A DNA stretch of 63,251 bases, counting the filler, from Asterionella formosa (Eukaryota): assembly GCA_002256025.1 (NCBI GenBank). It is 11 parts of 11 records of this genome, joined end to end, with 100 filler letters (N's around TTAATTAATTAA, not from the genome) between each part and the next. Parts side by side here need not be neighbours in the genome. Positions count along the whole stretch, not along the records: positions 1 to 24,498 come from NKIB01002241.1; 10 more parts are not named here. The stretch is one strand, 5' to 3'. This document shows, piece by piece, positions 1-63,251 of this stretch (position 1 is its first letter; each line of letters starts with the position of its first letter). Both the position numbers and the translations under genes were made by a program. A model generated the notes under the pieces. It ran no database searches and was not told the origin of the DNA. It saw only the letters and a program-made list of their open reading frames with translations.

Positions 1-1191
1 TTTACTAGGCCAAATAAACGAGTTAGCCCGGTAAAATCCACTATTTTCAGCATAGTTAAAAAACCGAAGTTCCTTTCTGCAGTTTCTCGCCAGATCCTAT
101 ATCCTGACGATATATAGCGTTGACCTATACCCCTACTTTGATAAATGACTGTATTTAAGCATGTGGAAAGGGTGTGTATTGGTGAAAGCTCCGTTTAGCG
201 ATATACATTTACGTTTTACTCGTAAGAAGTCTATGTTTGACTACTCTGACTTAATATAATTTTTTTAACCCTACCTCGAGCTAGGGGTTCAAATGCAGGA
301 ACCTTAAATTGTTTGTTTAAGCAAAATTACCGCTACTAGTTGTACCGATTTTTTAAATAACCTCTATTGGAGATTGAAAAGTACTGGTAGTACCTCGTAC
401 CAACAAACTGTAAACAAAGCAGTCAAGGAGAAAAGCAAAAGTAAATAACAGCGATTGATGATAACAGACTAGTTAGAGGTAGTTCTGTACAAGAAATGAA
501 CACAGTCTAGAACATCTTGATGAGAGTTAGTACTGATAACGAGGGACTTTCCTCAAGGTCGTTCTACAGTCGAAAAGTTGAGAGGGTCTAGGTCTAATGA
601 TTCATGAGGCCTAGATAGACATGGATGTTGCTAAGGAAGAGGATAAAATTTGGTACCAGATATGAACCCAGGTGATCCTTACCACTGAAACAAATGCATA
701 AGCTTGAATGTTTCAGACTAAACTTCATTTATATTAAGCTCACTACCAGTAGCAAAGAAGTTCAAAAACTATTTTCTACTTATTTCTACTGTCAGGGCAC
801 AACTGCTGGAGCAGCGTCGCAACTGAATATGACAAGGAGAATAAGCAGCACAAAGGACGAACAAATAAGGTCGAAACTCTTTGTGAAGTATGTAATGGTA
901 GGTAATTCGCCAAAATTAGAGTAGGTATAGTTTGAACCAAATATTGGAAACTTTCAGCATAGACTTAATGAAGATTGTTCTCAGACGATTTTATTAACTC
1001 AGTCTAGTTCGCTAAAATCATTCTCACCTCGTAAATTTCTAAACCAATTCTAATCTCATTTGATTTTAGTCAGGAGAATAGCTCATGACAATCCGATTGT
1101 AGAATGAAAGTGATGGATAAACATGCAACTTTGCAATTTGCCAGTGGAACCTTTATTTTCAACATTTAGCGGATATAGTTCATCTAGACTT

Positions 1192-4100
1192 TCATTCAAC
1201 CTTTCCTGCTTTCCATGGTTTTGCAATCTTCATGCATTTGGAGATTTTTTGGCGAGCTTCTGGTAAAGCACTTGAAATGGTAGAGTCATGTTGCTCGAGT
1301 CTTTTGAACTTTGGTTTTGCGCATAGTGAGGAAACTCCTGTGCTTTCCATAGCAAAGACTCTGCCCTCCTTTGCCAAGTCGAGAAGTCCCGCGAGAACAG
1401 ACTCTAGCGTACACAAGGCTCGTAGCTCCAACCAACTAGGTGAAACATCCTTCAATACGCACTGCTTTATTTCACGCAATACTTCGTGGCTGCCAGTCTC
1501 TTCACTTCCCATTACATAGAAAATTAAATCTTTCATTTCTGTTTTCAGTTTCTCCGGAAGCGTATTGAATACCATTTTGTGGGAAAAGGTAGCGCTGCAC
1601 AGGCCACTGGTATTCTTTGCCAATATCTCCTTCGCGCTTCCCCAGAGTTCCTTCCAATGGTTTGTTCGATTCATGACATCAAAGAAGGAAGGACGTTCTT
1701 TGTCCACCTCATCCTCAGACTTACTAGCTGACCCAGTGGCCATGTATACACTAGAACCGGCATACAAGACAACTGGATGGTGTTCATGTGAATGATTGAA
1801 TGGATGAGACGAGAACAATGACTCCGCTGCACGAATTCTCTCCGAGATCGGACGGTGGAGTTTCTTTCCATTCCCAAAAATAAGATTTCGGTATGATAAC
1901 TTTTTTCCTTTTGCATATCCAGTTATAGGAGCATTGATAGCATCAGTCTTCTCTTCTTCCGCTTTGCAGCATGCCGCAGACGGATCCCAAGTATTCATGT
2001 CGCAGTACCAAATATTAGGAAGGTCATCTGCCAAAATGTCGCGGGGAAGGCGGCGCCATTTCTCGCACTTCTCACACTGTACCCATTCTTCGTTTTCGGG
2101 ACCAGTCGACTTTCCTTCTTTCTTCCCTAGCTGCTCCTTTGGGGGGCGACCACGAGGCCGCTTTCCACTTATCGTTAAATGTACCGCAAAATGATCCACC
2201 TCGTCTCTGGGACGCTTGGCACCATGCTTTAAACGTTTGCTAGATTCAGACATAAAATGAGAACCAAGTTCCGAATCAATGGTAAGAGAATCATGTATTG
2301 AGCGCTCAACACAAACAGCTAACGGGGACGTGATGGCACTTTCATCATCATTTTCACGCTTGTTGCATAGAATTCTCTCGGGCAGTTTCGTCCTTTCGTT
2401 TGGGGGGCGCCCTACTTTCCTTTTCGGCTTTTCTTTCCCGCTACTTGCGTCAACAGATTCGCGTTCTTCGGTATTGGCTCGAATGTTGTTCAAGGATTTG
2501 AAGCGGGTACCTCGAGCCAACTTCCGCTCAGCCTTGCGCTTAGCTCTTGCTACTTCTTTCGGTGTCTGCTCTGCTGCCTGACAGCTGTTACGACGAGCGT
2601 CGAAAATATTCAGTTCGCAATACCACTTCGCTGGAAGGGCATTGACATCTACAGTTGGTGGCAAAATCCGCCATTTCGAGCAAGCATCACACTGCACCCA
2701 GTTATGATCGTATTCGTCTTCACTTGAATCGCAGCCGTCGCATATCTCGCGCAATTTTGTTCTGCAATGCACCTGCTTTGTCCCACCCACTAAAAGATCC
2801 GATTCTTCCGAAACAATATCAAATCCTAGGTCCCTAGTGTCGGACCGCATTTCTTTGCTTTGTTCACTTGATTTCGTTTCTTGTTTCGGGGAAAACAGAG
2901 TTGCCTGTGGCAATATCTCATCTGATTTGTTCGAAACGTGATCCAATTCCAGATCACTAAGATCGGTCCGTTTCATCTCAGTGGACTGGCCTTCATTCAA
3001 AGCCACTTTCTTCTCCTGGTTAGATCCTTTTGTCTCCAACACCAAATCACTAGGTGCTACCAATTCTAGATTCTTGGTATCGATCCGCAACTCCTTGTGG
3101 AGACCTTTGTTCATACTGACATCTTTTCGGCACTGCTGTCTTGCTTCTAGCACCAAGTCGTCGGGTTCTTCAGAAAATGGATCTAATTCCAGATTCATTA
3201 CAGAAGCCCGCTTTTCCAAACGTTGATCGTGCGTCGAGCTCGATTTCTTCTGGCACAGTTGCCTTGCGACTGGCAACAAATCATCCGATTTTCGGGGCAA
3301 TCGATCATTTTGGATCAGTATCGCCTTACGGCGACTGTTTTTCGAGTTCGCAATCTTGCTATCATAGAGCTGTCGCGCCTTAATTGCTGATTCACCCAAC
3401 TCCTTCGAAATGCAATTAGATTTCGGATTTGTTTCCTCGGTCTTCGACTTGCGCATATCTTTGGTCGAATTCGTTGCTATCACCTTCTGGTAAAGTTGCC
3501 GACTCTCGAGCATCAGATTGTCCGCTTCCTTCGACAGGCGATCCAATTCCAAATCCTTAGCAATCTTCCGCAGCTCCTTTCTCTGAGCTTTACTCAAGTT
3601 TGCTTTCTCGTTTCGATACAAATGATTCATTTTCTGAATGGCAATTCGACATTGCACTCGGCAGTTTCGAAGAAGTTGAAAAAGGATTGTATTGTAAATC
3701 GAAACGCATCCGTGATTGAAATCTAAGCCAGTATATCCATCCTGAATCTTTTTTTTCAGATCGGCCACTTGGTTGCGTCCATCAGATATTCCATTTCTTA
3801 GACGTTCCAAGTGTTCCTGGAAGAATACTGGTAGCTCCAAGAGCGACAAACCCCGGGTCATGTCGACAATATTCTCTAGCAAGTGCTTGACATTTCTATT
3901 GTCAGTTTGGACTTGAAGTGAATCAGTGGTAGGACTAGTAGCAGAAGGAGAATATATGTGACCATCGGGTGTTGACCATATGTACGGTGACAAATCTTGG
4001 GTTCCAACAGAGTCATCAAGCTGGCGATTCTCGGGGGTAGTATTAGGACTTGCGGTTGCACTTGTAAACGATGTCACGTCAGGAGAAAGTTGAGTACTTT

Positions 4101-4782
4101 CGTGTTCCCAGCGTTGACTCATGATAGACGGACTAGCATCTTGTTCTGAGTGTTGAACTCTTTCACAACAAGTTTGATCAATAATTTGGTCTAGTAGCAC
4201 GTTGACCGTCTTATCTGAAGGGGAACGAAGATCTGGTCGCATTGTTTCACGTGTTTCTGAACTTGTTTGTTGTTCAATCAAGTTTTGAACGCTTTCATCA
4301 GATGATAGATATGGCGAGGAATCGTCAGCTACTTGTGTTCTACCTGAACGTGATTTAGTAGGTCCTGGTCCTTTCTCATTGGTGTACCTTGTGTGCATGT
4401 CACCACTTGTTTGCAGGTCTACTTCCACCAAATCACAAGAATTACAATCCTTTCTTAAGGATAAGCATCGTTTGCATCGGCCCAGCATGTTGGATCGATC
4501 ACGAAGCTTATTGTCAAAAAAGTCGTGAAATTTCTCGTACTGCGGAGCCAATGCAACATACTCAATGGGAATCTTTGTTTCGCGTCCCCCCAGTGTGTAT
4601 CTGACGTCCAAGCAGCCACCGGAATCTCCCGTGGCATGTACTTTGGTGATCTTTCCAATTCCCCCTGGCTTGTTGATCCCAGGCCAAGTGCGGGCCTTAA
4701 CATTCACCATGCGGCCCACGGAGAAGGAGTTGTTATTGGCGTGGTCATCGCTTCGTTCAATACCTTTTAAAGTTGGCGCCAT
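1192..4782 (-). CDS. Chromatin-associated protein with two CW-type zinc fingers and AT-hook-like motifs
   Basis: 1196-aa intronless ORF. WVQCDACSKWR...KWYCELN...C and WVQCEKCEKWR...IWYCDMN...C match zf-CW. KRKVGRPP and KRPRGRPPK are AT-hook-like. Confidence 0.85.
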   Translation of the reverse strand: MAPTLKGIERSDDHANNNSFSVGRMVNVKARTWPGINKPGGIGKITKVHATGDSGGCLDVRYTLGGRETKIPIEYVALAPQYEKFHDFFDNKLRDRSNMLGRCKRCLSLRKDCNSCDLVEVDLQTSGDMHTRYTNEKGPGPTKSRSGRTQVADDSSPYLSSDESVQNLIEQQTSSETRETMRPDLRSPSDKTVNVLLDQIIDQTCCERVQHSEQDASPSIMSQRWEHESTQLSPDVTSFTSATASPNTTPENRQLDDSVGTQDLSPYIWSTPDGHIYSPSATSPTTDSLQVQTDNRNVKHLLENIVDMTRGLSLLELPVFFQEHLERLRNGISDGRNQVADLKKKIQDGYTGLDFNHGCVSIYNTILFQLLRNCRVQCRIAIQKMNHLYRNEKANLSKAQRKELRKIAKDLELDRLSKEADNLMLESRQLYQKVIATNSTKDMRKSKTEETNPKSNCISKELGESAIKARQLYDSKIANSKNSRRKAILIQNDRLPRKSDDLLPVARQLCQKKSSSTHDQRLEKRASVMNLELDPFSEEPDDLVLEARQQCRKDVSMNKGLHKELRIDTKNLELVAPSDLVLETKGSNQEKKVALNEGQSTEMKRTDLSDLELDHVSNKSDEILPQATLFSPKQETKSSEQSKEMRSDTRDLGFDIVSEESDLLVGGTKQVHCRTKLREICDGCDSSEDEYDHNWVQCDACSKWRILPPTVDVNALPAKWYCELNIFDARRNSCQAAEQTPKEVARAKRKAERKLARGTRFKSLNNIRANTEERESVDASSGKEKPKRKVGRPPNERTKLPERILCNKRENDDESAITSPLAVCVERSIHDSLTIDSELGSHFMSESSKRLKHGAKRPRDEVDHFAVHLTISGKRPRGRPPKEQLGKKEGKSTGPENEEWVQCEKCEKWRRLPRDILADDLPNIWYCDMNTWDPSAACCKAEEEKTDAINAPITGYAKGKKLSYRNLIFGNGKKLHRPISERIRAAESLFSSHPFNHSHEHHPVVLYAGSSVYMATGSASKSEDEVDKERPSFFDVMNRTNHWKELWGSAKEILAKNTSGLCSATFSHKMVFNTLPEKLKTEMKDLIFYVMGSEETGSHEVLREIKQCVLKDVSPSWLELRALCTLESVLAGLLDLAKEGRVFAMESTGVSSLCAKPKFKRLEQHDSTISSALPEARQKISKCMKIAKPWKAGKVE

Positions 4783-5614
4783 GTAGTTGTTCGTGTTGTA
4801 GTCAACCTCTCGAAACGAGCGGTACTTAATAAAGGGTACTCTGGTCTAGTTAGGAGTGGAACATCAAGCAAGGGGAGAGTTGCAAGAACAGAAGGGTGTC
4901 GAACGTATACCGGTGCACCTATAGTCTGTTACAACACAAAATGGCTGATCCGCTTATTGCCACAGAATGTTGCCGATTTGAATTAATAAAATTATGGCGC
5001 GCTATAAGGTCAGCTAAATAAATGTGGCGCGCCAACCTAATCTCTATTACAACCTTCACGTGGGACAGTACATAGCCATGTTATTTGTTGGTCCGACGTA
5101 CGTATGCAAGGCTAATGCAAACGAGGACATCAGTGCAGACGAGCACGATCAAACGTAAACGCTATTACGTCACATCAAAGTCCCGCAAGGAAAGCAGTTG
5201 TGATGGGTGGTTATTATCCAAGTGGCAGGAAGGGGTTAGCATATATTATTTTGGCTCAGATATAGTTATATCTCATTGTTTTGTGGATTTGACAGAATTG
5301 GACCATGGGAAGGCATTCTGAAAAAATACAATTTTTGCACAAACGTGTCTGAAAATGAACTAACAGTCAGCCAGGGAAATTCATGACTTTTCACACAATG
5401 CGAATTTTCTAGTCGCATACAGAACAAGCATGTATTATTGCATGTCTATATTAAGAGGCAAAATGACCTAATCAAGATTCTATAGATTTATGAACCATGA
5501 CAATTAGTGTTTACATGAAACTCAGAACAAAATTATACATTGCTGGCTGAGGTATTGGGCACACTCTGGCATTAAAAAATATTATACCATGTGTATTATA
5601 ACACAAATTGTTGT

Positions 5615-5937
5615 TGAGGTAATGGCTTAGTGGTTTAGCACGTTGTCTTTTATCTGAAGTTGGGTTCGACTCCCACACTCCTTACCGTCCCACACAGTCT
5701 TGCCTGGTGTACAATAAATAGTGGATTGCCCCCCAACACGCAGCTTGTGCTGCCTTCCTAGGCGGTCGGAGTTTTCCCTTATGATACGGCTAAGACGATC
5801 ACCTTTCGCGAAAGGTGGTTGGGGACTCACCTACGCTAACAAAACTAGGGAAACACAGGTCTTGTTGGCAGGTAGCACAATGACAGACTTGCCTAGAAAT
5901 AGGGGAGCACAAATGGGCTATAAAACATACTAACTTT
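5615..5937 (+). mobile_element. tRNA-derived SINE-like element, copy 1
   Basis: A box TGGCTTAGTGG (5623-5633) and B box GGTTCGACTCC (5663-5673). Flanked by a perfect 19-bp direct repeat TTATAACACAAATTGTTGT (5596-5614 and 5938-5956). Body is homologous to 6281-6545. Confidence 0.85.
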
Positions 5938-6190
5938 TTATAACACAAATTGTTGTACCAATATCCCAAAAATTTGGTCAACACAAACACACATTTTTTA
6001 CAATTATAAATAACAGTGTGTTAATATAGAAGTGGATGTCTAGGCATGAATAACTACAAACAATTTCCCATATTATTTCAAGACATGCTTGCCCATGCCG
6101 AAAATGGCTTGCTCTCACCAAAATAGGTATCGGTATGCATAAACATATACATATCAATCATCCTAAAGGGATATTAGATGTTCGTCAATT

Positions 6191-6556
6191 AAGGAATGGC
6201 ATACGGTAGTTGGTTGAGCACGTTGCCTTTGATCTGAGGTTGTGAGTTTCGATTCCCGCAATTTTTTTGAGAAGCAATTCTTGGGTTCGACTCCCACACT
6301 CCTTACCGTCCCGCACGGTCTTGCCTGGTGTGCAAGAAATAGTGGGTTGCCCTCCTACAAGCAGCTTGTGCTGCCTTCCTAGGCGGTCGGAGTTTCCCCT
6401 AACGCTGCGGCTAAGATGATCATCTTTCGTGAAGGGTGGTTGGGGACTCACTTACGCTAACAAAACTAGGGAAGACAGGACTTGTCGGCAGGCAGCACAA
6501 TGAATACTTGCCTTGAAAAAGGGGAGTAGGAATGGGCTATAAAACAAATTATCATT
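6191..6556 (+). mobile_element. tRNA-derived SINE-like element, copy 2
   Basis: tRNA-like head and the same body as copy 1. Flanked by a different 17-bp direct repeat TTAGATGTTC(G/A)TCAATT (6174-6190 and 6557-6573, one mismatch). Confidence 0.85.
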
Positions 6557-9500
6557 TTAGATGTTCATCAATTGTCTGCCACCATTTATGTTGTGATCAT
6601 GTCTTCTTGCTCACAATCCACCTGCAATACAATCTGAGTGGTTGCACTATCAATGTATGTGCAGTGTCTGTACTGGTTGCCGACAATAAAGCAAAATGAA
6701 GAAACTGAGTGCATTTTTTTATTCTATAAATTAGTTTGTTAGCTTTAATATTGCTACATTGTCATCAAGTGCCTCATGAAAGTGTCTTGCCACATCACTT
6801 GGACTGGCTGCATAATTGCGCCTGACAGGCCCCCATAAGTTTCATGTCCTTGCTCCTTGACCGTGGTATATGCTTTTCGCAAGTGTGTAATGGCTTCTCC
6901 ATGCATACATTCCCTCCTTGTACTTGACTCCCCAATAGCACCATTTAGGATATACTCTAACACAGAGTTTGAAATGTCGGGTTTGTCTCCAAGTTTCAAT
7001 AAATTCTTTCTCTCAACATCATCATGGTCCACAATGATTTGTTTTGCTGCCTCAAATTTCAGTGTCTCGTATTGTCCATTACCTTTGTTACCAGTGCTTG
7101 ATTTTCCAAATTTTGAGTCGAATCCGCATGGTGTCCAATAGTCGTGCACGATACATTTCCTTGTGTCGTGTCTTGCATAATGGCTGTCCTGAACCGTATG
7201 AATCTCCCAGTACTGTGTTCCCTAGTGCCATGGCTTGTTTGAAGTGTTTCTTCGCCTCATGGCATCATCGTCATCATCAGAAGATGAGAGTCAAGCCGAC
7301 ATGGTCAGTGACCAACAATTGTGAAATCATGGAACTCATGTATATAGTGCACAAGAGGCGGCAAATCACAAAAGAGGACGCATCGCTATGAAACTGAAAC
7401 TTTTATAAATTAGTGTTAAATTTACAGCTGATTTCAGATAAATAATCTAAAATATCTCGATTATGAGAGCACAACGATGTTATAATGAATCAAATCGCCA
7501 AATAATTTGTGTTTTAATACACACATGATATGATAATCCCATTTTTTACATTTTGAGATGTTGCGACCTCGCCAAGATTTCTATTGCTCAAGTTTCCTCA
7601 TCAATTGGTGATTTATAAAGAATATAGAAATAATTATCTCATAGAAGTTATCAAGCAAGCTAGCAGTCACAGCAGACTCAACAATGTCTCGTTTTATTAT
7701 TAGTATAATTTGAACTGGTACCAGTAGTCCTACATAAGGATATGAAACCATGCAAAGGTTGAGACGCACAACATACTGGTACCAGCCAGTAATTGCCTGG
7801 TATATCTACTCTAGCTACTAAACTACTGTCCATAGAGCTGTACAGACCATCTTCACATAGTATCGTAAGTACAACATGCATGCGTTGAGCATTGTCTAGT
7901 AGGTATGACATTATATTTCAGGCAGCAAGTACCAGTATATCATGAAACCAACCCTGATAAACTGTCAATTTCAATGAAAATACAAAAATTGTAAACACGA
8001 ATTCCCTGGACTAGCTCATTGTGCATGTCGGACACTTTCGTGCAAAAGTGTTATGGACCAAGGCATTCCCGCTGCCAGGGCCAACATTCGCTATGTGGAT
8101 GTGGTTGCTTTCCACGAGCCCCTCTACAAGCTCCTCTCTGGCAATACACACCAACAACCAGCCAGCTCCACTCAAGGAACAACTAGATACTATACTAGCT
8201 ATCTTTACCACCAACAAGATCGCCACGGCAGCATGTCTAAGGTTAGGTCAGAACAGTGCGAACTACTATTTTGAGTCCTCAAAGTCATTACCCATCTGTG
8301 TATATTACCCCGTTTTTGGACTAAAATTAGAAAAGTCCTCAGCCAACCCCAATTAACACCCTTTTAATAGAGGTCGACTAATGCATGCAAGTACGAGATA
8401 AATGAATCATTTTAACAATTGGAAGTATATATCTTATGATATCGAACTTTTTAAGTCGTTCATAGTGGTCTTATTTTATGGTAAACAGTTTGCAAATAAT
8501 ACCTGGTTTTCCGTATTTTCTCCGATTTTTTGTGTCAACTGACGTCGATTTTTGTGCGAACACATAAACTACGCTTCCATAACCACAACTTCATCCTCGT
8601 CATCCTCTTCAGCTGAGGCTGCTGGTGACAGTATGGGACTGGTGCATCGCCACGTCCCATTGTATCAACATACCTAGTAAGCATTAGTTGTTTTGTTGCA
8701 TGTCATGCATGGCTGGTGCCATTATTTTGTACCTCAACACCATTTTTTTTGTTTGCGCCACCGTCCATTTTTGTGGCTGTTTGTTAAGCGCTCTGATCGC
8801 TTGCACCTTGTTCAATGTTGCTGTTTATTCCATAACTTTCTTATTCGCTTTCTCACTCGCCTCTGCCCTATTTTTCCTCCTAGTCATATCGTCCAGTGCT
8901 TCCGTTCTTCAGTTTAAAGCATTCAGCCACCACATGAAGTCCTGCCATATACCTTTTATTTTGCGCGATCGCCAATAGCGCCGACTGGCGAGCCATCTGA
9001 TCAAGGTTGATGCCAACCACTTGCTTGTGGTTCTGGAGGACGTTTCATGGTCTCAATGGCAGCACGTTTTTCGTTTGTATTCCTCCCCCCCCCCCCTTTC
9101 TCACCGGTAAGTTGTGTTTGTTGTGTCTCATGCTGTTCCGGTCTATTGGCTAGATTATTGTTTCTCACACTACTGTTTTTGTCTACATTACATGCAACTG
9201 GTGTCAAAGTAGAGGATACAGTAGTGGTGGCTCTGGTTCCAAAGGTAAGTGTACTGCTAGTTTCAATTTGTTCTGCTGGGGAACAATCCAATGGCACTAT
9301 AGAATTTAAACCCCCTACTAGTATTAGATCTTTGTTGTCATTATTTAATTTCTTCAAAGGGTAGTACTTCACCATGTCTTTTGTTTAACATGTCTTTTTG
9401 TTTTCACCGTGTCTTTTGTTAGCCACGTTATTGTGCCAACTTTGTCTGCTACTAATCTAGCAAGCAATAGCACCATTTGGTAAAAGAGCTCCTCCATTGT

Positions 9501-9894
9501 TAGCCTTTGTAGCTTCTAGTTCTCTGACATTATTGTTTAGAACAAGCTTTACTAAATTCTTATCTAGAGTCTTACAAATAATTGTGTACTTGCTCGAGGT
9601 TTGGTACTTCTTCGATTCATTATACTAAGTTGTAAGATCCGAAGATATGATGAAAATATGGTTGTATTGTGATGGTCGCCAGAGCATTTCAGGATGCATG
9701 TATGTCAGTACAAAATCACTTAAAAATGTATGGTTCCAATTACCCGAAGTGTGCATGTTTAAATTGGGATGTCGCACACATTCGTGCCATTATAATAATA
9801 AACTGAAGAAAAGCGTTAAAGGAAACTACCAGTTTATATAAATTTGGAGTATACTACCGGTACCTGGTACCCTGGTACGAGTATTGACAGAGTT

Positions 9895-10090
9895 CGAACT
9901 AAGAGACCTTAAAAGACCGCAAAAGATCTCAAGTTCGTAAAAGACCGCAAATGCCGGAGACGAACACACAAAAGTCGCAAAAGAACGGAACTCCCAGATG
10001 TGCGACATTTTCCTGCGTTCGTCTCCGGATTTCTGCATTCTTTTGCGAACTTTGCGTTCTTTTGCGAGCTTCGCGTCCTTGGTGTTATAT
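9895..10090. repeat. Imperfect foldback (palindromic) element, MITE-like
   Basis: CCGGAGACGAAC (~9954) is the reverse complement of GTTCGTCTCCGG (~10017). Repeated CGCAAAAGA-type units on the left are mirrored by TCTTTTGCG units on the right. Confidence 0.6.
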
Positions 10091-10645
10091 TCGGAAAACG
10101 TTATACGAGGTCGATTTTAGATAAAACACAGTTTTTGTCTATGCCTTTTCGTAATTCTGAGTTTTCATCAACTCCTTGTTTGAGAACTTTCACATCGCTC
10201 GTGCTGTACACCGGAGGAAAAGCAAGAATGAACAACAAATGGTACCTGGTACCGTACTCCTACCTGGCAACACTGCATACGCTGAGTGAACGATGTTTAC
10301 AATCTTGGCCTGATTCGTCCAAGCATTTTTGCATTCGTGCGTCTGGACATAACAGTAGTATAAACGATAAACTGTATACAAAATCTGGATATCACGGTGC
10401 ATGGGTCCCTGGTAACAGGAACCAGGGGTACCGGGGTACTCTACCTGGTATACATAAAGCACAAAACGAAACCATCAAAGCCTCAATACATGCATCATGA
10501 TCATCACATAAAATAGAACATCTCCTGTCGATTTTCTTCCAAACACGCGAGTAAGACAAGCTTTGTTCTCTTGTAGAATTCTATTCTTCTACCAAGGTAC
10601 AGGTACGACAGCATCAGCATCTATCAGCTGCAAGGCGAATCCTTC

Positions 10646-11320
10646 ATGGCAAAAAAGAAACGGCCAGTCTTCCTTCCCCTGATCGGGGATTCCATCGAAT
10701 ATGGTGATGGTGCTCCCAGGATGCTTTGGAAGTTAAAAGAGATCTCTGAAGCGTCACTGGGTTTAATTCGAGATGCAAATTGCCTGACGAATCATCTGAT
10801 GAAGCAAGAACTTGTCTCCACAAAGCTTCTTGTTTACGTTCAAGTTGGTGAATGCTCGTTAAAGCCGGTTGCCTCAGCTCCTCTCTTTGAGGAAACTCCT
10901 CGTTCAGTTAAGAAAATTAGAGTTTCTGGAGGATGGCATCCTTCGAGCATTGAATTGGTTCATGAGACTGATATCAAGAACTTTGCTTCAGAGTATGAAA
11001 TGCTTCTGTTTTCTCAAATGATCATGAAATCTACTGCTGACACTCCAACCTTCTGTTGCCGTCTTTGCCATGGAAATGAGGTGTTTGAATGTTGCTATGA
11101 TAACTCCGCCTCCGATCATGTGCCAGGCATCGATAATCACTTAACGAATTCTTGCTCCAAGAGTCCAAGCTGGCTCAAACATCGAATTTCGAAGATCCGG
11201 GGAACTAAAGCGAAGGGTGGTACTAGTGACAATGTTGGGTATTCCAGGCTACTCAGGAAGCGTATGATCGCGCATCGCGCCTATAAGTCCAAATTAAATA
11301 CCCCCGCCCTTCAGCCATGA
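10646..11320 (+). CDS. Hypothetical protein with a putative Zn-binding module (CxxC ... H ... C)
   Basis: 224-aa ORF with ATG start in a GC-richer island. FCCRLCH ... HLTNSCSKSP resembles a Cys/His module common in diatom hypothetical proteins. Confidence 0.6.
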   Translation: MAKKKRPVFLPLIGDSIEYGDGAPRMLWKLKEISEASLGLIRDANCLTNHLMKQELVSTKLLVYVQVGECSLKPVASAPLFEETPRSVKKIRVSGGWHPSSIELVHETDIKNFASEYEMLLFSQMIMKSTADTPTFCCRLCHGNEVFECCYDNSASDHVPGIDNHLTNSCSKSPSWLKHRISKIRGTKAKGGTSDNVGYSRLLRKRMIAHRAYKSKLNTPALQP

Positions 11321-11483
11321 AGAAGTCAATCAATCAGGGGGAAGAGGGCAGAAAGAACAGCGGTTGCTATTTATGCCCTTTCTTTGTATATTTTAGTATT
11401 AGCTTACTCACTTCTTTATTTTAGCTTTCTCACATCATTGGATCTCTACATCTGCAAATAGTTATCATAATATTTTTATATGA

Positions 11484-12231
11484 ATCTTACTATGATCATC
11501 ATCTGATCATATTATTTCAACATATCATCTAAAAAGTATGATAATTTTCGTCTTGAATTAAATAGTAACTGTTTCGACTATGCACATTCAAATTATTCCA
11601 TGTGTATTTTTTCTATAATGTTTAATTATTTAAGTTTCCTTGTAGGATGATGTACCAGCAAAAGTAATGGGTTTTATGGTTCATCATCCTCAATTGGTCC
11701 ATTTGGAACACAGAAACTGTGATGACCAAAGGTTTGAGTGTCTGATAACAGATGGGTTTTTAAACATAGTGAAAATTTGAGTACAAATGTATTGTTACAT
11801 GTATTTTTGTGTTGTTTACCATCATGGTATGTCAAGGGACACTGCCAGGATGATCAATTGTTGGAATGAAAAATGATTGCTTCCTTTTCAAGTGATTCAA
11901 TAGCTTGTTTGGATTGGTGGGGAATCACCTAAGTGGACAAAAGAAAATCAGTAAGTGCTCATGACACATGTTTGTTGCTTCTTTCTTCAGGATAACAGCA
12001 TGTAAGTTACATCATTGGAACTTTATTCATTGATTGTTACTTATGATGCAATGATCAACTGACACATTATTTTATCAAAGAAATATGTCTCAGTTACTTC
12101 AATTTGTGATAAGTAAAGATTGAATGGAACTGCATGTTGTGGTGAAAGTGAAACATGACTTACAATGAATTGCTTCTCCTTGATACGAGTAAAATAGAAA
12201 TGTATATAGCTAAATGGAGCTTTCACCAATA
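11484..12231 (-). repeat. Degraded dispersed repeat, probable transposon remnant
   Basis: 11484-11690 is similar to 27023-27225. The reverse complement of 12183-12231 matches ~177-232 (TATTGGTGAAAGCTCC...TATACATTT...TTTTACTCGTA). Confidence 0.6.
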
Positions 12232-12445
12232 TGGGAGCAAACAGGGAGGTCTGATAATCGAAATATTTAGCTTATTTTGTAAGTACAAACCGTGTTTTAC
12301 CGGTACTACCGGTAGTACCAGGTATAGGATATAGACGAGGACAGAGGTGCACACTAAAAAAACGAAAGTGTACTCCGACCTGGGGGCATCGTATGTACTG
12401 AAAGTGGTCAGTTTGAACACCCTTACTAAACGATCATTTGGCGCG

Positions 12446-14656
12446 ATGCCGCCCCTTCCTCCAAATCGTCCCAACACCAAAAGAACCTTGGAAGATTCTG
12501 ATACAAGCAGCCAAGCACCTTCAATCGTAGGCTCGTCGTCGCAGCAGGGATCCATTCGGACTTCAACAATATCCATTCGATCTTCCAAGCATGGACGACT
12601 ACGACGCAAGGAACGAAACATTGGTAGGCGACAACTTCAAGCTGCCATGAAGCACGGAGTGGCGCAGCTGGTAGGAGTTGACCGCGTGAAGTACACTCAT
12701 GATGGACTTGTCTTTGTCATTGGCCAGGATGGCACAGAAGTTACATCATACTATCAGTCCTTGGATATGCCATTTCGTAGAATTCAGGAATTGGAACATA
12801 ACGCACATGACGAAGCAAAGGCACAGATGCATAATAACGCAATTGTATATTGCAAGTCGCACACTGTCTTGCTCGTGGATACAAGCGGATCGATGCGGAA
12901 TTCCGATGTCCACGGGTCACGAACTCGACTCTCGGCGGTGTGGCTTGCTATTGCCGAAGATTTTATTCGCCACCGCATCGAATCCGACGTTTCCTCTCTC
13001 CAAGATGCCATTTCCATTGTTCTCATGGGAGAGCAAGCTACCTTAATACTCCACAAAGTGCCAACAGACTGGATCACGTACAATTATATATTGAAGATTC
13101 ACAAAAAAGGAGTTTTTATTCCTGGAGGGCATGGTTGCTACGGACCTGCTCTCCGAATGGCTCATGATATCTTGATGGAATATGAGTCTGCAGATTGTCA
13201 ACTCATGTTGGTCGTGTTATCCGATGGTAGACCGTCAGATGGTTCCATTAAAAATGGTCAAGATCGGGTTAAGCCCAAGGAAAAGATCAATTCGCTTGTC
13301 GAAAATATGTCTAGCTGTCTTGGTAAACGATTCAACCTTCGAACGATAGGCATGGGCTCAGCAGATCAATTTGAGACCCTTCACGACATGACTGAGGTGG
13401 CACAAAATTTTGGATCGTTTGGAGCATTTCAGCTACCAAGTCTTTCTACCAGTGGTCTGGGTGCTGCCATGTCAAGTATTTCAACGTCCTTGACGGAAAG
13501 TTTATCGTCATTCAATGATGGTAACAGTAAGTTTCGACAGATGCGGATTGTCCGTCGGGAAAACAAAAAAATGATCCCATTATTGACAGAAGAAGTGAAT
13601 GAACAGGATTTTTTTATTTTTGGGAGAAAGGACGTGACGCGAATGGAACTTGTAAACGACATTTTTGAAGACAGGCCCTTGCATCATCCTGCAGCGCAAG
13701 GTGTGGCTATTCGAAAGCTTGCGTTTGGGGAAGGAGCTGAACGTCTTGCCTACCAATTCTTTGAGGTTGCCGCTGATGGAAAAACTGTTGTGGGTGAGCC
13801 GCTGGTGGCTAAGGACAGCAGATATTCTTTTAAGCAGGAAGACGGAGCAGATCCTGTCGTTCCAATGAATAAGTTTTGTAGACGATTCTGTAGGATTCAG
13901 CGTCAAGCTGCAAAAACAGAGAAAGCCTTCAACGCCAAGCTTGACACGATTCCGAATTTGGTTAGTGACACGGCACGTGTGAGTTTCTTGCCTTGCTCTG
14001 TCTATTATTTGAACCATCCAACTGAAGGACTTAAGCCATATATTGTGGAGCGAAAAATAACGGAAGACTTTGAGAAATGGAACAGCAACAATGGCGTAAG
14101 TAGAATCCAAGTAATGCAGTCCAAAAAATTGCTTTGTCCTGACGTGTCTAACACTTTGATCCATCTTTAGTGGGCTCAATGTGCTAAAAGGATAACCAGA
14201 AATGTCAGTCTGCCCCAAGTGATTCCACTCCAAATCATTAAAGAAGAAGAAGGTGATGATGATGACGATGATTACAACGATGAACCGAGTAGGGAACCAA
14301 ACGCCGTGAGTTTCCGACACGACGAGGTCGCACAGGCCTTTTCACACTTTAGTTACATTCATGGTGGACGAAAGACGTTGATCTGTGATCTGCAAGGTGC
14401 TTTCAATAGAGTGGGCAAGGTATTGGTGTTGACCGATCCTGTCATTCATTTCTTTGATCCCTCCAAGGACCACAAACGAGGTGTCTATGGACGAACTGAC
14501 CGCGGTGAGAAAGGAATTGCAGATTTCTTACGAAATCATGAATGCAATGGTCTATGCGACTTGATGTGCAAAGGCTTCTTTACGGCCACTAAGCTACCCC
14601 CTGCAAAGCGACAGAAGACAAATGGCGAGGCGGATGGTAGTTTTGGGGTTAACTAA
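12446..14656 (+). CDS. DUF4258-like + vWA + alpha-kinase (eEF2K/MHCK family) fusion protein
   Basis: Exons 12446-14095 and 14171-14656 (GTAAG...TTTAG intron, frame preserved), ~711 aa. vWA MIDAS DTSGSM and LSDG. Alpha-kinase motifs FGEGAERLAY, VAK, KWNSNNG, QAFSHFSY, ICDLQG, LTDPVIH, YGRTDRGEKG, HECNGLC. Confidence 0.9.
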
Positions 14657-14982
14657 GGCATGATTAAGTGATGAAATCATATTCGCTTTTGCTGGTTCCA
14701 TGTTACATAACTTCATGTAGTTTACTAGACTGTGAAGCCGACGAAAACCTACCGCGATGCTTCATCTTCTTTTTCTTTATGGATTGCTGGACTCTACCCC
14801 TATGTATCTCTGATGAGAAAATACCCTAGTTGACAGGAACGACCTTTTGTGCACTTCTTTCCATTGCAATCTATGTTCTTTGGCTACTCTCCAGACGTGT
14901 GTAGGGTAACAATGAATATCTTTATGAAGAAGAATTTTTAAAATGCTGGATACTTCAAACTATGAATTAGAATTTAGTTGTC

Positions 14983-17503
14983 CTATGCAAATGCTGCCTC
15001 CTGAGCTTCCAGCACCTCGATTTCTTCAGCAAGTTCCAGCCACCGAAGTTCTTTTTCTTCCAGCTCAACACTCGTGGCGGTCAACTTCTCTGTCATCTCA
15101 GCCATCACAGACCACCCTTCACCAGTTGTTCCATCAATTTCCGACTGTAACTTGGCAACCTTAACTTTCAGTTTCTCAATTGCATTTTCAGCGTTATTGC
15201 ATTCCTTTTTAAGCTTCTTCAGCATATTACGTCGCTCATTTCGTGCGTCTCTATCGTCCTTGTGTTTTGCCTGCCTTTCAGCTGCATCTCCTTCCTTTTG
15301 CACTGTTCTGAATAAATCCATTCTATCATTCTCTTGCTCTATCAAGCAATCAGCGTACTCTGAAAGAGACCCCAAGTAATCTTTCACTTCGCCGTTGCCT
15401 TCAAAAACGAACAAATGCTTCGTCACTTTATCTGTAAAAAACCTATCATGGCTCACAACAACAAGCACTCCCTTAAATTCATCCAAATAATTTTCAAGTG
15501 CAGCCAAGGTGTTGAGGTCAACGTCCTGCGATTGATACGAGTCAGGTGGTTGTTACGAATATTATGACAGCCCATCTTTGGCGTACTTACATTGCTAGGT
15601 TCATCCATAATAAGAAAATTAGGCCGCTTGGTCAAGACAGCGAGAAGTTGTAATCGTCGTCGCTCGCCTCCAGATAACATTGAAATGCGATCATTCCATC
15701 GTTCCCTCTGAAATTCAAACTGCTTCAATAAGTTTCTGGCTTCATCCGGGCCCTCTAGAACTGTGGCACCTTCTCTTGCATTTACCTTGTCCATCACAAA
15801 CTCCAAGACAGTCTGATCTTTCTCAACAACAAGTCCCATTTGATCATAAACCCCGATCACAATCGTCTCGCCAAGTTCAATTTCTCCTGAGTCAATTGGT
15901 TGTTGTCCACTAATAACCTTAATGAAGGTAGATTTGCCGACGCCATTGGCTCCAACAATTCCTATCTTGTCCCCTTTATTGAAATCGTAGCTAAAATCAT
16001 TGAGCATAATGCGATCACCAAATTGGAGTGACACATTTTTCAACTGAATTGAGAAGTATTAGTCTTTATTTTCCAAGTCTTACACAACATAGTTTAATAC
16101 AAGGAAAAAACAATAGAGCCCAAATACAGACGCACCTTGAGTATATTCCCCCCGACACGTTGTTGATCTGTAGCACTGAGCATTAAATTTGGATCCAAGT
16201 TTCTTGGTTTGGTTGCCTTTTCCAGCTTGTAAAAGGCCTCAATCCGCGCCTTGGCTTTTGTCTGGCGCGCTTGTGGTTGTCGTCTCATCCAATCCAATTC
16301 TGTCCTGAATTTAACCCTGGCGGATTGAACGGCGGCATCTTCCAACGCCAATCTAGCTTCTTTGCCCTCCAAATAGTTTTGATAATTTCCTTCATACGAA
16401 TATAATTGTCCTCGGTCCAGCTCCAATATAGAATTGCAAACTTCTTCTAAGAACGATCTATCGTGAGTCACGACCAAAATAGTCAGTTTCTTGTCTTCTG
16501 TAACCAAGTCGGACAACCATCGAATTGCGGCCAAGTCCAGATGATTCGTAGGTTCTTGCCGTATGAATATAATAATGTGAGTGAAAACTTAAACATAACT
16601 TTGGAGGAATAGGGTGAAACACCACGTACCGTCAAGCAGCAAAACATCTGGTTCTTGGACTAGAGCAGCCGCTAAAGCCACTCTCTTACGTTCTCCCCCT
16701 GACAATTTGGATAGTGGCTGATCTTGTAAATGCCTCACTCTAAGCTTCGTAGCAACTTCTTCCGCCTTGGTAAGAACAGCCCAGCCATCCTTCGCGTCCA
16801 TTTCAGCCGACGCCAATTGGAATTCCTCCGGCTCAAGCTCTACAGTATTCAAAGCCATACGGTACCGTCTGACCACGTTATAGACGGTCGACCGACTACT
16901 CTTGGTATTACTGTTATCCCTTGCCGATGTAATTCCCAAAAGAGCATCACTTACCGTAATGTCGGAGGGAGTGGGAGGTTCTTGTTCAACAAAAGCGACT
17001 CGGATGCCTCGGGGTAACATGACTTGACCCGAGAAAACAACGTTGTCCGTGTTCACTAGAGGAGCGTCAGTGCAGCAAACTTCGGCAAGTATGCGAAGCA
17101 ACGTAGATTTTCCGCAGCCATTTCTGCCTCTGTTGTGTGTAGTGTGTGTGTAAGAGAGAGAGAGAGAGTAAAATGAGCGCATGAAACTTGCAACTTGAAA
17201 CTGCGCAGTTTTCCATCATCAAAACGGAACGAGGCGACTTCCCGTATTTGATACTTACACTAGACCAATCTTTCCTCCTTTGGGTAAGACATATGATACA
17301 TCATTGAGTTGGTAATTTACACCACCGTCGTGAGAACAAGACAGGTTTTCAATGGAGATGGCATTTGCAAGGCGTGTGTTCTTTGATGGGAGGAACTGAG
17401 ATTGTCGCAGGTGATGCTGGAACTGAACGACAAAAGCACTCGCGACATTGCTTACAAGCGAGAGCAGTAGCGCAAGTGAAACGCTGATGACTCCCAGTCT
17501 CAT
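14983..17503 (-). CDS. ABC-F family ATP-binding protein (Uup-like), predicted plastid-targeted
   Basis: Five exons with GT-AG introns: 17503-17259, 17129-16630, 16554-16136, 16043-15591, 15525-14983. Two NBDs (GRNGCGKST, LSGGE, DEPTNHLD; GANGVGKST, LSGGE, DEPSNDVD), no TM domain, C-terminal coiled coil. Signal peptide ends in ASA-F. Confidence 0.92.
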
Positions 17504-19407
17504 GGTTAGCCTTCGAAACAGATCTCCCTTCACACTTGAACAGCAAGTGTAATTAAATAAATAATGCACTGTAAAGAATATATTGGATCAATGGTTATTA
17601 CGAGTCATGAGAGCTGTGGACTAAATCACAGTCCTATGAGTCAAATGGTGCATTCCCATGTCAAGAAGCCCTTTTAACAAAGAAGCCAGAGAAGTCAGCA
17701 TATGCCCAACATGCTCAGAACTAGATTGAAATCGATTGAACTAGCACTTGTTTGGATTGTCTGATCCATCCTGGAGGAGGAGAATCATCAGTGGTGGCTG
17801 CATTGGTACAAGGGTTCTTACGGATGACTGCAAATGCTTTTTAGGATCTATAGTAGCTCCATAGGTGGCTGTTGTGGTGGGAAGAAATCAACTTCTTTTG
17901 AATTTACTAGCTAGTACTAGCTAGTTGCATACATCTCTAAATAGTGAACACAAAAATGTGGGCAGGTGCAATGCATCATCAGCACATCTTGTCCACATTT
18001 TCTTTTGTTTTTATTTCATGCATTTTGGATCACTGAGCGAGCAGGTGTGTATATCAAGTAAGAGGAGCACTTGATGACAATATGCTGTTTCCTAGCCGCC
18101 TATGAATACAATCCTTATTGTGATTTGGAAACACATGAATAAAAGTCATCTGAAACTCAGAAATTCATGTTTAAGATCATAAATTGTTTTGGAAGAAATT
18201 TTGGCTTTTGATTCGGGTGGCTGGGCTCTGAACTATTACTCATGTCCTCACTTGTTCCTATTACAACTACTATCAGAAAAAAATATTTACCAATCTGTTA
18301 CTGTGGGAATTGCAAAAACGCTAAGCTGATTTGGTTGGTGAAGCAACAATTAGTGGAATAACTAGGCTATTGTGAACAAAAGGGAGTGGATTAAAATGAG
18401 CTATAATAATTGTTATTGTGCTCTTTTTATTATGCTTATTGAAACACTAATTGACAATGAACCACCAACAAATGGGTGTCACCAACATGGTTCAAAAATG
18501 CAGAAGCAAAGCATATAGATAACCGAGATGAACAAGAGGAATCATAAATTCAAAACCGTCAAACTAAATCATGAAATTACTGTAGCCTCTTAAAAAGCTG
18601 TTTGAACATTGATTATCTCCAAAAGGGACATACATCGTGCATAATAGACAAATGCAGGATGAATTATTAGCAATGCAGTGTGCAATGGATCAAATAGCAT
18701 CCATCAGCCACACCATGACGGCATCTAAATGAAAATGCGCCAGTCAATATATTTGGATTTTAAAAATGAACAATGAGAAAACATTGATCCAACCACTCAG
18801 CAGAACCTGGAGAATATTACTGAACCAAGAATGGAATGGGCAATTCAGCAACATACCAAATATTCTTCTCCCTGTTACTTCTCACCTTGGGGTCTAGATG
18901 AGCGATCTTGAACACAAATACTACTTCAGATCAATCTTATAATCAGCCAACTCTAGTATTCACCCGGTAGTATTCCAGATTTCCTCATGAACTTCGGATT
19001 TTTATGCTGGTGCTGCCTACACCAGCAAGATGAAAAAGAAGCAAGGTTAGGAAATATGTTATCATTCTAGATTGTTATGGCTTCTCTTTTCACCTTTATT
19101 TTACAAGATGTCTTTTCAGGATTGTCAATTGCTCTGACTGGTAGGTCTTTCTAGAATGAGGCAATTTTGATGACACACAAGAGAAACCACACACCGGTAG
19201 TGTCTTGGCTGATGTTGGAATCAAGAATCTTGTGAGTTTCCACGGAAACAGGGCCACAACAGATGACGACAGCAAAGAATAATCATACTGCAAAGTGGTG
19301 CAGGTAGTATTAATAAGTATCGCATATTTACGCTGATCGTCACAGGTCGCTCACATGACTGTATTTTCTTCACTTGGTCGAACAAGAACGACGACGCTCT
19401 TTGAACC

Positions 19408-20511
19408 ATGGTGTCATTCCCTCCGCTTCACCGCCTTACTAAGATTCCTTCGTTTCACATTTCCTCAATCAGACACTCCACGCCTCCCAAGAAAGTGATC
19501 ATTGATACAGACGCTGGCGTCGATGACGCCATTGCTCTAATTTTGAGTCTCCATCTCGCGCAAAAGTATGGTCATGTCGTTGTTGCCATTTCCACTGTAG
19601 CTGGCAATGTAGGCGTACACCAGGTGGTGTGTAATGTCGCCAAAATTTTGGATGTTTGTCAACGGACTGATATTCCCATTTTATGTGGCTGTTCCAAACC
19701 GCTCGTTTGTCCTCAGGTAGATGCTGCTTTCTATCACGGGAAAGACGGTCTCGGTGATGCGGGCCTTCCAGACAAGTTGGATCAAGTGACTGTGTTGAAG
19801 GGTCCCGCCGCCATGCATTTGACGACGATGGCAAAGGAGCATGACGGGGAACTAACAGTTATTGCCTTGGGGCCGTTGACGAATTTCGCGGTGGCAATTG
19901 CTCTGGACGACGCCTTTGCCTCTCGGATCAAGGAATTCTTTTGGATGGGAGGTTGTCTGATGGGGCCAGGTAATATTACGGCCACTGCAGAATTCAATGC
20001 CTATGCCGATCCAGATGCTCTTCAAGTATGTTTGCGTCACTTGAAGATGGTTTGGGCATCGTGGGAGCTGTGCATGGAGAACATGATTCCCTATGACGAG
20101 TGGGATTCGATTACGACATCAATGGAAACACCAGTGTCACAGTTTGTTACAAAGATGACGGAAAGCTTTCGAAATAGAAGATATGAGCAATCGGGTATTG
20201 GAGAAATAATTTGCGATCCAATCACAATTGTTGCCGCATTCAGGGAAGTCGAGTACACAACAATCGATCAGGTTGTTTCGGTTGCCAGAGATGGCGGGCC
20301 TATGCGGGGTACAACAACAGGCGATATGCGAATCAATGAGCTTGTCAAAGCTTTTCCCAGAGGATCAGAACAGAATATTGTGAAGTACATTGTCCCGGAA
20401 AGATATGATACCTACGTGGATCTATTGAAGGAAGCTATCAATAGTTTTGGATGTAGCAACACTGACGAAGAACTAATAACGGAGATGGCCGGTAGGCTCT
20501 CCACGAAATAA
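19408..20511 (+). CDS. Nucleoside hydrolase (IUNH family)
   Basis: IIDTDAGVDDA Ca-binding motif, HGKDGLGD, LGPLTN, MGG...GN...AEFN..ADP. Confidence 0.93.
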   Translation: MVSFPPLHRLTKIPSFHISSIRHSTPPKKVIIDTDAGVDDAIALILSLHLAQKYGHVVVAISTVAGNVGVHQVVCNVAKILDVCQRTDIPILCGCSKPLVCPQVDAAFYHGKDGLGDAGLPDKLDQVTVLKGPAAMHLTTMAKEHDGELTVIALGPLTNFAVAIALDDAFASRIKEFFWMGGCLMGPGNITATAEFNAYADPDALQVCLRHLKMVWASWELCMENMIPYDEWDSITTSMETPVSQFVTKMTESFRNRRYEQSGIGEIICDPITIVAAFREVEYTTIDQVVSVARDGGPMRGTTTGDMRINELVKAFPRGSEQNIVKYIVPERYDTYVDLLKEAINSFGCSNTDEELITEMAGRLSTK

Positions 20512-20743
20512 TAGAATAAGTATAGCAAGATCTGTAATGTACACATGTACGTTAGAATGTCCCTTCAGTCTGATGAATACCCGAACACTTCAAATCTGCT
20601 TTGGGTGGGATGGCCGGAAACAATTCAATGTCTTTCTACATGTTCCATACTATTTCTTTCTATTATCTAGCGAATCATTCATGTATGCATGTAAATGAGT
20701 ACCAGGCAAGCCTGAATCAGTCAAGTATAGTATTGTCGTTGAT

Positions 20744-21612
20744 CTAGTTCACAAGACCTTGAAGGAATGTCTCAGCAGTTTCAGTAATAGGATAAAAGAA
20801 AAACGGAGTCTCGTCGACTACACCCTGTTTGGACGAGAACTCTTCAATAGAGAAAACTGCAACAGCCATCATGGCCGTTCGTCCGTGTTTTATTTCTTTC
20901 AGTTGCATGTCCTTCTTCCCCTCCTCATCCGCCGGATACAGGCCAAGTGGATCCCATCCCAAATCTCCCGGGACGTACCCCGAATCGAAACCGGCCGCTC
21001 GTGCTTTCTGGATACCATAACTGTCAATTGCCGCAGTCAACCCCAGACAAAATCCCCACCATTCCGGAACGACATGGTCCAATCCTCCATTTAGGAGGGA
21101 AGGCACACGATCGGCATCGTCCAGGAGGGCTGGCACTCCAAAGTTCTCAGCAATGCTTCGATCGAGCAACTCCGAGATGGGCCACCCAGCTGCAGCCTGT
21201 AGATCCCAGGGGAATGCAATAATGAGTCAAGCTTTGCTTCACGCAAGAAGCCCCTTCCTACTCCAGTACGTACCAGCATTGCAAGCCGGGCGTGCTTGAC
21301 TTCGGCTTCTCGATAGTCCCAAAGTGCCTCCTTGTTCTGTGCAAAGTTCAAAGGATCGAAACCAAAATCTCCAGCAAGCTCTCCATCCAGCACTGGATTG
21401 CACTTGAGAAACGGAATAGCTTGGGACGTGACTGGTCCTCTCTTGGTGGGAGCACTGACGGTTATTGATGCCATGTCGACCATTCCAATTTTAGGCTCTT
21501 CCGTCATGCTTGAGGCCGCAAGGACCGAGCGAGCGCCGTGCCTTGTCGCAGGCACAACAAATGCGGTGGCAGAACCAGCGGCACAGCAAGCCATTAATAC
21601 GTTCTTCATCAT
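20744..21612 (-). CDS. Light-harvesting chlorophyll a/c-binding protein (Lhc; Lhcz-like)
   Basis: Exons 21612-21274 and 21196-20744. [43 protein letters not shown]. Signal peptide ends in ATA-F. Confidence 0.93.
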
Positions 21613-22397
21613 GTTCAGTCGGGGATGAGTGGGTGTGGAAGGTTGTACCGGTATGCCAAGCGTCGAGCCCTCACAAATTAATTTAGAAAATGTGATTTTG
21701 TGATTGCATTCTCATCGATACACCGCACGACTACTACATGTACCCGTACGGTACATGCTTGTAGGTACTACGTGAAATACACCCCCGCCTGCCTGCTTGG
21801 TGACCAGCTACCGGTATGCACTTTCTTGGGATGCAGACTGATCATCGAACCAACCACATCATCGGATCAAGAAAAGCGATCTGTTGGACGTCGACCCCTG
21901 ACGTCACTTGGAGACAACTCCGATCATCCTGACGTCGTCAGTACCGATACCAGGGACCTGCCTCATCATGGTGGTGCTGATGGAGGAATCTGAGACTCTT
22001 TGGCGGCGGCGCGTCGCACGCGCTGTGATGGCTGAGCGACGTATCATCCGCAAAGTCTACTACTGGTAGTTAGTACGGTAGTCTACCAGAGTACATGTAC
22101 CGGTATATATTCTTTTCTGTGTGAGAGAGCGTTTTTAAATTTCAGTACGTATTTGTTGGTGGATTAGTGCAGTAACTGGGACCAGGTACCTGGTACCAGG
22201 TACCAGGTACCGGTGCGGAGTTGGGTAAAAGGTAGTCTACCTACTACCTGGTACCGGTAGGCTACATGATTACGGTAACAATTGTGAAATGGAAACGCCA
22301 ACAAGGCAGCAAAAGCAAAGGCGCAATGCGTCTACGGTCACATACATATACCGGTAGTCATGACAAGGTGTGTCAAGAGGTGGAATAGCCAGTAAGA

Positions 22398-23612
22398 ATG
22401 ACGGGGCAAAATGAATCTGCATTCTTGAGATCATATTGCTTGGCATTCTGGACTTTGGTGGCACTGACATCAGGAGCTGCCCACACCTTTGCTTCCGCCT
22501 TTAGGCCGCCACTTCTTTGTCATCGGCACGGCCGCGCTGAACAGTCAATTGCAGGCTCGGAACATGAACCAAGGCATCCATGGATACTGCAGTCCACCCT
22601 CGGTGACTCGGCTTCGTCAAGGAGACTCTTTCTCAGCTTCGCTGCCACTGCCGCAGTCACTACGTTACTACCAGCCCCAGACGCACGCGCTGCAGCAATA
22701 CCTTTGGCTACGCTGCCCCTTGCTGGAGAGAAACACAACATTAAAGGCAGCCCAACCACGCAGCAGGAATCCATTTCCGGATTTGTTGCCGGAGCATTAT
22801 TGACAGCCACCAAGACAGTCGTCAAGTACCCCTTGGACACTGCCACGGTGCGACTGCAAATGCCGGAAACGACCTATTCCATTGCGAACTTGGCCAATTT
22901 GCTGGAGGGGAGTTTCCGGGGCATAGCAAGTCCACTCTTGTGGAACATCCCTGCCGGAGCGGTTTTCTTCGCCGTCAAGGATGCAACCAAGCAGTCGCTC
23001 TCCTTGCCAGCTTCCTGGGCAAACACCATGGTAGCAGTGGGAATCGCGCAATTTCCATATTGGCTGGTGAGAAATCCAAGTGAGGTTGTCAAAACGAAGC
23101 AGCAAGCAGGCATGGAAGGATACGACAATGTATCTTCTTGGGAAGCTTTCGGATTGGTCAAGGAACAGTCCTCCAGAAAAAACAACAATTCAACTGGACT
23201 TGAAGGATATTACGTTGGTTATTGGGAAAACATTGTGTATGCGTACCCCGCGGATGTCATCAAGTTTGTGCTTTACGAACAAATTACTGGATCTCGCAAA
23301 AATCTGCCTCCCCTTGAGTCGGCAGCTGCTGGAGCGATAGCAACGGCATTGTCGCAGTTTGCCACAACGCCATTGGATGTGGTCAGAAATCGTGTCATGG
23401 CTGGAACGCAAAAGGATACCACTGCTGACGACAAGAATGATGAAGCATCCTATATTGATACTTTAATTACCCTGGCCAAGGAAGAAGGATTGAGGGGACT
23501 ATTTGCTGGGGCAAGTCCACGAGTTGGCAAAGCCATTTTGAGTGGAGCCATTCAATTTGCTACCTATGAAGAGACAAAGCAGCAATTTGCAAAGTACTTT
23601 CAGACACGATGA
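22398..23612 (+). CDS. Mitochondrial carrier family protein (SAM-carrier-like) with a plastid-type presequence
   Basis: Three carrier repeats with Px[DE]xx[KR] signatures (PLDTATVR, PSEVVKTK, PLDVVRNR). N-terminal hydrophobic stretch followed by ASAF. Confidence 0.9.
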   Translation: MTGQNESAFLRSYCLAFWTLVALTSGAAHTFASAFRPPLLCHRHGRAEQSIAGSEHEPRHPWILQSTLGDSASSRRLFLSFAATAAVTTLLPAPDARAAAIPLATLPLAGEKHNIKGSPTTQQESISGFVAGALLTATKTVVKYPLDTATVRLQMPETTYSIANLANLLEGSFRGIASPLLWNIPAGAVFFAVKDATKQSLSLPASWANTMVAVGIAQFPYWLVRNPSEVVKTKQQAGMEGYDNVSSWEAFGLVKEQSSRKNNNSTGLEGYYVGYWENIVYAYPADVIKFVLYEQITGSRKNLPPLESAAAGAIATALSQFATTPLDVVRNRVMAGTQKDTTADDKNDEASYIDTLITLAKEEGLRGLFAGASPRVGKAILSGAIQFATYEETKQQFAKYFQTR

Positions 23613-23657
23613 GTGGTTTGTCACCATTTGGATATGGTTTTGTAATGTACTCTGCAA

Positions 23658-24450
23658 TCATTGCTCCGTTGGACAGTACTCCATCTGTACTTTCTTTCTT
23701 TCAATAAGATCAGTTATATAAAAATACTTAATGTTGAATTGTTGCATGCATTTTCCCAAACTTGCTTTTCCATTTTCTTCCAGCTTCATTGAGCTAGTGC
23801 TGTCATGGTAGATCACATTTATAGTCACTTTGTGTCCCTGTGCTTTGATAACCGGTTTTGTCCACAACACACCAACCGATTCTGCTTCAGTCAAACTTCT
23901 CATGATCACTTTCTGTTTCATAGACACAGAACAAAAAATTCCTTTTCCATATGACAATGTAGCTCTGCCAGTACAACTTTTAAAATCCTTGTGGACTGCA
24001 AATGCTGCATCAACATGCCATTTAATGCTCTGACTGTCATCGACACTCATGGAAGTCATTCTGACTTCTTGCTTTCAAGAAATTCATAATTTTGATTAAT
24101 TTTAGTACCCAATTGCCTTCATTTCGTTCAGTAGCTCAGGTTGCCAAAAACATAATTCCTGATTGAATGGCCTGTCTTCCTCGCTTACAAAGGAACATTC
24201 CCTTCATAAGAACAAAAGTATGGAATACCTTTGTTGCCTTATCATCTTCTAGTTTATTCGATTTAGTATCAGCAATCAAACATAAGTCCGAACACAAGAC
24301 GAAGAAAACGAGCGATGGTGCTGAGCAACAACAATGTGACAAAAGACCTGTTTCCATTTCCCAAAATATTAAGTGCTTGCCATATATTTCTCGAACTTTC
24401 AGATGCATCCTTTCTGTGATGACAAGGAGAAACAAAAAATGCCTGCCTGT
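23658..24450 (-). mobile_element. Degraded Ty1/Copia (CoDi-like) RT/RNase H remnant
   Basis: KWHVDAAFAVHKDFKS, SxKQK...SLTEAE, IKYFYITD...YCPTE, KGMFLCKRGR; interrupted by frameshifts. Confidence 0.85.
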
Positions 24451-24542
24451 TTCTTCCAGAGAAACCGGCCCACAACAGAGTCCTTGTTATCTGGAAGCNN
24501 NNNNNNNNNNNNNNNNNNNNNNNNNNNNNNNNNNNNNNNNNN

Positions 24543-24554
24543 TTAATTAATTAA
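24543..24554. other. Artificial contig-joining linker TTAATTAATTAA within N runs (first of ten)
   Basis: Identical N-flanked palindrome with stops in all six frames, also at 49080, 50661, 52241, 53821, 55401, 56981, 58560, 60138 and 61717. Confidence 0.95.
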
Positions 24555-24970
24555 NNNNNNNNNNNNNNNNNNNNNNNNNNNNNNNNNNNNNNNNNNNNCT
24601 AAATGTTCCTGACGTTGAAAAGAGGGAATGAGTTTCTATGTAGCAGCATAAAGAAAATGACATTTTCGGTGGGATGCCTTTTCAAATTGATTTAATTATG
24701 GCCCCAAGTGGCTTCTCTCCAAAAAATAGAAAAGTGTTTTCAGCAAATTGAGCCAAAACGAGATGAGATCTACCGGTAGGCAATCAAAATATACAAGGGC
24801 ATCTACAAAGACTACGGGTATTGTAGCTGTATTGTTATGTGCATCCACATAACCCTAACATTTCATTCATTATACAATGCTACCAAGATTGGTAGTGTAT
24901 ACAAATACTAAAATTCTAGACTGCCGTGCATAAGGCGATAAGGACCCTGGTAGTCTAGCACTACTGCACC

Positions 24971-26471
24971 TCAAGCATATGCAACATTGGTCCCATCGGG
25001 AAAAGAAAAATTGCTTGTTGACCGGCCAGCCATAATGCCGGATTGTATTCTCGATATTTTCCCTGCATCCAAGGCAGTTCTACTATTTCGGGCAGGATGC
25101 CATTCTTCATACCAAGCACTTTGTAACTGATTGAGTTTCATGACCTTTGCGTGAAGGTAAATTGAATATAACAAGAGGAAAATCACCAAGAATATAGATG
25201 CCACCAAACCAAAGATTTGAATAGGTGCGACGGATCTGCTGACCTTGTAGTACTCACGATAATCATTCCAGTTTGAAGTATTGAATTGGAACCCAAGAAC
25301 AATTTCGCCGTACTCGTCGTAGTGGTTTTCGACCAAGGAATCAATGAAGTTGCACACCTTGAGTTCATTTTCTTCCTGCTGATACGACTGTCGAACGATG
25401 GTTGAGTTCAGTTGATACATAATCATGACAATCCAATTCGTCCATGTATATTTTCCATATACTTACAGCATAAGTGGCTCCCTGATCCGCCACATTTAAA
25501 TATCGATTGCACTTGCCAGCCGCGTCGTACAAAACGGTACAAAGGTCATATACACCTTGACCTGCCGCATCATCATCTGGATACAACTCATATACATCCT
25601 TGTTGACGCAGGATATGCAATCACCGCCGTCATAAAATGCCAAACCATTCTTGTCAAATGCCATACCCGTATACTGCTCCAAATCTAGAACGTCACCAAT
25701 ATAATCGAGACAGTCAGCATCACTAAAGATCCCAATTCGAATTGTTTTGCCATTCTTTCCACAGTGGGGTCCAAGGTATGCAACATTGTTGCCCACCTTG
25801 AATTCAGTGCAAGTGAAGAAGTTTTCGTATTGGGTGTTGGACTTCCCATACTCGGAACAGGCAGACTTGTAATTCTCACAAGCAGAATAATATTCACAGG
25901 TTGACAGCGTCTCGCTCGCTGTTGTGCCGTTTGTCCCATTCTGCGACGAGATGTAATCGTCTGTAGAGTTAGTGTCATCGAGCGTTGCCGAAGCCATGCA
26001 GGATATGCATGTCGTGCAATAGTCCTGATAGCGAGAATAATGATAGTCTGCCATTGTCACTAAATATGACTCCATATCAATCATGTATTCACCAAAATTC
26101 TGGGAACATCCGTACTTATTGTAACTGGAACAAAGGTTTGAGTCGCAAAATCGAAACATGACAAACTTGGACAGGGCCAAGACACTTTTGGAGGATGCGT
26201 CTGAGGCAAGCGAGTCGGAAAATGATTTGATGTTTTGACAGCCGATATATTTCAATGCGTACTGGCTGAGATCAAATTCTGAGGTATTGGTGTCGGACAG
26301 TTTGCGTGGAACAGCGTGTGCCATGAGCTTTTGCTGTAGAACTGCCAATGACGGCTTGTTGTGCTGCATAGCAGACTCCATTCGTTTCATGAAGTCTTCC
26401 TTGACATTTTTGGCTGCTGTCCCTTCCGGGAGACTAGAAAGAAGAAAGGCAAGAAGTGGGAATATCATCAT
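24971..26471 (-). CDS. Silicanin-1-like single-pass membrane protein
   Basis: Exons 26471-25467 and 25387-24971. Signal peptide, RKL processing-type motif, Cys-rich luminal domain (YALKYIGC, FVMFRFC, YGC..NFGEYMIDMESYL, YLGPHC, IGIFSDADC), one TM helix and a short cytosolic tail. Confidence 0.75.
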
Positions 26472-27238
26472 CACAATAGTGTCTTGACAAGAAGATGGGC
26501 AAAATTATGTGTGTTTGATTATTGACATGTATACGATGTCGATTTGAAATGGTGTTTGAGCTGGTGCGAGGAAATACCCTGGTACAGTGGCGTGCTGTTT
26601 GCAAAAAAATGCTGAAAGTCTTGCTTTGGTGGTTACTTTCTTTCCACATGATGATCATACCGTTATATTCATCTACCGGTACTGCTTTTTACTTTCCGGT
26701 ATGTGCACAGGTATATGTAAAAAGTCTACCGGGAGGATAATATTTCACATGGAGCTCGTCAAATGTACAGACTCGAACATTGCTCTAGCATGTCACCAAC
26801 TTGAAAAGTGTAGTAAATAGTGATATTTACAAGAAAACAATAGTTTAGCTTTGCTCATCCTTTCCTAAATAGTAAACTACATTGCCTGCATTTTTTGGGG
26901 AGAGAAAAGAGGCACATGGTATTCCTCCTTGAGTTGACATAAACATGCATAGAGACAGCGAGATCTCATGCAAAATGTGAAAACCCTATCTGCAAATAGA
27001 AACCATCACATTTGTATGATACATCTTATGATGATCATCATCTGATCATATTATTTCAAAATATCATGTAATAAGTGCATTAATGATTGTTGTAAATTAA
27101 AAAGTAACTGTTTCGACATCAATATTCAATTTTTATATGTATTGTTACTACCATTACATTCCTGTTTTTAAGTTTCCTCATAGAATTATGTACCGGAAAA
27201 AGTAATGAGTATTTTGGTTCATTATAAGCATCATTGAT

Positions 27239-27278
27239 CAGTTGCTCAGTTGCTCAGTTGCTCAGTTGCTCAGTTGCT
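27239..27278 (+). repeat. Microsatellite (CAGTTGCT)5
   Basis: Five perfect 8-mers read directly. Confidence 0.95.
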
Positions 27279-27495
27279 AAAACAGGAAGGCATTCAGAGT
27301 GCAAAAATTGAAGCCGATCGAATTGACAAGGAGGTGACAAAGGCGGTCTTGTTTGCAGAAAAGCTGGTAGCACTCAAGCTGTATGGATATGGATAGTCTC
27401 CCCAGCCAGTTAGATAGACCTGTGATCTGCCTCATCTTTAGAAAAATCGTGGAATACCCCTCATTCCTCTGTCGCTCCAACAACAGTTGCATCGA
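27279..27495 (+). repeat. Inverted duplicate of a LINE ORF2 fragment
   Basis: Near-identical to the reverse complement of 30176-30390. Translates as EADRIDKEVTKAVLFAEK...YGYG*SPQ. Confidence 0.8.
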
Positions 27496-29559
27496 CATAA
27501 TGTAGATGTTTAATTATATATTAACCATTTTCAAAGCGCATTCTTACTATTCGATTTCTTAAGTTGCCGTCGTTGCACTCCAGCATGGCCCATATTATGA
27601 GGTAGGGCAGTGGAAAGGTTTAGGTGGTTGTCCCTTTGGCACTCTTAATGTGGAAGAATTTTTTTAAAAACATTTTTGGTAGCTTTGCTCTTGGTTTAGT
27701 TCTCTTGCTTTGACTGCACTTCTTATGTCTGCCGGAGAATTGGATGGTGATTGTGAATAAATTGGGTTAAAAACTTCCATTTTTTACCCAATTTTGGTGG
27801 TTCTATTTGAATATCCATAACAATTGGTGATTCCGCCAGGGCTTCCAAATCATTGTTCTTGTCTTTGCCTTCATTGTCTTTGTCATCATAAAATTATTGC
27901 TTTGAGCAGTGCATCCAGCCCTGACGCATTTTCTTCATCATTGATTTCTTTGTTTCTTAGTCTTCTTCTTTACTCTCCTTGCTTGTCAATGTTTCTTAGC
28001 ACATCGCCATTCTTTTATTCTTCTTCTTGCACTGTAATAGCACTCACAGTCATAAAAAGGGTTAAACTTCTTCTTTTCCTTCTTCTTTTCTCTTGTTGTT
28101 GTCTTTGCATGATGGTTCTTCTTATGTTTGCGTTGTGTTGATACTATTGTCATGAATTCTTCAATTGCAATGTTTGTGTCAAAAGCCAAATCGACATCCA
28201 CGCAATTACTATTTTTCAGCGCTCCTATATTAAGCCTTGTCTGCTTTTCCATCTCCTTATCCTCCTCTTTCTGCGTTCTCTTTCTATCGGATTTCATTGT
28301 TACTATTGTATGGTTCTGTCCCCCATGAATGATTTGCTTGTTCTTTCTGTGCTTGTTTGGCCTCTTGGATAGCGCCTTTCGTCATGGCGAATCGGTCGTC
28401 TTTAGAAATTATTAACTATCAGGAACCAGAGTTCCCTGTAGCTTGAATACCACAAAATTTCGTGAACAGCGCTGTAGTCGTACTGTATTAGTCTTTTGTG
28501 CACTCGCCTTTACACATGGAAAAAAAATTTGTTGCTTAATTATTATACATACAAATTATGTTATGTTTGTGAGCATTCCATAGTGATTTCATAAAAGATT
28601 TTGTATTTACAGCACACAATACTATACTCATATTGCTTCCGCTAGTCTATGCAACAATCGATGCCAGAATAGCATTACAAAATCAAGCCAATCATACTAT
28701 ACACCATTTATTATGGAACGTTCCACTAAATAACATCGATAATTAGAACATGTTTCATCCAGAATTCAAACACAATATCACAAGGAGATATAGCTATGAA
28801 ACGACAAGGGAGTACATATTTTTTCAAAGAGTGTTAATGGTTAATTGCACTTTTTGCAGGAAAGTTTCTGAGAATGCACAGCAGGTACTAATTCAGCACT
28901 ACAGTAATTACTAGTTGTATCAATTTCCAATGAAAGTTTGTATTGCCAACTTCTGTTTCGATTTCTTGGTAATAGGTTCATTGTCAATAGACTCAATGAA
29001 TGAATACTAAGAAGGCGAAGATAAACAGGAAATATGTTCACACAAAATCAAAGCAAAGCAAGGAGGTAATTATAAAGCATGCTAGTAGCAAGCAAGTATG
29101 ACTAAAATTGCTTCTAAAGCACTTTTACACTAGAATGGTACAATTGAAATTGTTCCAATCTGTGTTGACCAAACAGGTTGATGGAGTCTTAGTGGTGCCT
29201 CAAATTTGTTCATACTCCCAAATTTGAGCAAACAAAACAATCATAAATTTGAGAGCTATCAAGAATGCATTTTTGCTTTCTTCCCATTGCCACCAGCAAT
29301 CAGTTTTAATAATTTCAAAAATAAATTTTCACCCTCAAAAACGCACTGCATAGTATTTACATTCTATTATGTTGTACAAACTCCCAGTAGATATCAGCAT
29401 GTTTCTACACATTCAAATATCATACATATATGCCAGGTATTAATATATGGAACTATACTGTGATATTATTTATCTGTTTTTTTGCCAGCTGACTACCTAT
29501 GCCAGTAGACATTCATGCTCAGCAGCCAATTTCGCACGATGCATGTACTTACTTGCTAT

Positions 29560-32500
29560 TCTCTCCATCCAATAATAGTTGCATCGATAATTCATTTTTA
29601 CCCAGAGCCATTTGAGTTCTATGATTTGCTTTCTCCAGCCCAATTGCCTGATTGAGCGGCTTGCTCTCCTGAGCTGTAAATCTATTTATATAAAATATAG
29701 TGAACAAAGATTAAAATTGCCAGCTACATTGAAAAACCCGGTTTTCGGCTTTTTCGACTTCCACTTCTTTTGCGCATCTCGAGAAAAATGTAGATGCCTG
29801 CTGACCGGCATTTGGTTTAAAGAAAGCAACTCAAACAAGGACCTGACTGGCTTATGGGGGAGGGGATGAAATAGACGGTCGGCTCATTTTAGAGTGTGGA
29901 AAAGTAAAATATTTGGTTGGAGGGTTCAAAGAAGATAAAAAACTATACACCGCCGTATTTGGAACCACTCGCTTGAATCCTGTTACATTTGTGATAATGA
30001 CATATTTGCATCCCTTTCCCGCGAATTCTCTGATGACTGTCCTCACAAGTACAATTGTGAAGGAATAATAGCATCGATTAGAGATATCCCATCATGTCGT
30101 AAATTAGCAGCTGACCTTGTACTTCCGAAGTCAGCAGTCATAAAAAGAGCTGCTCAGCACTGAGTATTCCGATAATCGATGCAACTGTTGTTGGACAGAG
30201 GGAGGGCCGGGGTATTCCACGATTTTTCGAAAGATGAGGCAGTCCACAGGTCTATCTAACTGGCTGGGGAGACCATTCATATCCAAACAGCTTGAGTGCC
30301 ACCAGCTTTTCTGCAAACAAGACCGCCTTTGTCACCTCCTTGTCAATTCGATCGGCTTCAATTTTTGCACTCTGAATGCCTTCCTGTTTTGCTATAAAGA
30401 CCTCAACTTGGTGCATCTATCGATGATATATTGTGCACGCACATCGAAATGATTATGCACTAATGCTATGTATTATACTAGCTCCACCTGCTTTTTATTC
30501 TACGTGTTTTATGCGCAACGACTTTATTGCCATAGTGGTAAAACAGCATATCTTCCTGAATATCAACATACATTTCACAATGATTCGATAATTATAATCT
30601 GTCTTCATAGGCCAACAAACCTGCTCTGGTGACCGGCGCCATAGAAACCACAAATGATCCAAACATATAAACAATCTTCTTTTTACCCCTCCAATACTAG
30701 GTTTCGATCATTCCGGTATGACCATGTATATTTGCATGCAAATCACTAAGCCCATGTTTTAAAATCATTGCTGCAAAACAATCATCATCCAAGTCCGAGT
30801 TTTTGTCCAACATCAGTAAGACCTCATCTCCCTCGCATTGAAAACCTTGTAGTTGGTCTGGGTAGATAAATCCTTCCAGAATTCCTCTCGTGGTTAAGGT
30901 TTTACATTAGAGCGTTCTTGTCATAACCTCCTCCACTGTTGCATGAAAACTATCTCCATTCCCAATCTGTGCTGGGCGGACCGTTGACTCACTTGATATG
31001 CTGTTGTTACTGTCAGATGACGATTTTCTTAAATGCGAAACCTTTGCCAGAACCACCTTGCTTGTTCCCATGTCCTTATCCTGTACTCGTTGAGTAAGAC
31101 GAAAGCCCAACTATTGGTAGTCATCATGCTGCAACCTCCTCGCTGTAACACATGTGATGTCCTCTCTTTGTATGAGGTAGGTGAAAAGAACAAATTTGTG
31201 AAGCCTGCTTGCATTTTCTTTTCCCATGAATCTCGAAAAACATAATTGCTCCAGTTCACATTTGTCTTACAAATGCCTGTTATGTGATTTTGAAACCTCA
31301 TGATATTATGATGCTGTACTTCTGTGTGAATCGAACTGTATATCGATATGTCATTAACATTTTAAAACATAATCCTAATGTCTGTGGCTGCGGCTTTTTC
31401 CATGCTGTTTCTCCATTTGCCCATATGGATATGTGTCCCCTCCTCTTTTCTATATTGTGTGGTTCTGAGGGTTGCAAGGCACCCTCTGCGTCCTGATGTG
31501 TTTGCAGCCCATACTGAAGAGTATTCCCGGCTTCTAATTGTAAATGCACATTTGATAATAAATTTTCATTCTCTGGTTTGGTACCAGGAATGTCCGGATG
31601 GTCTGTAAGTGACCTCATTTCTTCGGTTGACCGTGGTTTGCTTCACCAGGTCGATATAAGGAAAAGTGGATGGGATGGCTGGAATGATCTGTTGAGTATG
31701 AAACTCTGCCGTCTGACTGTTTTCAATTGATTGTCCTGGAGGGCTGACCAAGAGGATAGGTTGTGGTAGTTTTTTCAATAGCTCCATCATCAGGAGTAAT
31801 GTTCCCTGTATCTCTTTTGTGTGGTCTTCTTGCATTGTAGCAACAATCTCCGCAAGATTCGCCTGGATCTCTTGGTATATAAGAAGATTATCCTGCATTT
31901 GTAACAATTCTGCTCGTATCAATAACATCTCATTCTGGCCATTACTGCGGAGATTCCATGTGTGCTCGGATTGCGTTATCTCAGGCGCGCCTCCGCTGCT
32001 GTTCGTGAAGGTAATTGAGATTGTTTTGTTGTCAATGCTCGCAATCTAGAAACTGCTGCGCTGGTGCCATCGGTAGAATTGATGTTTGTTTCACTAAGCA
32101 AGAAGCTTAGATAATTTGCCCACAAACGGCTCTTTCTTGTGCTAATGCTATCATCACTGCTGCTAGTAGCTACTCAAATCGCTATCAATTGGTTGGCCCC
32201 TAGAACTCAGGCATGATGCGTGCTTTCGTGGTTGCTTGACTTGGTGTCGAGTGTTTGGCTGCTGAAGGTTGCTTGACTTAGTGTCAAGTGTTTGGCTGCT
32301 GAAGAACTGTGGAATACAAAACGTCGATGCTGGTCACTTCTTGTTTACTGTGAGAAGAGCTGCCCTCGGGTCAATTCGATTTCCGAATTGCTTTTGGCTG
32401 AACAGTAAATGCAGGGAATGCCACATCCAATTCAGTAAAGATGTCGTCCAATTTTGTTGTTCCATCCTGTTCATGAACGATTTTTACATCTTGGTATTGT

Positions 32501-32900
32501 TTATCTAAATCGGTGTTGTTACCCATGTGGATAAAAAGATCTGTATCTTTGACTCCTGGAAAAGTATCTTGCACTAAGGTTACGAGGTGATATCTTGCTT
32601 TGCTCATGATTCCAGAGTTGCGTTGTAAACCGGCAAGAATAACTGTGTTTTAATTTGTTCCTTGTGGGACGCACGACAATGTCAAAGACATTTTTACCTT
32701 CATGGTCCATATTTATTTTTAGTATCTCACCGAATGCGGTCTCAAAACCCTGTTTTTCATCGTCGCTCTGATAGTGCACCACCTCTTGGAGCCCTCGCAA
32801 GTTTCTTGGCATAACCACTAGAAGTTGTTTTTTGCATTGTCTGTGCCATATAGTTTCAATAATGCCTCTCACATGGAGGTGTTATCTTCTTTCTTGCACC
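29560..32900 (-). mobile_element. Degraded non-LTR retrotransposon (LINE; ORF1 and endonuclease-region remnants)
   Basis: Broken ORFs. Coiled-coil ORF1-like pieces at 31566-32872, then xTNVNW and QRGG endonuclease-like motifs and IDKEVTKAVLFAEK...GYEWSP, which resembles the region after the endonuclease in LINE ORF2. Boundaries are approximate. Confidence 0.6.
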
Positions 32901-33149
32901 GAATAGTCGTCTAATCGTCTACCGGTACTTCATGTTTCTCCTACTCCTCAGATCATTGATACATCAATTGAGGGTCTAGAGGAGTATGGGGGGGGGGGAA
33001 GAGGAGGAGAAATGCAGTAAAACAGAAGTAGACAACAACAAATCAAAAATCCACCATGATCTCAATCCGATGACGTTCAGCTTGATTTTGATCCAATTGA
33101 TGCAATACATGACATTGAAATGTGTGATGAGATCAATGACGAGCTAGAT

Positions 33150-34300
33150 GAAGAACGTACAGAAGCAACAAAGATGAGTGGTTCCAGGGTAACTGATATT
33201 CATGCTCATTGCTGGAAGGCTGTGCAACTTGAGTTGGAGGTGCACTGGGATACTGAAAATGTCTCCTGGGAATCATTTCATGACTTGAAGCTTGACCATT
33301 TAAAGATGACACCACTATACATTTTAGACAATAATGTCAGTAGCTCCAAACACATGGACAAGGTCATGTAATGGGCAAAGAAAACAGTTCGAGACATCAA
33401 ACGAGCGAGCAGTCCGACGAATTGCAAGATTAGTAGTATGAGCATCATTTTGATGACTGTGATCAGGTTTACACAGTGAGACAAGGCGACATAAGGAAGA
33501 AGAAGCATCCTTATATTAGGAAGCAAATCCTCAAGTATGGCGTTGAGGTCCCACGAAATGTCACCCATGCAATAGCATTGGATGAGGGAACAAGTGGGAA
33601 CCCCACTAAAGATTACGCAAATATTCTTGGCAAAGGCTACCCTGAGCGAAGCATCTGAGGAGGTTGACTGCAACCTACTAGTACCAAAGCCATTGGTTGA
33701 TGAGTTAGACTTAACTGTGTTCTTTGTTGACTCAGATCATGCCCATGATAAGATCAGCACGCAGGTCTGTGACCGGTTTGATTGCATTTGTTGGAAGAAT
33801 GCCTGTATTGTTTATGAGTAAGCGACAAGGAGCAAGTAGTGGAAACATCGACATATGCATGGTGCTGAGTTGTTTTGTGCTGTGCGCATTGCAGTTGAAG
33901 TAACCATATTAGCTATTTGTTCTATGCTATACTACTACTACTCAATGGGAATGCGGGTGGCTCATGCCTAATACCTGTTTGGGGACAACCTTGGAGTTGT
34001 TCAGAATGTAACAATCAAAGATAGCTAGCAGTTTGCTTGTTGAAGAAGAAACATGTTGCCATCTCATATCACAAGGTGGTGAGGGAGGCGGCAGCATGTG
34101 GAATTGTACACCCAGCCAAGATAGATGGAAAGTACAATTTAGCAGATGTACTCACCAAGGTTCAGACTATCAAGGTATTTGCCATGCTAGTTGGGGAGGT
34201 GATGCATGGATAGGCGGGATGAGGAAGGCGGATTTGCGTGTTTTATGCGAGAATAATGGTCAATCAAACTATTGGATTATTGATTGCTTCAAGAGGAGTG
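33150..34300 (+). mobile_element. Degraded Ty1/Copia (CoDi-like) pol remnant
   Basis: VHWDTENVSWE, KYGVEVPRNVTHAIALD, FVDSDHAHD, SKRQ...ETST, GDNLGVVQN, KKKHVAISYHKV, NLADVLTK. Purine tract AAGAGGAG followed by TGTT at ~34291-34302. Confidence 0.85.
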
Positions 34301-34924
34301 TTAAATATGGAAACAAGATTGCTCAGGTTCTCTGGGTCATTGGTGACTTTCCGCTTACTGCAACTGATGAATCAGATATTCATAGTGTTTGATGTGTTCT
34401 AAGCAGTGCTACAACGTGGTTGTACCATATATGTAGATACATACTAACCTAGTAAAAAGTACTGCTGGAATAGCCTCAATTCACAACTTGTTGGATCTAC
34501 CATTACAGCAGGGCACTAACAGGCCAATTTGTCTTTAGATAGCATCTTATGTAGTGGCACTTGTTGACTCTCTGGTATGCTCCAAACTTAGAGCTTACTG
34601 GCACTCCCATCACATGATAGCATGAACGCACAATTACCAACATGCATGATCAGCGGCCGGGATACCGGTATTGGTTAAGGAACTATGATAGTCTTAAGCT
34701 TCCTGCGTCAGCAAGAAGGAGGAAGCACCACCTCGCTCTGGTTCCAGTTGGAGGTACCGGTACCTGGTACCAGGTAACAGGGATTTGGAACTACTACGAT
34801 AGGTACCTGGTACTCGGAATGTTAGCGCACAACTTTGCATAACGACACCATAGGTAACAAAGCGAGAAATCGTTCTACAACAGTACGCACTATCGAACAT
34901 CAGGCAGCTCCATTCACCTTCACG

Positions 34925-36420
34925 ATGATCAGGAACGCCGCCACAAGAGCGTCCGCTCGTCTCTCGAGAGCAAGCACACGCTCACTGTCGCAATCCCCAG
35001 CGACCTTTACCGAAGAGAGAATGGATAAGGATCAGCGATATGCACCAACAACTGCGATTCCAGACAATTTGTTTAAGGAAGGATTCACTTCCCCTTTTTC
35101 CATTCGTGGAAACTCTCGCGAAGGACGAGCTGCGTACTTGGATAACTCCGCCACAACTCCCTTGGATCCTCGCGTCATGGATAAGATGGCCCCCTTTATG
35201 GTACGTTGCGCCCAAGTCTCGTTTTGTTCTTGTTGCTAAATTGGCGGATCCACTTCTAACCCCGTTTCCGGCATCAGATTGGATCCTTTGGAAATCCCCA
35301 CTCCCGAACACACGCCTTTGGCTGGGAAGCCGAACGCGTGGTGGAAGAAGCTCGTGACCAAGTGGCCAACTTGATCGGCGCGTCCGGCAAAGAAATCATC
35401 TTCACGTCGGGGGCAACTGAATCGAACAATCTCAGCATCAAGGGCGCAGCACATTTCTATGGCAAGCGGGGCAAGCATATTATCACCACGCAAATTGAAC
35501 ACAAATGTGTTTTGGACAGCTGCAGATTTTTGGAGCATGAAGGGTATGAAGTGACCTATTTGAAGGTCGAACAACAGACGGGGCGGGTCAATATCGACGA
35601 CCTCAAGGACGCTATTCGAGACGATACAATCTTGGTTAGTATCATGGCAGTCAATAACGAGATTGGAACGCTACAACCCCTCAAGGAAATCGGAGAAATC
35701 TGCCGCTCCAAGAAAATTGTGTTTCATACGGACGCAGCGCAAATGTTTGGCAAGATGCCCATGAATGTAGACGACATGAAGATTGACTTGATGAGCATTA
35801 GCGGCCACAAGATTTACGGACCGAAGGGCGTGGGAGCATTGTATGTCAGACGCCGGCCTCGTATTCGGTTGGAGCCGCTCTTTTCGGGGGGTGGACAGGA
35901 GCGTGGCCTTCGCTCTGGTACGCTGCCGCACTTTTTGTGTGTGGGCTTGGGCGCTGCATGTGAGTTGGCACAAAAGGAAATGGCATATGATTCGGCATGG
36001 ATCAATTACTTAAGTGACAAGTTGTCAAAGGGTATCATGGAAACCATTCCTGAAGTGATTAGGAATGGAGACCCCCACCACAATTATCCCGGATGCTTGA
36101 ATTATTCTTTTGCCTATGTGGAAGGTGAATCCTTGTTAATGGCTTTGAAGAATATTGCTGTGAGTTCAGGATCTGCCTGTACATCTGCGTCCTTAGAGCC
36201 TTCCTACGTCCTACGCGCCCTGGGTGTGGATGATGAATTGGCTCATTCGTCCATAAGATTTGGTATCAGTCGCTTTACAACGGAGGAAGAGGTGGACTTT
36301 GTCTTGGCACTGCTCCAAAAGCACGTGGCGAGGCTTAGAGAAATGAGCCCTCTCTGGGAGATGGTTCAAGAAGGCATTGACTTGAAATCAATTCAATGGA
36401 CTCAGGATCATCACCATTAG
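34925..36420 (+). CDS. NFS1: Cysteine desulfurase, mitochondrial (IscS/Nfs1)
   Basis: Exons 34925-35200 and 35278-36420. [34 protein letters not shown] (PLP lysine), SSGSACTS (catalytic Cys). Arg/Ser-rich mitochondrial presequence. Confidence 0.97.
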
Positions 36421-37063
36421 ACGACGATAGATGTAGCAGTCAAGTGATGAAGACTGCCCACTATGCCTACACATCCTACAAAGCTCCTTAACTCCATATT
36501 ATACATCAACTTGTAAATAAAATACATGGAAACACTTCGCTCATGCCAATAAGCTTAATATTTATTTGTGGATTCGTAGACAACAATATATAATCTAAGA
36601 TAAAATGTGACTATAAGTATGCATATCATTACTTGAGTCAGCTCATCCACGGAGTCGACTATCGTAATCCATTATACAAGACGTCAAGAGGGGACAGACA
36701 GCAACCACGATAGGTGCCGGTTTTATACTGTACATGTAAACATGAACTACACCGGTACTTTCACTGCAGCAGATATTGTCAGTGTACCGTACAGGTTTCG
36801 CCTCAGAAAACGACTATATTTTACCATTGCTCATCCTCTGTCCTAGTATTTGACAGCTATCCTGGTATGAAAATGAAACAGAATACGATCACATAAACCA
36901 AAACCTCACAGTGGCACTACCGATCTGAGAAAAGGAGCAATCAATCAGGTCTATCATTCTGTTGGCACTGTTTCCACTTTGGTGGCTGCTTCTAATATTG
37001 AAGATTGAGATTGAAGGTGTTGTTTACAAATGCGAACCTCTCATTGCCACGAATAACCTGAAT

Positions 37064-38389
37064 CTACAATTCGGCATCAACCAAATCCACCTCATATTTA
37101 TGAAGCAATTTTACTCCCCCTTCAACTTCATCAGTAATTTTGTACGGCTCTACTCTGTCGGCCTCAACTCGAAATTCCATGATCAATGCATTATCTTCCC
37201 TGCGAATCGCTCGAAAAATATGCCCTTCCTCAGTCAAGAAAACAATTTCTTCTCCCAGTATCATGCCCTCTTCGATCAATTGTTCTGATTCTGGATCAAT
37301 GTCCGGATTTACCCACATCAAGTCAATTGTTCCATTTAAAACCAAATTAATGAAAGTGACCTCTACATCAAATGGCTCAAAAATCTCGTAAGGGTTCGTT
37401 CGTCCCCACTCTATGGAGAATTCTGCGATCAATGCGCCGTTTTCCCTTTGATAGGCTCGCCAAACATCACCAGCGTGGGCCACTACCTTAACCTCTTCTC
37501 CCACTGGCATGGCTTCTGTGTTCAACTTCTCGTTGGAAGAAGCACTACGTGCATCAACCCACGCCAAATCAACGGTTCCTTTTGTAAAGAAATTGATAAA
37601 GATCGCGTTAACTTCTGGATGCATTAATTGTCGCATAAACATATCCATATCAAAGAAAAACAGCAAGGAATACTTTGTTCCCTGCTCCAATGGAGCTATG
37701 GCATGCCAGACGGTGTAGTTGTGAAGTAAAACATCTCCTTGTTTGAGATCTGGAAATCTCGTAATGGTTGTATTTTCTCGTTTCACATTAGTAAGCCAAT
37801 CATATGTTTCCCAATCCTCAGGTACTATTGGAATGGATGTGGTTTCCACCATGCCCAAAGCGGCAGGAGGTCGAACATAAAACAACCCACCACCTTCGTA
37901 TGCATCATTCAAAAATATGTTCACGGTGAACATGTTCGAATCTTTATGTAATCTCAACATATTACGGTCCGAGGTGGGGGAATATTTTCTTACAAAAACC
38001 CAATCACATGTTGGGACATCTGCTCGAGCTTGTTCTAGATCCCACACTTCTTCTTTCATCATTTGGACCATATTGGTCAATCTTGGCATGATTGGTTCAA
38101 TGAGCTTCCACATAGATTTTTCCTGGATTCCCCCCTGATTTAGAATGTCAATTTGCTGAGAATATTTGTTAACCAGTTCATCGCTATCAATGCTGTCTTC
38201 CTCTAAAGGAAACCCTAGAGTTTCTGCTTCAGCAATAATGGTATTGCACCACTCTGATGTCACGATTCCTCGAACGGAGTCTACCCAAGGATTCAAGTGA
38301 CCATCCTCGTCGTCAGCTGGAAGTGCGGTACTGCAAACCAGAAACAGAAAGGGAAGGAGAACAGTTGAGTGGAGTGGTAGTATCAACAT
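37064..38389 (-). CDS. Secretory-pathway Fe(II)/2-oxoglutarate dioxygenase with two C-terminal beta-domain repeats
   Basis: Signal peptide from Met at 38389. LHKD...TVNIFLN.AYEGGG...WHAI...KYSL gives the HxD...H triad. Two ~70-aa C-terminal repeats; ends in DAEL. Confidence 0.8.
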   Translation of the reverse strand: MLILPLHSTVLLPFLFLVCSTALPADDEDGHLNPWVDSVRGIVTSEWCNTIIAEAETLGFPLEEDSIDSDELVNKYSQQIDILNQGGIQEKSMWKLIEPIMPRLTNMVQMMKEEVWDLEQARADVPTCDWVFVRKYSPTSDRNMLRLHKDSNMFTVNIFLNDAYEGGGLFYVRPPAALGMVETTSIPIVPEDWETYDWLTNVKRENTTITRFPDLKQGDVLLHNYTVWHAIAPLEQGTKYSLLFFFDMDMFMRQLMHPEVNAIFINFFTKGTVDLAWVDARSASSNEKLNTEAMPVGEEVKVVAHAGDVWRAYQRENGALIAEFSIEWGRTNPYEIFEPFDVEVTFINLVLNGTIDLMWVNPDIDPESEQLIEEGMILGEEIVFLTEEGHIFRAIRREDNALIMEFRVEADRVEPYKITDEVEGGVKLLHKYEVDLVDAEL

Positions 38390-38739
38390 TATGTGAGTAA
38401 TTATCAATGTTCCGATAGATGAACAGTTCTGAGCATGGAAAAATGAACTTGTTTTAAGACTTCTATTTACCGATATATTTTTTTGTGATGTGACGACAAA
38501 CATGATAAAGATTCCTCTATCCTAGAGAAGAAATTGTTTGGTCTAGCCTTACCGGTACTCTGTACTCCCTCTTACCGGTACTGGCGGAACCTGGTATTGT
38601 AGACTTTGGTTGTGGCATGGATGATTTGGAATGCCAGGTGCAAACACTGTTCTTAATATTTTGAATCGTTCTCCGTTTTTCCATGATTTGTCAACTGGAA
38701 GGACTCCGAAAGTAAACTTTGCAATCAACAACCAATAAC

Positions 38740-40323
38740 ACAATCTGGGGTATTATTTGGTTGATGTATTCTACCAAATTGCCATATATTTGTCAAGACA
38801 ATTTCAGAGACACCACAAGCATGGTCCAAAGCAGAGTTATCTCTCGATGTGTCAGGAGGCACAGCACAAGGACATTGAGTGAGCATTTGGAGTTCAACAG
38901 GCCAGCTGGAGGATCTTTGCACTTCCATGTAAACTTGGATCAGTGGCCACTATGAACAGTGTAGTCTAATCATTGCATGCATGATTTTGCATAACATGAT
39001 CATTGAGGACAAATGACTNNNNNNNNNNNNNNNNNNNNNNNNNNNNNNNNNNNNNNNNNNNNNNNNNNNNNNNNNNNNNNNNNNNNNNNNNNNNNNNNNN
39101 NNNNNNNNNNNNNNNNNNNNNNNNNNNNNNNNNNNNNNNNNNNNNNNNNNNNNNNNNNNNNNNNNNNNNNNNNNNNNNNNNNNNNNNNNNNNNNNNNNNN
39201 NNNNNNNNNNNNNNNNNNNNNNNNNNNNNNNNNNNNNNNNNNNNNNNNNNNNNNNNNNNNNNNNNNNNNNNNNNNNNNNNNNNNNNNNNNNNNNNNNNNN
39301 NNNNNNNNNNAATGACTAGTGGATTGAAAATGAGGACAAATAGTAGATAATAATTTGATTTGAGATTAACATTTTGAAGTGCAAAATACAAGTTCTAGGT
39401 TGGCGCTAATGAAATGAATAGTGTAATGTAATGTCTCTAAAATCAAACTGTTTAATACTCTTGTTGTCCAGTCTCTAGAATCGAAACATCATCAGTAGAT
39501 GGTGAACAAGAAGTTGAAGTATCAATTTCAACTGAACTGCCTGACTCCAAAGAACTTGTCTTGGTTTTTTGCGTGATGGTTTTGAACTATCCTCCATCTC
39601 CTCCATAGCTACTTGAGCCTTCATAGCAAACTACCTTGTGGCTTCCTCTGAATTACTATTAAGCGAAAAAATCTTCGACAAAAATTCATCACGTTGCATC
39701 TTCGCCTTTCTTTCCAACATCTGCACATGTTTTTGCTCAATGACAAGCTGAACATTTGCGAGTAGCTTGCTGTTCTTCGCTGCTTTTGTCCCCATGGGAC
39801 GCACCCTAAGTAACTCAGGACCCTTCGTTGTGATTTGCTGCTGATCTCAGATACCCAGGCCTGAGAGAGTGCTTCGTCCTCTTCCTTCTCCCACATGACA
39901 CCGGAACCCATCCTGATGATGATTATTATTTTATGATGTTGTCCCAATATGTATATGCGCCAACATCACATTGGCCTATAGTTCAACAAGAAGAGGCTAT
40001 GATACTAGTGAATGTACTGTAATTCTGCATTCAACTTTTAAACCATAAGCATTAGAGTGCTGGCACGAGCCATAATCTAAACCAATAGAAATGCTTCTTT
40101 TATTTGGCTATGCATGGTCGGAGTCTAATCGACCAAATACCTGATATTTGGTCAATTAGGGACTCATCCTCGACCGAGGCCAAAGCATATTTGGTTGTGG
40201 TCGTTGTGGTGGCTAAAATATTTTTGCTTTTCTGACCAACATGATGCATCATGACGTGCATTGACCTGTAACTTCAATTGGCTTGCTTGGTTTCGTTTGG
40301 TCGATGCGGTGGCGATGCTCTAA
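38740..40323 (+). mobile_element. Degraded PIF/Harbinger DNA transposon
   Basis: Transposase remnants YYLVD, QEAQHKDIE*AFGV, LHNMIIED (+ strand). Myb/SANT-like WEKEEDEALSQAW on the - strand (~39850-39897). Terminus GGTGGCGATGCTC followed by TAA at 40308-40323. Confidence 0.75.
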
Positions 40324-40384
40324 CAGAAGACACCTACTGGAAAAATCTTGATTAATTGTGATACTATATACCGGAATGTTACTA

Positions 40385-40460
40385 CCAGCAAGTTGCGGTC
40401 ATTTTGCTTGAATAAACAATTAAATATAGGATAAAGATAGATAAAGTTTCAGTTTCAGCA
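40385..40460 (+). repeat. Short dispersed repeat
   Basis: GCAAGTTGCGGTCATTTTGCTT...GGATAAAGA...AGTTTCAGC also occurs at 57111-57185. Confidence 0.75.
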
Positions 40461-40689
40461 CAATCACCACAAGCAACTTGCAGATACCAGTAGCCATGTG
40501 ATATGGCTGCAGGCATAGCGGTAGTTTTATACACATACACCATATTTGTACAAGAGACTACCTGGGTATCTGGTACTGTCATGGATGGGTGTAGGGCCCT
40601 CCTTGTTTCCCATATATAGATCGAGTTAGCAAGTAATCAGAGTAGTAGATACTGGTGCCATCTGTTGCAGCTGCTACAAAGGGAGCAAA

Positions 40690-41640
40690 ATCGGAACCAA
40701 ATGTGTTGAAGCATTGTTGTGCTGTAGATATATTCGTTTGTTTCCATCAGGCCACTTCGCTTTGATCATTGGTAAAACATTAATAAGAATCATGTCAGCA
40801 TATGACTGCTTTATCACTGGGAGTTACTTTGTTTCCATTATCCCCTCTGCTGGTTGATAAATTAAACTTCTTTGCGCTGCTACTTGGTGCATGAATGGCC
40901 AAATTCCAATTTTACCATCAAATGTACACACCTTTTTGTTGTCAAAACGTGGAAGAGTTACAGCTGAAAGGAACATTACCTGTACAATATGCTCCTTATG
41001 TTTCATTCGCCTGCTTGTGGAAGCCTCTGCCTTCTCCATGAGCAGGATATATTTTCAACTTTACTTTCTTCTGCAATAAAGAACCACTTTTTATGAATAT
41101 GGACCTGGTCATAGAAGCCATCATAGCTAATATCCAAACAGTCCAGGATTGAAATCAACGTCAGGGGAAGGGTGCTCTTGATCTGGATGGCTTAATTGGA
41201 AATGGTTAACACAAAACATAAAATGACTAATCTTACTCTCCTCTGTAACAAGCTTCGGCTTGAACGCACTTGTGTGTGTTTGCATTCTCTCTAATAATCC
41301 TTAGCAATCCAAAAGAGTGTTGACTTTGGAACTGCAAGAGCACCTGCTAATTTACGATAAGTCTTACATTTGCGATATGGGATACCTCTAATAAATGCAA
41401 GATTTTCTTCACGATCGTATTTGAGAGAACAGCCAACACAGAATTTGCAGGAAAACAACGCAAACACATCATTATCACTGTTATCAAAGGATTCGAGCAC
41501 GCGGTTCCATATATGTGCATTGTACAGTTGTTTTATCTACTTTGAACAGTCCTGCCAAATATTTAACGGTTCCATGCACAAAACAAACCGACCATCTATT
41601 TCATCACCTTCATCAGGTGCTTTTTTGGGGTTCCACAAAC
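40690..41640 (-). mobile_element. Degraded Tc1/mariner transposase (plant/oomycete DD39D-like)
   Basis: VHIHKKWF, VMFLSAV..PRFD....FDGKIGIWPF....AQRS and an HTH-like TYRKLAGALAVPKSTL; multiple stops and frameshifts. Confidence 0.8.
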
Positions 41641-42598
41641 CATACTTCAACATAAGTTTGATGCTCTTCTGGTGTTAGAGGATCCTTTCTCATATGTTTG
41701 TTGAGAATAGGTTTAGATAAAACACCGTTTTTGTACGTGACTTTTTGTTCTTCGCGGAGTTTCCGTCAACTCCCAGTGTACAACCGGTACATACCGTTAC
41801 ATCACAATCACACACAAATGCATTCACCAGCCCTCAACACTTACCGGTATGTACCGGTATCGGTTCACACTTTCTTGGGATTGTTGTATGGGGGCTGACG
41901 CTATGTGGGTCGACGTTGGCGCGCCCGATTATGCATGCTCAAGTTACTTAAGCAACATCAGGGGATAGGGATAGGTTTATGACAAGAATCATCTGCAGAA
42001 TAAATCGCATGCGATATTTTTGTAGACAGTTACGTATATCACAAAACAATGAATCCTTAAAGGGGTANNNNNNNNNNNNNNNNNNNNNNNNNNNNNNNNN
42101 NNNNNNNNNNNNNNNNNNNNNNNNNNNNNNNNNNNNNNNNNNNNNNNNNNNNNNNNNNNNNNNNNNNNNNNNNNNNNNNNNNNNNNNNNNNNNNNNNNNN
42201 NNNNNNNNNNNNNNNNNNNNNNNNNNNNNNNNNNNNNNNNNNNNNNNNNNNNNNNNNNNNNNNNNNNNNNNNNNNNNNNNNNNNNNNNNNNNNNNNNNNN
42301 NNNNNNNNNNNNNNNNNNNNNNNNNNNNNNNNNNNNNNNNNNNNNNNNNNNNNNNNNNNNNNNNNNNNNNNNNNNNNNNNNNNNNNNNNNNNNNNNNNNN
42401 NNNNNNNNNNNNNNNNNNNNNNNNNNNNNNNNNNNNNNNNNNNNNNNNNNNNNNNNNNNNNNNNNNNNNNNNNNNNNNNNNNNNNNNNNNNNNNNNNNNN
42501 NNNNNNNNNNNNNNNNNNNNNNNNNNNNNNNNNGTGTATCATACTTTATGTACCTGCACAAAGAGAAAGTCGGGGCGCAAAATGCAACATAAATCACA

Positions 42599-43900
42599 AT
42601 GACAGTCGCTTTTGTTTCGTCGACGAATCCTCGAAACGACGACGTTATGCCATCACAAGTGGGAGGCTTTATTCCACCCGGAGCAAGAAGGAAATTTCTT
42701 TTGAGATCTCAACAAAGACAGCGAGATAAGATGCGAGATATTGTCTACTTGATTTTAGTGATCCTCATGTTTCTCACGTTTGTATTTTATAACTTGAACC
42801 AACGAAAGAGGCTCAAACTAATGGCGCAAGTCCATGCGAAGCGGCCTAGGCTGAGAGGCAAAAACGCTTCTTGGGTGGCCCCAGATGCACAACCTTTTGT
42901 AAGTTTAAACCAAATCGAACATTTGCCATCCCCTTTTCGACATTTTCTGATCTCAACTTTTGCAACCCAGAATCAAGATGCACGAGCAACGAAAGCGCGA
43001 CACCTGATCGTTGTGGCAGGTCATAGTGTAGTCATATCAGGAAATCTTGAAGAAGCAGGGACTGACGAAAATGTGTGGTACGTTTTGGTAGCTCCTCGAA
43101 ACGAAGTTGAGACGCACGTCACAAATCTTCTAACTGTCGAATGATGCTCAGGTTCCTCTTGGATTATCAAAAAGGCCGGGGATTGCCACATGCCATTGTG
43201 GCTCACATTAAGGCTGGTATTGAAGAGGCAAATAAAGATCCAGACTCACTTTTGATATTCTCAGGTGGAGAGACTCGGTCCATCGCAGGACCCCTGACGG
43301 AAGGGTCATCATACTTTCGTGTAGCAGACGCTATGGAACTGTGGCCCGAAGGTTCAACAGTCAGAGCCAGAACAATCACAGAAGAGTTTGCAACAGACTC
43401 TTTCGAAAATCTGTGAGTTGTCATGCTTGACTTTGCCTCAACGTTGAACACAATATCTGACACACTGATTTTTCGCCTGTAACACCAGCCTCTTTTCCCT
43501 TTGCCGCTTCAAAGAAGTGACAGGAAGTTACCCAACAAAGATAACCATTGTATCTTTTACGTTCAAACAACATCGTTTTGAAAATCTCCATACTCCAGCG
43601 CTCCAATTTCCCTCCGCCAATGTTCGCTACATAGGTGTTGACCCTTCGCCATCAACTGGTTTTGATTTGCAAGCAAGTACCAAAGGCGAGGACGAGAACG
43701 CCGCTCGGCCGTTTGAGAGCGACCCTTATGGATGTCATACCCCAGTCCTGCAAGAGAAGCGACGCTCGAGAAATCCGTTTTCGCGGACGCCACCATATGA
43801 ATTGAGTTGCCCAGATATGAGGGCTTTATTGAATCATTGTGGGCCTGAGTTGTTTCCTAGAGATAAGGTGCCATGGAGTCACTTATGGTTGGCGCCATGA
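42599..43900 (+). CDS. DUF218-like conserved protein with an N-terminal TM anchor
   Basis: Exons 42599-43077 (alternative ATG at 42647), 43152-43412 and 43489-43900. HLIVVAGH, LLIFSGGETR, TEEFATDSFENLLFSLCRF, ITIVSFTFK..RF..LH. Confidence 0.8.
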
Positions 43901-43997
43901 CAGTAGAGACAAGGATAATGCACATGTTATTGGTTAGATTAGATTTGAAGTCGAGGGCATGTAGCTATGTGTAGGGCAGCTTGCTGCTTCACTTTTT

Positions 43998-44604
43998 TTA
44001 TTTTTCTATCACTGTGTCACGAACACAGTTCTCGAGTCCCTTAATCAAATAATCACAATCTCCTTTCCCCTCCTTTAGGCAAGTCGTAAGAAATGTTCTT
44101 GTTTCCACGCACAATTCCTTCCTTACCGAGATTTGCTTTTGCTGATGTGTTTTTAACAACTGATCAGCATCGTAGTTCAACTGATGAAACAGATCACTAA
44201 ACTTAGCATTTAAGGCGTCAGCTTCTTGGTCCGCTGCTTTGAATTTTGTGTCATAATATTTCTGCATAGCCAAAACTTGTTGTTGGACTCTCAGGGTTCG
44301 TTCGGTCTGCTCCGCTTCGAGCTCACAATTTGCTTTCTTGATTTTCAGCTGGTCTCGCAGAACCTTTACTTCAAAATCTTGCTTGATTTGGCCTACGTGA
44401 AGTTGCACGGTTAGAAAAATTAGAATTATTGTGTGAACAGAAACCGAAACGACAAAAATGCTGCACAATTAATCCATCGGCTCATCACGCCGAAAAAACG
44501 TTATTTCATTTACTACCGGCCCAGTACTCACTCTGAAGTTCCGGCGAAAGCATTGTTCCTGATCCTGCTGGAACTTCAGCTTCTACCGATGCTCCATTCC
44601 CCAT
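43998..44604 (-). CDS. Mic19/CHCHD3-like protein (myristoylation motif, coiled coil, twin CX9C)
   Basis: Exons 44604-44532 (MGNGASVEAE...) and 44392-43998, joined by a GTGAG...TAG intron. C-terminal C-VETRTFLTT-C and C-DYLIKGLEN-C. Confidence 0.65.
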
Positions 44605-45613
44605 CGTATGGTACTGGTAGACTGTTAATGATAGAGTAGTGACGAATCAAACGCAGTTGATAGGCAAGAATGATGTTTGGTGCCACGAAAACAGCTACCA
44701 AATATCGGAGTCATCGGAAGCCGCTGCGTATTTGCGTAATAGATACCAGTAGTCTACCGTACCTGGTACTCCGTGCTACCCTGGTACCTACCGGTACGGT
44801 ACCATGTTGTAGTCTAACCTGTAAAACCATATCAAAACCAAGCAAAAAATATTTTTCTATAAAACAATTTTGGAAAATTGATTCTAGTAAGACGTTTCTG
44901 ATAATTTCGACTTCAAAAGGCCTAAAATCTCGTTTTGAGTGCAAAAAAGAAAAGTTGGGCGCTGCGACTTGTTAACGTCAGTGTCAAATCAGCACACACT
45001 ATCACCTCTGCCGTCTATACGGGCACGAGGTAGACAGTTGTAATCTAGTTTTCATAAATTCGGATACCTAGAGCGAACATGACATGACATGACATGTCAT
45101 CTCATGGAAGGTCACATCATACGCATATCGTTCATCGGTACATCATGCAGATACAAAATCACTGAAGCTAGAATACGATACCAGGTCCCTGCTGGGTAGT
45201 ACTCTCCCTTTTTGTGAAATATCTAAAAGCAATTGTGGTACCAGGTACCAGGTGCCAGGTACACCGAGACCTTTTATCTCGTTCCCGGAAGCTACATTAC
45301 ATAGCTAGACTCAATCAAACCGAGGGACTCACACCATCAGCTATGGCTACTTCAGGTAGGTTAGTTCAGCATCGATCATAGCTTAAGATTTCAAGAATCC
45401 CTTACAGTCCAACGAAGTCGAAACCCAAACCTTAAAACAAAGATGATAAACGACTTCCCAAAGTAAACTACAACTCTCGCACTACTATTCTACTTAACGG
45501 TGGCTATAGTAAAAGGAACTACTATAGACACAAAGTATTATACATTTCATACTATTCTACTTTTAGTAGCTTGTTGTAGACGAAACCGCAACCATGTCAT
45601 AGTCCGTAAAATC

Positions 45614-47005
45614 TCACAATACGAAACCCTTGCTGGCCAGAGACTCTCCCAACCTAGCAAAAGCCCAAGAAGGGACAGATCCATCCAAGGAACTGCCCTT
45701 GGGCTTCTTCTTACAAGTCGGGCAGCCACTCGTATCGCAATCAACAAAGGAGTGGCAGCCCGAAAGCCAACGATCAATGCATCCCATGTGAAAGGCATGC
45801 TCGCACGGCAAGACGCGAAGACGGTCGCCGTCGCAAAATGCTTCCAAGCAAATGACGCAGACAGCTTCGTGTTTGGGAGGAGTGTCGACGGCTTCAGGGA
45901 TAATTAGCCAGCTCCCATCGCCAATGTCGTCGTACTCCTTTGTAGGTGGCTTGGTAGGGACCCTGTACGTGGTGGTGGGGAGGTTCCAAATGCTTTCCAC
46001 GTCCAAATGTCGAGCAGCATTTCGTGCCATTCTGGCAATGTCCATTTGGGTGATGACAAAGTCTTGATCATTCGCAGTCTCTTCAAAATGAATGGCAGAA
46101 TGAAAGGACGATTGCCCGCCAACAAGAAAATCGCTGTCAGCTTGGCTCCTATAGTACGTTTCTCTTGAAGCACAGTCAGACTCATCGTCAACCGCAGACA
46201 AAATGGTCGAAGCAGAATTAGCTAGGCCATCGTTACACATGTATTGAGCGGAGACGACGATGTTACGGGCTTCAATGTTGTCCAAAGGCAACAGCGTTCC
46301 CACAGTCTGGATAGAGCTTGTCGATGATTCATCATCATCGGTTTCATCGTCCGAACTCTCGTGGCCGTACAACGGACGCTCCGGTCGTTCAACGGTAGGT
46401 TTGCCAGTCCGCTGCTCGTGACGGTAACCACAGGAACTCTCATCATGAGCCAACGGAAAGAGAAACCACGAAGCCAGTCGACTCAACACTTGAATGGTGG
46501 CCGAAGGGCTTCCTGCTTCGCAATTTTGAATACTACGATGAATAGCGTCAAAGTCCACATTCAAATCAGTAAGGATGGCAGGGGCACCGCCTTTCAACTT
46601 GCCGTCAACGACAGGGTAATGACACGAGTACATGCACTTGCCAACAGTCATCTTCTTGGAGTAGGTATTCACCAAAGTCTCGATAGTCCTTTCCATCTGT
46701 TCCAGCCTCTTAAGCTGCAGACGGGAAGGGGCTATCTGACGAAACCGCCCAATGTGTGGGGATGATTTCACGTGAAAAGACTTTGGACAGGGAAACAAGC
46801 TCTCGTAAAGTTTCTTCTCGAAGAGAGCCTCAAATCGATCAGATGCCGACGGGGCGTGGCGGATGAAGCCTACGTAGGGGTTGTTTTTATGCAACCGATT
46901 ACGAATTACAATGCTGGCGCGGCCTTGCATCGTGGAATGTCGTAGCAACCGAGGGTGAAGCGTTGAATGCCTCCGCAAACGAACTTGATTGTTTGGATTC
47001 TCCAT
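45614..47005 (-). CDS. RING-H2 zinc finger protein (putative E3 ubiquitin ligase)
   Basis: CVICLEAF...[16 protein letters not shown]...CPTC near the C-terminus of a 463-aa ORF. Confidence 0.9.
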
Positions 47006-47747
47006 TTTGGTTTAATTCGTCGACGGACAACTACTTCTACGTGCATCAATTAAGCGAGGAAGAGGTGGTAGGGAGCTTCAACAGGAAGAGGGTCTAATGC
47101 TGTCAATGTTCTTTCCTTTGCGAAGGGATTGCTTGCCAGGCGTCAACTACTTTTAAGAACAAATGATGTCCCTTGTACGGTATCTACCGGTATGGTAGAA
47201 TTTTAGATTGGACGAAGAATGAATTTGTAAATACCGTGCATATACCCGTATACTACTAGCTAATGTATGATAGACTCTAGTTGTATTACAAGGTACCAGG
47301 GTACTATGTACGAAAAATACGAATTGCAAGCAGAAAGAATTTCCGCGAAGGGTTCTTTCTGGTTAAAATACTACGTAGGAATTGTATGTAGCAGCAGACG
47401 TCAATCAAGACCCGGAGAGGATGACATCGTATTCTGCTTTCAATCAATTTAGACATTCTTTATCCCAGAGTAGATCAAGAATTCTCCACGCACCTCGCCC
47501 TCCGCCTGCCTGCCTTCGAATTCTTCTTTGGCTGCCTCCTCGTGCGTTTGAACCATTTTGTCGTCGTTGAGGATGAATGCCGAATGTCATATCAGTAATC
47601 TACGACCGGGCACCGGTATGTATTATCAACGGGTTGTTACCCGATGCTTACACTTGCGACAGCTGACTATGATACCCGATGCAACTACCGGTACCGGTAT
47701 TGTACAGTACCTGGTACTCAGGGAGCACCTCGTACCGGCACCATCAG

Positions 47748-48722
47748 TGTTGAAAGGTCTCGTACTCCTTCCCGTCTGACGGAATCCTCTTACGTAAAAC
47801 TTACCTGTTATACCACTAGTATTGTTATCTTCTTTCTGCTGCTAGCCTTCGTGCTAGTTTTCGCTATTGACCTTACTCTGTCAATTCTCACTGTTTCTTA
47901 ATTATAAGATTAAACTAAAACTAAGTTTCAATCCCATTCATCACACTTCGAGAACCTGTTCTTCGTGTTCCCTTTTCGTTGATGTAAACCTTCTTCTGAT
48001 TGATCTAAGACATCAATCTCGTTAGCAAGCTTCTTGACATGGGAACGCACCATTTGACTCATTGGACTGTAGTCGAGTCCACAGTCCTTGTGACTCATTA
48101 TAGCCATTGATGCTATATTCTTGACATCCTCCTCGTTACCATGTTCAAGAAGTTCTAAAATTGTACCACTCAACACGGGTCCAGATAACCTTGTAAAAAT
48201 CTGCTCTTTGACATTCTTCGTCAAAATGTCTGCTGGATTGTTTTCTGATCTTAGAAAAACAATATGCAACTCACCCTCATCTATCATGTTCTTGACATGA
48301 TGAAACTTAATATCAATGTGTTTTTGTAGTGGACCTTGTTCCGTGATATTAAAATCCTCCTTGATCATATTTTTCATGAAGTCCACTGCATTCCTGGTAC
48401 CACAAATAATTCCATCATCCACATAGTTTGCCAACAGCCCTTCAATTTGTCCATCGTTGTTACGGTAGATAAACAACATTGGATCTATTTCGCTTTTCGT
48501 TATACCTGTCTTGCTGGTGATGCATTTCGCAAATGTCTTGGACCAGCATCTTGGAGCTTGTACACTTCCATACATAGCCTTAATTAATTTGCAGATATGT
48601 ATATTCTGATCGATCCCTGTCAATCCTTCTGGGGGCTCAATATAAATGTCTTCGTCGACTTCAGCATTTAAAAACGCTGCTTCAACATCGATTGCTTCCG
48701 CTATCCAACCATAGTACAAAGT
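47748..48722 (-). mobile_element. Ty1/Copia remnant with internally deleted RT/RNase H and a 3' LTR
   Basis: IDVEAAFLN, KLIKAMYG.VQAPR.W, YVDD, HIDIKFH, NPADILTKN. PPT GAGGAGGA, then TGTCAAG (48126) ... TCAACA (47748) on the - strand. Confidence 0.85.
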
Positions 48723-48892
48723 TGTTGAAATATATGGCGCTACTCTAGCGCGCTCCAGTACTGCCCTGGAATGACCGGTCAAGATCTTTCTCACGCCGCT
48801 CGTCTGCAGCTTCTTCTGCTATATAAATCCTGTCTATTTCCGTTTAGACATTCCTCAGACTACCTAGTCTTCGGACACCTGTCGACATCAAC
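48723..48892 (+). mobile_element. Possible second LTR abutting the Copia RT
   Basis: Starts TGTTGA, ends TCAACA, contains TATATAAA. Located where RT homology stops. No TSD seen. Confidence 0.45.
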
Positions 48893-49155
48893 AGCCTAAC
48901 AGACACAATCTGACACCCTCCCCTGTTGATGCTCGACATACCACATCATCCTAATGTGTATGCTCGACACATCCTTTCCTACAGGAATTCTCATAGTGCC
49001 TTCTCGTTTTCTACGTCTCTGTTTTTCTTTTTCTCNNNNNNNNNNNNNNNNNNNNNNNNNNNNNNNNNNNNNNNNNNNNTTAATTAATTAANNNNNNNNN
49101 NNNNNNNNNNNNNNNNNNNNNNNNNNNNNNNNNNNTGATCAGCCAATCAAGTAAG

Positions 49156-50616
49156 GTGAATGATAGAAGAAATAAATCTGGGAGAGAGCGGCAGCATGGT
49201 ATCCCCTTCAAGTCAGCACAGTCCATGGAATCTATGAGCTATTCCGATTTGAAGGCTGGAAGTACCAAGTCACGTCGCCAGGCATTGGTTAAAGAGCTTC
49301 GACTGTCGATTAAACATTACGGTCGATATGATATTCGGTGCGCTAACGTTACCGCAGCACTTGGAGAGATTTTCGATGAAATGCAAGAATTCAGCCAGGC
49401 CTTGAAGTTGCAGAGAGAAGTTGTATCTATCTACAGTACCAAACTTGGTGACCACCACGTCACAACTATCAGCTCCAAGGTACGACTGGGAAAGCTTCTA
49501 GAAAAAACTGGAGACATCGACACTGCAATTGAAACATACTACCATGTATTGAACATGCGTAGATCATTAGCAGGAGACAAGGACTCGTCTGTTCCCGATG
49601 CTTTAACCTACATTTCCAGGGCCTTAAAGAATAAAGGGCGCGCTGAACAAGCAATAAAGGAACTCAAGAGAGCACTGAAGATGTATCGAGAGTCGTTAGG
49701 TGACTGTCACCCTCGAGTGACGGCAACAGTAGATGAAATCTCAGCTTTGTACATAATCGTTGGAGATTTTGCAAAGGCCGCCGCCATTCTCGAGGAAGTT
49801 GTCAAATTGAAGGCTGCTACAATGGGCGTCAACAACACCCATGTAGCCCAGACATTGCTGCAGCTAGCAACAGCTTACGAATGTAAAGGGGACTACCTCC
49901 AGGGTTTGAAATCCTTGAAAAAGGCTTACGCTGTCTTTGCTAGTGTCAAGGGTGATACCAGCGAAGAAACTACGAACGCCTTGAAACGAATCGCAATAAA
50001 CTTCAAGATCAGTGGTGACACAGAGAGATCTGTTGCTGCTTATCTTGGCGTTCTCAAAGGAAGAAAACATTCTTTGGGCGGCAATAACCCTCTTGTGGCC
50101 AAAACATATTTAGACCTTGGCATGGCCTTACGAGATCATTCTCAACCCGAAAAGGCAATGAAGTGCCTAAGGCAGGCTCTCGCCATATATGTCGGTGAAG
50201 GTAAGGAGGTGCATGACGTTGGAATGATAGCCGAAGTGATGCATGAAATGGCTGTCACTCAGAAGTCGAAGGGTGAATTGACCGAAGCAAGCAGAATTTT
50301 CAAGCAGGAGCTCGCCATTCGTAAAAAGATGGGTGAAAGAGAGAAACCAAAGATTGCCAAGACTCTGCATCATATTGGAAACACAGAGCTTGAGCGTCGC
50401 AATCATACTCAAGCTCTAAACTTTTTCATGGAAGCCCTTTCTATCTACGAGAACGTCGAGGAAGAACTCTCTATCAACTTTGCCGAAACTCTCAGCAGCA
50501 CTGGTCTCGTCTTCGAAGCAACACGTCATTTTGATCGTGCTACAGAAGCATTCAAGGAGGCTCGCTCCATCTTCCAAAGTCATGGAATCGATACTACCAA
50601 TGCCACGGCGATCTTG
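49156..50616 (+). CDS. TPR-repeat protein (kinesin light chain/nephrocystin-3-like), partial
   Basis: Open frame across a small contig with repeated ~42-aa TPR units (LGDHHVTT, LGDCHPRV, MGVNNTHVA, LGGNNPLVA). Truncated by linkers. Confidence 0.85.
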
Positions 50617-50888
50617 NNNNNNNNNNNNNNNNNNNNNNNNNNNNNNNNNNNNNNNNNNNNTTAATTAATTAANNNNNNNNNNNNNNNNNNNNNNNNNNNN
50701 NNNNNNNNNNNNNNNNCCTTAGTTTCAAAACTAGGCGACATTGCATCTCGATCTTCTGGGAGTACATCCTAAGTATATAGTTCCAAAAACAAACTGGCAG
50801 CTCATACTTCCCTCCTTCACCTGCTGTTGGTGTCCCAGCCATCAGTCACACCTTCCTCTCCTTACCGCTGCTGCATACCGAAATACCG

Positions 50889-50948
50889 AGTACCTGGTAC
50901 CAGGTACCAGGTACCAGGTACCAGGTACCAATGGTACCAGGTACCAGG
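50889..50948. repeat. (GGTACCA)n tandem repeat
   Basis: Run of GGTACCA units. Similar runs at ~22181-22212 and ~45236-45262. Confidence 0.9.
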
Positions 50949-50977
50949 TGAAGTATCTAACTAGAAGTAGTAGTATT

Positions 50978-52196
50978 TGTTGAATATATGAGCTTATTAA
51001 TTAATCCTTATGTATAACTCATTTCCTGAACTGACATCAAAAGTATAGAATGGGTGTTAGTCGAGTTCTCTCATTATTGAATTCCGATATATTTGACATA
51101 ACCCCAACTCTATATATATCTGTATCGATGTGCAGGATTGCTCACTCTCCCACACTTGAGGGAAAACCTTTTACCTATGAAAAGGTTTGATACGACGAAT
51201 ATTAATTCGTTCGGTAATATGCATAGTGCGTTGAAAAGTAACTGTACCATTGGCATGTACTTGAATAATAGTATAAGGACCTCGTCCACGATCATCCAAA
51301 GTAGTAGGATTATCCAATAATATTAAAATCTCGTCACCCACTTTGTAATCATAAGATCGACGACGGAAATTTGCACGACGTAAACGTTCGTCAATTATCA
51401 CCTGTCGACGTTGATGTATTAATTGTAAATCTGTAATCAAAGGAATATTTAATATCATATCACGTTGGAAAACCCATGCTCCTGGTGAAATACGTAATAT
51501 ACTATGAATAGTAGCTCGAGCTGCATATGACGCAGCTGCAAAACATGTATCCACAATATTTTGGGCTTGAAATTCATTGATTGGAGGATGAGCCTTTAAC
51601 ATAACTCGTAGACTATTGCTGATAGATTGATGGAAACGTTCACAGATAGCATTTGCTTGTGGATTCTTTACTGTGGTAGTCACATCTTTGATTCCATTCA
51701 ATACTAACATGTGTAAGAAAGGAGCACCAGTAAATTCACCTCCATTGTCATGTATACAACGTTCTGGACGGGGATATCTGGCTAACCAATCATTTTCAAA
51801 TTTCATTGCAATATATTCTGATGTTTTATTGATGATACGTGAAATTTCTGCTAAATTGGTGACTGTGTCAATACAAGTTAGAGCACGAAATTCAATCGTT
51901 TGAGCAGCCACTGTTATCTTCCATGGACCAATTAGATCTACTGCGACTTCTGACCATGGTAATAATAATGCATTCCTGGGTGGAAGTTCACCAAAACCAG
52001 TACCAGGTAATTTTGTACGTTGACATGCTTCACATACTCTTACAATATGTTCCACTCTTGTTTTTAATATAGGGTGATAAAAATGTGTAGCAATTGTAGC
52101 ATTTAATCTTGTCATACCCACATGAGCTAACATCTGATGATACCAATTAATAATAGGATCCAATAATGATGTAGGAATAGCAATACGCCAAGTATC
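50978..52196 (-). mobile_element. Ty3/Gypsy retrotransposon 3' end: integrase, PPT and short LTR
   Basis: HHCC zinc motif (YHQMLAHVG...CEAC), DDE core (VDLIGP, IHDNGGEF, NAICER), GPY/F motif (GPYTI). Purine-rich tract, then TGAG (51144) ... CAACA (50978). Confidence 0.92.
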
Positions 52197-52520
52197 NNNN
52201 NNNNNNNNNNNNNNNNNNNNNNNNNNNNNNNNNNNNNNNNTTAATTAATTAANNNNNNNNNNNNNNNNNNNNNNNNNNNNNNNNNNNNNNNNNNNNGGTA
52301 CCAGGTACCAAGTAGTTCAATGACAAGACAGCAACATCGCTCAAATTGCGGGAAAAACTAACTAATTCCCAAATGGGAATCATAATATTTCATTTATATA
52401 ACTAGTCTAATAGAAATATTTTACTTTTTTTATAATGGTTTTGTCATCCTACGTCACAGTAGATGGGTGGTTGACAGCATTTAGGATTTCCCAAAAACCG
52501 ATAGCATCGTTTTTTCGTCA

Positions 52521-52680
52521 GTTGACCAAAACCAAAACCAATCCAAAAAAAAGTTTTTGGGTTTTGGTTTGGGTCAACGGTTAGCAACGGCCTTAGGCAT
52601 GGTAAAAAACCGAAGTTCCTTTCTGCAGTTTCTGACCAGATCCTATATACTGACGATATATTGAGTGAACATACACCCCT
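52521..52680 (+). repeat. Dispersed repeat with hairpin, related to the window start
   Basis: AAAAAACCGAAGTTCCTTTCTGCAGTTTCT...CCAGATCCTATAT..TGACGATATA is shared with ~50-135. Inverted repeat at 52521-52578. Confidence 0.75.
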
Positions 52681-53277
52681 AAAATATATATATATGTTGA
52701 ATTGGGTTCGAATAGTTTAATTAAATGCTAAAAATTTATTTACAGAAACAGTCTATATGTTCACGTCTATGTAACTAATAACGAATGCATTTTTCGAGTA
52801 AGCCTATCCTAACGTAGAATGATCGTATGTTAGCAACGTAATCATTCATAAGCGAACAGCAAAGACGCAAGTGGTGCCGGCGATTTGATGCAATTATTTT
52901 CAACCAAAGGGAGGAGTAAGTAGAACGGCAATGATGACTAAATATTTGCTGCTCCTGGCTGCTATCATTTTCTTTTTTCACGCACTGCAGGAATAATTCT
53001 TAAACGCTATTCATGGTCTAATATTTTATCAACAACACTATATCCGTCGTGACGCGGGTAAATAAATCCCTGTAAAGAACATATTTTCATTTATTCTACA
53101 TATGCGAATATGACAATGAATGCCATATTGTTTTCCGGACTCACATGGCATGTGCTATGATAAGAATAGTGTATCACTACTACCGGTATCATCCTCAAAT
53201 CATTAACAACACCATAAAAAGAATACAAAACTTCCACAAAGTTGATTTCATTGCTACTTCTTTCAGTCGATATCAAC

Positions 53278-53776
53278 ATGAAGCTTGTGGGGATGTTTCT
53301 TTTCGTTCTCGTTGCTGCAACTGTTGTCGTTGATGTGTCGGCTTCGAAGGCCTCAGCGAAGTGTGAGAAAAAGCCTGGATTCTATTATGGGCCCGACAGC
53401 AAAGGCAAAATGAAATGTATCAAGGCATGCGATGCAGTGAAGAATGAGGTAGTTTTGTTTGGACAAACATTTCCTTGCAATTCTACTACATCGTTGGTTT
53501 TATTCAATGCTGCATCAGGAGTCATTCCACAATCCATTATTGGACTCACAAAGTTGACTACCTTGGACCTCTACAACAATAAAATCACGGGGACAATTCC
53601 AAGTGCTTTGGGTCGATTGACGAAGTTAAATTATTTGGACCTCAGCAAGAATGAGCTCACGGGGAAGATTCCCAGTGCCTTGGGTCGATTGACAAAGTTG
53701 AGTTTTTTGCACCTCGGTTCCAATGCACTTAATGGGATCATTCCCAGTGCATTGGGTGGATTGACTTTGATAGATT
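53278..53776 (+). CDS. Secreted or membrane LRR protein, partial
   Basis: Signal peptide MKLVGMFLFVLVAATVVV. 24-aa plant-type LRRs (LxxLDLxxNxxTGxIPSALGRL). Truncated by a linker. Confidence 0.88.
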
Positions 53777-53876
53777 NNNNNNNNNNNNNNNNNNNNNNNN
53801 NNNNNNNNNNNNNNNNNNNNTTAATTAATTAANNNNNNNNNNNNNNNNNNNNNNNNNNNNNNNNNNNNNNNNNNNN

Positions 53877-54227
53877 TGAAACAGTTAAAACTTCACATGA
53901 AACCGTTAAAACTTCACATGAAACCGTTAAAAGTAACCTTTTTTACGTGAAGAGTGGCATTAATGCATGTGAAGTACCACATAATTAACACTCGTACGTA
54001 GACAAAATTTCGAAAAGTCAAATGAATTATTTGAAACATCAACTAATTCAGTCTCGCGTTCAAAATTCATTCTGAAAACTTCACATGAAACAGTTAAAAC
54101 TTCACATGAAACCGTTAAAAGTAATCTTTTTTACGTGAAGAGTGGCATTAATGCATGTGAAGTACCACATAATTAACACTCATACGTAGACGAAATTTCG
54201 AAAAGTGGCGTATTTCGCGTCTTAGAT
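53877..54227. repeat. Putative DNA-transposon terminus with tandem subterminal repeats
   Basis: 21-bp units (TGAAACMGTTAAAACTTCACA) and a duplicated longer block. Ends GCGTCTTAGATG, as does 56485-56519. Confidence 0.55.
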
Positions 54228-55456
54228 GGAGAGGCATAAAATGTTTATGATATAATTTTGATCAAAATATGATTATGTTAAAATAATACAATGACAATAA
54301 AATGCGATAAAATATGTACGCAAGTGTTACCAAGACATCATAGAATATAAATCAAGCAATCATAAAGTATGTTAATTAATAAATATGTTTGTCGTTTAAT
54401 ATATACAGTTAAAGTCAACAGTTAATATGATAGTATTATACAGTGGATAGGATCTAAGTATATGGATGCGTTGATATGTACATCACTATAATATGATTTG
54501 TGATATGGATTGGTGCATAGCTATCACATACCGGTATCCTCAACAACCAGCCATCACGTTCATTGTCGTGTCGTCTTTCCTTGTTTTAGCTATATATGTG
54601 CCAGCATGTGTATTGTGTAAACACTACGCTGGCGGAACATGCATATTACACTGTGCTCTGTTCAACAATTACTACACTCGGTTACCATCACACCAGTTGC
54701 ACCTCCACAAGCGCCGCGAAAAGCTCCGCGTTTCCCTTCCACTGGGTGGTGTGTTTTACATCATTGTCTTCTGGCCCTTCGACAACTTTCCAAATGGCAT
54801 TTCACGGATTTCATGGAAAGGATCAGTCAAACAAGAAACGAGACTTACTTCCATTGTTTACACTACACGACTTTATGTTTTTCGGAAGAGAAGATGAAGA
54901 AACTTATGAAATCAATCGAAGATTCCTTTGAATGCACTCAAAGATCAAATGAATTTGAACAGATTCATAATACTCCAGAAATAATAATAATGAAGCAAGT
55001 ATACCGATACAATAGTGGTTGAGATTGAAGAGAAGGAAAGATTGGCTTGCTTTCGAAGAGGAAACCCAAACAGTTGGTCTTTGTGGATGAAGACTCTATT
55101 CGTACAGAGTCATAGTTCCACCATCCAGTGTCGTATTTTGCTCCTCATTCTCCCGAAATCGCTGATAATCAAGAAGAACTCAGTGATTCTCATTCATTTG
55201 ATGAACAAATGCATGCGATGAATGAAATTATCGGCGGAAACGTGGCTGACAACACTTCAGAAGTAGAAATGGTTGAAAAGTTGCAAAACCAAGAAACATA
55301 CTTCCATGCCTATCTCGGTTTATATACTCCTTGTGGCTAGAGTTCATTGTGTGCGANNNNNNNNNNNNNNNNNNNNNNNNNNNNNNNNNNNNNNNNNNNN
55401 TTAATTAATTAANNNNNNNNNNNNNNNNNNNNNNNNNNNNNNNNNNNNNNNNNNNN

Positions 55457-55970
55457 CCTTTCCTTCTATTTCTATATTGTACTTGCTCGACTTATTGCTG
55501 TAGACTATTTGTAGCTGCTCCGAAACGGAGAAGGCCATTGCGGCACATCTCAATTTTGACTCACTACGGCGACATGCAAGGTTAAAATATGCAACAGCTG
55601 TTTCTGAACGAAATAACGGATTCAATTCCTTATTGTCAGCTACTCAGCATCCTTTCCTTCTTTTTCTATATTGTACTTGCTAGAGTTATCGCTGTAGACT
55701 ATTTGTAGCTGCTCCGAAACGGAGAAGGCCATTGCGGCACATCTCAATTTTGACTCACTACGGCGACATCCAAGGTTGAAATATGCAACAGCTGTTTCTT
55801 AACGAAATAACGGATTCAATTCCTTATTGTGAGCTACTCAGCATCCTTTCCTTCTTTTTCTATATTGTACTTGCTCGACTTATTGCTGCAGACTATTTGT
55901 AGCTGCTCCGAAACGGAGAAGGCCATTGCGGCGCATCTCAATTTTGACTCACTAGCTACGGCGACATGCA
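55457..55970. repeat. Tandem repeat, ~194-bp unit, ~2.6 copies
   Basis: Units begin CCTTTCCTTCT at ~55457, ~55650 and ~55844 and are near-identical. Confidence 0.9.
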
Positions 55971-56387
55971 ATGCTAAACGATGCTCAACGAGGACCAACA
56001 GTGCTTTATTTCCAATCTGGCAGGCTATTGTAATCTCTACAATCAACAATGACTTAATTATGTGTCTACAACATCAACTACTACTACTACGTGTGCTGAA
56101 TTCTACAGTGTGAATCTTCCTCTTGCATGTGTTTTTCTTTGCCAGTTCAGATCAAAGTGATATGTCGGAGCGGAAAAAATAATAAGTGTATCGGAATTGG
56201 CGACTCTTTCGTTCATTATATGGTGAAAGCAGCATAATATTGCGGCAGAGCAGCATAATTTCGCTTTTAAACTGTTGCGATGGCTAGTTGGTCAACATAT
56301 ATTGTCACGAACACACATAATTATTGGTGTGATCACATAATTATTCGATAAGTGAAATAAATTTTTGTTTAACCCGAATAAATTAGG

Positions 56388-56519
56388 GAAAAAGTAGCAT
56401 AATATTTCAAAAAAGTAACATAATATTTTAGAAAAGTAACATAATATTTTAAAAAAGTAGCATAAATACGTCACTTTACACATAAATTCGAAAAAGTGCC
56501 GTAAACGGCGTCTTAGATG
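56388..56519. repeat. Putative DNA-transposon terminus with 21-bp subterminal repeats
   Basis: About four AAAAGTARCATAATATTT units, followed by AAATTCGAAAAAGTGCCGTA...GCGTCTTAGATG. Confidence 0.55.
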
Positions 56520-57690
56520 TAGTTCCAGCCAGCTGGAGGCTCACTTGTCCCCAATGGACGTTGTGGCAAACGTAGAAAGCATCAATCTCGCTTAGTGCCA
56601 GCGTCCAGTCAACAAACGGCGTCGCAATCGATTTCTTTCACTTCTCTTTTCTGAGTCTCGTGGGTCTGATAAACTGTCAGGATCTTGCTAATGTGGTGAA
56701 TAATGGAAACGGTTACAAACGGAGTAAGGATATGAAGAGAAAGATGGAAGGTATAAAGAAAGATGTAAAAACTATAAAGTTGTTACAAAAAGTAAAACAA
56801 AATAAAGTCGAGGGCACAAGAGAATCAGAATTTAGGTGACCCGTCAGAATTTCCGTCTGTCCGTCTCCAAATATTTATATATCTGTATATGAAGAGATTA
56901 ATATAGCTGTATATGAAGAGATAAATATAGCTGTGTNNNNNNNNNNNNNNNNNNNNNNNNNNNNNNNNNNNNNNNNNNNNTTAATTAATTAANNNNNNNN
57001 NNNNNNNNNNNNNNNNNNNNNNNNNNNNNNNNNNNNAGTACCTACTAGGAATTTGCATAAAATGATAATTTTGCTCGCTTGCTTATCATCATAACTGGTA
57101 ACCCTTGGTACCTGCAAGTTGCGGTCATTTTGCTTAAACTAACATTTTAATCTGGGATAAAGACAGCTAAATCCTTAGTTTCAGCTAAAATACCTCAGCT
57201 TGCTGGTACCAGACCTCGAGTAGCAGTATTCATAAGGTACCTGGTACCATACCGGTACCAGCACCTGATACCATAGACCGTACAGTACTGGTATTGCCAG
57301 GAACGGAGCACCAGCACAGTACCTGGTACCAATACTCCCCAGGGTGCAAGCACCATGCTGAAAGTTCTACAGAAACGCAAATGAATCCACCCGTTTGTCA
57401 AGGATTTCACGACATCAAAGGTTCTACGTACGCCCCAGACTGTTCTACCGGTGTACCGGTAACTACCGGTATTATGGGGATACAAGATACACCAATTTAT
57501 AAGCAAACCGGCAATAGCTACTGCAAACGGTAGCCAGGGTACCCGGCAGGGAGTGTCTGGCAAACTCATATGAACTACCGTACCGTTATGTATTTGTGGA
57601 GTACCGGTATGATATTTAATCTTATTTTCGTCGTCCCATCACTGAGGCGGAGTACTCCGAGTACCATATATAGACATACCGGTATAATAA

Positions 57691-58293
57691 ATGCCGCTCG
57701 TCAAGATCTTTGCCAAAATAGGAATGGCAAAAGCCATTCCATTGTCGGCCTTGCAAGCAAAGTTGTGTAATATTTGGGCTGTTAAACCAAATGTTACCAA
57801 AGTCATGCTGTTTCGATGTGACGATTGGACCGATGATAGTTTTCAAGAGGACTGTTATGGTACGTGCTATCAATGAAAATATATATTTTTCTATCAACAA
57901 GGGATATACGGTAGTTTATTGAGGTGCTACGATGGAATTATACCGGTCGGCTCTTGGACGCCTACATGATAACCTTGTATTATTCGTACGTTGTACCATA
58001 CCGGTATATACTTCATGACAGCATGGAATCACTGACTCTAATGCCAAATATTTCTTCCTCGTTTCTTGCCATGGGTATTAATTATTCCAAAATGTTGTTG
58101 TTTACATAAATCATACAAAACAGTCGATATTAGAGCAAAGGGCACAGACCAACGAACACGTGAAGTGGTCCTGGAGAGTATGAAACAAGTTCAGATCGCC
58201 TTTAAGGAACATGGATTGATTGCCAATGTTAGATTGGAAACATATGACGAATCCCGTTATTTTCATCTACCCCCATTATCCACCAACGTATGA
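57691..58293 (+). CDS. Tautomerase/MIF-superfamily-like small protein (112 aa)
   Basis: Exons 57691-57859 and 58124-58293 (GTACG...ACAG). Protein starts MPLVKIF (Pro-1 after Met removal) and shows a two-unit beta-alpha-beta pattern. Confidence 0.65.
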
Positions 58294-58615
58294 GCTACAA
58301 TAACTAAAACTACATGTTTATAAATAAATATTTATAAATGAACTATCCAGCATCCAATTCGCTTTTCCTATATTATTTGTCATACTAATGACACTACTGG
58401 TACCATACTATAACAGCTCCAAAGTTACCATGAATTCCATTCCCACCTTGGTAGATTGATCGATAATCTTGTATTGAGAATCTTTCAAAAATTCTTGCAA
58501 ATCCTTTGGGTCGATNNNNNNNNNNNNNNNNNNNNNNNNNNNNNNNNNNNNNNNNNNNNTTAATTAATTAANNNNNNNNNNNNNNNNNNNNNNNNNNNNN
58601 NNNNNNNNNNNNNNN

Positions 58616-60093
58616 TTGTTCCTTTCCTTCTTGTTTCCTGATGTTCCCTTCTGAGCGCAACACCAGAACCGTAAGTCTTACCTGATTTGTTGTCTTGCCT
58701 TTCCTGTTTGACTGTTTCGAATTGTGCTGCATGTATTTTTTCGCTTCGTTTCCTCTTTCGTTTGAACTGTGCTTTATAGGCTCCATCGTCACTTCGTCGC
58801 TTTTCTTTTTGTCTCCAAAAGGATTCTTGCAGTGCTGACATCTGCATTCCACATCTTGTATACATTCCTTGTGTATTGTGTTGCTCCTTGTGTGTGTTGC
58901 CCAGCAACCGAAACCACTCGATATTGAAGGCCTCCAGATCCCGCAAACATCTTGTTTTTTGGACATCGTCGTGACACTGCATTGTTCATTGCCTCATTAA
59001 TCTGCATGTCAAAGGGATGATGCAATGATAGTAGCTTTTCGCCTTCGACTTTCGTTGCAACATGCAGCATTAACCATTCGTATAAATCTTTTTCTTTTCC
59101 TTGTCATGATATTTTCCGTTACTAACCATTTTTCCTGCTTTTACAGGGCACCATGTCTCAGAGCAGTAATCGTGGCAGCCAAATAAATGGTTGATTGGTG
59201 CCTTGGAGGAAATACTGAATTCGGCCAGAGAGAGGTTCCGGTTTTTTTTGTCCAAGCGCCATAGTAAACTTTCAACCGGAGACAATCTGCTTTTGAGGGA
59301 CACTCGAGGGAGACCGGGCCATCGGATTTCAAAAAAGCTGGGCAGAGAAGGACCCGTACTCTGTGGGATGGGTCAGACAGAAATGTAGGTTTGGGTACAG
59401 TCAGTGGAAGGCATCTTTGTCCGATTTTTTTAATCCTTTCAATGTTCTTGGACATTGGAAGGATGGCTGTAGTTTCAATAAATCGTTATAGGACCACTTA
59501 GAAACAGCTTGAATAGTAGAATCATCAACACAGATGATTGTAGAGTAGATAACATTGTTTTTCATTACTGCATCAATCATCATTTCCACACCAGCATCTG
59601 GTTCCATTGCTTTCGAACTACCAGTTACATGATTCTTGGGACAAAAATGTTCCTTGATTGGTTTCTTGTACCATATTGCCCTGTCGCACACATTACAGAC
59701 CTTAGATTTCACTCTGTAGTCTAGGATCTTTCTCGTGTAGCCGCCAATACAAAAAGCATGTCCACTTACAGAGTTGTACTTATTATCGCTGGACTGCTGC
59801 TGCCAGCCCATATTGTTACTAACAGTGAGTCGAGGCATATTCAGTACAGACAAGTGATCCGTACCAGTTAGACTGTTCCACCACTGAAAATCACGTCCTT
59901 TGTCAGCCCAGTCTCCTTGTTCATGCACATTGAGTGTCAGATATATTTCCTCCTGACACGCCTCTTTCATTGCAAGAGCGGTTGCAGTAACTTCAGCGTT
60001 TCCTACCAGTTCCTCTACTGCACCAAAGTTACCTTGCGTAGACCAAAATCCAAAGTTAAGTGGAAGATTCATTGCGGAGCAGATGATATCTGC
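58616..60093 (-). mobile_element. Degraded Kolobok/Mutator-like transposase
   Basis: LTVSNNMGWQ...YNSVSGHAFCIG...KILDY...KVCNVC...CPKNH..GSSKAME...DDST, SDPSHR, HLFGCHDYCSETWC; frameshifted. Confidence 0.8.
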
Positions 60094-60193
60094 NNNNNNN
60101 NNNNNNNNNNNNNNNNNNNNNNNNNNNNNNNNNNNNNTTAATTAATTAANNNNNNNNNNNNNNNNNNNNNNNNNNNNNNNNNNNNNNNNNNNN

Positions 60194-60702
60194 GCATCTT
60201 TATCGAAAAGGCGTGCAAAAGATTTCGCTGAAACCGCCCCATTCTCTATCACGATATCTGCTTGGGCTGGGGTGAGTCCAAAGGTGATCAATTTCTCTCG
60301 AAATTGCGGCTCTGCCAACACACCATTAAACTCAATGAACACTTGCGCCATGGCAAGTTGATCGCCAACTGAAATGCCCGATGGATCGTCATCATCATCG
60401 TCGCTTTCGTTGCCTCCACTATCGCCTGAGCTATCGCTGGGGTTGTCTGCCGGTCCAGAGGAACTGTCACTCTGACTCCGATCACTTGCCTGCAGGTCTG
60501 GTGCGGGGATTCGGACCTCCTGAATCACTTCAGGCCGCATTCCCACAACTCCTTCCGCCTCAACGATGTCATCTGGCGGCTCCAGAAGCTCATCTTCTCC
60601 CTGGGCTGCTCGAATTTGCGCTCTTGTTGCTCGTTGAGCTGCAATGACACGCTTCGAGACCCTACCACCCTGTCGAACCCTCTGCTTGGTTCTTGGTGAC
60701 AT
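60194..60702 (-). CDS. Partial ORF, possibly the N-terminus of an LTR-retrotransposon Gag
   Basis: Open frame from MSPRTKQR into the linker: basic, then acidic, then a helical segment. Upstream CCAACA-AGTTATG on the - strand resembles an LTR end. Weak. Confidence 0.35.
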
Positions 60703-61773
60703 GATGATAATGACCCCAACACTGAACAACGATGCGCAAAAGCGGACTCCCAGAACGCCGAAACAAACGTTGCTCGCTGGCCAGCAGTTTTCCCTTCGAA
60801 TATTGCAACAATCAACCGATGAAGGCTACTGAAGAGGCTACGTGGGTCTGATAAACCGACTAATTCTCCTATCAAACAGGCGATGGGGAGAATACTGAAC
60901 CTAATGTTGCAATTAGCGCTATCGAAGGGTACCACATAAAAGAAGTAATCACAAAGCAATATCCAACATAACTTGTTGGATGGGAAAAACTCGACATATT
61001 CCAGACAAGGATTACCCACTCAAGGATGACCAAAATACACGCTGGTCCTACAGGCCGCTAGTACCAGGCGCCTGCATGTCACAAGACAGACCTCGCAGGA
61101 ATACACCTAACGGTTTCCCCGTTGAGCATACGCCTGAGACACCCTGACGTATACCCAGAATTTACCAGTAGTTCGGGCGCAGCAAATGTAGAACTGGATG
61201 AACCAGCAGGAACTCCGCCGAAAGAAGAATGCGCACAGGGAACTGACTGAAAGTTTTGACTCCGTGTCCACCGAAGAAGACTGGCGGGCTCTTGCCAAGT
61301 TTGGAGTTCAGAGGAATCAGGTATGGTCATTAAAGATTGACTTAGAATTATTTAATTTTTGATCAGTTGTTATGCAATATCTAACTCGAGGTCTCTCGCA
61401 AAACTACAGGATTTCGATTTTGAGAAAGCATTTGGTGCTGTTGTCCCGGATAGCAAACTATTTAGCTCGTCTCCCGCATTGGTCAGATCCGAATTCACGA
61501 ATTCAATCTAAAGAATGAGTTCATGGGATACGCTGATTTTCGGGCGGCCTTACTTCGGAAACTCCAGGTGATTTCACTGTTGTTCCTTCGGAAGGATCAT
61601 TGAGCAGCAAGGAAGGAATTGACTTCGTGGTCAAGTTCAAGCCCACTAATCCTGGGGCAGTGGACGGCTATCNNNNNNNNNNNNNNNNNNNNNNNNNNNN
61701 NNNNNNNNNNNNNNNNTTAATTAATTAANNNNNNNNNNNNNNNNNNNNNNNNNNNNNNNNNNNNNNNNNNNNG

Positions 61774-62150
61774 ATGGTTCCTCCACCTGAAATGAAAATA
61801 CCTCCAACTGCTGACACACTCGACATTGACGAGATGGATCCATCCGAAAATGTCATACCTGCAACTACTACTGGTACACTTCTTGACATTAACGAGATTC
61901 TTGGTCCCCCTGAAAAGAGGAAACCCTTTCCCGGTTGGCTAGCCAATATTGATGAGTTCGTCAACTCGCTCATAGTACCAGATGACTTTATTCTGGATGA
62001 AAGTGGGCTGGGATTGATTCATATAAAAGGAATCGACATAAAACATATATCTGTCAAGGTACTTCGAAAAATTTGCGTGAGATTTAAAGTGTCAGGGTAC
62101 AGGAATGGCAAGAAGGACTCCACTATTTCCTTAATTGTCCGTTTACTGAA
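61774..62150 (+). pseudogene. Truncated accessory ORF of a Harbinger element
   Basis: Convergent to the transposase. IDIKHISVKVLRKICVRFKVSGYRNGKKD is a helix-loop-helix (SAP-like) pattern. The frame then runs into antisense transposase sequence. Confidence 0.5.
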
Positions 62151-63160
62151 AAGAGGTTTTTTTTCAGAACACACCATTTTGTCTGAAGAAGACCAAATGC
62201 CATTTCTATTCTTATCCTTAGCTGTGAAAGGAAAAAGTTAAATGTATCCTGTGTTGGATCATCACGTTGTGAGCCAACAAAGGTAACAAGCATTACATCA
62301 GACAATGTGTAAGCTGCATCGCCGACCAGATAAAAACCTGTGTTGAATGCTGCAACTCGATCGAAAATGGAAGTTCGTTCAAAAGCTACTTGGTCACTGC
62401 ATTTTCCCGTTGCAATTACACCAAAATAAATAAATCTTGAGTCAGCATCACAAACAGCCTGGACATTGATTCCATAAGTCATGTAGTGACCGGAAAAAAA
62501 TGAACCAGGGTTGTTGCCACTTTCAACTATAGTCGGGCGGTTGATGGTGGCTAGGAAGCCGTCAATAGCACCAACACATCCTCTCATCATGCCCTCTGAG
62601 CTTTTGCATTCAAAGCTGGAAGCCAATTTGATAAATTCTTCTTGTTCTTTTGGAAAAACAATTTCGAGTTCTCCACAGTTTAGTACAGCATCAATGAACA
62701 AATCACGACATCGATAAAGTGAAGCAATGCTACAGCCGTCGGCATGACGAATGTCGATGTAACTGCCACCAGCCAGCCATCGCAAACCAATGGCTACCAC
62801 AATTTCGGGAATTATGGGCTCAGAAGTGCCACATTTGGAATAATTCCCTGCAATCTGAATTTCCAGCATGGAGGTGAGTTTTTTGAATGCTCTGTGTGAC
62901 ATTCTGTATGTCTTCTCGAAAGCAATCTCGTGATTGAGTTTCTCGACATGTGATTGCCAGGAGATTCTTTCGTGGTGCCACTTGTGCCTTCGTTGTCGTC
63001 GTCGTTCAGATGACTGAAGCTGCCGTTTACAGCGTCGCCTTTGTCGTTTGGATGAGTGTTCTTTTTCCTCTGCTTCCTTAGCTAAATGACAGAGGAAGAA
63101 GAAATCAAGATCACTACTGTCATCGTCATTATCATCAAGTAAATCAAATGGCGACGACAT
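62123..63160 (-). mobile_element. PIF/Harbinger (HARBI1-like, DDE_Tnp_4) transposase, C-terminally truncated
   Basis: FEKTYRMS, LRWLAGGSY, GCVGAIDG, INVQAVCD, YLVGDAAY, RIRIEMAFGLL..KW. The usual terminal LHN helix is absent. Confidence 0.9.
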
Positions 63161-63251
63161 GATTCATGCAAATGTGTGTTTTTAATATTATATTTAGTTT
63201 CCCGGTAATTATATTTTGTTGTTGCTTGATATCAAGACCATCATTATATTC

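What the first reader, a model, noticed from the sequence alone, without database searches (positions are those of the whole stretch)
5596..6573. Two independent insertions of a tRNA-headed SINE family, each with its own target-site duplication
Seen: two ~320-370 bp homologous elements about 250 bp apart, with Pol III A/B boxes. Their flanking direct repeats differ (19 bp perfect; 17 bp with one mismatch), so they are not a tandem duplication. Established: a tRNA head plus a variable-length TSD is the signature of SINEs mobilised by target-primed reverse transcription. Inference: this is a SINE family in a lineage where SINEs are sparsely described, and the clustering may reflect a target preference (both TSDs start TTA).
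Basis: partly seen in the sequence, partly recalled or inferred. Interest (0 to 1): 0.8.

Follow-up and report, generated by a model that had tools for sequence, protein, structure and literature searches.

The report
Diatom SINE pair with partner LINE
Two copies of a short, tRNA-headed jumping element landed separately inside an older DNA transposon of a probable diatom, and their tail end matches the end of a larger resident retrotransposon that most likely copied them; this is a familiar kind of element in a group where it is barely described.

Summary
Observation confirmed. The elements at 5615-5937 and 6191-6556 belong to a dispersed ~360-bp family (140 exact hits to one 18-mer). 30 of 57 sampled complete copies have 10-21-bp TSDs, against 0 of 500 mismatched-flank controls. 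Both copies sit inside a repeated TIR element whose SINE-free paralogues hold each target once, and they belong to different subfamilies: two independent insertions. The head is 65% like a host tRNA-Ala. The last ~75 nt match the 3' end of a decayed APE-RT-RNase H LINE (score 46, 0 of 5000 shuffles) and share a predicted GAAA-capped stem-loop. The young poly(A) LINE does not match. Best reading: a tRNA SINE retroposed by that LINE lineage through tail recognition. Unexplained: a conserved internal T5-T8 run between two B-box arms, longer than the host's tRNA terminators. The 'TTA preference explains clustering' idea is weak. Pol III transcription is untested. The scan noted what looks like this family on other DNA of this genome before. 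New member of a known kind.

The parts
5557..7548 (.). Host element: non-autonomous TIR (DNA) transposon copy into which both SINEs inserted; left TIR about 5557-5612, decayed right TIR about 7501-7548
   Evidence: Spacer 5957-6170 has 248 candidates, 40 scored; complete paralogues L266 and L270 have ~60-bp TIRs and 3-bp flanking repeats
5596..5614 (+). Copy 1 left TSD (19 bp), at the inner end of the host's left TIR
   Evidence: present once in 13 SINE-free paralogous loci
5615..5937 (+). SINE copy 1, subfamily A, with a 41-nt internal deletion (first B-box arm and T-run lost)
   Evidence: 92.2% to the family consensus over the body
5623..5633 (+). A-box-like motif of copy 1
   Evidence: sequence
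5663..5673 (+). Second B-box arm (the only one left in copy 1)
   Evidence: sequence
5869..5925 (+). LINE-like 3' region of copy 1, with the GAAA-capped hairpin at 5892-5903
   Evidence: local alignment to the 3' end of LINE L229, score 55; structure counts
5938..5956 (+). Copy 1 right TSD (first 1-2 T may belong to the T-tail)
6174..6190 (+). Copy 2 left TSD (17 bp; the mismatch is a later change in this copy, since the paralogues match the right copy)
6191..6556 (+). SINE copy 2, subfamily B, full length
   Evidence: 95.1% to the consensus over the body
6197..6214 (+). A-box region with the 6-nt subfamily-B insertion
6246..6256 (+). First B box (tRNA T-arm), one G-to-T change in this copy
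6262..6268 (+). Internal T7 run; aligns to the 3' acceptor strand of tRNA-Ala; potential Pol III terminator
   Evidence: T5 or longer in 44 of 50 copies with a recognisable linker and 57 of 65 heads; alignment
6284..6294 (+). Second B-box arm, a diverged duplicate of the first
   Evidence: arm-to-arm alignment, 19 of 27
6475..6551 (+). LINE-like 3' region of copy 2, with the GAAA-capped hairpin at 6511-6522
   Evidence: score 51 against the L229 end
6557..6573 (+). Copy 2 right TSD

Best explanation
A non-autonomous tRNA-headed SINE family of at least a few hundred copies. A source copy is transcribed from its internal A/B-box promoter (inferred). The ORF2 protein of a resident APE-RT-RNase H LINE binds the stem-loop in the ~75-nt LINE-derived tail (inferred from shared sequence and structure, by analogy with stringent LINEs). 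Its endonuclease nicks AT-rich DNA, often at T/TA, and target-primed reverse transcription starts at the short U-rich 3' end. Staggered second-strand cleavage leaves a 10-21-bp TSD (the product is shown; the steps are established LINE biology). Two such events, from two subfamilies, hit the same old DNA transposon copy. Shown: family, ends, TSDs, empty sites, subfamilies, tRNA likeness, shared tail. Inferred: the polymerase, tail binding, and which LINE copy did the work.
For: Copy number: 140 exact 18-mer hits, control 0; 713, 522 and 345 first-look candidates with whole, head and tail queries. TSDs in 30 of 57 complete copies versus 0 of 500. Empty sites: 13 loci span site 1 and 8 span site 2 without the SINE. 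Head and tail types co-segregate in 50 of 57 copies (40 A/A, 10 B/B, 7 mixed). Head 47 of 72 identical to host tRNA-Ala(AGC). L229 is a ~7.7-kb decayed LINE colinear with an intact 2073-aa relative over residues 88-1998. RT in its near-twin L230 (E 8.7e-6) and weak RNase H in L229 (E 0.013); an endonuclease domain in relatives whose N-terminus aligns to that protein. Its last ~75 nt match the SINE's last ~75 nt (score 46, null mean 17, 0 of 5000). 9 of 21 loci tested beat all 30 shuffles; two other LINE families did not. Stem-loop: 95.2% of cells paired, 3 of 12 pairs changed on both sides, slid controls 25-44% paired.
Against: Pol III transcription is not shown, and a T5+ run sits right after the head in 44 of 50 copies, while host tRNA genes end at T4-T6 (20 of 20 loci). 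All LINE copies found with this tail are decayed, so no active partner was seen; the young intact LINE has a different poly(A) end. Tail identity is only about 70%. 27 of 57 complete copies have no TSD above threshold. 0 of 16 5'-short or interrupted hits have one, so truncation gives no support. The tRNA parent is not resolved: Ala 26.5, Lys 26.0, best shuffle 25.0; only 22 distinct nuclear tRNAs were compared. The structure set was 28 of 67 tails, picked by hand from a pattern that required the GAAA loop; the double changes are a few inherited events, and two of the five shuffle measures (pairs changed on both sides, further pair types) were not above shuffles.
Confidence: 0.85

Rival explanations
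1. SINE-like retroposon that is not made by Pol III as a full-length RNA: Pol III stops at the T-run, and copies arise from Pol II read-through transcripts whose 5' end is set by cleavage at the tRNA-like head (RNase P-like). The LINE step is the same.
For: The T-run is ancestral in both subfamilies (mode T7) and longer than host tRNA terminators. It can pair with the element's first bases as an acceptor stem, and the 5' end lies near tRNA position 1-4 (pairing read by eye).
Against: A and B boxes are conserved with normal spacing, and a second B box was kept. Internal T4-T5 runs occur in mollusc SINEs and read-through depends on context (PMC4758252, passage). The predicted fold of the head is not a cloverleaf.
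Confidence: 0.1
2. The tail is an old relic and the family was moved by a different LINE, such as the young abundant APE-RT LINE, without sequence-specific tail recognition.
For: The only intact, about 99%-identical LINE family found is another one; the tail-sharing LINE copies are all broken.
Against: That LINE ends in poly(A) and shows no match to the SINE tail, and the SINE has no poly(A). SINE copies are 3.6-20% from consensus (median 5.8%), so they need not be as young as that LINE. The stem-loop is kept across SINE subfamilies.
Confidence: 0.08
3. One insertion followed by local duplication, or a MITE, Helitron or solo LTR misread as a SINE.
For: The copies are 253 bp apart in the same orientation; tandem copies sharing a target exist elsewhere (L021).
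Against: Different TSDs, different subfamilies, and empty paralogues colinear across both sites. No terminal inverted repeats in the element. TSD length varies from 10 to 21 bp, unlike DNA transposons or LTRs (established knowledge).
Confidence: 0.02

Closest known systems
tRNA-derived SINEs (Repbase SINE2/tRNA; SINEBase definition, PMC3531059, section 'Definitions' read)
   Same: Under 700 bp, interspersed, over 100 copies, tRNA-like head, unrelated body, LINE-derived 3' part, simple tail, variable TSDs; an internal duplication is allowed by that definition.
   Different: [quoted passage not shown] Conserved T7 run between two B-box arms.
Stringent SINE/LINE pairs with a 3' stem-loop (ZfL2-1/ZfL2-2, PMC4176376, abstract only; pairs tabulated in PMC3747384, passages)
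   Same: Shared ~75-nt 3' end with a predicted stem-loop at the very end of both elements.
   Different: The partner is an RNase H-bearing LINE with a ~2000-aa ORF2 whose named relatives are diatom proteins, not L2. Binding is untested. No diatom pair appears in PMC3747384 ('diatom' 0 hits).
Putative SINEs of Phaeodactylum tricornutum (PMC5859163, passages) and the SINE repeat class of Pleurosigma (PMC12803021, passages)
   Same: SINE-labelled repeats in diatoms.
   Different: 13 elements totalling 1,454 bp in Phaeodactylum; no head, TSD or partner data in the passages seen. Sequences were not compared (supplements not read).
Ambal clade LINEs (name listed in PMC5753468 Table 2; LINE/Ambal in a diatom in PMC12803021; domain layout recalled, from no call)
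   Same: The partner has endonuclease, RT and RNase H in a long ORF2 and diatom relatives.
   Different: Clade membership not tested: no reference Ambal sequence was available and no tree was built.
Plant Au SINEs (T2-5 tail in PMC3747384 Table 2, passage) and mollusc Vhc SINEs (internal T4-T5, PMC4758252, passage)
   Same: Short oligo-T tail; internal T-runs tolerated.
   Different: No sequence comparison made. Here the internal run is T7 and is followed by G, not the C that the mollusc paper links to read-through.

Membership tests
tRNA SINE (SINEBase criteria) | Short (<1 kb), interspersed, non-tandem repeat | tested here: met
   About 360 bp; 73 distinct sites with different flanks among 90 loci
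tRNA SINE (SINEBase criteria) | [quoted passage not shown] | tested here: met
   140 exact hits to an 18-mer carried by 30 of 57 sampled copies; some hits may be allelic contigs
tRNA SINE (SINEBase criteria) | At least 60% identity to a tRNA over at least 60 nt | tested here: met
   Consensus head 47 of 72 (65%) to tRNA-Ala(AGC), 63% to Lys; copy 2 head 59-61%; parent tRNA unresolved
tRNA SINE (SINEBase criteria) | Transcribed by Pol III from the internal promoter | not testable with these tools
   Only assembled contigs were served for 4 RNA runs; no starts, ends or strand
tRNA SINE (SINEBase criteria) | Not a tRNA pseudogene (has an extra body, outnumbers pseudogenes) | tested here: met
   About 290 nt of non-tRNA body and tail; ARAGORN and Rfam negative
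Non-LTR retroposition product | Variable-length TSD with a fixed 3' end and no TIR or LTR | tested here: met
   TSDs 10-21 bp in 30 of 57; empty sites; no terminal inverted repeat
Non-LTR retroposition product | 5'-truncated copies with their own TSD | tested here: not met
   0 of 16 5'-short or interrupted hits; at least 3 of the 16 are internally deleted or split full copies, including copy 1. Not required by the SINE definition
Stringent SINE/LINE pair | 3' end shared with a resident LINE | tested here: met
   Score 46, 0 of 5000 shuffles; 9 of 21 loci above shuffles, two other LINE families negative
Stringent SINE/LINE pair | Conserved stem-loop in the shared tail | tested here: inconclusive
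   95.2% paired, 3 double-change pairs, but a selected and related set
Stringent SINE/LINE pair | ORF2 binds the tail and mobilises the SINE in trans | not testable with these tools
   Needs a binding or retrotransposition assay
Ambal clade (partner LINE) | RT phylogeny groups with reference Ambal elements | not tested
   No reference sequence at hand; literature searches for the clade gave only name mentions

The most novel reading that the evidence does not exclude
A diatom retroposon whose tRNA head has turned its acceptor strand into a T7 run that should stop Pol III at about 70 nt, yet whose full-length RNA was copied hundreds of times. Either diatom Pol III reads through T7 in this context (perhaps helped by the second B box or the hairpin that buries the run), acting as a built-in throttle, or the RNA is cut out of Pol II transcripts at the tRNA-like head. 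It is coupled to an RNase H LINE through a GAAA stem-loop shared by at least three other non-autonomous families.
Probability: 0.15. Interest if true: 0.65.

Novelty: new member of a known kind. Interest (0 to 1): 0.4.

Why it matters
SINEs in diatoms appear in the papers found only as small or software-labelled classes. Here head, TSDs, empty sites, subfamilies and a candidate partner LINE are all documented. It extends stringent-type SINE/LINE pairing to stramenopiles and to an RNase H LINE lineage, supplies insertion markers for strain work, and gives a natural test case for Pol III termination rules in diatoms. The mechanism class itself is textbook.

Tried and rejected
ARAGORN and Rfam: nothing. 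PF14529 search of the genome: 0 of 42 candidates. Young APE-RT LINE (L090-L103): no tail match, poly(A) end. A second RNase H LINE fragment (L160) has a different tail. Of 20 further RT loci fetched, none matched the SINE; the ORFs visible in the cut output were mostly LTR-type, and one was telomerase-like. 5' truncation or 'twin-priming inversion' as evidence: rejected, 0 of 16 have TSDs and L170 has two 3' ends head to head; my notebook entry 2 was wrong on this and is corrected in entry 4. No 5' TSD was found for LINE L229. RNA runs: 4 of 10 listed runs laid, all contigs, mostly running on into unlike sequence; depth over the SINE is higher than over the flanks, but this cannot show polymerase, ends or strand. 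One contig skipping 6169-6574 is probably another copy of the host transposon, not proof of polymorphism. One search misfiled 4 SINE tails (L004, L022, L173, L186) as LINE-type. The light-harvesting ORF search did not fix the host group. Literature: no description of this family or of a diatom SINE/LINE pair. The library lacks most subscription papers; Repbase, Dfam and SINEBase sequences could not be searched; supplements of PMC5859163 and PMC12803021 were not read and may hold SINE sequences.

Full report
Observation. Copy 1 spans 5615-5937 between perfect 19-bp repeats. Copy 2 spans 6191-6556 between 17-bp repeats with one mismatch. The bodies are 88.5% identical. Copy 1 lacks 41 nt of the head. 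The host is probably a diatom: a light-harvesting ORF lies on the same contig, and the named relatives of the resident LINE are diatom proteins. This is an inference; one search did not settle it.

Family. Searches of the 68.4-Mb assembly gave 713, 522 and 345 first-look candidates, of which 40 each were scored. An 18-mer from the second B-box arm has 140 exact hits and the reversed control none; 30 of 57 sampled copies carry it exactly, which points to a few hundred copies. The sample is made of best-scoring hits and leans to young copies. Among 90 loci there were 73 distinct sites with a 3' end, 57 of them complete at the 5' end. Thirty of the 57 have a TSD of 10-21 bp, against 0 of 500 mismatched flank pairs. 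None of the 16 5'-short or interrupted hits has one; at least three of these are split full copies. Divergence from consensus is 3.6-20%, median 5.8%. Two subfamilies differ in the A box and in the last 12 nt: 40 A/A, 10 B/B, 7 mixed. Copy 1 is A, copy 2 is B.

Independence. The DNA between and around the copies is itself a repeat (248 candidates): a 1.4-kb element with ~60-bp TIRs, a 3-bp flanking repeat in 2 of 2 complete copies checked, and no ORF over 115 aa in the one translated. That layout recalls PIF/Harbinger-type non-autonomous elements (recalled, not tested). SINE-free paralogues run across site 1 in 13 loci and across site 2 in 8 loci, with the target present once; 4 of the 8 show the whole site-2 target, 3 have a small deletion there and 1 is diverged. 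Three of these loci are near-identical to each other. This is direct evidence of two insertions, each duplicating its own target.

Head. The consensus head is 47 of 72 identical to host nuclear tRNA-Ala(AGC), with Lys close behind; 22 distinct nuclear tRNAs of 18 anticodons were compared, so the parent is open. This meets the SINEBase rule of 60% over 60 nt (PMC3531059, 'Definitions' section). After the first B box comes a T-run, then a diverged duplicate of the B-box arm. The run is T5 or longer in 44 of 50 copies with a recognisable linker (7 more had none) and in 57 of 65 heads in a wider set. It aligns with the 3' acceptor strand of tRNA-Ala, so it may have arisen by C-to-T drift (inference). 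Host tRNA genes have their first run at T4, T5 or T6 (9, 5 and 6 of 20 loci). Full-length RNA must therefore have passed a signal that should stop Pol III. Internal T4-T5 runs are known in mollusc SINEs (PMC4758252, passage), so this is unusual in degree, not in kind.

Tail and partner. The young, abundant APE-RT LINE ends in poly(A) and does not match. A 70% match to another repeat beside a SINE copy (L055) led to a set of elements with a common end (203 candidates). Two of the 30 loci fetched run upstream into RNase H coding sequence. L229 is a decayed ~7.7-kb LINE, colinear with an intact 2073-aa relative over residues 88-1998, with RT, RNase H and, through relatives, endonuclease support. 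The SINE's last ~75 nt match its last ~75 nt (score 46; 0 of 5000 shuffles). Of 21 loci tested, 9 beat all 30 shuffles (two pairs among them are the same or twin contigs), 10 related loci did not, some lacking the 3' end, and two other LINE families did not. On 28 of 67 tails (15 SINE, 13 LINE-type) RNAalifold gives an outer helix and a GAAA-capped hairpin; 95.2% of cells pair and three pairs change on both sides, while slid controls pair at 25-44%. The set was selected and related, so this is moderate support. In zebrafish stringent LINEs ORF2 binds such a stem-loop (PMC4176376, abstract); the same role here is an inference.

Target choice. TSDs begin with T in 25 of 30 and TA in 16 of 30. 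The SINE ends in T3-T4 and the LINE-type ends are (TA)n-like, so pairing of the RNA end with the nicked target and a nicking preference cannot be told apart. This does not explain the closeness of the two copies: one other pair within 3 kb among the first 100 motif hits is near chance. A weak hint of a hot spot remains: in L171 a SINE end sits at the same position as copy 1 in another host copy (SINE part 130 of 136 identical, flank 164 of 240), and L170 abuts a host TIR.

Verdict. A real tRNA-headed SINE family with a probable stringent-type partner LINE, in a lineage where the papers found report SINEs only as small or software-labelled classes (PMC5859163 and PMC12803021, passages). No description of this family turned up in nine literature searches, but repeat databases could not be queried and supplements were not read. 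Earlier notes of this scan describe what appears to be the same family, and SINE/RNase H LINE tail sharing, elsewhere in this genome; they gave the lead to look at RNase H LINEs and are not counted as support. New member of a known kind; interest 0.4.

Noticed in passing
L090-L103, L120-L148 (e.g. L134, L147): A young APE-RT LINE family, about 99% identical, with a poly(A) end; copies are nested in each other and one locus runs into CCCTAA-type telomeric repeats, which hints at a subtelomeric or self-targeting element.
   Followed up: partly
L209, L215, L217, L219, L221, L223, L225-L228; L199, L205, L206, L212, L224; window 27515-27745 (-): At least two further non-autonomous families (a ~960-bp one and a ~1-kb one with ~170-bp tandem units) end in the same LINE tail; one diverged copy lies in this window.
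   Followed up: partly
L046:609-668 (+): A sister element with the same head (82% over 61 nt) but a different body and no T-run.
   Followed up: no
L021: Two SINE copies in tandem with three copies of one target sequence (site-SINE-site-SINE-site).
   Followed up: no
L026, L192, L017, L002: Variants with an extra B-box arm or with the T-run or first arm deleted between short repeats; the head region is prone to slippage.
   Followed up: partly
L055:~1480-1957: A SINE inserted in antisense right at the tail of a LINE-tailed element.
   Followed up: no
window 6754-7221 (-): A 155-aa stop-free stretch inside the host transposon copy, partly absent from paralogues; possibly a captured fragment.
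   Followed up: no
L149 (G000:C10287): A 1058-aa open frame that reads like telomerase reverse transcriptase (recognised by eye).
   Followed up: no
window 62123-63163 (-), 51171-52244 (-), 47928-48818 (-): ORFs that read like a Harbinger-type transposase, a Gypsy integrase and a Copia RT fragment (by eye); these lie off contig C2241.
   Followed up: no

What the first reader, a model, noticed from the sequence alone, without database searches (positions are those of the whole stretch)
6305..6540. SINE body folds into a nested multi-stem RNA with a compensatory base change between copies
Seen in copy 2: TTGTGCTGCCT (6366-6376) pairs with AGGCAGCACAA (6490-6500), TTCCTAG with CTAGGGAA, and GAGTTTCCCCTAAC with GTTGGGGACTC. 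There are also hairpins ACCGT/ACGGT, TCTTGC/GCAAGA and ATCATCTT/AGGGTGGT. The 3' GAAA-loop hairpin is CCTA-GAAA-TAGG in copy 1 (5892-5903) and CCTT-GAAA-AAGG in copy 2 (6511-6522), a double change that keeps the pairing. Several other differences keep G-U pairs. Inference: the element carries a structured RNA under selection, such as an RT-recognition domain, a captured ncRNA or an unrecognised ribozyme.
Basis: partly seen in the sequence, partly recalled or inferred. Interest (0 to 1): 0.7.

Follow-up and report, generated by a model that had tools for sequence, protein, structure and literature searches.

The report
Abundant diatom SINE, only local hairpins
The two repeats are decayed copies of a very abundant short retrotransposon (SINE) of a freshwater diatom; the large nested RNA fold is not a family feature, and only a few short hairpins, one near the 3' end with a covarying closing pair, look real.

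Summary
They sit in two same-strand copies of a SINE with A and B boxes and 16-19 bp target-site duplications. The host is an intron-poor diatom. The family is very abundant: 18,616 contig pieces in one DNA run.

- Body folding energies match shuffles: z -1.64, -0.73, -1.24.
- MFE folds differ between copies.
- RNAalifold's covariation term is a penalty, and 1 of 75 pairs is compensatory.
- The perfect 11-bp stem is private to copy 2. About 89% of family depth has C at 6372, which breaks it, and no copy shows a compensating change.

What survives is a set of local hairpins: a central 18-nt palindrome and a 3' GNRA-loop hairpin. Its closing pair is A-U, U-A or U-G in different copies.

My best reading is an ordinary SINE whose 3' hairpin is a recognition stem for a partner LINE. 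No partner LINE could be looked for. A T7 run between head and body is unexplained.

The parts
5615..5937 (+). SINE copy 1. It lacks 41 nt of the head, including the T-run, that a copy at the same insertion site in locus L001 still has.
5596..5614 (.). Target-site duplication of copy 1, 5' copy. It is 19 nt and identical to 5938-5956.
   Evidence: family D5, 100% identity.
5938..5956 (.). Target-site duplication of copy 1, 3' copy.
   Evidence: family D5.
6191..6557 (+). SINE copy 2. The 3' end falls at 6553 or 6557, depending on whether the duplication is read as 20 or 16 nt.
   Evidence: (family D6).
6175..6190 (.). Target-site duplication of copy 2, 5' copy. It is 16 nt with 1 mismatch, or 20 nt at 90% if read from 6171.
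   Evidence: family D6.
6558..6573 (.). Target-site duplication of copy 2, 3' copy.
   Evidence: family D6.
5623..5633 (+). A-box-like motif of copy 1, an exact match to TRGCNNAGTGG.
   Evidence: The motif consensus is recalled, not taken from a tool.
5663..5673 (+). B-box-like motif of copy 1, an exact match to GGTTCGANNCC. It also gives a sub-threshold T-arm match.
6246..6256 (+). First B-box-like motif of copy 2, with 1 mismatch.
6262..6268 (+). Internal run of 7 T between the tRNA-like head and the body. It looks like a Pol III terminator.
   Evidence: L001 also has T7. L002 has a run interrupted by G.
6284..6294 (+). Second B-box-like motif of copy 2, an exact match.
6366..6376 (+). 5' arm of the 11-bp long-range stem. 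The stem is perfect only in copy 2, and most family members have C at 6372.
6490..6500 (+). 3' arm of the 11-bp long-range stem.
6370..6387 (+). Local hairpin that competes with the long-range stem. It is the strongest 30-nt window in all three copies, and the family-consensus C at 6372 pairs within it.
6418..6441 (+). Central hairpin of copy 2, weakened to G-U pairs. The homologue in copy 1 is 5796-5821 and contains a perfect 18-nt palindrome.
5796..5821 (+). Central hairpin of copy 1, 11 bp, -13.3 kcal/mol.
5888..5907 (+). 3' GAAA-loop hairpin of copy 1, with an A-U closing pair.
6505..6528 (+). 3' GAAA-loop hairpin of copy 2, with a U-A closing pair.

Best explanation
Both repeats are old, mutated insertions of one very abundant SINE family of a freshwater diatom. 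The element has a head with A and B boxes, about 250 nt of non-coding body and a short tail ending in a T-run.

Inferred life cycle: Pol III transcribes the element from the head. The reverse transcriptase of a partner LINE binds its 3' part. Target-primed reverse transcription inserts a copy and leaves 16-19 bp target-site duplications.

The large nested fold seen in copy 2 is not a property of the family. Part of it comes from mutations private to that copy. The family-level RNA features are a few local hairpins. The one most likely to matter is the GNRA-loop hairpin about 30 nt from the 3' end, read here as the stem-loop that a stringent-type LINE protein recognises.

Shown: repeat copies, duplications, A and B boxes, abundance, hairpins kept in three copies. 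Inferred: Pol III transcription, the LINE partner, recognition of the hairpin.
For: - Structure of the element. The two copies are 87.6% identical over the body. Flanking direct repeats are 19 nt exact and 16-20 nt. Copy 1 has exact A and B box matches 40 nt apart, with the A box starting at the element's 9th base. All six frames hold stops.
- Abundance. At 80% likeness or more, 18,616 contig pieces were laid in DNA run X1 and 2,971 in X3.
- Host. It is a diatom by best named relatives of the cysteine desulfurase ORF, 83-87% identity. A chlorophyll-binding ORF is also present.
- The 11-bp stem is not a family feature.
  - 6372 is C in 903,508.6 of 1,015,819.4 depth units in X1, with similar shares in X3 and X20, and in L002 and L001.
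  - L001 has the SINE at the same insertion site as copy 1, with flanks about 90% identical. So copy 1's T arose after insertion.
  - In 11 copies where both sides can be read (3 as DNA, 8 from translated copies), none has the compensating G at the 6494 position.
- Local hairpins fold in all three DNA-level copies. The 3' hairpin gives -8.2, -10.8 and -8.9 kcal/mol (z -2.7, -4.9, -5.8). The central hairpin gives -13.3, -7.7 and -13.3.
- The closing pair of the 3' hairpin is A-U, U-A and U-G in the three copies.
- Stringent-type LINEs recognise a 3' stem-loop shared with their SINEs (abstracts of PMC4176376 and PMC1636434).
Against: - No partner LINE could be sought. No genome is held. The window has no LINE-type RT or endonuclease ORF among the 29 ORFs scanned. 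The 'longer' protein search found only 5 more SINE-derived ORFs and no LINE ORF2.
- The T7 run at 6262-6268, also in L001 and inferred in most translated copies, would be expected to stop Pol III before the body.
- The head is not recognised as a tRNA. ARAGORN finds none. Rfam gives only T-arm fragments, with tRNA-Sec at E = 1.1.
- After correcting for window choice, the hairpins are only moderately unusual. The best and second-best 30-nt windows against shuffles score 40/200 and 44/200 in copy 2, 18/200 and 0/200 in copy 1, and 7/200 and 4/200 in L002.
- Three translated copies imply a U-U mismatch at the closing pair, so the pair is not strictly kept.
- The RNA runs show SINE pieces but no transcript ends. 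In X17, 92% of what was laid runs on into unlike sequence.
Confidence: 0.6

Rival explanations
1. The whole SINE body folds into one nested multi-stem RNA kept by selection, as an RT-recognition domain, a captured ncRNA or a ribozyme.
For: - Copy 2's MFE has the nested stems.
- The 11-nt perfect inverted repeat is rare in shuffles of copy 2 (3/500).
- A profile of the family hits its own reverse strand at 5880-5745 with E = 0.0017, so the body is an imperfect palindrome.
- The copy 1 core folds at z -2.94.
- Two pairs change on both sides.
Against: - Body z-scores are -1.64, -0.73 and -1.24. The consensus-like L002 core gives z -0.81.
- The three copies give three different MFE folds.
- RNAalifold's covariation term is +1.24, a penalty.
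- About 89% of family depth has the stem-breaking C at 6372, with no compensation in 0 of 11 readable copies.
- That C pairs instead in a competing local hairpin.
- Variants lacking the 5' arms exist: P0144, and loose ends in X20 at 5787.
- No Rfam family comes near its threshold.
Confidence: 0.08
2. Nothing in the body is under structural selection. All hairpins, the 3' one included, are incidental palindromes inherited from whatever sequence gave rise to the body. The double change is two linked subfamily substitutions that pair by luck.
For:
- After correction for window choice, copy 2's hairpins are unremarkable (40/200 and 44/200).
- Mismatch intermediates at the closing pair occur in 3 of 17 readable translated copies.
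- Non-synonymous changes in the central hairpin break pairs about as often as they keep them. This is my hand count and assumes minimal codon changes.
Against: - The 3' hairpin folds in all three DNA-level copies with three different closing pairs. L002 also turns the internal G-G mismatch into G-U.
- Both Watson-Crick orientations of the closing pair recur in several independent copies. The tally inferred plus the 3 DNA copies is A-U 8, U-A 7, U-G 2 and U-U 3 of 20.
- In L002 and copy 1 the second-best window is rare in shuffles (4/200 and 0/200).
Confidence: 0.27
3. The inverted repeats act at the DNA level. They could be a remnant of a foldback or MITE-like element, or a dimeric protein-binding site, rather than an RNA structure.
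For: - The central element is a perfect 18-nt palindrome including its centre.
- The minus strand folds about as well as the plus strand: z -1.97 against -1.64 for copy 2, and -2.06, -1.87 and -0.88 for the cores.
Against: - The insertions have 16-19 bp duplications, and no terminal inverted repeats showed up in the inverted-repeat scan.
- On the plus strand the central stem extends through G-U pairs, which would be A-C mismatches on the other strand.
- Copy 2's changes in that stem are all wobble-preserving on the plus strand.
Confidence: 0.05

Closest known systems
tRNA-type (Pol III, A/B box) SINEs mobilised by stringent-type LINEs, for example the eel UnaSINE1/UnaL2 and zebrafish ZfL2 systems
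   Same: A short non-coding element with an internal A and B box head. It has variable-length target-site duplications, a very high copy number, no poly(A) tail and a stem-loop close to the 3' end. In those systems the LINE ORF2 protein binds the 3' stem-loop, reading the stem generally and the loop specifically (abstract of PMC4176376). A stem with a mismatch is functionally needed (abstract of PMC1636434).
   Different: No partner LINE is known here, so the defining shared tail is untested. The host is a diatom, not a vertebrate. The head gives no tRNA match by covariance model. A T7 run separates head and body.
SINE superfamilies defined by conserved central domains, such as those described for molluscs in PMC4758252
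   Same: A modular head, central body and tail. The middle block (translated as KGGWGLTYANKTREAQ in one frame) is the best conserved part among the 25 translated copies.
   Different: I had no library of SINE core domains, so similarity to any named core was not tested. I saw only the search-listing abstract of that paper.
SINE bodies derived from LINE internal or 3' sequence (PMC5786205)
   Same: It would explain a body with hairpins that serves only to be recognised by the LINE machinery.
   Different: Untested here. I saw only the search-listing abstract. The protein search with the open frame of the body found no LINE ORF2.

Membership tests
SINE (tRNA-type, Pol III) | Short (under about 600 bp), non-coding, interspersed repeat at high copy number | tested here: met
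   Lengths are 323 and about 363 nt, with stops in all six frames. At 80% likeness or more, 18,616 contig pieces were laid in X1 and 2,971 in X3. Unrelated flanks are seen in the window's two copies and L002.
SINE (tRNA-type, Pol III) | Flanking target-site duplications of variable length, as left by LINE-type target-primed reverse transcription | tested here: met
   19 nt exact for copy 1 and 16-20 nt for copy 2. Not resolved for L002.
SINE (tRNA-type, Pol III) | Internal Pol III promoter with an A box and a B box at tRNA-like spacing | tested here: met
   Copy 1 has exact matches at 5623-5633 and 5663-5673. Across the window these motifs are no more frequent than chance, so position and spacing carry the argument. 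The consensus motifs are recalled.
SINE (tRNA-type, Pol III) | Head demonstrably derived from a tRNA | tested here: inconclusive
   ARAGORN finds 0 genes. Rfam gives only T-arm fragments (E = 0.036-0.093) and tRNA-Sec at E = 1.1, 19.2 bits against a gathering score of 47.
SINE (tRNA-type, Pol III) | No Pol III terminator inside the transcribed unit | tested here: not met
   A T7 run lies at 6262-6268 in copy 2 and in L001. L002 has an interrupted run. The run is deleted in copy 1.
Stringent-type LINE/SINE 3' recognition stem-loop | Stable hairpin within the last 60 nt or so of the element, kept across copies | tested here: met
   The hairpin folds in 3 of 3 DNA-level copies. The closing pair is A-U, U-A or U-G.
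Stringent-type LINE/SINE 3' recognition stem-loop | The same tail and hairpin at the 3' end of an autonomous LINE in the same genome | not testable with these tools
   No genome is held. The window has no LINE ORF.
Stringent-type LINE/SINE 3' recognition stem-loop | Statistically supported covariation in the stem | tested here: inconclusive
   One covarying pair in 3 DNA copies (73/500 shuffles do as well). The tallies from translated copies are not phylogenetically independent.
Known structured RNA or ribozyme family (Rfam 15) | Covariance-model match at or near the gathering score | tested here: not met
   Best matches over 5400-6800 are 12.8-15.8 bits against gathering scores of 35.6-40, E = 1.7-7.2. 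Nothing better turned up in L001 or L002.
Named SINE core-domain superfamilies | Sequence similarity of the central body to a named core domain | not tested
Five sequence strings from the element gave 0 papers.

The most novel reading that the evidence does not exclude
The source genes of this diatom SINE carry a selected RNA domain beyond a simple LINE tail. Its parts are the local hairpin at 6370-6387, the central palindromic hairpin and the 3' GNRA hairpin. Together they could act as an RNP-assembly or self-processing module. This would also explain how a body lying behind a T7 Pol III terminator is still made and copied.
Probability: 0.07. Interest if true: 0.6.

Novelty: new member of a known kind. 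Interest (0 to 1): 0.2.

Why it matters
This is mostly housekeeping. The finding is an ordinary SINE, and the striking nested fold owes part of its perfection to mutations private to one copy.

It still has some value. Four paper searches listed no paper describing a diatom SINE family. This one is abundant enough to matter for diatom genome annotation. It also seeds 25 spurious hypothetical proteins in public protein sets.

If a partner LINE with the same 3' hairpin exists, it would define a SINE-LINE pair in diatoms. The T7 run between head and body raises a small open question about how the element is transcribed.

Tried and rejected
- Getting many copies for a proper covariation test mostly failed.
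  - The window holds only the two copies, by blastn and by nhmmer with a 3-copy profile.
  - No genome is held.
  - The single metagenome scan gave 2 loci, of which L001 is cut by the contig end.
  - Two genome-contig scans and five viral-contig scans gave nothing.
  - Earlier findings of this scan gave nothing.
- Read laying gave family-wide variant shares, but only 40 of 191 variant rows were shown, with no linked sequences. The absence of a row for 6494 is therefore weak evidence on its own.
- As a workaround I searched the protein collection with the 90-aa open frame of L002. I read 25 translated SINE copies. Nucleotides inferred from these assume minimal codon changes and are blind to synonymous sites.
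- RNA runs: SINE pieces occur in metatranscriptome contigs X17 and X20. Contigs cannot show strand, ends or level, and DNA carry-over is possible. I draw no conclusion on expression.
- Rejected: a captured known ncRNA or ribozyme.
- Rejected: a solo LTR or DNA transposon, because of the 16-19 bp duplications and the lack of terminal inverted repeats.
- Rejected: coding potential of the 90-aa frame. Copies carry stops and frameshifts and have no Pfam domain.

Full report
**What is there.**

The region holds two same-strand copies of one repeat, at 5615-5937 and 6191-6553/6557. They are 87.6% identical over the body. Each is flanked by a direct repeat of target DNA: 19 nt exact for copy 1, and 16-20 nt with 1-2 mismatches for copy 2.

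Copy 1 starts with exact matches to the Pol III A-box and B-box consensus, 40 nt apart (the consensus motifs are recalled). All six frames hold stops. The element ends in a short T-run directly before the duplication. These are the features of a Pol III-type SINE.

ARAGORN finds no tRNA. Rfam sees only T-arm fragments. So "tRNA-derived" rests on the promoter boxes alone.

**Host and abundance.**

The window has long unbroken ORFs. Examples are a nucleoside hydrolase, a mitochondrial carrier, a cysteine desulfurase and a chlorophyll-binding protein. The best named relatives of the cysteine desulfurase ORF are diatoms, at 83-87% identity. The stretch occurs in runs labelled freshwater, lake water or algae metagenome.

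Laid at 80% likeness or more, the 1.2-kb stretch collected 18,616 contig pieces in DNA run X1 and 2,971 in X3. Depth over the SINE was one to two orders of magnitude above the flanks. The family is therefore very abundant.

I could fetch only two further DNA-level copies. L002 is full length and closest to the family majority. L001 has the SINE at the same insertion site as copy 1, with flanks about 90% identical, but it is cut by its contig end.

**The observation.**

Copy 2's MFE contains the nested stems.

Against shuffles the picture is weak.
- Whole-body z-scores are -1.64, -0.73 and -1.24. The minus strand folds as well, z -1.97.
- The 144-nt core gives z -1.30, -2.94 and -0.81, with three different MFE structures.
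- The 11-nt perfect inverted repeat is unusual in copy 2 (3/500 shuffles). The longest in copy 1 and L002 is 7 and 8 nt, which is ordinary (359/500 and 139/500).

**Why the 11-bp stem is not a family feature.**

- Position 6372 is C in about 89% of family depth: 903,508.6 of 1,015,819.4 in X1, with similar shares in X3 and X20.
- L002 and L001 also have C.
- Because L001 shares copy 1's insertion site and has C, copy 1's T arose after insertion.
- With C, the stem has a C-A mismatch in its middle, next to a G-U.
- Both sides are readable in 11 copies: 3 as DNA and 8 from translated copies, where Arg, Cys or His marks the 5' side and Ser or Asn the 3' side. None has the compensating G.
- The consensus C pairs instead in a local hairpin at 6370-6387. 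That hairpin is the strongest 30-nt window in all three copies.
- Variants lacking the 5' arms also exist.

**Covariation.**

On the three-copy alignment RNAalifold gives a positive covariation term of +1.24, a penalty. One of 75 pairs is compensatory.

- 92.5% of cells pair, against 91.6% in shuffles (73/500).
- 2 pairs change on both sides.
- 5 pairs are kept by a one-sided change.
- 12 pairs hold 16 unpaired cells.

Three sequences give little power, and a proper test needs the genome.

**What survives.**

Two local hairpins fold in all three DNA-level copies.
- The central one contains a perfect 18-nt palindrome in copy 1 and L002. Its self-reverse-complement score is reached in at most 1 of 500 shuffles. 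Energies are -13.3 kcal/mol in copy 1 and L002 and -7.7 in copy 2, where changes leave G-U pairs.
- The 3' hairpin has a GAAA loop, four pairs, a 1x1 mismatch and three to five more pairs. Energies are -8.2, -10.8 and -8.9 kcal/mol.
- Its loop-closing pair is A-U, U-A and U-G in the three copies. L002 turns the G-G mismatch into G-U.

I also read the closing pair from 17 translated copies, assuming minimal codon changes. Third codon positions are ambiguous in this reading. The closing pair is a standard pair in 14 and U-U in 3. With the DNA copies the tally is A-U 8, U-A 7, U-G 2 and U-U 3 of 20. The inferred loops are mostly of the GNRA type.

Both orientations thus recur in several copies, which points to a switch in source genes. 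The copies are not independent events, however, and the mismatch form was also copied.

After correcting for window choice the hairpins are only moderately unusual. The best and second-best 30-nt windows score 40/200 and 44/200 in copy 2, 18/200 and 0/200 in copy 1, and 7/200 and 4/200 in L002.

**Mechanism.**

My best reading is an ordinary SINE. Pol III transcribes it from the head, and a LINE reverse transcriptase copies it by target-primed reverse transcription. The 3' hairpin is the stem-loop that a stringent-type LINE protein binds, as shown for zebrafish and eel LINEs (abstracts of PMC4176376 and PMC1636434).

Only the anatomy is shown here. The LINE partner could not be sought.
- No genome is held.
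- No LINE ORF is among the 29 window ORFs scanned.
- The open frame of the body matches no LINE ORF2.

One feature argues against simple Pol III transcription. A run of seven T lies at 6262-6268, between a first tRNA-like unit with its own B-box-like motif and the rest of the element. L001 also has it, and most translated copies imply it. Copy 1 lost this run in a 41-nt deletion between the two B-box-like repeats.

**Comparison and novelty.**

The element works like known Pol III-type SINEs with stringent LINE partners. Membership in that class is met for size, copy number, duplications and promoter boxes. It is inconclusive for tRNA origin, not met for "no internal terminator", and untestable for the shared LINE tail.

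No Rfam family fits. Four paper searches listed no description of a diatom SINE family, and the element's sequence strings occur in no held paper. Subscription journals and repeat databases were not searched.

I rate it a new member of a known kind, of low interest.

Noticed in passing
window 6262-6268; L001 and L002 at the homologous place: A run of seven T sits between the first tRNA-like unit and the body. It is directly followed by a second B-box-like motif at 6284-6294. It looks like a Pol III terminator inside the element, and most copies I could read keep it.
   Followed up: partly
window 5657/5658 against L001: Copy 1 lacks 41 nt, including the T-run, that L001 still has. L001 carries the SINE at the same insertion site, with flanks about 90% identical. 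The deletion lies between the two B-box-like repeats and happened after insertion. The shared insertion means it is old, or part of a duplicated segment.
   Followed up: partly
L001, contig end (locus positions 1-27): The contig ends inside the SINE in letters unrelated to the element. They look like a sequencing-library adapter (a recalled resemblance), so this is an assembly artefact rather than a variant.
   Followed up: no
proteins P0121-P0145: Twenty-five predicted 'hypothetical proteins' of 49-205 aa in public metagenome protein sets are translations of copies of this SINE. None has a Pfam domain.
   Followed up: partly
window 5500-6700 in RNA runs X17 and X20: Metatranscriptome contigs contain SINE pieces. 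In X17, 92% of what was laid runs on into unlike sequence, as expected for copies embedded in longer transcripts. No transcript ends can be read from contigs.
   Followed up: no
window 47928-48818, 51171-52244, 59401-60141, 62123-63163: Other mobile-element remnants occur in the window: a Copia-type RT, an integrase zinc-binding domain, a Mutator-like transposase and a Harbinger-type DDE transposase. There is no LINE-type ORF.
   Followed up: no
window 55457-55954: A tandem array of a 194-nt unit, 2.6 copies at 95% matches.
   Followed up: no
window 49036-61772, also 24499-24598, 39019-39310 and 42068-42533: Runs of N total 1,638 bases. From 49036 onward they come as pairs of 44-nt blocks at a regular spacing of about 1,580 nt. 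This looks like masking rather than assembly gaps.
   Followed up: no
window 1192-4845 (-) and 12335-14170 (+): A 1,217-aa open frame has two CW-type zinc fingers. A 611-aa frame joins a von Willebrand A domain to an alpha-kinase domain. Both are unbroken by introns.
   Followed up: no
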